64,000 nucleotides of DNA from Squalus acanthias (taxonomy: Eukaryota): assembly GCA_030390025.1 (NCBI GenBank), contig CM059432.1, positions 13,640,001 through 13,704,000 of the forward strand. The letters are read 5' to 3'. Positions within the stretch are counted from its first letter, which is position 1; every line of letters begins with the position of its first letter. A program made the position numbers and the translations under genes. Shown here one piece after another: positions 1 through 64,000 of this stretch. Below the pieces are notes generated by a model. The model was given only the letters and a program-made list of their open reading frames with translations. It had not been told where the DNA came from and searched no databases.

Positions 1-134
1 GTCACACTCCTCCTTTACCAACCAAGCAAGACACCAGTTTTAAGGTGGCATTTCATTTCCCCACTGTTCTTATTGCTTCACACAGTTTTCTTCAGCTTAA
101 GCTACTATGCCCTAACCACGCTTGCACGAGACAG

Positions 135-470
135 AGTTCAAGTCCACTTTAGAATTTGAGCACATAATCGAAGGCTGATCAATTCAGTGCAGTCGTGAGG
201 GACTGCTGCGTTGCCAGAGGTGCCATCTTTGAGGTGGGACATTAAGATGAGGCAACACCTGCCTATTCAGCCCATGGCTCTATTTGAAGAGGAGCAGGGA
301 ATTCTCCCAGTGTCGAGGGCAACGTTCCTTCATCACCCAACATGACCAAAACAGACTGACTGGTCATTCCCCTGGTTGCTGTTTGTAAGACCTTGCTGTG
401 TGCGAATTGGTTGCCATGATTGCAGGCAAAACAGTGACGGCACTTCAAAAATAATTAACTGGCTGTCAAA
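135..470 (+). mobile_element. Old Deu-domain SINE copy
   Basis: gagttcaagtcc box B; cccatggctctatttgaagaggagcaggg central motif. Confidence 0.7.
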
Positions 471-1239
471 CATTTTTAAATGTTCTGAATGCAAATGCAC
501 TATAAAAATTATATATTTATTCTATATATGCGCAAGCTTTTTCCCCTTTCTAAACAGCTTTTGCTGAATAAGCAATGTGTTAAAACTTTTGTCCTGTTTT
601 CATGGTTCAATGTCTTTTTAAAACAAAATGTCACCATAAGATGGAATGTATCTTATTGCTAATTTACTTAATCTGCAGGAGGCTTCACTTACAGAATAAA
701 TGAACAGCAGGGCATCAGTCCAAGTCTATAATCTAATCAAGGTGCTCAGGAGACATTAGAAACCACAAGAGCAGAGATCGACTGGTCTATGAACATAGCT
801 TGAATCGTACTGCAGATTTATTAAAGGAATCAGCAGCAGATTGTGGGGAAATTGTACATCCAACGTATACATTTCAGAAACTGCGATGTATCTCAGTGTT
901 TTTGCAGATATTTTCCAATTACTTTTCCTTGAATATGGCCTACATCAGTATGACCACAATTGACAGAGGTCTAGCATTCCCAAGTCAAATATTTATGGTT
1001 CCACGTCTAATGGGCAACAATTTTCCCAGCAATTTTTTGTTTGGTGATAAGCATTGCTGGAATAGATTAATAAACCACTGCAGAGCAAAGCAGCTTTAAA
1101 GAATTAAATATGCCAAGAAGCCAGATAATGCCCCTTTAAACACTCAATCTAAATTGACAACAGGATGGAAACCAGTTGAGAGGTTTGAAGCATGTTATTT
1201 TCGCCACATCACCCCTAGATTAGGGGGTATATAAAAAAA

Positions 1240-1482
1240 AACAACCAAGGTTCCCGCTCCTGATTGCTATGCAGCGCCTCCTGGTGGAATGTTTGTGCGC
1301 CGATGTCGGGCAAAAAACATGATTGTTTGTTGACTGTCATGAATGGCCTCCATAGTCAAATAGCCTTCGAACATCAGCGCCCAGGTTCATAGGTGCAAAT
1401 GGCTACTTGGGGGAGGTACCGGAGGGCGGCCATCACCTGTGGAACCGTAGTCTAGTGCGAGTCAAAAGCTTCAGGAGAGAAA
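1240..1482 (+). repeat. Old unclassified interspersed repeat, with related copies at ~12170-12460 (+) and ~44115-44360 (-)
   Basis: Shared blocks such as ggttcccgctcct/gggctccctctcct, acatgattg, catagt, tacttgg...aggtacc. Confidence 0.45.
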
Positions 1483-2192
1483 GACATTGGGGCGGAGGAG
1501 GAAGAAAAAAAAATAAAAATAAATGCATACTCCAGATTTGGGTAACTGAAAACAGAACTTTACAACACACTCTGCGTTCTGCCCAGAGCAGTGTTTTTAA
1601 TTAACCTTTCACTCCCAAGGATTTCAGAATATTCCAAAAGTTTCGAATGGCAAGTGACTATGTCCGATTTATAGAGAAGGGGGTTAAGAAGTGGGGGGGG
1701 GGGGGGGGGGGGGGAAGAAAAAGAATAAAATAATTGGCTAACATTTCCTGGAGAAAGTGTTCCAGCAGCCCTTAACCAGATGTGCACTGGCACGCACTGA
1801 CGCGACGAGCTTGTGCTTTTTAATCACAATGCACCCTGCGAAGAGGCGTTTGCGTGAGTTGTATCTCCGCCTTGAGGAATGCAGCAGGATAAGTCGACAG
1901 AGCTTGCTGCTCTGTGCGATAATGACTACAGGGAATGTGGGAGGCACTTTATGTGCCAGAATATTTATTTATTACTGAGGCCGACAGCCCTATACAAGTG
2001 GATTGAACACAACACAGTACAAAATGCACGAGCACTTAACTCAGAAGAAGATTTCGATTTTGTGTTTGAAGTAGCCCTGTTTTTTGGTCACTCGAGAGCT
2101 TTTGCCAGTGGGAAATACGTCTGCAGTCATGTAATAGATGCGAGTGCCTCATTCGATTTTAGTGCAGACGTATAGTTTTGAAGGTGCGTGGG

Positions 2193-2351
2193 GGTCATTT
2201 TCAACTTCGACGGGGCGTAAAACTGGTTGTAGTGGATGGGCCGGCCATCACACTGACTTCAAAGAAAAAGGAAAAAAAAATCGGGCGGGGTGCGCAATGG
2301 GCGCAGATCTGCTCCCGCCAATTTTCCGCCTCACCCAAGTTGAAAATTACC
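2193..2351. mobile_element. Short MITE, possibly Harbinger-type
   Basis: 15-bp inverted ends ggtcattttcaactt / aagttgaaaattacc (14 of 15); CpG-rich interior. Confidence 0.6.
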
Positions 2352-3160
2352 ATTGCCTTTCTGCCACTCCACCGCCCCCCATAACCCTCAAACAAAATCA
2401 AAACCCTGCACACTGTTATTTAAGAATTTAAACAAAGCTGAACATTGTGAAAAGCTTCAATGTCTTTCTCAAACTCTTCTACCAAGTCAGCATTCAGTGC
2501 TCTGGCGGAATGTGTTTATTGGACAAGTTTATGACTTAAATCAGACATCTTAATTGGCATTTCGTTTTGCACTTTCCTACATTTATAACCATGTCCTAAA
2601 GCATCAATAACTGTTCTGCATCCACCTTCTTAATTCTGCTGCAGGTTTTAACACTTACATCAATGTTCGGCCCATTTGAATCTTTGTTTTTAGCCCAGCT
2701 GATTATTTCCTCAGTTCCGTCTTTGTCCTGACCCAATACCTCTTCAGCCAAGACTCTGGACAAATATTTGGCTGCCAAACCGCCTTCCCCAGTGTAGCCA
2801 GTAAGTCGCCCTTATTTTCTGCTCCCTCCAGTCTGTATGGAGACACTCCAGCCTCTGCTTGGTATCTCCCTACTTGATGTTGATCAGAGCAGCAATTCAG
2901 CAGAACAGGACTCGAGCCTGCATCCTTCCCCGTTCTGCACCACCCTCGAATGAGAATCCCTTAAAAAAGTCAGTCAGTCAGATTCATGCCCCAAGCAGGT
3001 CTACTGATGAGGTCATGAGAAATCAAGACCAGGATGAACAAGACAAAGCGCATATCATCCAGCTGGCCAGGCAGCTGGGTCCAAGTATAGAACCTGCTCA
3101 GTCCATTTTTCAGAACCTCATGTTTTCAGGATGCAGGAAGAATGTTCCTGATGGTCGGAG

Positions 3161-3473
3161 AGTCCAGTACCAGGGGTCATAATCTAAGGATAAGGGGTAA
3201 GCCATTTAGGACAGAAATGAGGAGGAATTTCTTCACCCAGAGTGGTGAACCTGTGGAATTCTCTACCACAGAAGGTAGTTGAGGCCAAGTCATTAAATAT
3301 ATTCAAGAATGAGTTAGATATATTTCTTAAAGCTAAAGGTATCAAGGGATATGGGGAGAAGGCAGGGACAGGGTACTGAGTTTGGATGATCAGCCATGAT
3401 CTCATCGAATGGCAGAGCAGGCTCGAGGGGCCGAATGGCCTACTCCTGCTCCTATCTTCTATGTTTCTATGTT
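3161..3473 (+). mobile_element. CR1 3' fragment, same subfamily
   Basis: Matches 21275-21588, including the tail. Confidence 0.88.
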
Positions 3474-3811
3474 TTCACCTTTATTTAAAAAGAGTAAAAC
3501 GCCTGTTAAAGTTGGTTGTGCGCAATGCATTGAATTCTAAAAGCAGTCTTCAGAATGAAAAGTCCCTCTTTAATTCAAGGCAATCAAAATCGGCCATAAA
3601 AGAACACAATATCCAAAGCAAGAAAACGTCACTCAGCCCATCAAGCCCACTCCACCCGAAGTCCATGCATGATTGCTACATGATCTCGATCAGTGGACAC
3701 TACTTTCCTTCCCTACCCTCCCTTAAAAAAGAAAGGAAAACAGCGTTATTAAACATCATTATAACCCTCAATCCGCTGCCAACATATCTCTGGGATAAAA
3801 ACAGAAAATCA

Positions 3812-4435
3812 TAGAATCTTACAGCACAGGAGGAGGCCATTCGGCCCGTCATGCCTGTGCTGGCTCTTTGAAAGAGCAGTCGTGCTCAGTCCCACATCCC
3901 CGCTATTTGTCCATAACCCTGTGAGCTCCTCATCCTCCAGTACCCGTCCAAATCCCTTTTAAAATTATTGATGGAATCAGCTTCCACCACCTTTGCAGGT
4001 GGAGCGTTCCAGATCCCCACAACTCAGTGAAAAAAATTCTCATCTCCCCTCTAGATTTTTTGCCAATGATTTTGAATCTATGACCTCTAGTTCTTGACCC
4101 ACTCGCCAGAGGGAATATTTTTTCCCCCATTTACTCCATCAAAACCTATTATCTTGAAAAGCTCTATTAGGTCGCTTCTTAACCTTCTCTGTTCCAAGGA
4201 GAACAGTCCCAACTTTTCCAACCTCTCCTCATAACTAAAGTCCCTCATCCCTGGTCACATCCCTGGTAAACCTCCTCTGCACCCTTTTGAAGGCCTTTAC
4301 ATCTGCCCAGGGTTGTCCCCAATACTCCAGCTGAGGCCTAACCCAGTGATTTATAAAGTTCTAGCATGATCTGTTTGCTTTTGTATTCTACTCCTCTATT
4401 TATAAACCCAAGTAACCCATATGCTTTTTTAAACC
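3812..4435 (-). mobile_element. CR1 3' fragment
   Basis: SRTRGHRFKI and KAYGLLGFINRGVEYKS; CR1 tail. Confidence 0.85.
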
Positions 4436-4439
4436 ACTG

Positions 4440-4670
4440 GAAACAGAGGTCAATCAGCATCTGCAAGGAGAAAAGACAAGTTAATGTTTTGGGTGCAAGA
4501 CCCTTCTTCAAAAAGATAATCAAGCTCCCTGGTGGATCAGTGAAGGAGAAAAGGGGAAGGGGGTTAGGGAGAGACTACAGATTCTCTAGTCACAGTGAAC
4601 AGATGGAGTGACCAACAAAGTGTTGAATAGAAAAGCAGAGGACGTGTCAGATGGCGTGAAAGATCACCTT
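4440..4670 (-). mobile_element. Old Penelope terminal fragment
   Basis: caatcagcatctgcaaggagaaaagacaagttaatgttttgggtgcaagacccttcttca resembles the terminal repeat, with a decayed hammerhead motif. Confidence 0.5.
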
Positions 4671-4694
4671 GGGTGAAGTAATAAAGAGACATTG

Positions 4695-5300
4695 CGGGGC
4701 CTTTTTAAACTTCGGCCTAAAACGGGCACAAAGTCAGAGGTGCGCCCGCAGCACCTGCACAAAGCCACTGTCGGGAGGGCCGAAGCGTTTTCAGTTTCAG
4801 GCCCCATTTAAAAACTTAAAAAAAAACAGACGAGCTGCGGGTGCTAAATGGGCCACTCCCTGGCAGCTCGCTGGTTTCTGGAAGGCAGAAATTCAGCCGG
4901 CTTCTGCGTGGAGCTGGTCAGCAGGCCGGGCCCGTCAGGAGGAGCATGGTAGGGGGGGGGGGGGGGGGGGGTGAGAATTGGCCAGCATGGGGGGGTTGCA
5001 GGACTCCTGCTCTTCCTCCGGGGCCACTTTTCTTTCGAGCAGCCTGCAGCAGTCCTTTAACGGCCGCTGGTTACACTGCTCACTGGGTTCCTATAGCTTC
5101 TCTTCCAGAGGTGTTACTTTTAAATCCTTCCTGTACAGCACCTCAGGAATGTACTATCACCTCCCAGCAACAGTATACAGGAGACAAGGATCTCAGAAAC
5201 ATGGGCAACAACATTTGAGATCCCCCCCCCACAATCGCAGTGGTCTCTCCTGCTGCACTGTGACATCATCATTGGTATAGCTGGTATTCTTACATTTAAA
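4695..5300 (-). mobile_element. GC-rich non-autonomous element with possible Harbinger transposase traces
   Basis: Minus-strand CD...ISNVVAH and LLGGDST resemble NVVARWPG and LLGDSGY; heavily decayed. Confidence 0.35.
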
Positions 5301-5526
5301 AAAAAATAATTCCCCCTCAAAGTTTTTTGGCAGTGAATTTTTTAATGCAAATTAATGCCAATCACACAGATTTCTAAAATACTTCATTTTTTTTTTGTAA
5401 TGCTGGGTCCATTTGCAGCATCATTCCCGTCACCCGTGTCTGTTTGCAACCTTGCTGTTCCATGTGCTTTGGACCTCCATTTAGGGTTTGTAGGTTATGA
5501 ATTATTTCCTCTCCTTGCTTTCCAGC

Positions 5527-6560
5527 AATAAGGTATGGCTGCTCTGTATCTTAGCTCCATCTGCCCGCTTTGGTTCCATATCCCTTAATACCCTTACCTA
5601 ACAAAAAAATCTATCAATCTCAGTTTCGAAATTTTCTATTGACCCCCAGCCTCAATAGCTTTTTGGAGGAGAGTGTTCCAGATCTCCACTACCCTCTGTG
5701 TGCAGAAGTGCTTCCTGCCATCATCCCTGAACGGCCTAACTCCAATTTTATGCCCACTTGTTCTGGACTCCCCCACCAGAGGAAATTGTTTCTCTCTATC
5801 TAGCCTATCAAATCCTTTAATCATCTTGAACACCTCAATTAGATCACCCCTTAATCTTCTCTACTCAAAAAGGAATACAAGCCCAGTCTATGCAACCTGT
5901 CCTCAGAATTTAACCCCTTTAACACCAGTATCATTCTGGTGAATTTACACCGCAGCCCCTCCAAGGGCCAATATATCCTTCGTGAGGTACGGTGGCCAGA
6001 ACTGAACACGAACTGAATCAGATGTGCTGTAACCTGAGCTTTATGCAACTGTAGCATAACCTCCGCCCCTTTGTATTCCAGCCCCCTTCAGATAAAGGCC
6101 AACTAACATTCCATTAGTCTTTATCATTTTTGTAGTATCTGTCCACTAGTTTTTAGTGAATTCTGCACAGGGACCCCTAAATCTCTCTGCTCCTCCACAG
6201 TTCCTAGCTTCTCACCATGTAGAAAATACTCTGACCTATCTTTTTTGGGTTTAAAGGATGACCTCATACTTCCCCCCACACTGAACTCCTTCTGCCAGTT
6301 CTGCCCACTCACTTAATCGATCAATGTCCCTTTGCAACTTTCTGCTCCCATCTGCACTACTTACTCTACCACCTAACTTAGCGTCATCAGCAAACCTAGA
6401 TATACGGCTCTCTATTCTTTCATCTATTGATAAATATAGTGAAAAGCTGAGGCCTCAGTACACATCCCTGGGGGACACCACTCATCACATCCTGCCAATT
6501 GGAGTACATACCCATTACCCCTACTCCCTGTCTCCTACCTCCTAACCTATGTCCCTTCGT
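5527..6560 (-). mobile_element. CR1 fragment (older)
   Basis: KGFDRLDREKQFPLVGESRT; FADD-region remnant near 6385. Confidence 0.8.
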
Positions 6561-8399
6561 TCAATGATGAAAAATTTCACAGCATTCCTGGGAGTGACTC
6601 TCAAGCAAGAGACTGGTTCGAACTGTGGCCCCACAGAAGATGTAACGCCGTTTTAACTAAGCACACTGCCAGATCAGTAGGCCAGAACAATTTTAAGATA
6701 CAATAGCTTGAAAAGCAAATCTCATGCAGGCTCCTGCATCAACCTGACATCTGAACTGAAGCTACAAGGCATCAAGTAAAAAGCTCACAGTTAAAGGAAC
6801 ACGCCTGGAAGAACAGCAAGTCCACTATTCTAAACCTTCTTTTACCAGCCAGGTTTAGAACAGTGGGATATGTACACAGACTAATCTCTTCCTTAGCAGA
6901 ACAATGGCCCGTTCATGGGCTGCTTCTTTTGAACAGTGCAAGAATGGTGCAATAACCCAACAATGTCCCCTTCTGGTCAAATCTTTGCAGCATAATTTGT
7001 TACAGTAGAAAAAAATATTCCTGATGCAACATGTTTGAAATCTACAAGTCCTTAAAGCTTTGAAGTTACCTATTAAATTGGCCAAGAGGCATATTTCTCA
7101 TGTTTCATTTGACTCGAAAATGCCATGAGAGTCTGAATGGAGGGGGAGGGGCATCATCTGTCGAACGTTGATGGACGAAGTTCTGTTGAATTCCTGTCCT
7201 GACAAATAAGTGCAACAGCCACTTACAAGAGCAACCTATCTGGTTACAAGAACGTGATTCAGCTTATTCAAAAAGGCATTTGCATCGAATCTTTTAACTC
7301 ATTGTGCGCAATATTGATACATCAATCGCACAAACAAACTCGCTTAAAAAAAAAGGTACTGTTCTGTTCAGCAAGTATTGTTAGTAGACCTTAATGATCT
7401 TTCCCTCTCCCAGCCCCACCCCTTTCAAATTGAGTTTCTACCATAAGTAATTGGTAATACAAAATGGAAACAAAAAACACACAGCTGTTCCCTTTCCCTG
7501 GCCCCACCCCGCGTAATAAGCTTGCAAACTTAGAACTGAGCAACTATGGCTGCATCATCCCTCACCTCCCCACCCCCACCACCCCTCTCAGCTTCCTACC
7601 CCCGACGTAGGCTCTTCATCTTTCCCCATTTGTGCATTAAGGACACACATGATGGAGCTACAACATCTGCCTCCATACCTTGAGGGTAAAAGCTGGCATT
7701 GTTACACTAGAGTGCAGCCAGTAGCAAGTGCACGATTCTATCCTCGATTTAGTGCGCTCCAAAGCGTACATGACCTGGCCTGCAGGGAACCAAAAGCATT
7801 GTAGATTATGAATGTGAGTCTATGAATCTGCCATCAGATTAATGCCCCCTATTTCAGCCAAACAAACAAGGACTGAGACCGAGAGTCCCGTGCATTCCAG
7901 ATTGTATAAAGTACAAATTCTCTAAATAATTAGAGTTGTCTCTGTTTTTGCTGAAACAAAAACCCACCTATCTTTACGGGTATGGATGAATGAACTTGGT
8001 CCGACAGATGGAAGTCTATGCAATCGTTCTCATCAGCCATCCACATCAAGATAATGAATAATAAAGCCATGCTGCTCATTTGAGCTCATCCACACAGAAA
8101 AACCATTAAAGCCCTCTTCACAACATCCAATGGTTTCTGAAGTGGTCCTCTGCAACCGCCTCACCTTTTTACTGCTCTCCCTGCCTTCGAAGTGATTTTC
8201 AAGACCTATCTTTTTTTCAAACCATGAATTCAGTCACCTCTCCCAATTGTTTAACTCCTACTCGCTCCGCTCTCCTAGCTGAAGTGCCTTACAACATTTT
8301 AGTACAAAGAAGATGCAATACAAATTGTGGTTGACTATATTACCCGTCATACAGGTAATCCTCGAGTTTACACCCGATAATTGACTGTTATTTTACCCG

Positions 8400-9120
8400 C
8401 GACTGATGCAAGATCAATGGGTCTGTTAGTGGTCATCCTTTTTTGAAAACGGGTACCAGGTTAGCCCGTTTCCAATCTACCAACACCTCCCCTCAATGAC
8501 TGGCAGTGCCTCGCAGATCTCACCCCTTGTCTGCCTCAGCACAGTGGGAAAATACCATCTAGCCCTGGGTTATTTGAAGGAAGTAATTGTTCAGTATATT
8601 AACAATCCGATGCTCATCCTCAGTTTCAAGTCCCATTATCACCTTTTATGGGCTCTCATCTCTCGTCTAGCTGCCCTTTTACGGCTAAGTACTGAAAGAA
8701 TCTCCGTTATGCTTTGCGTGTGCAACTATGCTTTTCCGAAGGCCCTCTTGCCGATGCGACCATTCTTTTAACATGTTTCAGCAGGCTCCTAGATTCACTC
8801 CAATGGCACTCCTTCATCTTCCTCACAATTTGTTTTCCCCCCCCTCCCCCCACCCCTCTCATTTTGCTTCTGATTGTGTTAATCCAATTAGGGCCACACT
8901 TGATTACCCTTAATGTACTAAACCTCAGTAAGTATTTATCCTGCATGCTCAGCACTACACTTTTAATGGCGTTCGGCTTGTCCTCTGCTAAAGTGTTAGC
9001 AAAACTCCCCCAGTTTCCTAAAGCTGTTCACTCAATTCCTTTTTAATTGATATATACCCGGCTCCTGCTACTTCTGAATCCAAGATCATATTGGACTGGA
9101 TCATTCTGTATTTGACTGCA
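8400..9120 (-). mobile_element. Very old CR1 ORF2 fragment
   Basis: Remnant of the W..AN..P.FKKG...PI.L region at 8410-8480. Confidence 0.5.
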
Positions 9121-9232
9121 CTTAAAATTAATTGACTGTGAAGAACTTTGGGACATTGTGAGGACATGTAAAGCATTATATAAATGCAAGTTAGTTCTTT
9201 TAACAATTTTCATATTTCTCCATCTATTATAC

Positions 9233-9725
9233 GAACATACGAATTAGGAGCAGGAATAGGCCACTCGGCCCCTCGAGCCTGCTCCGCCATTCAATAAGAT
9301 CATGGCTGATCTGATTACTCCACATTCCCGCCTACCCCCGATAACCTTTCACCCCCTTACTTATCAAGAACCTATCTACCTCTTTTAGCTTTTTATTCCA
9401 GATTTATTTAATTAGCTGAATTTAAATTCCCCAGCTGCCGTGGTGGGATTTGAATTCATGTCTCCGGATCATTAGTCCAGGCCTCTGGATTACTAGCCCA
9501 GTGACATTACCACTATGCTACGGTACCCCTATCGAATGCGCTTCCACCGCCCTCTCAGGAAATGCATTGCAGATCATAACAAATCGGGAGTAAAAAAAAA
9601 AATTCTCATCTTCCCTGGCTTTTTTGGCAATTATCTTAAATCTGTGTCCTCTAGTTACCGACTCTCCTGCCAGTAAAAGCGGCTTCTCCCTATCTACTCT
9701 ATCAAAACCCATCATTTTGAATACA
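9233..9725 (-). mobile_element. CR1 3' fragments flanking a SINE head
   Basis: CR1 tail at 9233-9383; GESVTRGHRFKI at 9530-9725. Confidence 0.75.
9386..9528 (-). mobile_element. 5' part of the second SINE family
   Basis: Close reverse complement of 10094-10238. Confidence 0.8.
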
Positions 9726-10092
9726 GTCAATTCAGTAGCTGTTTCTTCTCCCTTGGAAGCCAAACATTTCAGCTCTCCACAATCTTCCCAAGTGGCCTGT
9801 CCTAAAGCAGCTCTATTCAAATCTGCAGGATTGTGGCTTCCTCTGGGAGTGCCTGGGCCAGGATACTTAGTGCATGCCAAGTGTACAGCTCTAGCTACCC
9901 AGAACAGAACGTAGTTGGAAAAGGGTAGACCATAATGTTTCCATTCACCTACCTCTGCAAATTCACTCTAGACACAAACATTCACTGCTAAATCACTTCT
10001 AATCGACACTGGGATAAACAAGTGGTTAAGATTGCTGGAAGAAGGCAGTACAAGAGTGGGAAGCCTCAGTCAGGAAGGCCACTTGTCTCCAT

Positions 10093-10492
10093 TGGGCGTA
10101 CTGTAGCATAGCGGTTATGTTACTGGACTAGTAATCCAGAGGTCTGGACTAATGATCCGGAGACGTGAGTTCAAATCCCACCACGGCAGCTGGGGAATTT
10201 AAATTCAGCTAATTAAATAAATCTGGAATAAAAAGCTAGCATCAGTAATGGTGACCATGAAACTACCATCGTTAAAAACCCATCTGGTTCACTAATGTCC
10301 CTTTAGGGAAGGAAATCTGCTGCCCTTACCTTGTCTGGCCTATATGTGACCCACAGCAATATGGTTGACTTTTAACTGCCCTCTGAAATGGCCACTCAGT
10401 TGCATTTAAGGCAGCTCACCACCACCCTGGCGGGCAATTAGGGATGGGCGATAAATCCTGGCCTGGCCGGCGATGTCCACATCCCGTGAATA
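10093..10492 (+). mobile_element. Second tRNA-derived SINE family, full length
   Basis: tagcatagcggtta and gagttcaaatcc pol III boxes; 3' end shared with the third LINE family. Confidence 0.8.
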
Positions 10493-12473
10493 TCAAGAAG
10501 AATCTATCTGCTCAGTGATGAAACAGACTGCAAAGAAAACCTCTCTCTTGTTCTTCGTGCAGTCCAAAGTTATGCAGACCAGTGGACGCAATGAGGGAGG
10601 CCTCCTCCCGTGCCAGAATCCAGCCTCGGAGATGGAAATCTGGCACAGACTGCCAGATCATGACTGAAGCAACATTACACGAGTTGCCAGCATTGAATCC
10701 AGACTTCCATGTTTATGCCAGAAAACTAGAGCTGGTGCAGCTGCACTTCAATTTTATCTTGTCGATCTACAAGTCTGCGCAAAACACCAGCATCACACAC
10801 CATCTTCCATATGGAACTCTTTCCTGGAGAGTGTCGCACCTGGAACTCCGCGCCTCGTGTGCAGATTTTTTTTTAAACATTTAGCAATCTCGTGCTGAAC
10901 CAGTCACGCAATTTATACTCCAAGCATTAGTCATGGAACATAGATACAACAGACAGCTCTTAAAATATAAACCTATTCATGGTTTTGTTTGTATATTACA
11001 CAAAACAACAGCTGCAGCAGGGTTTGACAAGTATTTCAACTACAAATGCAGCCTCATTAGAAACATTGGCCTCCATTAGACACGGATATAAATCTGGACG
11101 TCGTCGCAGCGCAAGTTATACAGTACAATCGCCGGAACCCACCATGACGCTCACTGAAGCCGGGTCAGGTACGATATAAAGCTGCCATAAACCAGCTCTA
11201 GGTATGAGAGCGTGTGAGCACAAATACCAACTCCAGGAACCTTTTGAAAATATTCACTGACACATTTGCAAGTACCCCATGTTTTTAAACTTACAATTAA
11301 ATATATTAGTATACAGCAACAGTGCTGGTTGTTCTTCAAAAGATGATTTAAAAAGTCAGAAATACCCCTCACACTTCCTCGGGGGCGGGGGGGGGGCCTC
11401 AGTCTGAGCCATACAAAATACCCTAGTCTTGTAACTTGGTCTCATTTCACAGAGCAGTACCAAATATAATCCGGTGGATCTGCACGGTTACATAACACTA
11501 ACTAAAATTCACTACAGAAAAGGTTAATATAAATCTCTGCCACACCTTCTAACCTAAAGATTCTTTAAAAAAAAATTAAGTTAAATATAATAAAATGTGT
11601 AACCCCCTTTCCTTTACCTCCTAACAACCACTTTATAGCAGCAAACTTGTGGAAGGGACGGCTGCATAGATAAATTAAACTACATGAGCTTCTCTCAAAG
11701 CTCTGGACATTAGACCAACATTCAACCGCTAACACACTTCAAGCAATCTGTTATTCTGCATGAGCAGTACAACACATTACTAAACTAGGTGGCCCTCTGG
11801 GTTAGCTCCTTCAATGTGAAATCTGGTTTCAAAGCCACTCTCTCGATAGTTCCCCGGGCTCTAAAATGAATTGCATATTTACTTCCCAGTGAGCATGACT
11901 TCACAACACAAAAATGCCCAGAAGTCAGCTCCAATTGATACGATGGCAATCTCACACAGAAAGCACATAAGGAGTGGGCAACAGAAAGTACACGGCGCGA
12001 TTCTGAGGCTCAGCCACAATATTGGGCCAGAGTGGAGAGCGTTTAACATTGCATTTAACCCATACAATTATATCTGACCCGGGAGTGCTTGATGTTAACA
12101 CAAGCTACAAAAACTGTTCCTTTCGGCAGCAGAGATTCTAAGATTATTAAAATATAAAACACTCTCTCCCCACCTGGTTCAGTGTATAAATGCAGCACTT
12201 ATTGTGGTACTGAGCCATTCGGATCAAGGTTTAATCGCTAGTCTTGTGCTAAAATAGCTAATCCCATCAAAGGGGCGGGGCGGGGGGGTGAGATAAAACA
12301 TCCAGGGCTCCCTCTCCTTTTTGCTAGCAGTCACCCCACTGGAAAGCCTGTATTTGGCTATCAGGTGAGGACATGATTGGGCTCAACTGGGATTCCCCCA
12401 TAGTTGAACACTATCTAGACTCATATGAAGAATGCTTACTTGGACCAGGTACCACAGGACTCAGCCTGGTAAG

Positions 12474-12830
12474 AAAGAAAGCACTGCATTTATATAGCGC
12501 CTTTCACAACCTCAAGACGTCCCAAAGCGCTTTACAGCCAATGAAATACTTTTGGAGTGTAGTCACTGTTGTAATGTAGGAAACGCGGCAGCCAATTTGC
12601 GCACAGCAAGCTCCCACAAACAGCAATGTGATAATGGCCAGATAATCTGTTCCAGTGATGTTAGTTCAGGGATAAACGTTGGCTGGGACACCAGGGATAA
12701 CGCCCCTGCTCTTCTTCAAATAGTGCCATGGGATCCTTTACATCCACTTGAGAGAGCAGACGGCGCCTCGGTTTAATGTTACATCCGACAGTGCAGCACT
12801 CCCTCAGTACTGCACTGGACTGTCAGCCTT
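12474..12830 (-). mobile_element. Deu-domain SINE, 5'-truncated
   Basis: Same family; lies ~135 bp downstream of the TWSG1 exon 2 donor. Confidence 0.85.
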
Positions 12831-12965
12831 TGATTATGTAAGCGGAGAGTCCAGAACACAAGTCGTTTGGGGTTTAAGTTGAAGATGAGTGGACTATAAC
12901 TAATTGTGATCAGTCCATCATCCTGCTGTGCTTCACTTTTCACACTGATTTAATAGATAACCTAC

Positions 12966-13091
12966 CTGGATGAGGCACTTGCTAACATCACTAGCACACA
13001 AAGCCTTGTTGCACGCACTGGCACTGGTGATCCAACACGCAAACAGCATTGCAGCAACTACGAGTACTGCAACATATCCGGACTTCTTCAT
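12966..13091 (-). CDS. TWSG1: TWSG1 (twisted gastrulation 1) first coding exon: signal peptide plus start of Cys-rich domain
   Basis: MKKSGYVAVLVVAAMLFACWITSASACNKALCASDVSKCLIQ then GTAGG donor; CNKALCASDVSKCLIQ is the conserved TWSG1 N-terminus; pyrimidine tract plus CAG acceptor at 13137-13136 (exon starts 13135); ANKRD12-TWSG1 order as in mammals. Confidence 0.95.
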
Positions 13092-13304
13092 CTTTCTCAG
13101 ATGAGACTATCAATGCCTGGGACTGCCAAGCTGCACTGGAGGGGGTGGAAGGAAAGTGCAATTTAAAAAACGTGCAAAGAATTCATATACATCATGGTTT
13201 GTCCAAGCTACAATCATAGACAAAGTTGGCCATTTTAGTTTCCTCTTTGTATTCTTCTCTATTAGAATGTTCAAATATACAGAAGTGAAATAAATTTTGC
13301 ATTG

Positions 13305-14143
13305 CATTATAAATACTGTGGCACCAAGAGCAGGGCAGAGGCTGGGTATTCGACGGCAAGTATCTCACCTCCCGACTCCCCAAAGCCTTTCATAGATAGT
13401 TACAGCACAGGAGGCCGCCATTCGGCCCGTCAAGCCTGTGCCGGCTCTCTGCAAGAGCACTTCAACGAGTCCCACTCCCCGCCCTTTCCCCGTAGACCTG
13501 CAATTTTTTTTCCTTCGGGTATTTATCCAATTCCCTTTTGAAAGCCTCCGCCACCCTTTCAGGCAGTGCATTCCAGATCCTAACCACTCACTGTGTAACC
13601 ACCATCTACAAGGCACAAGTAAGGAGTGTGGTGGAATACTCTCCACTTGCCTGGATGAGTGCAGCTCCAACAACACTCAAGAAGCTCGACACCATCCAGG
13701 ACAAAGCAGCCCGCTTGATTGGCACCTCATCCACCACCTTAAACATTCATTCCCTCCACCACCAGCGCACCGTGGCTGCAGTGTACCCCATCTACAAAAT
13801 GCACTGCAGCAACTTGCCAAGGCTTCTTCGGCAGCACCTCCCAAACCCGCGACCTCTACCACCTAGAAGGACAAGGGCGGCAGGCTCATGGGAACACCAT
13901 CACCTGCAAGTTCCCCTCCAAGTCGCACATCATCCTGACTTAGAAATATATCGCCGATCCTTCATCGTCGCTGGGTCAAAATCCTGGAACTCCCTCCCTA
14001 ACAGCACTGTGGGAGTACCTTCACCACACGGACTGCAGCGGTTCAAGAAGGCGGCTCACCACCACCTTCTCAAGGGCAATTAGGGATGGGCAATAAACGC
14101 TGGCCTTGCCAGCGACGCGACATCCCATGAACGAATAAAAAAA
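13305..14143 (+). mobile_element. 3' fragment of the same third LINE family, with a CR1 tail piece (13391-13598, minus) inserted
   Basis: TIYKAQVRSVVEYSPLAWMSAAPTTLKKLDTIQDKAARLIG; colinear with 48500-49134. Confidence 0.88.
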
Positions 14144-14685
14144 TTAGATTTCACACATTTTAAATTCAACGTGGTCCCTCTTCATGCACATCTGAATTAC
14201 TTTATTGAAATTAGCACTACTTGTACTGAAACCTTATTCTGTTTCAACAATTCTGCCAATTGAAACTTTGTAAAATTAAAAACAGTAAGTGACCTTGCAG
14301 TCCACCCCCACCCCGGGGAAGCCATTTTAAATGCGAACAAGGGTTAGCAGACTCCAGCTGTGCATTCCTACCCACCTGCAATCTGACCCCATTTCCCAGG
14401 CTTGTGATACAAGATATATGACACACAATTAATTGACTAGCACTGCAGTCCAGAGACAGGGTTCCACTGGATAGAATCACTTGTGTCTGGTTGGAAATTT
14501 AAACAAAATTAAAAGATGAAAAACAAAAATTCTGAAAAAGATTGTTTTTTTAAAAAAAAGTCAAAACGGGTAGGATTCAACATGTTATCTGACTGAACTC
14601 AAAGGTTTAATGGTTACATATTAGTAATGTTTTGAGCAGAAGACCACAGATCCATCCAAACCTGCCACCTTTACTGTGATTCAGA

Positions 14686-16372
14686 GAATCATAGAAATTT
14701 ATGGCACAGAAGGAGGCCATTCGGCCCATTGTGTCTGTGCCGGCTGAAAAAGAGCTATCCAATCTAATTCCACTTTCCAGCTCTTGGTCCGTAGCCCTGT
14801 AGGTTACGGCACTTCAAGTGCACATCCAAGTACTTTTTAAATGTGATGAGGGTCTCTGCGTCTACCACCCTTTCAGGCAGTGAGTTCCAGACCCCCACCA
14901 CCCTCTCAACTCCCCTCTAATCCTTCTACCAATTACTTTAAATCTATGGCCCCTAGTTACTGACCTCTCTGCTAAGGAAAATAGGTCCTTCCTATCCACT
15001 CTATCTAGGCCTCTCAATTTTATACACCTCAATTAAGTCTCCCCTCAGCCTCCTCTGTTCCAAAGAAAACAACCCCAGCCTATCCAATCTTTCCTCATAG
15101 CTAAAATTCCACAGTCCTGGCAACATCCTCGTAAATCTCCTCTGTACCATCTCTAGTGCAATTACATCTTTCCTGTAATGTGGTGACCAGAACTGCACGC
15201 AGTACTCTAGCTGTGGCCTAACTAGTTCAAGCAGTACTGCTCTTATATTCTATGCCTCGACTAATAAAGGAAAGTATCCCGTATGCCTTCTTAACCACCT
15301 TACCTACCTGTCCTGCTTCCTTCAGGGATCTGTGGACATGCACTCAAAGGTCACTCTGTTCCTCTAACTTCTAAGTATCCTACCATTTATTGTGTATTCC
15401 TTTGCCTGTTAGCCCTCCCCAATTGCATTACCTCACACTTCTCCGGATTGAATTCCATTTGCCACTTTTCTGCCCACCTGACCAGTCCATTGATATCTTC
15501 CTGCAATCTACAGTTTTCTTCCTCACTATCAACCACACGGCCAATTTTTGTATCATCTGCAAACTTCTTAATCATGCCTCCTACATTGAAGTCTAAATCA
15601 CTGACGTATACCACAAAAAGCAAGGGACCTAGTACAGGAAACTCTTTATTAACCGGCACCGACGGGACCGGCGTGGTGCCGGTTAATCAAAAAGTCCGGA
15701 TAACGGAGAGTTATATCTCCCAACGTACGAGAGCCCCGTACACATTGACATGCGCCTGCATTCGGAGCTCCGTCTCCCCGGGGACCGCCAGCTGACCATC
15801 TGTCGTGTCCGCTGCCTACCCGGGCTGCACATTCCCCTCCCAATCTACACGCTCCGATACAAGGCAAACGCCTCGGGGTTTTTTTTAAGTTAATCTTAAA
15901 CGAGAGATGAAGGAAAACCCCGGTTACCTACTCAAGAATTTTGCCGGTTAAGAGAGATTTCCGGATATTTGGGTGCCGGTTAATAAAGAGTTTCCTGTAC
16001 TTAGCCCTGCGGAACCCTACTGGAAACAGCTTTCCAGTCACAAAAACATCCGTCGACCATTACCCTTTGCTTCCTGCCACTGAGCCAATTTTGGATCCAA
16101 CTTGCCACTTTCCCTTGGATCCCATGGGTTTTTACTTTTCTGACCAGTCTGCTATGTGGGACCTTGTCAAAAGCCTTGCTAAAATCTATGTTGGCTACAT
16201 CAAACGCACTACCCTCATCAACCCTCCTTGTTACCGCCTCAAAAAATTCAGTCAAGTTACTCAGACACGACCTTCCCTTAACAAATCCATGCTGAGTGTC
16301 CTTGAGTAATCCATGCCTTTCTAAATGATGATTAATACTGTCCCTCAGAATTTGTTCCAACAATTTGCCCAT
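14686..16372 (-). mobile_element. CR1 LINE fragment interrupted by a MITE
   Basis: [34 protein letters not shown]; tail at 14686. Confidence 0.9.
15635..15997. mobile_element. Tc1/mariner (pogo/Tigger-like) MITE, subfamily A
   Basis: Perfect 26-bp TIR CAGGAAACTCTTTATTAACCGGCACC; TA duplication at 15633-34 and 15998-99; interrupts a CR1 RT. Confidence 0.92.
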
Positions 16373-16434
16373 TCTAGGATTAATGGCCCTCTATCTCCTT
16401 TCCTTATAGGAATGCTATCCTTTCTTAAACCCGG

Positions 16435-16715
16435 AGGGGGCAGGGGAGGGGTAGAGGGGGCAGGGCAGGGCAGGGGCAGCAGGGGAGGAGCAGGACAGGT
16501 GCAGAAGGGGGCAGGGACAGAGGGGGGATGCCAGGGGCAGAGGGAGAATGCCAGGGGCAGGGGAGGGGCAGGGGCAAAGGGGGCAGGACAGGTGCAGAGG
16601 TGGGATGGGGCAGAGGGGGAATTCCAGGGGGAGTGCCAGGGACAGAGGGGGAGAAGAGGAGAAGGAACAGGGGCAGAGCGGGGGGGTGGGGGGCAGAGGC
16701 GAGGGCAGAGAAAGG
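16435..16715 (+). repeat. G-rich degenerate tandem repeat (GGGGCAG/GGGGCAGAG units)
   Basis: Many G3-G6 runs with short linkers; includes a duplicated ggggcag...gcaggacaggtgcaga unit. Confidence 0.85.
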
Positions 16716-17179
16716 GCATCACTCTCTCCCCTCTGCAGCAGTAAGTCGCAGAGTAGACATCTTTAAACACTTTTGCTGTTCTTATTTCTCCCCAACCTTC
16801 AGGAGGACTTGGCAACAATAACTGAACATGTCGGAATTAATATCAAATCGGCGCTTCGCCAAATTTCTGTGTAATTGCACTTTTCGAGATGCCAGAGTGA
16901 AAACTAGTCGCAGACTCCCTGACAACAGGATGGGGGGGGGCCGATCTCCAGAGATGGATCTCCCCTTTCCATCATTCGATTGTGTTTTTGAAAAGGAAAA
17001 AGGTGATTTACATTAAAACACATGCGGTGAAATGAGCTCACTCACTCGGAACAAATAAAAGGAAGGCAACTTAGAAATAAGAAATCGAACAGATACCGCT
17101 GAGGCAAATCAACCCAGCTTTAAATTTAAATAATAAAAAGAAACAGGAGCTGGGGTTTGTTTTTTAAAAAAAATCTAAT

Positions 17180-17610
17180 TTATGGAGGAGGCGCTGCGAG
17201 AAAGCGCTTCACAACTGAAAGGTTTGAGACACCAAACAAAACTACACACGCACACAGACAGAGAAAACTCCACTCCTGCAAAATAAAGAAACTTCCAAAG
17301 ACCCTACGAGCGGCCAAACATGATGCAGGAGGCGATTTTAACCGTGTTCAACACACAATAAAGAACTCACAGGGCGCGCAAACATTGCCTCCCTCCCTCC
17401 GCCATAAACTTACCCTCCCGCAGTCCGGCGGCGCCCACACTCTCTCTCTGCTCCGAGAACAGCAGCAACACAAAAGCCGTTCTCCGCCTGTGCAGCGCCG
17501 AAGTTTGGAGTTGAACTGGTGCGAGTCCCCTCACAGCAGGGGGAGGGAAGCAACGACTGAACACGCCTCGCCTCCACACAACACATTGCAAGCATGCAAC
17601 GATAGCTCTA
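17180..17610. promoter_or_regulatory. CpG-island-like promoter region of TWSG1
   Basis: Locally dense CpG (ggcgcgc, cggcggcgcc, gcgccg) in unique sequence against a CpG-poor background. Confidence 0.6.
17414..17580 (-). other. TWSG1: Putative non-coding exon 1 of TWSG1 (5' end uncertain)
   Basis: GAGG|GTAAGT consensus donor at 17413-17408 inside the only non-repeat CpG-rich patch upstream of exon 2. Confidence 0.6.
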
Positions 17611-17971
17611 AGCCCTACCCGTTTCTTTTTAATCATTGCCACTTTTTTTTGCATTTTCTATTAGGGTAAGATTTTGTTTTAAATTTTTCCTCCCTCCCTT
17701 TTGGGTGTGGAAGTTACAGTCACTGAAAGCGCCAGAGATTCTAAACTCTTAGCAAAAGTCAAGAAGTTTTTACCATATCTCCTTATTGCTAACGCCGATG
17801 CTTCTTTCTGAGAAGTGCATGTTGGCTAAAAGGAATCAGAATGGGCAATTTTCTCCGGACTGAATTCCTCTTAAAATTTATAATATCGACTTGCATTTTT
17901 TTTTTATATAGCGCCTTTCGCGACCACCGGACATCCGAAAGTGCTTTACAGCCAATGAAGTACTTTTTGAA

Positions 17972-18069
17972 CTAACAACAGAAAAAGCTGGAAAAACTCA
18001 GCAGGCCAGGCAGCATCCGTGGAGAGAGAAACAGAGTTAACTTTCAGGTCGAAGACCTTTCGTCAGAAC
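17972..18069 (-). mobile_element. 98-bp Penelope terminal mini-insertion carrying a hammerhead-like motif
   Basis: Matches the terminal repeat at 23260-23360; exact 14-bp TSD aagtactttttgaa at 17958-17971 and 18070-18083; interrupts a SINE. Confidence 0.85.
18034..18069 (-). ncRNA. Minimal type-I hammerhead ribozyme-like motif (one-base deletion relative to family)
   Basis: GUU-CUGACGA-A-AGGUC-UUC-GACCU-GAAA-GUU-AAC: both core boxes, a perfect 5-bp helix II and a GUU/AAC helix I. Sister copies read GAAACGUU. Confidence 0.65.
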
Positions 18070-18569
18070 AAGTACTTTTTGAAGTTGTTGTCATGTAGGA
18101 AACACGGCAGCCAATTTGCGCACAGCAAGCTCCCTCAAACAGCAATGTGACAACGACCAGATAATCTGGTTTTTTTAAGTGATGTTAATTGAGGGATAAA
18201 TATTGGCCAGGACACCAGGGACTAACTCCCCTGCTCTTCTTCGAAATAGTGCCATGGGATCTTTTACGTCCACCTGAGAGAGCAGACGGGGCCTCGGTTT
18301 AACATCTTATCCGAAAGACGGCACCTCCAACAGTGCAGCACTGCAGTGTCAGCCTAGATATTAAGTCTCTGGAGTAGGACCTGAACCACAACCTTCTGAC
18401 TCAAGGCAAGAGGTGCTACTACTGAGCCACGGCTGACACTCGTTAATTCTCCTATTTTATCACTATTTCTGATTGGACACCACATTGGAGTACTTAAGCA
18501 ACAATTCTGCTGCCTGGATAGGTCTAGCTTCCTACAATGCAACCAAGAAAGATTGTCCCACCTAGGGTT

Positions 18570-19262
18570 GCTAGCTTTCGATCCCATATCCTCTCCATCA
18601 CCAAGACCGCCTACTTCCACCTCCATAATATCGCCCGCCTCTGCCTCAGCTCATCTGCTGCTGAAACCCTCATCCATGCCTTTGTTACCTCTAGACTTGA
18701 CTGTTCCAACACTCTCCTGGACAGCCTACTACCCTCCGTAAACTTGAGCTCATCCAAAACTCTGCTGCCCGTATCCTAACTCTCACCAAGTCCCGTTTAA
18801 CCATCACCCCTGTGCTCGCTGACCTATACTGGCTCCTGATCCGCCGATGCCTCGATTTTAAAATTCTCATCCTTGTGTTGAAATTCCTCCTTGGCCTCGC
18901 CCCCTCCCTACCTCTGTAACCTCTTTCCAGCCCTAGAAACCTCAGAGATCTCCGCACTCCTCCAATTCTGGCCTCTTGCGCATCCCCGATTTTCATCGCT
19001 CCACCATTGGCGGCCGTGCCTTCAGCTGCCTGGGACCTAAGCTGTGGAATTCCCTCCCTAAACCTCTCCGCCTCTCTACCTCTCCCTCGTCCTTTAAGTC
19101 GCTCCTTAAAACCTACCTTTTTGACCAAGCTTTTGGTCACCTGTCCTAATACCTCTTTATATGACTCGGTGTCAAATTTTGTCTGATAACACTCCCTGTG
19201 AAGTGCCTTGGGACGATTTTACGACGTTAAAGGGGCTATATAAATGCAAGTTGTTGTTGTTG
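18570..19262 (+). mobile_element. L2-type LINE 3' fragment
   Basis: KTAYFHLHNIARL...AETLIHAFVTSRLDCSN; 3' end ctatataaatgcaagttgttgttg. Confidence 0.88.
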
Positions 19263-19512
19263 TCAACCCACCAGGATTGTCCTGGAGTCTCCAGGAATTA
19301 ATCTCTTGGATCCTGCTGCGAGCAACTGGGGAGAAAAATCATAGGAACATCAAAGAAAAATGGTGTGGGGTTTTTTTTCACTTTCGATTTATTAGTTATA
19401 AAAACATTGGAGATGGGGGAAGAAAGGCTGTTTCACTGGGTGGGGCAGTTGGAGACAGGAGGTCATGTGATAAAACCGCCAGGAATACCGTTAACCAGGG
19501 TTGGCAACCCTA
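19258..19512. mobile_element. Non-autonomous DNA element with TAGGGTTGCCAAC-type end; left end overlapped by L2 tail
   Basis: Right end ccagggttggcaacccta; left remnant gttgtcaacccaccagg. Confidence 0.5.
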
Positions 19513-19522
19513 GTCCCATCTG

Positions 19523-19714
19523 TTAGTGGTTTGCTGTGTGCTGCATGACTTCGCTCTGCAACAGGGACGTCAAACGGAGCCACCATTGGATCAGGGCCTT
19601 TAGCATGATGAGGGAAAGGAAACTAAGGGCAGAAAGGATGACGAAGAAGTGAGAGAGTTCCAGCAGTTGCGTGCAGCCAGAGATCTTGGGCAGCAGCTTA
19701 TTGACGAGCATTTC
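19523..19714 (+). mobile_element. Degenerate Harbinger transposase C-terminal remnant
   Basis: VVCCVLHDFALQQG...acidic...AARDLGQQLIDEHF, with stops/frameshifts; CCxLHN-type motif. Confidence 0.55.
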
Positions 19715-20023
19715 AATATCTATCACAGTCATTCCACCCTCAGATAAACTGCATTCGCCTAAAGACCAATTTTGCTATTCATGTCAACCACCATTGCAGG
19801 ATCCCGGCTACTTCAGGAACACTCTCTTTACAAAAAGAGGTTTCAAAAAGGATTATAATTGTCATGGCTGATAACAGTTCTCAATAATAATTCTCACCCT
19901 GGTGAGAGAGCCTTTAATACTTCTCTCAACAACAACAAATTTATATAACACCTTCAACATAGAAAAACATTCAAGTGCTGTCTTACCTGCTGACGTGTTC
20001 CTATTGGGTGCTCCCCTGTGTAA

Positions 20024-21695
20024 AGCTGTGGCTCAGTGGGTAGCACCCTCACCTTGGCGTCAGAAGGTTGTGGGTTCAAGTCCCACTCCAGGGACTTGAA
20101 CACAAAAAGCTAGGCTGACACTCCAGTGCAGTGCAGTGTTGAGGGAGTGCTGCACTGTCGGAGGTGCCGTCTTTTGGATGAGATGTTAAACCGAGGACCC
20201 GTCTGCTCTCTCAGGTGGACGTAAAAGATCCCATGGCACTATTTCGAAGAAGAGCAGGGGAGTTATCCCTGGTATCCTGGCCAATATTTATCCCTCAATC
20301 AACATAACAAAAACAGATTATCTGGTCATTATCACATGCTGTTTGTGGGAGCTTGCTGTGCGCATATTGGCTGTCGCATTTCCCACATTACAACTTTCGA
20401 TAAGGTCCTGCATAAGAGATTAGGTCCTGCATAAGAGATTAGCGTGCAAAGTTAAAGCACATGGGATTGGGGGTAAGGTACTGACTTGGATAGAAAACTG
20501 GTTGGCAGACAGGAAGCAAAGAGTTGGAATAAATGGGTCTTTTTCCGAGTGGCAGGCAGTGACTAGTGGAGTACCGCAGGGATCGGTGCTAGGAGCCCAG
20601 TTATTCACAATATATATTAATGATCTAGACGAGGGAACTAGATGTAATATCTCCAAGTTTGCAGACGACACAAAGCTGGGTGGGCGTGTGTGCTGTGAGG
20701 AGGATGCAGAGAAACTCCAGTATGATTTGGACAGGTTGGATGATTGGGCAGATGCCTGGCAGATGCAGTATAATGTGGATAAGTGCGAGGTTATCCACTT
20801 TGGTGGCAAAAACAGGAAGGCAGATTATTATCTGAACGGCAATAGATTGGGAAAAGGGGAAGTGCAACGAGACCTGGGTGTCCTTGTGCACCAGTCGCTG
20901 AAGGTAAGCATGCAGGTGCAGCAGGCGGTTAAGAAGGCAAATGGTATGCTGGCCTTCATAGCGAGAGGATTCAAGTACAGGAGCAAGGATGTCTTGCTGC
21001 AGTTGTACAGGGCTTTGGTGAGACCAAAGCTTGAGTATTGTGTGCAGTTTTGGTCGCCTTATCTAAGGAAGGATGTTCTTGCCATGGAGGGAGTGCAGCG
21101 AAGATTCACCAGACTGATACCTGGGATGGCAGGAATGACGTATGAAGAGAGATTGGGTCGATTGGGCTTGTATTCGCTAGAGTTTAGAAGAATGAGAGGG
21201 GATCTCATTGAAACATAAAATTCTAACAGGACTAGACAGACTAGATGCAGGAAGAATGTTCCCGATGGTGGGGGAGTCCAGAACCAGGGGTCACAGTCTA
21301 AGGATAAGGGGTAAGCCATTTAGGACTGAGATGAGGAGGAATTTCTTCACCCAGAGTGTGGTGAACCTGTGGAATTCTCTACCACAGAAGACAGTTGAGT
21401 CCAATTCATTAAAGATATTCAAGAAGGAGTTAGATATATTTCTTAAGGCTAAGGGGATCAAGGGATATGGGGAGCAAGCAGGGACAGGGTACTGAATTTG
21501 GATGATCAGCCATGATCGCATTGAATGGTGGAGCAGGCTCGAGGGGCCGAATGGCCTACTCCTGCTCCTATCTTCTATGTTTCTATGTTTACAACAGTGA
21601 CTACACTTCAAAAAGTACTTCATTGGCTGCAAAGCACTTTGAGATGTCCAGTGGTCGTGAAAGGCGCTATATAAATGCAAGTCTTTCTTTCTTTT
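20024..21695 (+). mobile_element. tRNA-derived Deu-domain SINE (SacSINE1/AmnSINE1-like), full length, split by CR1
   Basis: Box A gtggctcagtggg, box B ggttcaagtcc; central ctctcaggtggacgtaaaagatcccatggcactattt; L2-like tail with (cttt)n. Family name is from recall. Confidence 0.85.
20395..21588 (+). mobile_element. Young CR1 LINE, 5'-truncated, inserted in a SINE
   Basis: [10 protein letters not shown]...[14 protein letters not shown] motifs; (ttctatgt) tail; 7-bp TSD ttacaac at 20388-94 and 21589-95. Confidence 0.93.
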
Positions 21696-21789
21696 CTGTT
21701 GGCTGCACAATGGGAGGTGGAAAGCTGCTGTGACTCAGAAGCTTGGGTCTGAGAAGGCACCAACTCAGCCACTGCTCGAGCAGTCTGGC

Positions 21790-23225
21790 CCGGATGGCTT
21801 TCTGGCACCACGGTGGACATTGGTTGAGGGGTTCATGAGGGTCCCAGACATGCTGTCATTCTGAGAGATAATCCCTCACCCCCAAAAACTTCAGACCAGT
21901 GTCATAAGAAGCTCAACGACCTGACGAAGGCAGGCAAAGTAACATACCAGCCACTTTACCCTTTTTTTCCACAGACACCCTGAACACGAGCACTGCCTTC
22001 ACCCTCTAAAATTAAGAGCTGCAAGCTAACTCTTCGCATTGCACTGCAGTTAAGGAGGGCACTAACTTAGAGGATTGACTATAATGACGACGATGGCAAT
22101 GCCAAGGAGAAGGATGATGACGATAAGGGAGAGGATGTGAAGATCAAGCCAACCTGTGAGTTCCTGGATCTAGACGGTGGCTCATGTTTCTTTGTTACAA
22201 ACGCCTCCATCTCACGCCCTGCATCACTTGCTTTTTGACTCTGATGCACCAGCTCAGAAACGTTCCCCTGGGGGGAATTCGATAATGTTCGGGAGGATGT
22301 GGCCCAGGCGTTTCACAGAGCACACAGAAGCCAGAGGAATGTGGAATGGTTGAGGAGGTGTCATCTTCCCAGCGGAAGTCGAGGAGAAAGCTGCCCATGG
22401 TTTCAGAGCTGTGCAACTCAGAACTCATGGGTACTCTCCTGAAAAGAGGGAAGATCAAGGAACATCACAGCTGCGTAAATGCTTCTGGTTAGTCTCTGGA
22501 GATGTGCGGCAACTGACAGCTATGACTCGGAAGTCTACAATCTTCATTTGCAGCAAATTCAGGGAAGCTTTTGCTTCATTGCAGGCATCAATGGCGTGTT
22601 TGGCATCTTCACTAGAATCTGTAGCAGCCACCACCCCCCTCCCCCACCCCCCCCCAAACCTAAGAAGTGGCCAAGCACCAGTTGATGCCTTTCCTTCATG
22701 GAAGCACTGACTATTGCTCTGGTGGCAGTAGGTGGGGAGATCAGTCAGCACCCTGCAGACCGGTTTCAGACCCTGGGTATTGGGATGCATGCTCCTGTCT
22801 CTCAGGGCGTTCAGGATCTGATATTTGCAGGGGGACCAGGCATCCCACTGGTTAGTGGTGTCACAGATCCAGGGCGTAATGGAATGGTGATGGCAGGAAT
22901 CAACCTGCCTGAGGTTGGCATCTCTCAGGACAGCAGCACAGGCCAGGCATCCAGCCTTCCCCATCAGAGCATGTGCCAGTGGTACGAAGGAGATGGCACC
23001 AGGCTGCCCAAGCACAAGCTCCAGAGAAGCAGCCTGCAGTGTTTCATTGCCATAAATAAGCTGCCACGAGAGAGGGGGACTTCAGTTCCACGAGCACTCT
23101 GATGCACAGGAACAGCTTGTGATACTGGCCCTCAGGTTGTAATAGGAGAAGTTGGAATAGGGGAAAAAAAGCCAAATTTAAACAGCTAGGGAATCACAAT
23201 GTTGGGAAAGAGTAGGTTGGCTTAT
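21790..23225 (+). mobile_element. Degenerate Harbinger Myb/SANT-like gene remnant
   Basis: LVEGFMRVPDML, then TSDQCHKKLNDLTKAGK (21888-21938) followed by GT, then an acidic stretch; resembles the QCRKKFNDL motif of Harbinger Myb-like proteins. Confidence 0.5.
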
Positions 23226-23668
23226 ACAAAAGCAAAATACTGCAGATGCTGGCAATCTGAAATAAAAACAGAAAATGCTGGAAATACTCAGCAGGTCAGG
23301 CAGCATCTGTGGAGAGAGAGAGAAACAGAGTTAACGTTTCGGGTCCTTTCATCAGAACTGGAAAAAGTTAGAGATATAACAGGTTTTAGCAAGTTCAGAG
23401 GCAGGGAAAGGGGGGAGGGGAGGAAAGAACAAAAGGGAAGGGTCTGTGATAGGGTGGAAGGCAGGAGAGATTAAATGACAAAAGGGATGATGGTGTAAGG
23501 CAAAAGGAGATGGTAATGGGACAAGTAAAGAAACAAAAGATGGGTGTAGAAGAGATGTAAATGGGAACAGCAGAATCATCAACGGCTGCCGTCTGAAAAA
23601 AATGGGGGCAGAGGTTATGATCTGAAATTGTTGAACTCGTTTTGAGACCAGAAGGCTGTAAAGTGCCT

Positions 23669-24338
23669 ACAACAACAACAACAACTTGTATTGATATACC
23701 ACTTTTAACGTTGTAAAACATCCCAACTCACTTCACAGGAGTGTTATAAGACAAAAAAATTTGACACCAAACCACATAAGGAGAAATTAGGGCAGGTGAC
23801 CAAAAGCTTGGTCAAAGAGGTAGGTTTCAAGGAACGTCTTAAAGGAGGAAAGAGAGGTAGCGAGGCGGAGAGGTTTAGGCAGGGAATTCCAGAGCTCAGG
23901 GCCTAGGCCACAGAAGGCACGGCCACCAATAGTTGAGCGATTATAATCAGGGATGCTCAAGAGGGCAGAATTTGAGGAGCGCAGATATCTTGGGGGGGGT
24001 TATGGGGCTGAAGGAGATTTCAGAGATAGGGAGGTGTGAGGCCATGGAGGGATTTGAAAACAAGGATGAGAATTTTGAAATCAAGACTTTGCTTAACCGG
24101 GAGCCAATGTAGGTCAGCGAGCACAGGGGTGATGGGGGAACGGGACTTGGTGCGAGTTAGGACACGGGCAGCCGAGTTTTGGATCACCTCAAGTTTATGT
24201 AGGGTGGAATGTGGGAGGCCAGCCAGGAGTGCATTTGAATAGTCAAGACTAGAGGTAACAAAGGCATGGATGAGGGTTTCAGCAACGGATGAGTTGAGGC
24301 AAGGTCGGAGACGGGCGATGTTACAGAGGTGGAAATAA
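23669..24338 (-). mobile_element. L2-type LINE 3' fragment inserted in Penelope
   Basis: (caa)n tail at 23669; homologous to 18570-19262; Penelope sequence rejoins across a gccta duplication. Confidence 0.88.
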
Positions 24339-25534
24339 TACGGAGGTGGCCTAACCGAAAGATGAGGTGCTGTTCCTTGAGCTTACGTGAGCTTTGTTGG
24401 AACAGTGTAGGAGATCGAGGAAGGAGAGGTCAGAGTGGGAGTGGAGCGGAGAATTAAAGTGACAGGTGACAGTGACAGCTTGGGGTCACGCTTGCAGACT
24501 GAACGGAAGGTGTTCCGCAAAGTGGTCACCCAATCTGTGTTTGGTCTCCCCAATGTAGAGGAGACTGCATCGTGAGCAGCGAATACAGTATACTAAATTG
24601 AAAGAAGTACAAATAAATCGCTGTTTCACCTGGAAGGAGTGTTTGGGGTCCTGGACGGTGGGAAGGGAGGAGGTAAAAGGGCAGGTGTTGCATCTCCTGT
24701 GCTTGCACGGGAAGGTGAGGGGTGTTGAGGGAGATTGAGGAGTGGACCAGGGTGTCGGGGAGGGAGCGGTCCCTTCGGAATGCTGAAAGGGGAAGGGAGG
24801 GGAAGATGTGTTTGGTGGTGGGATCACGCTGGAGGTGGTGGAAATGGCGGAGGATGATCCATTGAATGTGGAGGCTGGTGGGGTGGAAGGTGAGGACAAG
24901 GGGAACCCTATCGTGGTTCTGGGATGGAGCGGAAGGGGGGAGAGCAGAAGTGTGGGAAATGGAACAGACTCGGTTGAGGGCCGTGTCAACCACGTTAGAG
25001 GGGAACCTTCGGTTGAGGAAAAAGGAAGACATATTGGAAGCACTGGTATGGAAGGTGGCAACGTCAGAACAGATGCAATGGAGAAACTGGGAGAATGGAA
25101 TAGAGTCCTTACAGAAAGCAGTGTGGGTGGAAGTGTAGTTAAACTAGCTGTGGGAGTCAGTGGGCTTATAGTGGATGTTGACCGATAGCCTATCCTCAGA
25201 AATAGAGAGAGAGAAGTCGAGGAAGGGAAGAGTCGGAGATGGACCATGTGAAGGTGGGGGAAGGGTGGAAATTGGAAGCAAAGTTGATGACATTTTCCAG
25301 TTCAGGGCGAGAGCAGGAAACGGCACTGATACAGTCATCAATGTACTGGAAAAAGAGGTGAGGGAGGGGACTTGAGTAGGACTGGAACAAAGAATGTTGT
25401 ACATCTCCCACGAAAAGGCAGGCATAGCTGGGACCCATGCGGGTTCCCACAGCAACACCTTTTATTTGGAGGAAATGAGTGGAGTCAAAGGAGAAGTTGT
25501 TCAATGTGAGAACAAGTTCAACCAGGCGGAGGAG

Positions 25535-25622
25535 TCCACGGATGCTGCCTGGCCTGCTGAGTATTTCCAGCATTTTCTGTTGTTATTTCAGATTTCCAGC
25601 ATCGGCAGTATTTTGCTATTGT
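25535..25622 (+). mobile_element. Penelope terminal fragment inserted in opposite orientation into the Penelope RT
   Basis: ccacggatgctgcctggcctgctgagtatttccagc...ttttgctattgt breaks the RT sequence, which resumes after it; no clear TSD. Confidence 0.75.
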
Positions 25623-25949
25623 ATGTGGTGGTGGATGGGAATTGGTTGAGCCTCTGTCCAAGGAAGAAGCGGAGCGCCCTCAAGCTGTCCTGGTGGGGGA
25701 TGGAGGTGTAGCGGGATTAGATGTCCATGGTGAAAAGGAGACGGTTAGGGCCAGGAAAACTGGAAACTGTTAGTGCGGAGGGTGTCGGTAGGTTGGCTTA
25801 TGTTCACTTTGAAGTTTGTTGTGTTAAAGGATAATGTGCATTTATGTTGTGTTTTGTTCATGGAGATTATAGTCATACAGGAATGGGTGCATTTATTATG
25901 TGTAGCCTTATTCAATTAGGTGATTAATATTGTCATGATCATGTCGTGG

Positions 25950-26250
25950 CAAAGAGGTCTTTGTGCTGTAATGTTTTAGGACGGGTAGAGCATTGAAGGA
26001 CTTGTCCGTTATTTGAAGGTGGGGTAGAAGGAGTTCAGGCTGTGATAACAAAGATAGATGAAATACTTCCGTCATCAGTTGCGCTCTGATACCTCTTGCA
26101 GCAGTCACCGAGGAGTCCTGAGTGATAGTCATCCTGATACTCTCCTCCATGTAGTTCTGCCTCCAAAGTAACAAGGGAATTGAACCGCACAGACCTGTGG
26201 AAAATACTTATCTCTGGATAACCCACACATATTTAATTTTAAGTATTAAC
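25950..26250 (-). mobile_element. Degenerate Harbinger transposase C-terminal remnant
   Basis: AARGIRAQLMTEVF resembles the C-terminal helix of Harbinger/HARBI1-type transposases. Confidence 0.4.
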
Positions 26251-26839
26251 AGTTTGTGGAATATCACAGCTCACAGTTTATTTCAGACTGATACAATGAA
26301 GGTTAAGTGTTTCATCCTAGGTCCATTAGCCATAATGGACCCCATTCATTTTGAGAACAGCAGTCTCCACACACAAGCGAGAAAATGTAGCCTGTTTTTA
26401 TTGACATGACCTACTAGTGAATTCCTAAAAGGGAGGAAGTCAGTGTCATAGCCCTTCCTCTGGCTGGGAACACATAGAAAAAGACAAAGGGACAGAGGCA
26501 GTCTGGTTTTAAACAGGAGACACCAAGGTGTTGGCCTGGGGCTCAGAGCTGGAAGCTAAGATGTAGAGGTCAGTTTTTGCAGTTAGAAGTTGTCTAGAAA
26601 GAAAAGTAATGCCAAAAACTAGCAAGTCGTAACACAGAAGGAACATGGTGCATGGTTTATTATTTTTTCCCTTATTTTTGAGAGGAGAAGTGAGATAGAG
26701 CTAAGTAAGTGGAATTTCCTTCGATTGTTACTGTGTATTATATATCGGAATTACAATGGAAACAGGATGTTCACTCCAACCTTTCTGTGTTGACAATTTA
26801 TCCTCGATTTGAGAGCAGTAATCCTAATCTCAGGTGTTT

Positions 26840-27245
26840 AGCCTGCTCTCATATCCCTTTATTTCCCTTTCCTTTAACCACCTATCTAACTTATTGTTAA
26901 ATGTTGACATGGCCTCTGTTTCAATCACTAACTCTGGTAATGCATTCCACAGCCTCACAGCCCTCTGTGCAAAATAAGTTTCTCCTGCTCTCTCTTATAA
27001 TCCCTTGCGTTTAATCTTGTATCTATGTCCCTTCATTCTAGACCCCTCACTCACTGGAAACAGTCTGCTTATATCTACTCTGGCCCAGCCTTTCTGAATT
27101 TTAAACAACCCTATCAAATCACTCCATAATCTCCTCTTCTAACAAAAATCACCTCAATTTTTCCAAGTCTTCCATCATATCTGCAGTTCCTCATACCAAG
27201 CACCATCCTAGTGAATCTGTGCTGTTCCCTCTCCATTTCCTCAAT
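26840..27245 (-). mobile_element. Old CR1 3' fragment
   Basis: Decayed RFTRM...GH-type CR1 3' ORF2 sequence. Confidence 0.6.
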
Positions 27246-27454
27246 ATTTTATTCATTTGTTTTCTGTTTCATAAAACAGATTAACAATTTGTTACTGGCC
27301 TCGTCTCACCAAGTATTTCTCAGTCCGCCTTAGAAAAAAGTGGAGACGTACACACAAAGGCATCTGAGAAAGACACAATATCCGATTCAGATCACAAGTG
27401 GGTCCTATTGTTACACCCCCGGGTTATGCTATCATATAATTAAATATTGGGCAG

Positions 27455-27837
27455 CAGTGGTATAGGTGGGCAGGTGGATGTGTTTAGGGTGTTCAAACAT
27501 CCCTAAATTTTTTATGATTTTTATTATCAGACCACTCCTTTCAAAAGAATGTGCCTTGGATCACTTGCTGCACTTCAACCAGTGAAAAACAATTAATTAG
27601 GCTCATATTTTAAACATTCACCAGGATATTGCAGCGAATAGTAACTAGCTAAATGATAGACTAGTGACACATAACCAGTGCTTGGACTTTGTGCTTTAGA
27701 ATTTTTGTCCAACTGTTAAATTAATAGAAGTAATAATGTTCCTATTTGAAAAATAAATATTTTGAAGTAGTTTTGTTTGGTCTGGGAAGTTCATATCCAA
27801 ACACCCCCCCCGAAAAAAAATCCTGCCTCCGCTAATG
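27455..27837. mobile_element. hAT-type MITE (old)
   Basis: Imperfect TIRs cagtggtatagg / cctccgctaatg; 8-bp TSD ttgggcag (27447-54) and ttgggcaa (27838-45). Confidence 0.65.
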
Positions 27838-28196
27838 TTGGGCAACATGTGTACACTCTATTCAAAGTAAGACACTTGGTCTGATTACAGGAGTGGACAA
27901 CACCACTGAACTCGAGAGAATATTTGAGGCAGATATGAAACTTGTAGCACATTGTAACAATAGCACTATATATGATGAATCCCTACAGAGGAAGAAAATG
28001 AGCTAGATGCATGGGACGTGTGGAAGATGCTTTAATCATACAAGGACTCCACAAGGCAATGTTGCTTTCTTCTTTATTCAGCAATCTTCACATATGACAA
28101 GAGGCTGGCCCACTCGTACCAAGAAGGAAGAGAATAACCCTCTTGGTCTCAATAAAACACATGGGGGTAGAAATTAGTCTGGGCCCATTTTACATT

Positions 28197-28680
28197 GGAT
28201 TACATACATAGAGTATACGGCACAGAAACAGGCCTCGCCCCAACCAGTCCATGTCGGCGTTTATGCTCCACTTGAGCCTCCTCCAGTCTTTCCTCATCTC
28301 TCAGTATAACCCTATATTCCCTTCTCCCTCGTATGCTTATCTAGTCTCCCCTTAAAATGCATCTATACTATTCGTTTCAACCACTCGCTGTGGTAGTGAG
28401 TTCTACATTCTCACCACTCTCTGGGTAAAGAAGTTTCTTCTGAATTCACTATTTGATTTCTTGGTGACTATCTTATATTGATGGCCTCTAGTTTTGCTCT
28501 TCCCCACAAGTGGAAACACTCTCTCTGTCTACTCTATCAAAACCTTTCATAATTTTAAAAACCTCTATTAGGTCACCCCTCAGCCTACCCTTTTCAAGAG
28601 GAAAGAGACCCAGCCTGTTCATCCTTTCCTGATAGGAATAATCTCACATTTCTGGTATCATCTTTGCAAATCTTTTTTCT
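28197..28680 (-). mobile_element. CR1 3' fragment
   Basis: CR1 tail plus the end of ORF2. Confidence 0.75.
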
Positions 28681-28789
28681 GCAGGAGCAGAGAGACCCGA
28701 GGGAAGCCCATATTTGGGCTTCGGCCACATCTAAATATTCCAGGCGAGCTGCTGGCGTCTGTCATGCCTCCGCAGGCAGCCCGCTCTTC

Positions 28790-29640
28790 TGCAGGGTTGA
28801 ATTTAGGACCGCTTGCCTTGCCAGGAGCAGCAGCCCTCAGGAAGTCCTGGGAGGGGCATTGGGGAGGATAGTGGGAGGGGGCAACGGCTGCTGCCAGAAG
28901 TACTGTGGATTGGATTCTAGAAAGGAGCACTCATTGCTCAATGAATGGAACCTTTGTTGGTGGCAATTCCTTCACAGATCTAGATTTTGCCCTATTGACC
29001 CTTGAAATCTTTGCAGAGGAAGCTGGTCCCTTGAGCTTGGATATCAACTCGAAGAAAACGAGACTCCAGCCGCTCAGCGACTTTCTCCAATGTCCATCTA
29101 GAGATTGCAGATGAGACTTTGGAATGCGTGGAGTGGTTTATGCATCTGGGATCATTGATCCACAAGTGCGCTGATGCACCAGGCAATGATGGACCTGGAC
29201 AAGAGGATATGGTCATCGCTTCTCCTGCTCCCAACAAAACTTCGCTTGTATAATACTTGCATCACTCCAATTCTCCTATATGCATTGGAGACTTGGATTG
29301 TCTCACATGCAGACCTGGAAAGAATTGATGCAGATCAGTGGTATCTTCCCAACACCTTCCACATTCGATTGTGTGACCATGTTACCAAGAATCAGGTCAG
29401 TAAGGTAACCTCCCCTAAGTATCACAGGATCAGGCACAAACCTGGCTCGACTGGTCATGTGAAAACTCCAGGGCACTCAGAAATTGTCCTCTGAAGAGTT
29501 GGAAATGCTCCCTGAAAGGCCAAGAAACACCTGGCTCGCAAATATTGCAGCTGCCCTCAAGTTCCAGAATATAGGGATCTTCTCTGCCATGAGGAGAGCG
29601 GAGAACTGAGAGAGATGAAGACGTATGATCTAGCAAGCAA
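28790..29640 (+). mobile_element. RTE-clade LINE remnant
   Basis: FTDLDFA and TKLRLYNTCITPILLYALETW, typical of the RTE RT C-terminal region. Confidence 0.7.
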
Positions 29641-30186
29641 CACTCTGAAGGAGTGTGCTACAATGACTGATGATTTATACAGAAATAGAACAGATTATTC
29701 CAGTTAAATACTCTGGAGATGCATCCAAATACTTAATTAGCTCTATTGATAACAGCTTCACATTGATTGATTTTATTCAATGCAATATCAGTAACAACAC
29801 CCAAATCCTTTTTTTTTCTACCTTTTCCATGAGTGCTTCACCATGTGCATATGCCATACTACCTGGTCCCTTAGAATGTTATCAATTAGCCTTACACCCA
29901 TCATCCAAAAGAACAATTTGGTGGTGCCAGAAAATGTTGTTTTACAGGAAAGTACCCTCCTCTATCTCATTTATGGATCGTGATCAGTGGGAAACCCAGA
30001 GAAAGACACCTTTGGAGCTCCACTACTCACTCTTATAGCCATAGTCAGTTCAATAAAGTTGCAAATCAGCTATCCCGTTTAATTAAAGACTAAATTATGT
30101 CATTATGATATGGGTAATCACATTCTCAAGATTGAAATGTAAACAACTTTGCTGGTTGGTAAAGAACCAACCTGCAGCATTATAAT

Positions 30187-30302
30187 GAGAAAAAAAGACT
30201 TGCATTTATATAGCGCCTTTCATGACCACCAGACGTCCCAAAGCGCTTTACAGGCACCAAAGTACTTTTTGAAGTGTAGTCACTGTTGTAATGTAGGAAA
30301 CA
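30187..30302 (-). mobile_element. Deu-domain SINE 3' fragment
   Basis: aaagacttgcatttatatagcgcctttca...gtaggaaac. Confidence 0.8.
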
Positions 30303-30906
30303 TTATTATAATAAAGGATCTCACCATAAACCTGCATTTTCTATGACTGCTTTAGGGTTTTCTTAAAATAGAAAGATTCTTTGAAAAGCAGCTGCTAACC
30401 ATCTTTAATTCACTTTGGGCCTTTTTCTGTACACACACTAGTGAATCTTCTGTGATGATGCTCATGATAAGCCTTTTATAAAAGGAAAGGTCCTTTATAC
30501 ATTGTGAATGCATTATACTGCTGCTAAACTCTAGATGTGTATCTCTTCAAGAATACGTGTAATTCTATTACATTCTTGAAATGAATGTCTGGGCCAGTTA
30601 TAGGCCAAGATTCATCTCCCGTAGGATTGCTCAGGTGAGTCAGACAGGAAAAATATACCATCTATAAATCCAGAGATCCACAGAAGGATGGAATCTCCAC
30701 CTACTGCTGTGCCTGCCACTAACTCTATCCCAAATCCCAGGGATGGAGTTATTTACATAATTGGAGCATGCTCATACTTGTAGCGGCACAAAAGAAACGG
30801 TCACCCCACAGAAGCAGCCAAATGTCTTGAGTGGCACCTGCCATGTTGATACGGGGAGCCCAAGGTCCATAGCAGGTCAAAAAAGGGCAGCAAATGTAAA
30901 GATTTT

Positions 30907-30980
30907 GTGAAACGTTAACTCTGTTTCTCTCTCCACAGATGCTGCCTGACCGGCTGAGTATTTCCAGCATTTTCTGTTCT
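30907..30980 (+). mobile_element. ~74-bp Penelope terminal mini-insertion
   Basis: gaaacgttaactctgtttctctctccacagatgctgcc...; flanked by taaagatttt at 30897-30906 and 30981-30990. Confidence 0.75.
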
Positions 30981-32009
30981 TAAAGATTTTTTTGGGGGTG
31001 CTTGATAGCACACGTAGAAATGGCAATCAATTCTCCTTGGATCAAATGCCATTTTGCTTTGCATACTCTGGCCCTACTCGAGGCCTGCATCTGCTCTCAG
31101 CAGACACAGATCCCAGTGGGCCTTTCAGGGGCACCTCAGGTGGAATTCCTGGGGAAACTCAGGAATACCCTGACATATCTCCAAACTGATGGGAGTGACA
31201 TAACAAAGGTGGGCAGATGTGCCTGTCCCTGGAGTGCAATTTTGTTGGTTTCAGTGAATGGAATGGAAAGCTGGCGGATCTGATTTTCACTCCAAATTAT
31301 GGTCCAAAAACCGCGCCCCTCCTGATTCAGAGAATTGCAGAGCTAATGTGTTATTCTTACACTACAACAACTTACATTTATATACACTAAAATGCAAGTG
31401 TCCATCCCTTTAATTAACAGAATTGCTGTTAAGTAAACAATGGATTCATATGGAGGTTAAAAGACAGCTGTTGGTAAATAAATTCCTGCAGATGCCAATT
31501 AAGAGACTGCAGATATCCTGAAATAAAAGCAGAAAATGCCGGAAACACTCAGCAGGTCTTAAATGGAAAATAGAAGGTGGTTAAATGGCTGAAAAGGTTA
31601 GATAGGTGGTTGAAGGAAAGTGGAATTAAGGGCAATGGGAACAGAGCAGGCACCTGGGATTAGGGCTACTGCTAGTGGAGGATAAACACCAACATGGACT
31701 GGTTGGGTCGAATGGCCTGTTACCATCTTGTAATTTCTATGCAAAACTTCTATATTTATTAGGTAGAGATTATGATTTACAGAGCAAAGTCCAACGCAAG
31801 AAAATATTTTTTGGCCCATCGAGCCTGTGAATGATTGTTCGATCATGGATGCTGGCTCCCCAAATTTAAGTGCAGTTAAAAATAGTGTTCTTCCTACTAA
31901 AAGAAATAGGAATTGGTTATCTCTAGCTCAAAAGCAGACAATGAAACAATTCCCATTCCACTTGCACGGCCATAGATACAACTCCATTTAATTAACATGA
32001 CCATTAAAA

Positions 32010-32015
32010 TTTATT
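32010..32015 (-). promoter_or_regulatory. Candidate distal polyadenylation signal AATAAA
   Basis: tttatt on the + strand at the edge of the AT-rich, repeat-poor block. Confidence 0.55.
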
Positions 32016-33607
32016 TAACAATATATTTACATGTATTTACATATTAATCAACAGGTAAATATTAAAATAAACAATGTACACTTTTAGAACTATAATTCAA
32101 AAAGCATTTGTGCTGAAAAAATAGGTTCTGCTGCAGATTTTTCTTCAGGGTGTGGGGAAAGAAGGGGAGAAGAACAGGACACAGAAGTGAACCTGGTAAT
32201 GCATGCATTGCATCGTAATTGTAATCTCGAACAGTTGCTGCAATGTAAAAAAAGCAAACCCAAACACATGCCCTAACAAACAAGATCAAACCACAGCACA
32301 CTACAATCAATATAAAACCAACTATCAATTGCAACTTTGGTCCATTGAAACATTAGACAATTAATGGGCTATACAATCAAAATAACTATATAATTTTCTT
32401 TATACATATTTTAAACAATATTGTTAAATACAATGTTATTTACATCTGCGCAATGATATGTATAAAATAACTTATTTAAAAAAAAAGACAAAATGATACA
32501 TCTGTGCAGAATTTCCCCCCACCCCAAAAAAACAAACATTCTGTACAGTATTTAAGATCGGAACAGATAATGGTGAAATGAAAAAAGATGGGACTAATTT
32601 TTTTTAAACTAATTTATCTATTCTTTTTAAAATTCAAATAAGTCTTATTCAGAGTACAGTGCTTGCCTCTTCATGGCAGTAAAACAATAAAAGCCCCAAG
32701 GTGTACTTTATTAGGGTACAACTGCTCGTTGGGAAATATAACAGAGCCTAGCTATAACGTGCTACTTGGGAGCCAGCCAAATAGCAGGTTACAGTGAGGA
32801 ACATGGTATAAGAATCATAGGGAGGTGAGGGAAGAGGGAAAAAGAGTGGAATAATATCAGCAGGTCTATTAAGTTGCTTTTATATTGCTTTAGTTCCCTG
32901 GTAATGCCACTGGCTCCTGACATGTAGGTCTTGTGCAGCTGGTGGCAGCATCAAAGCAAGCATATTGAATTCATTAAGGCCAATGACAGAGAACACTTTA
33001 AGATCGGGGTCTTCCCAGCTGCCAGCCTCATCAAACGCAGTAAATTACTTTGGTGCTGCCGCTGGCTGCACAAGACCTATGCATTGAGAACTGGTGGTTC
33101 TACTTCAGTGCTAAACCAATGTAAAGGCAGCTTTAAAGAACCCCAGTCTCTCTCTCAGCCACTTCATTCTCTTTGGTGGGAACAAAATGGCTAACAAGAC
33201 ATCAAGGCCACTCTTTCGTTAACCCATGCTGAGGTTTGTTTGAGCAGTATGGCAAGCTCTACGCTTTGGCTCAGTTTTTCCCCATCTTCTCAAGATTACC
33301 CAACTGAGAATGGTAAACTTGCATAGCTTCTCTAACCTGCCCCACCTTCCAACCAGAAGCTTGAGTCAAGATCAGAATTTGAACTTGTGCCATGCATTTA
33401 ATGGTCATATGTTCCAAACTTGTAGCTACTGGGATAATGTTTTATAAAACAGTGATACTGAACAAAGTGGCAGCAGCAGAGTAAGATGTTGAATAGTGCT
33501 GGGAGAATGTTTTGCTTTAAATCACAACGTTGTGCAACCATCGTTGCAAAGAGAATTGGTGTACTGAGCAAATAATGAACATCTATAGCAGAGCAGGTAG
33601 CTCAAGA

Positions 33608-33904
33608 AAGGAGAGTCCAACCTGTAGTCCTCAGGCTGCATGTGGCTCCTGAACCCTAGCAACTTAGTGCCATTTGTGTTTTTTGGTGGTTTGTGCCCCC
33701 TGAATTTTGAGAGCCTGGAAGTTTGGAAGGGATTGTTCTCACCAATGCTGTCTGACATGTAGATACATTCCAACACCTATCAGCAACTTGAGATGCAAGA
33801 AAATTAGTGAAAACACAAATTTAAACTTTCTTTGAGCTCCCTCACCAAAGGTTCCTTCACATGCACTGACTTGGCCCACAAAGACAAACACTTGGACACC
33901 CCTG
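33608..33904. mobile_element. hAT-Charlie-like MITE (old) in ANKRD12 3' UTR
   Basis: Ends aaggagagtccaa / ttggacacccctg (CAGGGGTGTCCAA-type TIR); flanking 8-mers gctcaaga / gtttaaga match at 6 of 8. Confidence 0.6.
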
Positions 33905-34733
33905 GTTTAAGAGACCGGGAAAGTTTTTTTTTTAAAGTAAGTTGATGAAAGGAGTCTGAAGTGCTCAAAACAATAAGGTGAATAATTTTAACAAAGTGCA
34001 AGCATGTAAACAGAGAAAGTTTTTAAATACCATTAATTTTTGAAACATTTACAAAACCGGCAAGTGCTTCTTAATGCAGTAGTTTGTTTTGAATGGAGAG
34101 AAATAGATACAGTAATGTAAAGTATGGTATTTTCTTTGAAATTAGATCGACAAATTTAGGTTCTTGTTAGAATGCTATCCAAAAACAGATCTCTATATTT
34201 GAAGATGAAAAGCCTATGGTATTAGGAGCCATTGTGTATTATAAATGAGGCAGCACTCGACCTGTGAGTGCTAAGGTGAGGTTCTACTGTACCATGAATT
34301 CCTTCTTGGGGACAGAGTATCACTTGTCTATGCCCCTATCACCTTGCAGCTGCCAGCGCTGCTGGTATGAACATAACGTAGCATATGCAGCAAATGCCCC
34401 CATCTTGTAAACTTTAAAGTACAGGCCGATATTAAGAGTGAATGATACCTATTTATCAGCTACGACTGTTATACTACTGAAATACAGTAGTGGTTTCTGG
34501 TAAACAGTGATGGGAAGTCACAGTGCGTTAGTGCTGAATCTCTCATCATTATGCAGGAATGGTACACTGCACCTTCGTTGCCACAAGCACCCGAACCCTC
34601 AATTCCTCACTTATCTTCAAAGTGCTCTGGAGCCAAATACACAAGCCTGTCTGTAACTGTCCTGTATCATTCAGCAGTGACTGTAACTAAATCATTTATG
34701 CACCTGCTTAAAACCTCCAAAACACATGCACAA

Positions 34734-34961
<228 letters not shown>

Positions 34962-35639
34962 TTAAAAGGCATCATTTAGAGTACTCAATTAACCAAAGTC
35001 TTTGGCCAAAACTTTATTTGAACACTGCATTTTCCAAATTTTTTACAATATGAAATGTTCTGGAAAGACATGATGATTATTTTAGTTTGGAACTTTGTTC
35101 AACTGTCATATCCTTAAATAAATTATCAAGCGTCTATAAATCCTCACTTGTCCCATTCTCTACATACAAACTTTCCCTCTAGACCCGTATTTCCAACATA
35201 TGTAGATATTTCGCGGTCTTTGTTTTTCAACATTGAGCACAATTGAGCAAGACCGCGTAAAAAGGAACCCGAACCGAACAGTTAAGGCTCAGTGGACAGT
35301 GGAGCTCCAATGGAACTTTTCAGTTTGCTGAGAACAAACACTCAGATGATTGATGGTGCTGCAGTAAGCTGCACTGAGGTTTTGTGCCACAGAGTGGTAG
35401 GAGGCAGGTCTCCATTATCCTCCAGAGTTCCAACCTCAACTATGCTGAACGGTAACCTATCAGAAATAGAGCCTTCTCCACAGGGAGGGAAGGAAGGAAA
35501 ACTGGAATGAGTCTCCAGGCTGTTTACAAAACTCCAAGTGGTCAGTTACACATCACATTACTCTAACTGTTCTGTAATTTCCAGGTTTATGTCTTACTCT
35601 TTCTTTCTTTGAATATTAGGATAACATTTACTATACTTG

Positions 35640-38635
35640 TGGGGTGGCAGTGCTGATTAAGGAAGACATTGTAGTGTTGGAAAGGGAGGATGTTCTTGAG
35701 GGGACAAGGACAGAATCCATTTGGTTCGAGCTGAAGAGCAAAAAGGGTATGATCACGCTATTGGGGGTATTCTATAGGCCTCCAAATAGTGAGAGGGAGG
35801 TAGAGGAGAAAATCTGCAGGGAAATCACAGAGATATGCAAGAGCCATAAAGTGGTGATATTGGGGGACTTTAATTACCCAAATATCGATTGGGATAATGC
35901 TAGGGTAAAGGGAAAGGAGGGGGAGGAATTTCTGAAATGTGTTCAAGAGAATTTCCTTGACCAGTATGTTCTTGACCCAACTAGGAAGGAGGCATTGCTG
36001 GAACTGGTGCTGGGGATTGAGGTGGGCCAGGTCGACCAAGTGTCTGTAGGAGAACACTTGGGTACGAGTGATCATCGTATCATAAGATTTAGATTAGCAA
36101 TGGAGAGGAGCAAGGAACAATCTAGAGTGGAACTTCTAAACTGAATAGGGCTAACTTCAATGGGATGTGAAAGGATCCAGCCAGAGTACAGGAAACTCTT
36201 TATTAACCGGCACTGACGGGACCGGCGTGGTGCCGGTTAATCAAAAAGTCCGGATAATGGAGAGTTATATCTCCCAACGTACGAGAGCCCCGTACACACT
36301 GACATGTGCCTGCATTCGGAGCTCCGTCTCCCCGGGGACCGCCAGCTGACCATCTGTCGTGTCCGCTGCCTACCCGGGCTGCACATTCCCCTCCCAATCC
36401 ACATGCTCCGATACAAAGCAAACGCCTCGGGGTTTTTTTTAAAGGAGAGATGAAGGAAAACCCCGGTTACCTACTCAAGAATTTTGCCGGTTAAGAGAGA
36501 TTTCCGGTTATTTGGGTGCCGGTTAAAAGAGAGTTTCCTGTATAATGGAACCAAAGACTGACAGGAAAAACTGTAATGGAACAACGGGTGATCTTTAAGG
36601 AGGAGATGTTCCAAGTACAGGCTAGGTACATTCCAACAAGAGGGAAGGGTAAGGGAACCAAAGCAAGGGCTCCTTGGATGACGAGGGAGATAGAGAAGAT
36701 GATGAAACAAAAAAAGAGGGTGTATGATGAATGTCAGGTGAATTCTTCAAGGAGAACCAGACCAAATACAGTAAGTTGAGAGGGGAAGTGAAGATGAAAA
36801 TAAGATTGGCAAAGAGAGAATATGAGAGTAGAATGGCGGTTAACATAAAAGGGAACCCAAAAATCTTCTACTGGCATGTAAACAGTAAGCGGGTAGTAAA
36901 AGGCGGGGTGGGGCCTATTAGAGACAAAGAAGGTGATAGATATATGCTTAGAGGCACAGGGCAAGGCTCGAATACTCAATGAGTAATTTGTATCGGTGTT
37001 TACTAAGGAGGTGGATGCTGACAAAATATCAGAAGAAGTGAAAAAGGTAGAAGCAACGGAAGGGGTGAAAATTGATAGACAGGATGTACTAGAAAAGCTG
37101 GGTATGCTTAGAGCGGACAAGTTGCCTGGTCCAGATGACTTGCATCCCAGGTTGCTAAGGGAATTGGGGGAGGAGATAGTAGAAGGGCTTGCCATAATTT
37201 TCCAGTCTTCCCTAGATGCGGGGGAAGTGCCTGAGGATTGGAAAGTGGCAAATGTGACACCATTGTTCAAGAAAGGGTGCAAGGACAATCCTAGTAACTA
37301 CAGGCCGGTCAGTTTAACATCAGTGGTGGGTAAGTTTTTTAGAAACAATAATCAAGGAAAAAATTAACGGGCATTTGGAGAGGTTTAAGCTAATTAAGGA
37401 GTGCCAACACGGGTTTGTAAAAGGAAGATCGTGTTTGACTAATCTAATTGAATTTTTTCATGAGGTACCAGAGAGGATTGATGAAGGGAATGCAATGGAT
37501 GTTTGACAAAGTACCACATAGAAGGCTGGTTAACAAAATTGAGGCTCATGGAATAGGTGGGTCAGTGGCAGCTTGGATAAGGAATTGGCTTAAGGACAGA
37601 AAACAGTGAGTTGTGGTAAATGGCTGATTTTCAGAATGGAGGATGGTAGACAGTGGTGTTCCCCAAGGGTCAGTGCTGGGGCCACTGCTTTTTTTTGGAT
37701 ATACCTGGATATTGGAATACAGAGTAGAATTTCTAAATTTGCCGATGACACCAAACTTGGGGGTGTGGCAAACAGTGAGGATGATATCAATCGACTGAAA
37801 CAGGACATAGAAAGGCTAGCAGAATGGGCAGATGGAATTTAATAAAGTGTGAGGTGATGCATTTTGGCAGAAGGAACAGGGAGAGGCAATATACACTTAA
37901 TGGCACAGTTTTAAAGAGTGTGCAGGGACAGAGGGACCTGGGAGTTAATGTGCATAGGTCCCTGAAGGTGGCAGGACCTATTGAGAGAGTAGTTAACAAA
38001 GCATATGGGATCTTGGGCTTTATAAATAGAGGTATTGAGTACAAAAGTAGAGAAGTTATGCTGAACCTTTATAAAGCAATGGTTAGGCCACAACTGGAGT
38101 ATTGTGTCCAGTTCTGGTCACCACACTTTAGGAGGGATGTGAAGGCCCTTGAGAGGGTGCAGAGGAGATTTACCAGAATGGTTCCAGGGATGGGGATCTT
38201 AGCTACAAGGACAGGTTGGAGAAGCTGGATTTGTTTTCATTAGAGCAAAGGAAGTTGAGGGGTGATTTGATAGAGGTGTACAAGATTATGACGGGTTTGG
38301 ATAGGCTAGACAGGGAAAGGCTGTTCCCACTAGTTGATGGTACAAGGACTAGGGGACACAGATTTAAGGTTTTGGGCAAGAGATACAGGGGAATGAGAGG
38401 AAAAACTTTTTTACACAGCGAGTGGTGATGACCTGGAATTCGCTGCCGACGGAAGTGGTGGAAGCGGAGACACTCAATGTTTTCAAGGGGAGACTGGATA
38501 GGCACTTGAGGGAAATAAACTTGCAGGGCTTCGGGGATAGAGCGGGGGAATGGGACTGACTGGATTGCTCTACAGAGAGCCGGCACGGACTCGATGGGCC
38601 AAATGGCCTCCTTCTGTGCCGTTATGACTATGACT
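35640..38635 (+). mobile_element. CR1 LINE ORF2 (APE endonuclease + RT), degenerate, antisense in the last ANKRD12 intron
   Basis: ESIW...GVFYRPP...ILGDFNYP...SDH (APE); NYRPVSLTS and KFADDTKL (RT); CR1 3' tail. Confidence 0.92.
36189..36540. mobile_element. Tc1/mariner (pogo/Tigger-like) MITE, subfamily A
   Basis: Near-identical to 15635-15997; TA at 36187-88 and 36541-42; interrupts a CR1 ORF2. Confidence 0.92.
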
Positions 38636-38753
38636 TCCAGGTATAGCACTCGTGCTTATGGAGCACCCAGGGTCTTATTTCTCTCTTTAGAGTGTTTTCT
38701 GAATAGCTCTTGGTATGAATAGCATTTCATTATTGTGTATTTATTACACCTTA

Positions 38754-38876
<123 letters not shown>

Positions 38877-38974
38877 CTAAAGCAAAGATTTTACAACATT
38901 AATTTGAAAAACAATTTTTCAAGAACATTTAATCAAAACATTCTTTCTTCAATGTTAAAGATACATCTATTTCA

Positions 38975-39283
<309 letters not shown>

Positions 39284-39356
39284 TTAGTGGGAATATTTTG
39301 AATCTATCCAGTGTCTGACGAGAGTAATTTGCTAATAGGTTTGGTTAAAAACTTAA

Positions 39357-40104
39357 TGGCTGGATTTTGTGGTAGAAATAACAGTGAGGCTATCAGCGCT
39401 CACCACTATTAAAAGTATAAATTGGACAGCAACTTCCGGCAACTGCAAATGTGCAGTTAAACGCAGAAATCAGGAAGTTGCTTTCTGAATTTTCCTGCAC
39501 TTCTAAAGGCTGCACTATTTCGCCGAGAGGCTCGGCATTGAAACACATAAAACGGGTTGAAGTTGCTGTACTTCCATGATAAACACCCACTAAACGTACC
39601 AGAAAAAGTTAGGGCTTGTCCATTCCAGTGTAAGTACATTTTTAATGGCGTGATGAGTCTTAATTACTGCCAAACAACCTCTCTGGCACTGAAAATTAAC
39701 TTTTACTAGTGTGGAGTCTCATTCCTTCAGCTTTTAATTATAGTTGGAGATTTAAAACAAAATAATTTTTAAAAACTTTTTCTTTGTCTCTTATCTCTCT
39801 CTTAATCCCATTTTTATTTCTCCCTCTTTATTTAACCTTCTGTACATGATTTGGCATTTAATTAAATATTCTTAACTGACACTTCCTGGTTCAGACTCTG
39901 CGCTGCTCATTAACCAGAGTGAAGAATCGTTAGAGATACACGGTTGCTTGCCCTGTTCACACAGGTCCCAGATCCCTTGTAGAGGGCGCTGTGCCGAAAT
40001 GGCTTTCTAATCACAGTGCAAAAGCCCATAGAAAGTCTGTGGCAAGTGTAAGTGTAATGAACGGCTGGCGCCGGTCATTCACCGCTGACCGCAAAATCCA
40101 GCCC
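39357..40104. mobile_element. Non-autonomous TIR element, probably PIF/Harbinger
   Basis: TIRs ggctggattttgtggt / accgcaaaatccagccc; aat flanks both ends (3-bp TSD typical of Harbinger). Confidence 0.65.
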
Positions 40105-40361
40105 AATGAATTCACAGGTGTATTTATAGACAGATGTAAGAAGGTATAGTTTCTAGCTTCCCTACATTGAGTCAAAAGTTTAGAACGCTGTGGCAATCTG
40201 TACAAATCCTGCCATGTGTTCAGAAGGACTTTATTTAAGGATATGATTTCAAGGCCATCCTTTAGGTAGGTTCTAAGGTAGTGTGGTTTATGGCTGGTTC
40301 TCAAACAACAGGTTGTAGTGATGGGTTTTAAATCTGCATCATTTAAGGCAAAAAAGCTTCA

Positions 40362-40496
<135 letters not shown>

Positions 40497-40726
40497 CTAA
40501 AAAACACAATATAACCATAGTGATCAATATTAATGCAAGTGTTGTAACTTAAAACCATTTTATCAATTCATGCTGGTAAAATTCACCAGAAATAATAACA
40601 CTTTTCTGTTACTCTTCTCTCAACTGATAAATCATATACCATAAGAATCTGGTCTTACTAGATTGAACACTCACTGCAAATACCAGAAACTGGACATGAA
40701 TAAAGGAGCAGCATATATTCCATATA

Positions 40727-41145
40727 CAGGAAACTTTCGTTTATCCGGCATCGACGGGACCGGCGTGGTGCCGGTTTATCGAAAGTACCGGATAACAGAG
40801 AGTTATATCTACCGAGGCTATTTTTAACAAAGAGACTCCAAGCAGCACGGGAGAATCTACTCATGCTACTGCAATGTTTCGGACTTGCGACAGCGCCAGG
40901 AGGCCGAGTAGTGGCACTTTTGAAAAGTACCCCTATTGACTAAATCGGCGTTCGCGGACTCAGACTCGGGATCGGCAACATTGCCGGTTATTTGAGAGGA
41001 TTTTTCGGAGCACTCTGCGTTCGCGGAGACTCGACTGCGACTCGGCAACATTGCCGGTTATTTGAGAGGAGTTTTCAGAGGATGATTTTTGCCGGTTAAG
41101 CGAGAATTCCGGATATTTGGGTGCCGGATAAACGAAAGTTTCCTG
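40727..41145. mobile_element. Tc1/mariner (pogo/Tigger-like) MITE, subfamily B
   Basis: Perfect 24-bp TIR CAGGAAACTTTCGTTTATCCGGCA; TA at 40725-26 and 41146-47; shares subterminal sequence with subfamily A but has a different interior. Confidence 0.9.
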
Positions 41146-42309
41146 TACTGTATATATAATTCTAAACATCAAAGGGAAATATCTGTTTCTACATAAGCAT
41201 TCTCCTGCTCGCCCATTGTAACAGTATTTTCTTTCTTAAAACTGCAGTATACATCCTGGGACCCAAGTTGTATAAAAGTCCACGTGTGACCTCATTAAGT
41301 TCCACTCCAGTGGCACCATTTAATGGGAAGGCTGGGCTGTTAACCGAATTCACCACTCAATGCCACTAAATATCTCAGTTCACGTGTGGGATTAGCATGT
41401 GACATTTTATTAGAATACATTATACTTACCCTTTAAAGCGAAATAGTTAAAAATTCCGTTTGCAGACTTCATAGTCACACTATCTAGATACCAGTGATAA
41501 AACACTACATTGTACCTATTTTATGCCTTTCGAGATATATGTCTCAAAGGGTTAAACATTTTTTTGGTTAATTTCAAACTATAAAGCAATTATCTAAATT
41601 TGAAGTTATTAGAGTGAATGTTTATAATGTCAGCATCCTGACCTGCTAAACGCTGATCTCAGGGAAAATTAACCATACCCATCATTAATGAATTATAACA
41701 GCATGTTCACTTTCTAGTCTTATACCTCATTTACTAATGCCTCCTGTAGCACTAAGTAAAAGAGTTACAGCCACACACTGAAATTAATACATACATATAC
41801 ACACAGAAAATTGTATTAGGAAGGACTAACTAGAATTAGTCTTTGCTTTTAGTAAAGCTGTGTGGCCCGAAATCAAGGCAAAATTTTACGTTCTCTGAAG
41901 TGGTTTGGCTATGAAAATGCAGGTCAGAATGTTATCACTACCTATTATCACCTTTTAGAAATGCGACTCTCAGATCAACTGAAAGCCCTACACCGTAAAA
42001 AAAAAACCAACACCTCTGCAATGACATGGAATTTACAGCACACAAACAGGCCATTCGGCCCAGCTGGTCTATGTCGGTGTATACGCTCCACACACAGGCC
42101 TCCTCCCACCCCTCTTCATCTAACCCTATCAGCATATCCTTCGATTCCTTTCTCCCTCATGTACTTATCTAGCTTCCCCTGAAATGCATTTATGCTATTC
42201 ACCTCAACTAGCAAGTTCCATATTCTAACCACTCTCTGGATAAAGAAGTTTCTCCTGAATTCTTATTGGGTTGATTAGTGACTAGCTTGTATTTATGACC
42301 TCTAATTTT

Positions 42310-43590
42310 CATAGAATCATAGAAATTTACAGCACAGAAGGAGGCCATTCAGTCCATTGTGTTTGTGCCAGCCGAAAAGAGCTAACCAGCCTAATCCCAC
42401 TTCCCTGGTCCGTAGCCTTGTAGTCCAAGTGCATATCCAAGTACTTTTTAAAATGTGCTGAGGGTTTCTGCCTCTACCACCCTTTCTGCAAGTGAGTTCC
42501 AGACCCACCACCCTCTGGGTGAAAAAAGTTCTCAACTCCCCTCTAATCCTTCTACCAATTACTTTAAATCTATGCCCCCTGGTTATTGACCTCACTGCTA
42601 AGGGAAATAGGTCCTTCCTATCCACTCTATCTAGGCCCCTCATCATTTTATACACTCAATTAAGTCTCCCCTCAGACTCCTCTGTTCCAAAGAAAACAAC
42701 CCAGCCTATCCAATCTTTCCTCATAGCTAAAATTCTCCAGTCCTGGCAACATCCATGTAAATTTCTTCTGTACCCTCTCTAGTGCAATCACATCTTTTCT
42801 GTAATGTGGTGACCAGAACTGTACGCAGTACTCTAGCTGTGGCCTAACTAGTGTTTTGTACAGTTCAAGCATAACCTCCCAGCTCTTATATTCTATGCCT
42901 CAGCTAATAAAAGGAAAGTATCACGTATGCCTTCTGAACCACCTTATCTACCTTCAGGGATCTGTGGACATGCACTCAAAATGTCTCTCTGTTCCTCTAC
43001 AATTCTCAGTATTCTACTATTTATTGTCTATTCCCTTGCCTTGTTAGCCCTCCCCAAAAAGCATTACCTCACACTTCTCCGGATTGAATTCCATTTGCCA
43101 CTTTTCTGCCCACCTGACCAGCCCATTGATATCTTCCTGCAGTCTACAGCTTTCTTCCTCACTAACAACCACACGGCCAATTTTTGTATCATCTGCAAAC
43201 GTCTTAATCATGCCCCTACATTGAAGTCTAAATCATTGACATATACCACGAAAAGCAAGGGACCTAGCATGGAGTCCTGTGGAACCCCACTGGAAACAGC
43301 CTTCCAGTCACAAAAACACCCGTTGACCATTACCCTTTGCTTCCTGCCACTGAGCCAATTTTGGATCCAACTTGCCACTTTCCCTGGGATCCCATGGGCT
43401 TTTACTTTTCTGACCAGTCTGCCATGTGGGACCTTGCTAAAATCCATGTAGACTACATCAAACGCACTACCCTCATCAACCCTCCTTGTTACCTCCTCAA
43501 AAAGTTCAATCAAGTTAGTCAGACACGATCTTCCCGTAGCAAATCCATGCTGACTGTCCTTGATTAATCCGTGCCTTTCTAAATGACGAT
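42310..43590 (-). mobile_element. CR1 LINE fragment, same subfamily as 14686-16372
   Basis: QHGFATGRSCLTNL, SGVPQDSMLGP; colinear with the 14.7-16.4 kb copy but lacks the MITE. Further CR1 pieces adjoin at 42027-42305 and 43600-43945. Confidence 0.9.
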
Positions 43591-45418
43591 TATTACGATT
43601 TTTGGTCTCTCCCAAAAGTGGAAACATCTTCTCTACGTCTACCCCATCAAACCCCTTCATAATTTTAAAGACCTCGATTAGGTCATCCCTCAGTCTTCCC
43701 TTTTCTAGAGAAACAAGCCCCAGCCTATTCAGTCTTTCCTGATAGTTATAACCTTTCAGTTCTGGTACCATCCTTGTAAATCTTTTTTGCATTTTCTCCA
43801 GTGCCTCTATATCCTTTTTGTAATATGGATACCAGAACTGTGCAAAGTACAGAGTGTGGTCTAACCAAGGTTCTATACAAGTTTCACATAACCTCTCTGC
43901 TTTTCAATTCTATTCTCTATAATTAAACCCCAGTGCTTTGTTTGCAATATACCAAAATAAAGTTTATAAAAAGAGAAAAATTGTTGATCTTTTGTCAAAA
44001 GTTCATTATTCTCCACTGCCTTCAATTTTCTACCCTGATCATTCCTCTTCCAAAGACAGCAATTCACGCTGGCTTCTTGTTCCATAAGCTTGAAAACAGT
44101 TCTCCTCTAGCATCCCATGTGACCATTTACAGTGTGCGAACCTGAATAGCGAAGTATTGGTGGACTACTCAAATATGGCGACATCAACAACCAAACAGGA
44201 ACCCGATATCTCCTGGTATCCGCACACTTATTTCCAGCAGAGGTTGCCCTCCTCCCTAGCTAAAAGTTGCTGAAGACAGCCATGTCTCTCACACTGCCGT
44301 CCTGTGAGATTAACTCATTCAGCACAGATTCGGGTTGAATGGGACACCTTCCTAGCTGCACGCCAACAACAACAACAACTTGTATTTATACAGAGCCTTT
44401 AACATTGTAAAGTTCCTTGGGCTGTTTTACAAGAGCTTTATCAAACAAAATTTGACACCGAGCCACATAAGGTGATAGGGCAGATGAGCTTGGTCAAAAA
44501 GGTAGGTTTTCAGGAGCGTCTTAAAGGAAGGAGAGGTAGAGAGGCGGAGAGGTTTAGGCAGGGAATTCCAGAGCGTAGGGCCTTGGCAGCTGAAGGCACG
44601 GCCACCAATGGTGGAGCAATTAAAATCGGGGATGCTCAAGAGGCCAGAATTGGAGGAGCGCAGAGATCTCGGAGGGTTGTAGGAGTTTACAGAGATAGGA
44701 AGGAGCGAGACCATGGAGGGATTTGAAAATAAGAATGAGAATTTTAAAATCGAGGCGCTGCTTAACTAGGAGCCAAGGTAGGTCAATGAGCACAGGGGTG
44801 ATGGGTGAACAGGACTTGGTGCGAATTAGGATACAGGCAGCAAAGTTTTGGATGATCTCCAGTTTTCAGAGGGCAGAACGTGGGAGGCCGGCCAGGGGAG
44901 CATTGGAATAGTCAAGTTTAGAGGTAACAAAGGAATGGATGAGGGTTTCAGTCGCAGATGAGCTGAGCAGGGGCGGAGTCGGGCGATGCTCCAGAGGTGG
45001 AAATAGGTGGTCTTAGAGATGGAGCAGATATGTGGTCGGAAGCTCACTTCAGGGTCAAATATGACACCAAGGTTGCAAACGGTCTGATTCAGCCTCAAAC
45101 AGTTGCCAGAGAGGGATGGAGTCGGTGGCTAGGGAATGGAGTTTGTGGCGTGGACTGAAGACAATGGCTTCGGTCTTCCCAATATTCAGTTGGAGGAAAT
45201 ATCAGACAAGCAGTCTGATGATTTAGAGACAGTGGAGGGGTCGAGAGGTGGTGGAGAAGTAGAGCTGGGTGTCATTGGCGTACATGTGGATGAGAAATAG
45301 GAGGGGGGCCAAGGATAGATCCTTGGGGGACACTGGAGGTAACGGAGTGGGAGCGGGAAGAGAAGCCATTGCAGGTGATTCTCTGGCTATGACTGGATAG
45401 ATAAGAATGGAACCAGGG

Positions 45419-48400
45419 AGGAGGAGGCTCCATGAATATCCCCATCCTCAATGATGGTGGAGCCCAGCATGTGAGTGCGAAAGACAAGGCTGAAGCATTT
45501 GCAACCATCTTCAGCCAGAAGTGCCGAGTGGATGATCCATATCGGCCTACTCCTGAGGTCCCCACCATCACAGAAGCCAGTCTTCAGCCAATTCGATTCA
45601 CTCCACGTAATATCAAGAAACGGCTGAGGGCACTGGATACAGCAAAGGCTATGGGCCCCGACAACATCCTGGCTATCGCGCTGAAGACTTGTGCTCCAGA
45701 ACTAGCCGCGCCTCTAGCTAAGCTGTTTCAGTACAGCTACAACATTGGCATCTATCTGACAATGTGGAAAACTGCCCAGGTATGTCCTGTCCACAAAAAG
45801 CAGGACAAATCCAACCTGGCCAATTACCGCCCCATCAGTCTACTCTCTATCATCAGCAAAGTGATGGAAGGTGTCATCGACAGTGCTATCAAGCGGCACT
45901 TACTCACCAATAACCTGTTCACTGATGCCCAGTTTGGGTTCCGTCAAGATCTCTCGGCTCCCGACCTCATTACAGCCTTGGTCGAAACATGGACAAAGGA
46001 GCTGAATTCCAGAGGTGAGGCGAGAGTGACTGCCCTTAACATCAAGGCAGCATTTGACCGAGTGTTGCATCAAGGAGCCCTAGTAAAACTGAAGTCAATG
46101 GGAATCGGTGGGAAAACGTCCACTGGCTGGAGTCATACCTAGCACAAAGGAAGATGGTGAGATGGTTGAAGGTTAATCATCACAGCCCCAGGACATCGCT
46201 GCAGGAGTTCCTCAGGGCAGTGTCATAGGCCCAACCATCTTCAGCTGCTTCATCAATGACCTTCCCTCCAACATAAGGTCAGAAATGGGGATGTTCGCTG
46301 ATGACTGCACAGTGTCATAGAAACATAGAAGATAGGAGCAGGATTAGGCCATTCGGCCCCTCGAGACTGTTCCGCCATTTAATGAGATCATGGCTGATCA
46401 TCCAAATTCAGTACCCTGTCCCTGCTTTCTCCCCATATCCCTTGATCCCTTTAGCCTTAAGAAATATATCTAACTCCTTCTTGAATATATTTAATAAATT
46501 GGCCTCAACTGCCTTCTGTGGTAGAGAATTCCACAGGTTCACCACTCTCTGGGTGAAGAAATTCCTCCTCATCTCAGTCCTAAATGGCTTACCCCTTATC
46601 CTTAGACTGTGACCCCTGGTTCTGGATTCCCCCGCCATCGGGAACATCCTTCCTGCATCTAGTCTGTCTAGTCCTGTTAGAATTTTATAAGTTTCAATGA
46701 GATCCCCTCTCATTCTTCTAAACTCTAGCGAATACAAGCCCAATCGACCCAATCTCTCTTCATACGTCATTCCTGCCATCCCAGGTATCAGTCTGGTGAA
46801 TCTTCGCTGCACTCCCTCCATGGCAAGAACATCCTTCCTCAGATAAGGCGACCAAAACTGCACACAATACTCAAGGTGTGGTCTCACTGCAGCAAGACAT
46901 CCTTGCTCCTGTACTCGAATCCTCTCGCTATGAAGGCCAACATACCATTTGCCTTCTTAACCGCCTGCTGCAACTGCATTCTTACCTTCAGCGACTGGTG
47001 CACAAGGACACCCAGGTCTCGTTGCACTTCCCCTTTTCCCAATCTATTGCCGTTCAGATAATAATCTGCCTTCCTGTTTTTGGCACCAAAGTGGATAACC
47101 TCTCATTTATCCACATTATACTGCATCTGCCCAATCACCCAACCTGTTCAAATCATACTGGAGTTTCTCTGCATCCTCCTCACAGCACACACGTCCACCC
47201 AGCTTTGTGTCGTCTGCAAACTTGGAGATATTACATCTAGTTCCCTCGTCTAGATCATTAATATATATTGTGAATAGCTGAGGTCCTAGTACCGATCCCT
47301 GTGGTACCCCACTAGTCACTGCCTGCCACTCGGAAAAAGACCCGTTTATTCCAACTCTTTGCTTCCTGTCTGCCAACCAGTTCTCTATCCAAGTCAGTAC
47401 CTTACCCCCAATCCCATGTGCTTTAACTTTGTACGCTAATCACTTATGCGGGACCTCATCGAAAGCCTGCTGAAAGTCCAAATACACCACATCCACTGGT
47501 TCTCCCTTATCTATTCTACCAGTTACATCCTCAAAAAATTCCAGTAGATTAGTCAAGCATGATTTACCTTTTGTAAATCCATGTTGACTTTGTCCAATCC
47601 TGTCCCTGTTTTCCAAGTGCTCTGCTATTACATCTTTTATAATGGACTCTAGCATTTTCCCCACTACCGATGTCAGGCTTACCGGTCTATAATTCCCCGT
47701 TTTCTCTCTCCCACCTTTTTTAAATAGTGGGGTTACATTAGCTACCCTCCAATCCATGGGAACTGTTCAAGTCTATAGAATTTTGGAAGATGACCAGCAA
47801 TGCATCTACTATTTCTCGGGCCACTTCCTTATGTACCCTAGGATGTAGATTATCAGGCCATGGGGATTTATCGGCCTTCAACCCCGTCAATTTCCCTAAC
47901 ACCATTTCCCTACAAATACTGATTTCATTCAGTTCCTCCCTCTCATTAGACCCAATGTTCCCCGACATCTCTGGGAGGTTATTTGTGTCCTCCTTTGTGA
48001 AGACAGAACCAAAGTATGTATTTAATTGGCCTGCCATTTCTTTGTTCCCCATTATAAATTCCCCTGATTCTGACTGCAAGGGACCTACGCTTGACCTCAC
48101 CAATCTTTTTCTCTTGACATCTCTATAGAAGCTTTTACAGTCAGTTTTTATGTTCCCTGAAAGCTTACTCTCATACTCTATTTTCCCCCTCTTAATTAAT
48201 CCCTTTGTCCTCCTTTGCTGAATCCTAAACTGTTCCCAATCCTCAAATGGTTTAGCGCCATTCATAACTCCTCAGATAATGAAGCAGTCCATGCCCACAT
48301 GCAACAAGACCTGGACGACGTTCAGGCTTGGGCTGATACGTGGCAGGTAATATTCGCGCCACAGAAGTGCCAGGCAATTACTATCTCCAACAAGCAAGTC

Positions 48401-49134
48401 TAACTACCTCCCCTTGACATTCAACAGCATTACCATCGTCAAATCCACCACCATCAACATCCTGGGGGGTCACCATTGACCAGAAATTTAACTGGACCAG
48501 CCACATAAATACTGTGGCAACAAGAGCAGGTCAGAGGCTAGGAATTCTGCGGCAAGTGTCTCACCTCCTGACTCCCCAAAGCCTTTCCACCATCTACAAG
48601 GCACAAGTAAGGAGTGTGATGGAATACTCTCCACCTGCCTGGATGAGTGCAGCTCCAACAACACTCAAGAAGCTCGACACCATCCAGGAAAAAGCAGTCT
48701 GCTTGATTGGCATCCCACCCACCACCTTAAACATTCACTCCCTCCACCACGGGCGTACCGTGGCTGCAGTGTGTACCATCTTCAAGATGCACTGCAGCAA
48801 CTCACCAAGGCTTCTTCGGCAGCTCCTCCCAAACCCACGACCTCTTCCACCTAGAAGGACAAGGGCAGCAGGCATCTGAGAACACCACCACCTCCAAGCT
48901 CCCCTCCAAGTCACACACCATCCTGACTTAGAAGTATATTGCCGATCCTTCATCGTCGCTGGGTCAAAATCCTGGAACTCCCTACCTAACAGCACTGTGG
49001 GAGTACCTTCACCACATGGACTGCAGCGGTTCAAGGCAGCAGCTCACCACCACCTTCTCAAGGGCAATTAGGGATGGGCAATAAATGCTAGCCTTGCCAG
49101 CGACGCCCACATCCCATAAACGAATAAAAAAAAA
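45419..49134 (+). mobile_element. Third LINE family (CR1/L2-group RT, poly(A) tail), split by a CR1
   Basis: NYRPISLLSIISK, QFGFRQ, GVPQGSVIGP, MFADDCTV|FSAIHNS; ends ...cacatcccataaacgaataaaaaaaaa. Confidence 0.88.
46316..48245 (-). mobile_element. Young CR1 LINE, 5'-truncated, same subfamily as 20395-21588
   Basis: [35 protein letters not shown]; 3' part near-identical to the 20.4-21.6 kb copy. Confidence 0.93.
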
Positions 49135-49999
49135 GTGCAGTCCCACCTAGCTGGACAACAGTGAAGGTGTGTTGGAGGAGGATGGTGTCGTCAACTGTGT
49201 CAAAGGCTGAAGACAAGTCAAGAAGGACGAGGATGGATAGTTTACCTTTGTCACAGTCATATAGGATGTCTTTTGTGACTTTGATAAGAGCCGTTTCGGT
49301 ACAGTGACAGGGGCGGAAACCTGATTGGTAAGCAGAAATCATGCCGAAACTTACACTGGTTTCAACGCTGATCTTGGTGATGAACATTAAAGTTTGAAGC
49401 CATCAAACCATCATTAATGCTCATTAAGCACAGCATGTTTAAGAAACAAAAATTACACAGGCTCTTCTCTTTTTTGATTTAAAAGATTCTAATGCCATAA
49501 AAACAGTCAAAGATAGAGAAAATAGCTATACAACACCAAAAATAGTGACTTAAATTGTGCTATGCCTAAAATTTTGTGCATAAATTTAAGCTGTTTCAAA
49601 ACTGGAGTAAATACAGGAAACTTGCATTCTTTTGCATAGGGGTAGAGCGCTATTAAGTAGCCAAGTGAGGTTTCAGTAGCTGTAACTCTGGAGGGATGCA
49701 AATGATCGAGGAAATGTTCATTGTAGCGATGTTTTGGCTGTAAAACTGGCGTCAATCAGTTATATGCGAATAAAACAGCGCAACTCCACTCTTACACCAT
49801 AGTTAGACAGAAACCTTCCAGGAAATTCCAGCCTGGTGCATTTACCTGCTGCGGCTCAGCTTTTTCCAATCAGTCTCTATGTAGTCAACCATGAATGCAA
49901 CTCAAAGTCCCCAAGTAAACACAGAATGGATTCACAAGTCCATTGTGTGCTCTTGTGAAGTACCATGTGGACAAAATGTAACAGAATCATAGAATAGTA

Positions 50000-50467
50000 A
50001 AAATTAAATTAAGACTTGCATTTATATAGCGCCTTTCACGACCACTGGACGTCTCAAAGCGCTTTACAGCCAACGAAGTTTCTGAAGTGGAGTCACTGTT
50101 GTAATGTGGGAAACGCGGCTGCCAATTTGTGCACAGCAAGGTCCCACAAACAGCAATGTGATAATGACCAGATAATCTGTTTTTTGTTATGTTGATTGAG
50201 GGATAAATATTGGCCAGGACACCGGGGATAACTCCCCTACTCTTCTTCAAAATAGTGCCATGGGATCTTTTATGTCCACCTGAGAGCGCAGACGGGGCCT
50301 CGGTTTAATGTCTCATCCGAAAGACAGCACCGCCGACAGTGCAGCACTCCCTCAGCACTGCACTGGAGTGTCAGCCTAGATTTTAGTGCTCAAGTCCCTG
50401 GAGTGGGACTTGAACCCACAACCTTCTGACTCAGAGGCGAGTGTGCTACCAACTGAGCCACAGCTGA
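50000..50467 (-). mobile_element. Deu-domain SINE, full length
   Basis: Reverse complement of the 20024 copy, uninterrupted. Confidence 0.88.
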
Positions 50468-50940
50468 CAGTACAGAAGGAGGCCATTCGGCCCATCGAGT
50501 CCGCGCCAGCTCTTTCGAAGAGCCATCCAGTTAGTCCCACTCCCCCGCTCTTTCCCTGCAATTCTTTATCCTTCAAGTATTTATCAAATTCCCTTTTGAA
50601 GGCTACTATTGAATCTGTATCCACCACCCTATCAGGCAGTGCATTCCAAATCCTAACCACTTATTGCGTAAAAAAGTTTTCCTCATGTCATCTTTGGTTC
50701 TTTGGACAATCGCCTTAAATCTGTGCCTTCTGGTTATCGACCCTTCAGCCATTGGAAACAGTTTCTCTTTATTTACTCTATCTAAACCCTTCATGACTTT
50801 AAACACCTCTATCAAATCACCTCTTGGCCTTCTCTGCTCTAAGGAGAACAACCTCAGCTTCTCTAATCTATCCACGTAACTGTATTCCCACATCCCTGGA
50901 ACCATTCCAGTAAATCTCTTTTGTACCCTCTCCAAAGCCT
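50468..50940 (-). mobile_element. CR1 3' fragment with its tail split by a SINE
   Basis: ALERVQKRFTGMVPG; rest of tail (aatcatagaatagt) at 49985-49998. Confidence 0.85.
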
Positions 50941-51439
50941 GTAACATGAATCTATCATTTATTTATGGGCTAAACTTTAAAATCTTTTTTGAATAAACAT
51001 TCCAATAAACACAAACTGGTAAATCCTTCATCTGGATCCAGGACTATTCTGGTAAATATTGAACGATACAGAACATGAAATTCAAATAATAAACGTGCAC
51101 ATTCTCCTTACCCCTCAGACCCAGTTATATAAGCAGATACATTATGCAGGAGGTAAATCTCACCCTCCAACATACCATCAAGAATGCAGCAGTTAAACAT
51201 TTTACCAGGCCTTTCATGAGTATTGCATCGTAATGTAAAGCACACTGGTGCTTTGACTTTTAATTTTGTACTGTCAACCATGTTAAACAGTGCAAGAAAC
51301 CAGAAGAAGGTGGTTGAATTTGATGAAACTTTCATACAGCAGGAACTTGATGTACAAATAATGCTTAGAACAACTTTAGAACTTTCCCCTTAAAGTGGCT
51401 ACTGAGAACTTTGGTTACTACCCATTTGGTTTGGACAGG

Positions 51440-52053
51440 ATTATCTGGTTTTTGAGTGGGCTGTCTGGAAATGTTTTATATGACACCTTACCCACCCAGC
51501 GGAAACCAGGCGAATGGGCAGTTAAAATCAACCGGGTGAATTACCCGCCAATTTCCCACCTGGACCCTGCCAACCCGCGGGGTCCTTCTTTAAATATGTA
51601 GATCAGGATCCGACAATGTCATTGGGCTCTGACTGCAATTTTAACACTGGCTGAGTGGAGAAGCTGCCATAGCTTTCCCGCCAAGGCAAAACAGCGGGAA
51701 AAGGATCCTGAACTAGAAGGCAAGTTTTTTTCTTAAGCTTTCCTTGTGGGGAGGTTGCTCGGAGGAACAGGAGTGTTTAAGGACAAGGAAAGTTTAAGCC
51801 TCCTCTGTCCCCGGGCTCCCCCTTGCCTACTGCGAGACCACTCCCAAAACCCCCTCCCCGTGACTTAGCTTCTTGCTGAGGAGCCTCCCTTTGCTGCTGG
51901 CTCGAGGCCTCGTGCCGTTTAACTTCTACTCCCTCCTGCTGGGCAGCTGATCAGCAGGAGGCAGATGAGGCTAGCGAGTTAAAAATCGCCGTGGTTGGGT
52001 GCCTTTGGCGCTCGCCCTGCTCTCCCGAATCCCGCTCCCAGTTAAAATTCCCC
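51440..52053. mobile_element. GC-rich old non-autonomous DNA element, unclassified
   Basis: CpG/GC-rich block with repeated gttaaaat motifs ending gttaaaattcccc; left TIR not resolved. Confidence 0.35.
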
Positions 52054-52299
52054 CGATAAGACTTTTCTTACTACAAAGTTGCTTAATTCAAATGATCTGA
52101 TAAATAAACATTTTAGCACTAAATTGCCACTTTGCTGTGTTATACGCACATGCAGACGATTGTTCAGAAACAAGGATGATGTGGAAAGTCTGAGATCAGT
52201 ATAGTATAATATAAATAGCAGAATTATCCCCAAATTATCTCGGCTAGAGTTTATAGCATTTACAGAGGTACCACGCAATATGAAATGCTGTTGCTGCTT

Positions 52300-52972
52300 G
52301 TCTGACATCTAATATTGGATGAGAAATTTTCTCCAATTAAATATTGGGAAGACCAAAGTCATTTGCTTCGGTCCCCGCTACAAACTCAGTTCCATAGCTA
52401 CCGATGCCATCCCCTCACTGGCCATTGTCTGAGGCTGAACCAGACTGTTCACAACTTCGGTGTCCTACTTGACTCTGAGCAGAGCTTCTGACCCTCTCCA
52501 TCACCAAGACTGCCTACTTCCACCTCCATAATATCGGCAGTCTCCACCCCTGCCTCAGTCTATCTGCTGCTGAAACCCTCATACATCCTTTTGTTAACTC
52601 CAGACTCCACTATTCCAATGCTCTCCTGGCTGGCCTCCCATCTTCCACCCTCCGCAAACTTGAGCTCGCCCAAAATTCTGCTGCCCGTTGCATCAAGTTC
52701 CGTGCACACATCATCCCTGTGCTCGCTGGCCTACATCGACAGCCGTGCCTTCAGCTGTCTGGGCGCTAAGCTCTGGAATTCCCTCCCTAAACCTCTCCGT
52801 CTCTCACTACTAACATGTTCCTTAAAACCTACCTCTTTGATCAGGCTTTTGGTCACCTGTCCCAATATCTCCTTACGTTGCTTGTGTCAAATTTTGAATG
52901 ATGGCACTCCTGTGAAATGCCTAGGGACATTTTACTAGGATAAAGGCACTATATAAATGCAAATTGTTGTTG
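52300..52972 (+). mobile_element. L2-type LINE 3' fragment
   Basis: Homologous to 18570-19262 with an internal deletion. Confidence 0.8.
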
Positions 52973-53454
52973 ATTTGCATAGCACCTGGATCCCTAATCT
53001 TGTGCATATAAGAATGTCTCCCCCCCACCCCCCCCCACCTGATTTCACTTCCTTTTTCCTATTTATTTTTGGTCTTTCTTGCTTGCAAAAATAGAGATTG
53101 TTAAAGTCATTCCTCACACCTTTACTAGTGTGCTTCCAAGACATGCAACAGGTCTTATTACACTTGTAACTCCGTAAAGAACTATAAAGAGAGAACAGTT
53201 TCACATAACAATGGAAGGGAAGGATGTTATTTGAAGATGTTTCGCGTCACTCAGGCCGTTTCAGGATTTCAACACAGGAGTAATCAGTTACTTGCTTCTT
53301 TGCTTCCCCCCCCCCCTATCAGTATTCCACTTAATGTCACATTAATGGAGCTGTACAATATATATTCTCTCCATGTCCCTCACCAAAACAAAAAGTAAAA
53401 CACCCACTTTGAGTGTCTGAAGTTCATCTATCTATATGCTGCCAACTGAGCAAA

Positions 53455-54080
53455 TAACAACAACTTGTATTTATATAGCGCCTTTAATGTAGTAAAACGT
53501 CTTAAGACGCTGCACAGGAGTATTATAAGACAAAAAATTTGACACCGAGCCACATAAGGAGAAATTAGGGCAGGTGACCAAAAGCTTGGTCAAAGAGGTA
53601 GGTTTTAAGGAGCGTCTTAAAGGAGGAAAGAGAGGTGGAGGTGTTTAGGGAGGGAATTCCAGAGCTTCGGGCCTAGGCACGGCCACCAATAGTTCAGCAA
53701 TTATAATTAGGGGCCCTCAAGAGGGCAGGATTAGAGGAGCGCAGATATCTCGGGTGGTTGAGGGGCTGAAGGAGATTACAGAGATAGGGAGGGGCGATGC
53801 CATGGAGGGATTTGAAAACAAGGATGAGCATTTTGAAATCGAGGCGCTGCTTAACCAGGAGCCACTTGTAGGTCAACGAGCACAGGGGTGATGGGCGAAC
53901 GGGACTTGGCGTGAGTTAGGACACGGGCAGCTGAGTTTTGGATGACCTCAAGTTTATGTAGGGTAGAATGTGGGAGGCCAGCCAGGAGTGCATTGGAATA
54001 GTTAAGTCTAGAGGTAACAAAGAGGTAACAAGAATGGAACCAGGCGAGTGCAGTCCCACCCAGCTGGACGATGGTGGATA
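53455..54080 (-). mobile_element. L2-type LINE 3' fragment
   Basis: Near match to 23669-24270. Confidence 0.85.
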
Positions 54081-55048
54081 CAGGCCAGCACTGCTACCTG
54101 AGTCAGAAGGTTGTGGCTGCAAACCCCACTGCTCGAAGAAATGTAGGACCTGATCTGTGAAGTGCTTTAGGACACAGGAGGTGAAAGGTGCTATATAAAT
54201 GCAAGTTTTCCTTTTTCTATTAAAAAGCATCCTTCTTCATTTAAGGAGCCTGCTTCAGAAGGCCAGGTCCGAGGACTTGCCTATGCCCAGTTTTTATGGG
54301 CAAGGAATGTGCTGCAGGTCCAGCACAGGGTGGGACACTTTCTAATGTATTTCAATTATGCAAATTAGTAGCTCTGCCTCATTATTTGCTCAAAAATCAC
54401 CTGTCGGGAAATTGGACGCCCCACAAATTGACCAGGTATCTAATTTTCTGACCCACACCTGCTGCCCGCGAGACCCTATGTTGCTGGCGGGGCCTTGCAA
54501 ATCAGTGCTACTGTATTCCAGCATGAGTCAAAACCCTCATCAGGAGAAAAGCAGCAGTGAAGAATTAATGACAATAATGTACTGTAGGTGTGACATTACA
54601 CTATTATCTTAAGATTCTATGTAGTTGAAAAGATTGAAACATAAGTTCCCTGTATATTGCCCCCACCCCAATGACAAAAATGGCTTTGGAAGGAACCCTG
54701 CAATGTAAAGACAGTGCCATCAGTGGGAGCCATTTAGCAATGTTCTTGGACAACATCTTGGGCCTGGCTACAGGTAGACTATGGTTTGAGTGCAGACAAG
54801 TTGATTGGGTATTAAAGAAAACTGACTCCATTCCGTTATGGAATTCCTTCCAATGGAAGCAGCTAAATGTAAAACATCCATTAAAATCCAACATTAAGGA
54901 CTAAAGGGTTCACGTTGTGTACTCTACTTAGGCACTTCTTGAATAAATAATTCAAGCGAGATTGTTAGTCAACTTGCAAACTAAATTTACTGCTTTGAGT
55001 CACTTAAAATAATGAGCTCTATAAATTCTTTTAAGGGAGAACACTTAC

Positions 55049-58000
55049 AGTTGGTATGCAAAGCTTGCTCAAAGGGTTTCCATCCAGCAGGTATGATCCA
55101 GTGAATGTAACAAATTCATCGTAAAACTGTGGTGCTTGAGGAGTGACACTACATAGCACTTTACGCTTCTCTTCTATTTTCTTTCTAATGTGGAGATATT
55201 CATAGTAAGGGTTTGCCTTTTCTGAATGATAAGGTTGAATCTCTTCTAATTTTAAAGAATCTACAATGGCTGCCAGTGACTGCTGAGTCTTTTCCTTAGC
55301 CTGCTGCAATGTGGATTTCACTTGCGCAGGATGTGGAACTCGTGACATCTTTCGTTTATGTGGATGGTGCACCTGACCTTCTTCCTCCTCTGTAAACTTA
55401 GACTTGCTTTTCACAGGTGTGGAAGATTCTGTATCTTTGTCAGACACCGGTGCACAGTTGACAGCAGACTGTTTGCTTTGATTGGCCAATAGGTTTGCTC
55501 TGTTACGAGTAATCCTCTGAGGAATATCTTGTTCTGTTCGGTCAGCTTCCATTTGCTCATCTGACTCGTCTTTTGTTGACTCAGTGGACTGCCTTCGTTC
55601 ATCTGGCGCTGCTTCATACATCATTACAGCATCTTGACCAGCAGTCGTAGAAAGTTGAGAAACTTCCATCTCCAATGAGGAATCTTGGTCCTGAGCTTTA
55701 CTTTCCAAGGACTGAGGTTGGTCACTTACTGAATTTGTGTGTACATGTTCAGTGGAAGGTATTGCTTCAGGCAGTTCTTCTCTTGGCTCAGATGGCATTT
55801 CATCAACTGAGGCTACTGGCATTTTGTCTAATACTGAGCTCTCCTGATTACATGTTGGCTCATGACTGGTTGAAGTTATATTTTTTGCACTTTCTTCTGT
55901 CTTTTCTTGAGATTCAGTTAATATACTCTGCACAGTCCTCGTTTGGTCCACAAGGCTTTCGTTCATATTATTGCTATCCGATAATGCTGTGGATGATGGA
56001 GAGAAACTCTCTTCCAAGCCTTGCATTTCATCTGGTTTGCAATAATTTGACACATCTTCCACAGTCTTCTGACTTGGAAGGTCAGCATTTATGTCATGAG
56101 GAGGATATTTAGCATCCTTCTCATCAGCCATTCCTGCACATTCTGCGTGTGGTTTGCATGAACTTGAAGTCTGATCTGTATCTTGCAAAGGTTGAGTTTG
56201 TGGTAAATCTTCTTGAGGTGTACACTTTGGCCAAAAGAGCACTCGAGGTGCACTGTCACTGTCTAATGATGACCGCGTACAAGAAGAATTGGAAGAATGT
56301 GTAGGTGAAAAATAAGATGGTGCTTCTAGATTTGCCACTTGGGAAGACTCAGTGCAAGGTCTCTGTGGAGACTTAGATACCAGTTCCGATGTCAACTGGT
56401 CTGAACATCCCCACTCTTGTGAAACATGCTGTAATGGGCTGAAAATGTTTTTCTCACAAGCTGTCGAAGATGAATATCCATCATTATTACTGTGTGAAGG
56501 GACATCAAGCCTATCAGAAGTCATTTCCAATGGTTTATCTGGCTGAATATCACCAATCAAACAGTTTAGTTGTGGCTGTACAACAGGCATCTGCTGAGAA
56601 GTATTTTGCATTATTACGCTGTTGGGATTTGCATCCTGTGATAAATAATTAGTGCTACTTGGCACAATGACAGCTGGCGGCGTGGAAACAGAGAGCTGTA
56701 AACAGGTAGTACTATTAAATGTGGCCTCTTCAGTGCCACTGTCTGGAAGTGGTTCTGGTCGAGGAGAAGTACAGGCTTGGGGTTGTACTGCTGGTGAAAA
56801 ACTATATTGTTTTTCACTTGAAAGCAGATTACCTTCAAGTTGCTTGTGGGACGGTTTATCATGGTCATTTGCAACGGCTGGTATACTGCATCTCCGAATA
56901 TCACCTACTAACCGACATTCATTCTCGTATCTAGCATTGTCAGCAGAGACTGATCGCAGATAAGATCCTGAAAGTTTACTGGAATATGGCGATTTAAGTC
57001 GATCTGGCAAATCAGCTAAAACATCAGAGTCTCGGTCATATACAGCAGGTGATTTGGCACTGGACAGAAATACTGATTGAGAAAAGGAAGACTGAGACTC
57101 AGAACCCTCAATAGTGAAATCTGAATCATAGTCTGTTAAAGGCCGTGGCGTTGCTACAGCTGAAGTCTGACAGGAATCTTCTGAACTTGCAACAGAAATC
57201 ATTGATATAGATCTTGAGGTAAGCCCCACCCGATCACGTTCTTGTCTGGGAGATGCAGTTAAATTACTTTCACAACTTATGAAAGGTCTTGGTGTATCTG
57301 GCAAATTCTGTTTTGCATCAGTGGACAGTGATCTCACATTGTTAACATCTTTCAGCTGCTTGTCTTTAGAGTGTGCCTCTGATGGATCTGAACTTTTCGA
57401 TCTAGTAAGCTCTTTGCTTGCTGTTGAACTCTTCAGTTTTTCTCGTTCTTTTATTTTTGTGAGCTCAATGCCAGATCGATGCCTCTGTCGTTCCTTCTCT
57501 TTCAGCTTTATCTTCTCTTTGTGTTTTTTGTGCCATTGCTCAATCTCTAAATCCTTTAGACTTAGCATTCTTTCAAAACTGGTCTGCATTAAGTCATCGT
57601 TTACTAGTCTCTTCTCTTTTGGCCGCACATCCTTTGCAGCACTAGAGTCTTTAGACTTCAGTTTGTCAGCTTCTGCTTCTTTAAGCTTTGCTTTAACAGT
57701 GACATTTACTGGTACCCTCTCTTTTTGTCTGTCTTTTTCCTTCCTTTCTTTTTCTTTTGTTTCAGGAGTTTTAAGAAAGTCCTCCTTGATTTTATCCTTT
57801 GAGGAAAATAATTTATCATGAGATGCTTTGCTGCTCTCAACAGTGCTGCGTTTCTTCTCCTCTGGTAAGTGCTTGGAGTTTGACACAGGGTCACCCTCTC
57901 TTTCCCTGGATTTCTCTTTCTTCTTCTCTTTTTCTAGATCTCTGTCTTTTTCTTTGACTTTAACTTTGTCAGCTTTACTAGGAGTGACGTCTTGAGAGTC

Positions 58001-59973
58001 TTTTTCAGATAATTTAGCCTTCTTCTCGGTAGCATGCTTTTCTTTTTCCACTTTGTCCTTCATCCCACTGGAATGACGTTCCCTTTCACCTTTTTCTCTC
58101 TCATGTTTCTTCTCCAGTTTTTCTTTACTCTTTTCTTTCTCCTCAGGTTTTTTGACTGAGAATATATTCTTCAATTTATCATTTTCCCGGTGGATCTTTT
58201 CTGCAGTGGAATACAAGTTACTAGATCGATCTTTTTCTTTTGTTCTCTCTCCAGTGTCTTGTAATTTACTAAGTGTTTTTTCCTGCGATTTTTCATGGAG
58301 CTCGGATTTCTCTTTCTCCAACCTATTTTCGTGTTTTATTTTCTTCTCTCTATCAGAATATTTTTTCTCTAACTTTTCCAAGTCCCTCTCTTTAGTCGGG
58401 GACTTTTTTTCACTTTTCTCTTTGTTTTCCTTCTTTTCTCTATCTGGAGTATCAGATTTGTCTTTATCTGTACCTTTTTCTTTCTCAAATAACTCTGTAT
58501 GCTCTTTCTTCACAAAGACACTTGAGTAAATTGAGTCGTCTTTGTCCGCAAGCACAATTTCCTTTCTTTCTTCCAGATTTGTAAGTTTAATTTCTTTTTC
58601 TTCTTTAGAGTGCTTTTCCTTTTTATTCTTTTTCGACTTTTCCTTCTCTCTGTCGTCTTTGGAAGATTTTTCTTCCTTACAATACTTCTCCTTTGTTGTT
58701 TTCTCTTCTTTAACTGGAGTTTTATCTTTCAATGACTTTTCTGATAGGACTAAATCAGAGGTTTCATCTTTGAGTGTTTCATTAGTGTCATCGTTTTTGA
58801 AGAAGTTCTCTTTCCAGTATTCTCTATCAAACTCAGGATATACTTTTTCACTCTCTTTTTGTCTGTGTTTTCCCTTTTCATTTTCATGTTCTTTTTTAAT
58901 TTTGTTTTTCTCTTTATCTTTATGCTTTAGTTTATGCTTTTTTATAACTTTGCCATCCTTGTCAGTCTTTTTAAACACCTCTTCCATGTTATCAAACATG
59001 CCCGTCTCCTCCTCTTTGCTTCTCTGTCCAGACTTTTCGCCAAATTCTACATGCAGATCCTTTTTGCGATGTTTAGTCTTTGTTTTGTACTTAAAAGACT
59101 TATTGCTGGAACTCTCAGAGGTGTAGTCAGAGTCTGTCAGGTGATCAAATCGCACAACTTCAGATTGAAGAGACATGTCTGAGGCTCCTGATGATGGGCC
59201 AGTTTTGGCATTTTCCTGTTTAAGTGGTTTTGCTCGTTTTTCATTTAACCCACATGTATGCTTAGGTGACTTGGCAGTTGAAAGGTGGAATTGATGACCT
59301 GAAGAATCATCTTTCATACATAAAGACTTTCTGAATGAATCCTCCTCTCTTGTACGGTCTAATGAGTCCAAACCAGAGCAAGTGGAGAAAAGCATCAATT
59401 TAGCATTTTCCTTCTCTTCTTTCTCCTGCTTGAACTCCTGGTTCTCTTTATTTTTACTTTGTTTCTTCATTTTTTTCTTCCCTTTTCCCTTCTCTTTCTG
59501 TTCAACGGTAACCAGGTTTTCTTTCTTAGTCCTTACATCAGATTTACTGCTATCTGGAACAACATCCAGAGAGCTTGTTGAACAAGTTTTTTTCTCTTGA
59601 TGTGGCTCGTCATCTGAGCTTTCAGAGCTAGATGAAACAAGAACTCTTGGCGATTTCTGCTTTTTAATTTTGAATGGTTTCTGCAATTCTAGCTTTGGTG
59701 GTGTTAAATAGCTGCTGTTCTCTTTCACAATGCTCTTTTTACCATCCTTTCTTCGAATCCTTTTCTGATCTACAAGCTTGCCCATTTCTTCCTCCTCTTC
59801 ATCATCTTCCTCATCATCATCCTTGAACTCGTATTCATCCAGAGCAGATGACGCAACTGATTTGCAGGGTGTCAATTGTTGGTTAGTATCAGTTTTTAAT
59901 TCTTTTTCTACTTCAGAATCATCCACATTGTCATCCACACTAGACGGATTCACAGAAGGTAACTCTTCAGATT
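55049..59973 (-). CDS. ANKRD12: ANKRD12 giant coding exon (4,925 bp; Lys/Glu-rich then Ser/Pro-rich)
   Basis: Lies within the 1651-aa ORF; contains SVNPSSVDDN, KEKRLVNDDLMQTSFERMLSLKDLEIEQWHKKHKEKIK and NPYYEYLHIRKKIEEKRK...LLDGNPLSKLCIPT; TTTCTAG acceptor before 59973, GTAAGT donor after 55049; phase 1 in, phase 0 out. Confidence 0.96.
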
Positions 59974-60889
59974 CTAGAAAGTACAAAAAAAATGAAGTTT
60001 ACAGTAGGAAATGGCACATTTTTCAAGTCCTATTGCAAAAACTTTCTAATGGTACTCACGGCATAACGACATATGAAACAATGTTTGTAAGATCACAGTA
60101 AGCCCCAGTCAGACATATTCCTATTAAGTGCATTTTTACAAATGCCAAATGTTCCAATATTCATGTCTGTAAAGGATTATTTCTATTGTGTAATCAGTGT
60201 AAAAACCATAATCATTCAACAAACCCAATATAACCCAAAGATACATTATCAGGTACGTGTGCGTATAAAGAAAGAGAACAGGAGTTGCAATATTGGAGAC
60301 CATACCACTAGAATGTGAGAACTTAAAAATAGTGAAGTGGTATACAAAGGGAATCCCTTTGGATTGACTATTAACAAGGGATCAGTCACACTACTGGAAG
60401 TGTACTATAGAGCAGTGGAGAGGAAATTGTGGATTAACTTTGTAGACAAATTAGCAATTGAGATAATGTAGATTTTAATTATTCAAAATTATATGGAAAA
60501 TGTTTGTAGCGAGATAGGGGAGTTTTTTTTATTAGCAGTGTGTTTAGGACTCTTTCTCAGTCAATATGTTGAAACTCCAGTGAGAAAAGAAGCACTATAT
60601 TATCTGGTTCTGCATAATGATTACCTTAAAGGAGAGAAACACTTGGGAAGCAGTGATCATAAAATAATTAGGTTCAGTGTAAGAAGAGGAAAAAAATTAG
60701 GACAAGGGTAGCTACAGGAAGAAAGCAAATTAAGTGAGATTAAAAAGTGATCTTTTCTGGACTGAATGGAAGGAAAATTGGTAAATAGAACCACAGATTA
60801 GCAATGGTAAATATTTAAATAGGAGATGGAGAGTGTATATATTATGTACAGCCTGGTAATGAAAAAAAGAGTATGTTAAAGAATGGTTT

Positions 60890-61163
60890 TCCATGGATGA
60901 AGCGATTAGGCCGGCTGTTAGTTAAAACATTTTCTGCACCCTTCAGCTTTAATTTTTTGCACCGTAACTTGCTGGAAGTGCAAACTGATAACAGCGTGGC
61001 CATAGCAATGGGGTTCTGGGACCATAATGAATGGCGGGACCAACAGTCTCTCTTTAACCAATGAGATTTAATGATTGAGAAAGAAACAGAGCAACGACAG
61101 AGAAGAGGGTGAATTAGAGTCAAATCAGGTACAGAAAGAGAAATAGAGGGAAAGAAAGATTGG

Positions 61164-61210
<47 letters not shown>

Positions 61211-61636
61211 GAGACAGAAAGGAAAAGCAAATTTTAAATTTGAGAATTATAGAATCTCTAACAATAATTGACTACATGCAGGAATGAGACTGAACAGTTT
61301 AAATTGTTTCCTTTTTAGGCCAGAGAGGTTGATTGGGATTGCATTAACAATGATTATGTTGTTAAAAACGTAACCACACTCAAGTTCCAGCCCCAACTTT
61401 CTGCGGTAAGTTTAATGGTCAATAATTGTGCAAATCCAGTAAGTTCTTAAAAATAACAGGGAGGCTAAGGGCAAGATGCCGTTTGTGTGAAGCAACGGCA
61501 TAAATCGAACAGCAAGTTCTGGAGATTCACAACTCGAGTGTATTTCTCAATCCTTTGAACTTGCTGGCCGAATTGCGCATTACTAACAGCGTGTGTGTCG
61601 TTAACACGCCGTTATTTTTCCAGCGAGATCCAGCCC
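60890..61636. mobile_element. Diverged inverted relative of the 39357-40104 element, interrupting an old CR1
   Basis: Ends ...cagcgagatccagccc; internal ccagagaggttg and ggaatgagact match the reverse complement of 39675-39725. Left boundary uncertain. Confidence 0.55.
61167..61203 (+). repeat. (GA)n microsatellite
   Basis: Uninterrupted GA run. Confidence 0.95.
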
Positions 61637-62442
61637 ATAAGATCAGATCAAATTAGAAACTAAAAATAGCATGTATTACGTTCATGGCGGATAGTAGAGG
61701 AATAAATATATAAAATATGTATGGGAAAGCTACAAAAAAGGATTAAGAAGGCCGAGACTAAAAGGAACTTTCTTGGACTGGAAAGATGTGGTGTTCTGCT
61801 TTTATTTACCATGTACATAAATGATCTGCTCATAGGAATAGAGGGAACAAAATCAAAATTGCTTGATGATACTGAACTAGAGTATGGTAAACTGATGAAG
61901 ATTCTGAAAGGAGGACACAGAGGCTAGTAGGATGAGGAGAGAGATGGCAGATGTCATTTAATGTAGAAAAAATGACATTTTTTGGAAACAAGAATAAGGA
62001 AAAGAGATACACCTTAAATAGTAAGATTTTAAATGGAGTAGAGAAGCAGAGGGACCTTGATGTCAGATACATGGATATTAAAGGTTGCAGAGCAAGCAGA
62101 TAAGATCACGCAAAAGATAAATGGAATCCATATAACTACAAAAGTTGACAACTCCAAAGTGTCTCTGAATATAAGCCGATAGCATGTGAAAAGCAATTAC
62201 ACTAAAAGTGCAGTGGGACATGGCTTGTAGATATAACCAACATTCCTTGACTTGTATTGGAGGAATAAACAGAAGAGACTGAACCAGCAGGAGGGGGGCA
62301 AAAGATCCCAGAAAAGCAGGGGGAGGCGGAAGAAACAGATGATGGAAGGTAGCATTGGTTACAAAATTCTTGTCCATAGTATGAGAATTTACAGTTCTGT
62401 AAATTACAACTTCTCTCATAACTTTGGGACTACTGAAATAAT

Positions 62443-62992
62443 ACAAAAGCAAAATACTGTGGCTGCTGTAAATCTGAAATAAAAACAGAAAATGCTGGAA
62501 ATACTTTAATTCTCCACTCCACTCCCACTCTGACCTCTGTCCTTGGCCTCTTGCACTGTTCCAACAAAGCTCAACACAAGCTCGAGGAACAGCACCTCAT
62601 CTTTCGATTCGGCACTTTACTGCCTTCTGGACTCAACATCGAGTTCAACAATTTCAGATGGCAGCTGTTGATGATTCTGTCATTCTCATTTACACCTCTT
62701 CTAGATCCATCTTTTGTTTCTTTACCTGTCCCATTACCACCTCCTTTTGCTTTGTACAATCATACCTTTTGTCAGTTAATCACTCCTGCCTTCCCCCCAT
62801 CACAGACCTTCCCTTTTGTTCTTTTCCACTCCTCCCACCCTTTCCCTGCCCCATGCACTTGCTTAAAATCTGTTACATCTCTAACTTTTTCCATTTCTGA
62901 TAAAATGTCATCGACCTGAAACCTTAACTCTGTTTCTCTCTCCACAGATGCTGCCTGACCTGTTAGTATTTCCAGCATGTTCTGTTTTTATT
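62443..62992. mobile_element. Penelope 3' fragment with internal inversion
   Basis: 62443-62505 is the terminal end in minus orientation; 62506-62992 is the adjacent segment in plus orientation (KLEEQHLIFRFGTLLPSGLNIEF); TSD actactgaaataat(a) at 62429-62442 and 62993-63006. Confidence 0.85.
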
Positions 62993-63333
62993 ACTACTGA
63001 AATAATATTGACAGAAGGAAGCCAAAGGGGCAGGAGAGCAAAATTTCCTAAACCAGCTGACTTTAGTGAATCCTTTGGAAAAGAATGAAAAATTGAGATT
63101 TCGAAGCTATTTTTTTCCCCCAAAAGTGTTATCTGTAGACTACAGGATAGACTTAAGATTTGTATTCTATTTTTACTGCCAGCATTAAATAGAATTGAAT
63201 GTATTCTCTTATGAAATGTAATACATTTAACTGGAATATACAGGTAGAAGTCACTTAATATTATGAATAACTAGATTTATACTATGCTTCTACAATGCCA
63301 AAACTGCACAGCAAGGCTAGGATGTTGATTTTA

Positions 63334-63504
<171 letters not shown>

Positions 63505-63813
63505 CTAGGGAGAAAGATATTAGGGTGAAAAGTTGAAAATTGCTGTTCCTACATACAAAGGTAACAGGCTTAGCGAAATTACACTTTAAAGCAGTGTGGG
63601 AATACTATAAAACTGAGCAAACCGTCAATCTTGGGAGTGTTTTGGGGCAGAAGTTTGTATTTAAAATGTATCGTACTAATCACTTCTGAAAGGAAGATAG
63701 TGATGACTGGCGAGCCACATAACCTATATACTCCTGGAAGTTTTCTGATGCTTTCACAACAAAGGTCAAAAGTAATTAGCAACTTGTATGCAGACTGTTT
63801 ACTCCAACAATGC

Positions 63814-63909
63814 TTTCTCTCTCCACGGATGCTGCCTGGCCTGCTGAGTTTTTCCAGCGTTTTCTGTTGTTATTTCAGATTTCCAGCATCCGCAGTATTT
63901 TGCTATCGT
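63814..63909 (+). mobile_element. Penelope terminal fragment
   Basis: Near-identical to 25535-25622. Confidence 0.75.
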
Positions 63910-64000
63910 AATGTGAAGTGCTTCATCCTTTCACGTTATGTTGATTGTCAGGAGATAGTGTGCTTTTTTCCACTTCTTTGCACACTGTGCCCAAGTATTA

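What the first reader, a model, noticed from the sequence alone, without database searches (positions are those of the whole stretch)
17958..18083. 98-bp mobile unit that is little more than a hammerhead motif plus a Penelope end, with a 14-bp TSD
Seen: 17972-18069 interrupts a SINE and is flanked by an exact 14-bp duplication (aagtactttttgaa). On the minus strand it begins exactly at GUU-CUGACGA-A-AGGUC-UUC-GACCU-GAAA-GUU-AAC. Established: Penelope-like elements carry minimal type-I hammerheads in their terminal repeats, and non-autonomous hammerhead retroelements (retrozymes) exist. Inference: this is either a distinct non-coding mini-retroelement mobilised by the Penelope RT/GIY-YIG, or a truncation product whose end is set by the ribozyme fold. 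This copy lacks the C of GAAAC and may be inactive.
Basis: partly seen in the sequence, partly recalled or inferred. Interest (0 to 1): 0.72.

Follow-up and report, generated by a model that had tools for sequence, protein, structure and literature searches.

The report
Truncated Penelope-like element end with hammerhead
This 98-base insertion is real, but it is the last piece of a common jumping gene of cartilaginous fishes (a Penelope-like retroelement), whose end normally carries a small hammerhead ribozyme motif, here broken; it is most likely not a separate mobile element.

Summary
Observation confirmed: 17972-18069 interrupts a tRNA-headed SINE between exact 14-bp duplications. The 98 bp are one colinear piece of the terminal repeat (pLTR) of a Penelope-like element (PLE), not a hammerhead joined to a Penelope end. 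The window holds 8 pieces of this end. All 8 have different 5' ends, and one runs on into RT and GIY-YIG coding sequence with a Neptune/Nematis-type zinc linker. The 3' end is the tail-less one of two known PLE start points for reverse transcription (PMC11167929). The 5' end lies 31 nt upstream of the hammerhead cut site, so cleavage did not set it. This copy lacks C15.2 and its helix III dimer is not stable. It fails the retrozyme tests. Open point: whether 5' ends pile up at the front of the hammerhead genome-wide. Only 1 of 8 does here, and my read test was inconclusive. The scan noted such clustering earlier in other shark-like genomes (unchecked). If real, run-off at an RNA start is likelier than a fold effect. 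Ordinary kind; low interest.

The parts
17958..17971 (.). Target-site duplication, left copy (14 bp, 79% AT)
   Evidence: single copy in 4 of 4 SINE paralogues aligned
18070..18083 (.). Target-site duplication, right copy
   Evidence: identical to the left copy
17972..18069 (-). 5'-truncated, tail-less 3' piece of a PLE pLTR (98 bp)
   Evidence: colinear with 23263-23358 and 62895-62990; 58/59 identical to 63814-63872
18036..18069 (-). Minimal type I hammerhead motif: helix I 5' strand 18069-18067, core from C3 at 18066, 5-bp helix II, GAAA from 18045, C15.2 missing, cut site between 18039 and 18038, helix I 3' strand 18038-18036
   Evidence: compared with the published consensus in the supplement of PMC4209133
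17972..17973 (-). 3' end at the tail-less start point of reverse transcription; after one unmatched base, the first four bases of the duplication match the start of the family's tail
   Evidence: genome-wide loose-end cluster at the equivalent 23257-23263 in 4 of 4 runs laid
17903..18438 (-). Host SINE with tRNA-like head (A and B boxes); SacSINE1/Deu-type by recall, not compared by sequence
   Evidence: family described in PMC5499810 (passages)
23226..25787 (-). Longer 5'-truncated copy of the same PLE kind: RT motifs, CX4CxxC linker, GIY-YIG, 3' UTR, degenerate hammerhead, 37-nt tail, 14-bp duplication; interrupted by another repeat at 23670-24337 and by a short PLE piece at 25535-25627
62444..62992 (.). 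Fold-back insertion of the same family: inverted tailed piece plus direct 490-bp tail-less piece, 15-bp duplication
63814..63910 (+). Young-subfamily short piece with tail, starts at +39 (downstream of the cut site)
25535..25627 (+). Young-subfamily short piece with tail, starts at +47
30908..30982 (+). Older-subfamily tail-less piece, starts at +23, 10-bp duplication
31500..31556 (-). Decayed short piece, starts at +63

Best explanation
The insert is a dead, 5'-truncated copy of the end of an endonuclease-bearing Penelope-like element of Neptune/Nematis type. Steps: the element's GIY-YIG nicked an AT-rich spot in an old SINE (inferred); its RT began inside the pLTR RNA at the upstream of the two start points, so no tail was copied (the two end classes are shown, the enzymology is taken from the anole element); cDNA was primed from the plus-strand end at 17971 and stopped after 98 nt; a second nick 14 nt away gave the duplication (duplication shown). 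The hammerhead is there only because every pLTR of this family has one 90-100 nt from this start point. It did not cut the template, and in this copy the loss of C15.2 removes the palindromic helix III needed for the dimeric active form. The stop at the front of the hammerhead is one of many truncation points, by chance or with a mild bias.
For: 8 pieces in 7 insertion units with 8 different 5' ends: -1/+1, +23, +39, +47, +63, +71, and two that run on for about 0.5 and 2.5 kb. The long copy codes RT motifs and GIY-YIG, its best protein relatives are from cartilaginous fishes, and more distant 900-aa relatives carry RT plus GIY-YIG. The CX2-5CxxC linker is in the window copy and in 22 of 24 relatives with a YIG motif. 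Duplications of 10-15 bp flank 4 of 7 units. Loose ends cluster at the tail-less end in 4 of 4 runs and at the tail end in 3 of 4, among the rows shown. In vitro, the anole PLE starts RT at two internal sites that bound the tail and does not need hammerhead cleavage (PMC11167929). Single min-HHRs from truncated PLEs were reported as the usual case (PMC4209133). Helix III self-dimer: +2.0 kcal/mol here against -4.1 for the family form.
Against: The three youngest pieces (96-98% alike) are all short; the two long copies belong to an older subfamily, so a coding parent of this exact subfamily is not shown in the window. No piece ends between 100 and about 480 nt from the 3' end, which would fit a wall at the hammerhead (n is small). 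3 of 7 units show no duplication of 6 bp or more. The Pfam GIY-YIG match of the window copy is below threshold (E 0.042). No protein was found that ties the 98-bp module to the start of the PLE ORF (5 hits, none with a PLE domain).
Confidence: 0.65

Rival explanations
1. Run-off product of the autonomous element. RT starts about 100-135 nt from the 5' end of the element's own RNA and runs off that end, and the short cDNA integrates without jumping to the far end of the RNA (like a strong-stop DNA). The RNA end would be a transcription start or an exon boundary at the front of helix I, so copies of about 98 nt (no tail) and about 135 nt (tail) form a peak without being a separate element.
For: In the long copy the bases at the boundary (23361-23355, minus) match the initiator consensus YYANWYY (consensus recalled), and also form a pyrimidine tract plus AG with no other AG for 86 nt upstream. 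In D. virilis the intron ends at the 5' end of helix I (PMC4209133). Anole PLE RT starts internally near the ORF start, and 5'-shortened templates give shorter products (PMC11167929). 2 of 5 shark gene models that contain the module's peptide begin with it. The lead came from earlier scan notes, which are unchecked and are not support.
Against: Only 1 of 8 pieces here starts there, and chance gives 27% for 6 short pieces at +-2 nt. In D. virilis transcription starts 46 nt before a 75-nt intron, so well upstream of helix I (PMC2377424). I found no GT resembling a splice donor in the 260 nt upstream.
Confidence: 0.25
2. A distinct non-autonomous mini-element: a young subfamily made only of hammerhead plus RT-binding region (plus tail), transcribed from its own short copies and moved in trans by PLE protein.
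For: The 3 young pieces share diagnostic bases and none extends upstream of the hammerhead. These bases are a minority variant in the window-like DNA run (4% and 7% of depth) and commoner in another run (39% and 29%) (table 3). Non-autonomous PLE derivatives exist (PMC8557442).
Against: No sequence of its own, no promoter inside the 98 bp that I could name, and 3 different 5' ends among the 3 young pieces.
Confidence: 0.07
3. A retrozyme monomer, or an end set by the ribozyme itself (cleavage, or RT stalling at the fold).
For: The motif sits at the very 5' end and is the only exact-core hit in the window.
Against: A cleaved RNA would begin at 18038, not 18069. RT meets the fold from its 3' side and here copied through all of it (inference). 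The unit is single, not tandem, and is 98 nt against 150-450 bp for animal retrozymes (PMC7229834). The RNA folds no better than shuffles (z 0.46) and the predicted structure pairs the core away.
Confidence: 0.03

Closest known systems
Solo minimal hammerheads (min-HHR) of truncated metazoan PLEs (Cervera and De la Pena 2014, PMC4209133; read: abstract, results, discussion, one supplement part)
   Same: CUGANGAH core, extra base before helix II, no loop III, palindromic 15.2/16.2 in the family, 3-4 bp helix I, U-rich 5' flank, dispersed single copies, location in the pLTR
   Different: Closing pair of helix II is A-U or G-U, not G-C (published exceptions exist). This copy lacks position 15.2. 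No shark example turned up in the one supplement file searched (file 1 not searchable).
Poseidon PLE of Anolis carolinensis, PAc (Frangieh et al. 2024, PMC11167929; read: main text and methods; Fig. S2 is an image and could not be read)
   Same: Hammerhead followed about 90-130 nt later by two alternative 3' ends that bound a 30-40 nt tail; AT-rich targets
   Different: The linked ORF here has the CX2-5CxxC linker that Penelope/Poseidon lack, so Neptune/Nematis type. Junctions here show 1-4 nt of matching bases, whereas PAc started without homology in vitro. That the ORF starts in the hammerhead is shown for PAc, not here.
Neptune-type EN+ PLEs (Craig et al. 2021, PMC8557442, passages; Arkhipova et al. 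2013, PMC3846280, passages)
   Same: Heavy 5' truncation, inverted partner copy, optional tail, 8-10 bp duplications, solo pLTRs, zinc-finger linker before GIY-YIG
   Different: Duplications here are 10-15 bp; clade not tested by a tree; no full-length partial tandem in the window
Animal non-LTR retrozymes (PMC7229834, passages; bioRxiv 10.64898/2026.07.22.740005, abstract, introduction, part of the methods, passages)
   Same: Non-coding, type I hammerhead, thought to be moved by PLE proteins, derived from pLTRs
   Different: Retrozymes are tandem repeats with canonical type I motifs, released by cleavage as 170-400 nt RNAs; this is a single 98-bp piece whose ends ignore the cut site

Membership tests
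EN+ Penelope-like element (Neptune/Nematis type) | RT plus C-terminal GIY-YIG with two cysteines between GIY and YIG, linked to this end | tested here: met
   On the long copy 23226-25787, not on the 98 bp itself; Pfam GIY-YIG only E 0.042; the copy has stops and frameshifts
EN+ Penelope-like element (Neptune/Nematis type) | CX2-5CxxC linker upstream of GIY-YIG | tested here: met
   window copy, and 22 of 24 relatives with a YIG motif among 71 proteins held
EN+ Penelope-like element (Neptune/Nematis type) | Optional 30-40 bp tail, two 3' end classes | tested here: met
   37-nt tail in 23226-23262; tail present in 4 of 8 pieces, absent in 3, partial in 1; loose-end clusters
EN+ Penelope-like element (Neptune/Nematis type) | 5' truncation, inverted partner copy, variable target duplication | tested here: met
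   duplications of 14, 14, 15 and 10 bp in 4 of 7 units; fold-back unit at 62444-62992
EN+ Penelope-like element (Neptune/Nematis type) | Full-length partial tandem with two pLTRs; clade by RT phylogeny | not tested
   no full-length copy in the window, no genome held, no tree built
Minimal type I hammerhead (min-HHR) | CUGANGAH ... GAAA core with helix II and a helix I of at least 3 bp | tested here: met
   (5-bp helix II, 3-bp helix I); position 7 varies U/C across copies (31-58% C)
Minimal type I hammerhead (min-HHR) | Palindromic 15.2/16.2 that allows the dimeric helix III | tested here: not met
   this copy lacks 15.2, self-dimer +2.0 kcal/mol; met in copies 30908 and 23263, -4.1
Minimal type I hammerhead (min-HHR) | G10.1-C11.1 pair | tested here: not met
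   A-U here; A-U also appears in published rows
Minimal type I hammerhead (min-HHR) | Self-cleavage as a dimer or with PLE protein | not testable with these tools
   needs in vitro transcription
Non-LTR retrozyme | Tandem repeats with a hammerhead in each unit | tested here: not met
   single unit between duplications; other copies lie kilobases away
Non-LTR retrozyme | Unit delimited by the cut site, 150-450 bp | tested here: not met
   98 bp; 5' end 31 nt upstream of the cut site
Non-LTR retrozyme | Abundant linear and circular monomer RNA | not testable with these tools
   only contigs were on offer, no raw RNA reads
Distinct non-autonomous PLE derivative | Many copies with one fixed 5' end | tested here: inconclusive
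   1 of 8 pieces in the window; the genome-wide test was spoiled by indels in the reference copy

The most novel reading that the evidence does not exclude
Short PLE insertions in sharks include a defined class of run-off cDNAs. RT starts about 100-135 nt from the 5' end of the element's RNA and runs off at a transcription start (or exon boundary) that coincides with the first strand of hammerhead helix I. The normal cycle would need a strand jump here, and failed jumps litter the genome with 98- and 135-nt copies. The genome would then map the 5' end of PLE RNA and show a strong-stop-like intermediate in PLE retrotransposition, with the hammerhead at the very 5' end of the RNA rather than cutting it out.
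Probability: 0.25. Interest if true: 0.55.

Novelty: new member of a known kind. Interest (0 to 1): 0.2.

Why it matters
As a single insertion it matters little: solo minimal hammerheads from truncated PLEs have been described since 2014. It shows that a very abundant cartilaginous-fish PLE family (tens of thousands of contigs laid per DNA run) follows the two-start-point, tail/no-tail rule worked out in vitro for an anole element of another clade. If a genome-wide peak of 5' ends at helix I were confirmed, it would bear on an open question: how PLEs build their pseudo-LTRs and what their hammerheads are for.

Tried and rejected
Substitute: contigs of 4 of the 21 runs listed were laid on 23195-23660. 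For 5' ends this failed. The reference copy has 4 extra bases at 23312 and lacks 6 in helix II, so contigs were clipped at 23315-23319 and 23345. No loose-end row at 23357-23359 is among the 24 rows shown, but 1778 rows were not shown. The row at 23254 is probably a clip at a private substitution (23253) and I did not count it. Depth just inside versus just upstream of the hammerhead (23341 vs 23370) was 1.77M vs 1.78M in X5 and 0.83M vs 0.24M in X9; the tool states that contig depth cannot rank parts, so I use it neither way. No RNA holder is on record; the two guessed RNA runs say nothing on expression. Covariation in helix II could not be counted: only 2 complete helices in the window, one decayed. 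Loose-end consensuses show a constant stem with varied loops and one U-A swap at 15.2/16.2, but at agreement of about 0.5 they may be mixtures. DNA pattern scans found no eukaryotic copies: 0 in viral contigs, 0 in genome contigs, 0 then 8 in metagenomes, and the 8 look like chance microbial matches of 21-31 nt. Protein-led scans gave one weak short match each, not followed. Rfam: no hammerhead. An alternative register that restores helix III in this copy (cut after 18035) was considered by eye and rejected because helix I then cannot pair. My first label 'Poseidon' was dropped after the linker test. The idea that the module encodes the start of the PLE protein found no PLE protein. The atlas did not name the large host ORF. 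Paper searches returned no paper on shark PLE hammerheads or on 5' ends clustering at helix I; the library lacks most subscription journals, and one supplement file and one figure could not be read.

Full report
Observation. The two 14-mers at 17958-17971 and 18070-18083 are identical and enclose 98 bp. A control on 2000 random 98-bp intervals never gave more than 10 bp. Four paralogues of the host SINE carry the site once and lack the insert. The host has a tRNA-like head with A and B boxes on the minus strand; I call it SacSINE1/Deu-like from recall and from the description in PMC5499810 (passages), without a sequence comparison. The hammerhead-like start on the minus strand is as written. 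It is the only exact-core hit of my descriptor in the window, against 0 in 20 shuffles. Rfam does not match it.

What the 98 bp are. BLAST of the insert on the window gave 7 further pieces at E below 4e-4, making 8 pieces in 7 insertion units. One is the end of a 2.56-kb unit, 23226-25787 on the minus strand, with its own 14-bp duplication. It codes broken RT motifs and a GIY-YIG domain. The best relatives of its RT piece are proteins of sharks and rays, and more distant ones of about 900 aa carry RT and GIY-YIG. A CX2-5CxxC motif precedes GIY-YIG in the window copy and in 22 of 24 relatives with a YIG motif; PMC8557442 gives this as the mark of Neptune and Nematis, absent in Penelope/Poseidon. 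The insert is colinear with the last part of this unit, from 23358 to 23263, with the hammerhead in the same sense as the ORF. So it is not a hammerhead plus a Penelope end; the hammerhead is part of the end. The insert belongs to a young subfamily with two other pieces (58/59 and 49/51 identical); the long copies are of an older subfamily.

The 3' end. Pieces end either at the point where this insert ends or 37 nt further on. Laying contigs of 4 runs on 23195-23660 put 47,660, 86,113, 4,927 and 3,607 contigs on the stretch. Among the 24 loose-end rows shown, long heterogeneous flanks cluster at 23257-23263 in 4 of 4 runs and at 23224-23226 in 3 of 4. This is the optional 30-40 bp PLE tail (PMC8557442; PMC3846280). 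For the anole element the tail was shown to be the stretch between two internal start sites of RT, downstream of the hammerhead, and hammerhead cleavage was not needed for insertion (PMC11167929). The insert is a tail-less copy. After one unmatched base, the first four bases of the duplication match the start of the tail, which may reflect priming by short homology (inference; the anole enzyme did not need it in vitro).

The 5' end. Counting from the first T after the G at 18069, pieces start at -1/+1 (this one), +23, +39, +47, +63 and +71, and two run on for about 0.5 and 2.5 kb. The cut site is between 18039 and 18038, 31 nt inside, so cleavage did not make this end. With 6 short pieces, one landing within 2 nt of a named point has a chance of 27%. 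The genome-wide test was inconclusive because the reference copy has indels that clipped the contigs. Earlier notes of this scan on other shark-like genomes report clustering of 5' ends at the front of the hammerhead (e1-7858714, e1-7858200). They are unchecked, and my window does not reproduce it (1 of 8). If such a peak exists, the sequence offers two causes other than the fold. In the long copy the boundary matches an initiator consensus (recalled) and also a pyrimidine tract plus AG with an 86-nt AG-free zone; in D. virilis the intron ends at this same place (PMC4209133). Against this, D. virilis transcription starts about 120 nt upstream (PMC2377424), and I saw no donor-like GT upstream.

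The ribozyme. The family form fits the published min-HHR consensus except for an A-U or G-U closing pair. The 3 other window copies that cover position 15.2 have the C, as do 3 loose-end consensuses at 23319. This copy lacks it, and its helix III self-dimer is not stable (+2.0 against -4.1 kcal/mol). Its helix I is cut to 3 bp, and the whole insert folds no better than shuffles (z 0.46). Published min-HHRs do not cleave as monomers and cleave weakly as dimers. This copy is therefore very probably inactive (inference; not assayed).

Comparison and verdict. It works like, and by every feature I could test belongs to, the 5'-truncated pLTR pieces of EN+ PLEs, whose solo min-HHRs were described in 2014. 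It fails the retrozyme tests: not tandem, 98 bp against 150-450, ends not at the cut site. Seven paper searches returned nothing on shark PLE hammerheads or on 5' ends clustering at helix I, within a library that lacks most subscription journals. A note from the same genome reports an intact young PLE with hammerheads in both pLTRs (e1-7857333); I could not check it or tell whether it is this subfamily. Novelty: new member of a known kind. Interest 0.2. The most novel reading not excluded is a run-off, strong-stop-like class of short insertions (probability 0.25, interest 0.55 if true).

Noticed in passing
window 30920-30945 (+) and equivalents; proteins P0067-P0071: In older copies the module holds a textbook splice acceptor (branch-like TTAAC beside the hammerhead cut site, pyrimidine tract, CAG) directly before an ATG; the young subfamily has CGG there. 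Five shark gene models contain the peptide read from this frame, two with unrelated sequence abutting that Met and two starting with the module, which suggests recurrent exonisation of PLE ends (no DNA seen).
   Followed up: partly
window 23226-25787: Nested insertions: the long PLE copy is interrupted by a 670-bp repeat (23670-24337, L2-like by recall) and by a young PLE end (25535-25627) in the opposite orientation with no duplication found.
   Followed up: partly
window 62429-63007: Fold-back PLE unit with a 15-bp duplication; its direct arm lacks about 30 nt of 3' UTR between two short direct repeats.
   Followed up: partly
window 18084-18095: The host SINE lacks about 8 nt two bases beyond the right duplication, relative to 4 of 4 paralogues; may or may not date from the insertion.
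   Followed up: no
window 15631-16001, 36187-36542, 40725-41147: Three elements of 350-420 bp with related 26-30 bp terminal inverted repeats, 93-100% complementary; MITE-like.
   Followed up: no
window 9386-9529 and 10095-10238: 144-nt inverted pair, 94% complementary, one arm called tRNA-Thr by ARAGORN; probably two tRNA-derived SINE heads.
   Followed up: no
window 55031-59998 (-): 1655-codon open frame, a large host exon; resembles ANKRD11/ANKRD12 by recall only (searches did not name it).
   Followed up: partly
table 7, run X5, place 23317: The loose-end consensus shows a variant hammerhead with U-A in place of C-G at 15.2/16.2 and a different helix II, a possible second subfamily with a compensatory change (agreement 0.52).
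   Followed up: no
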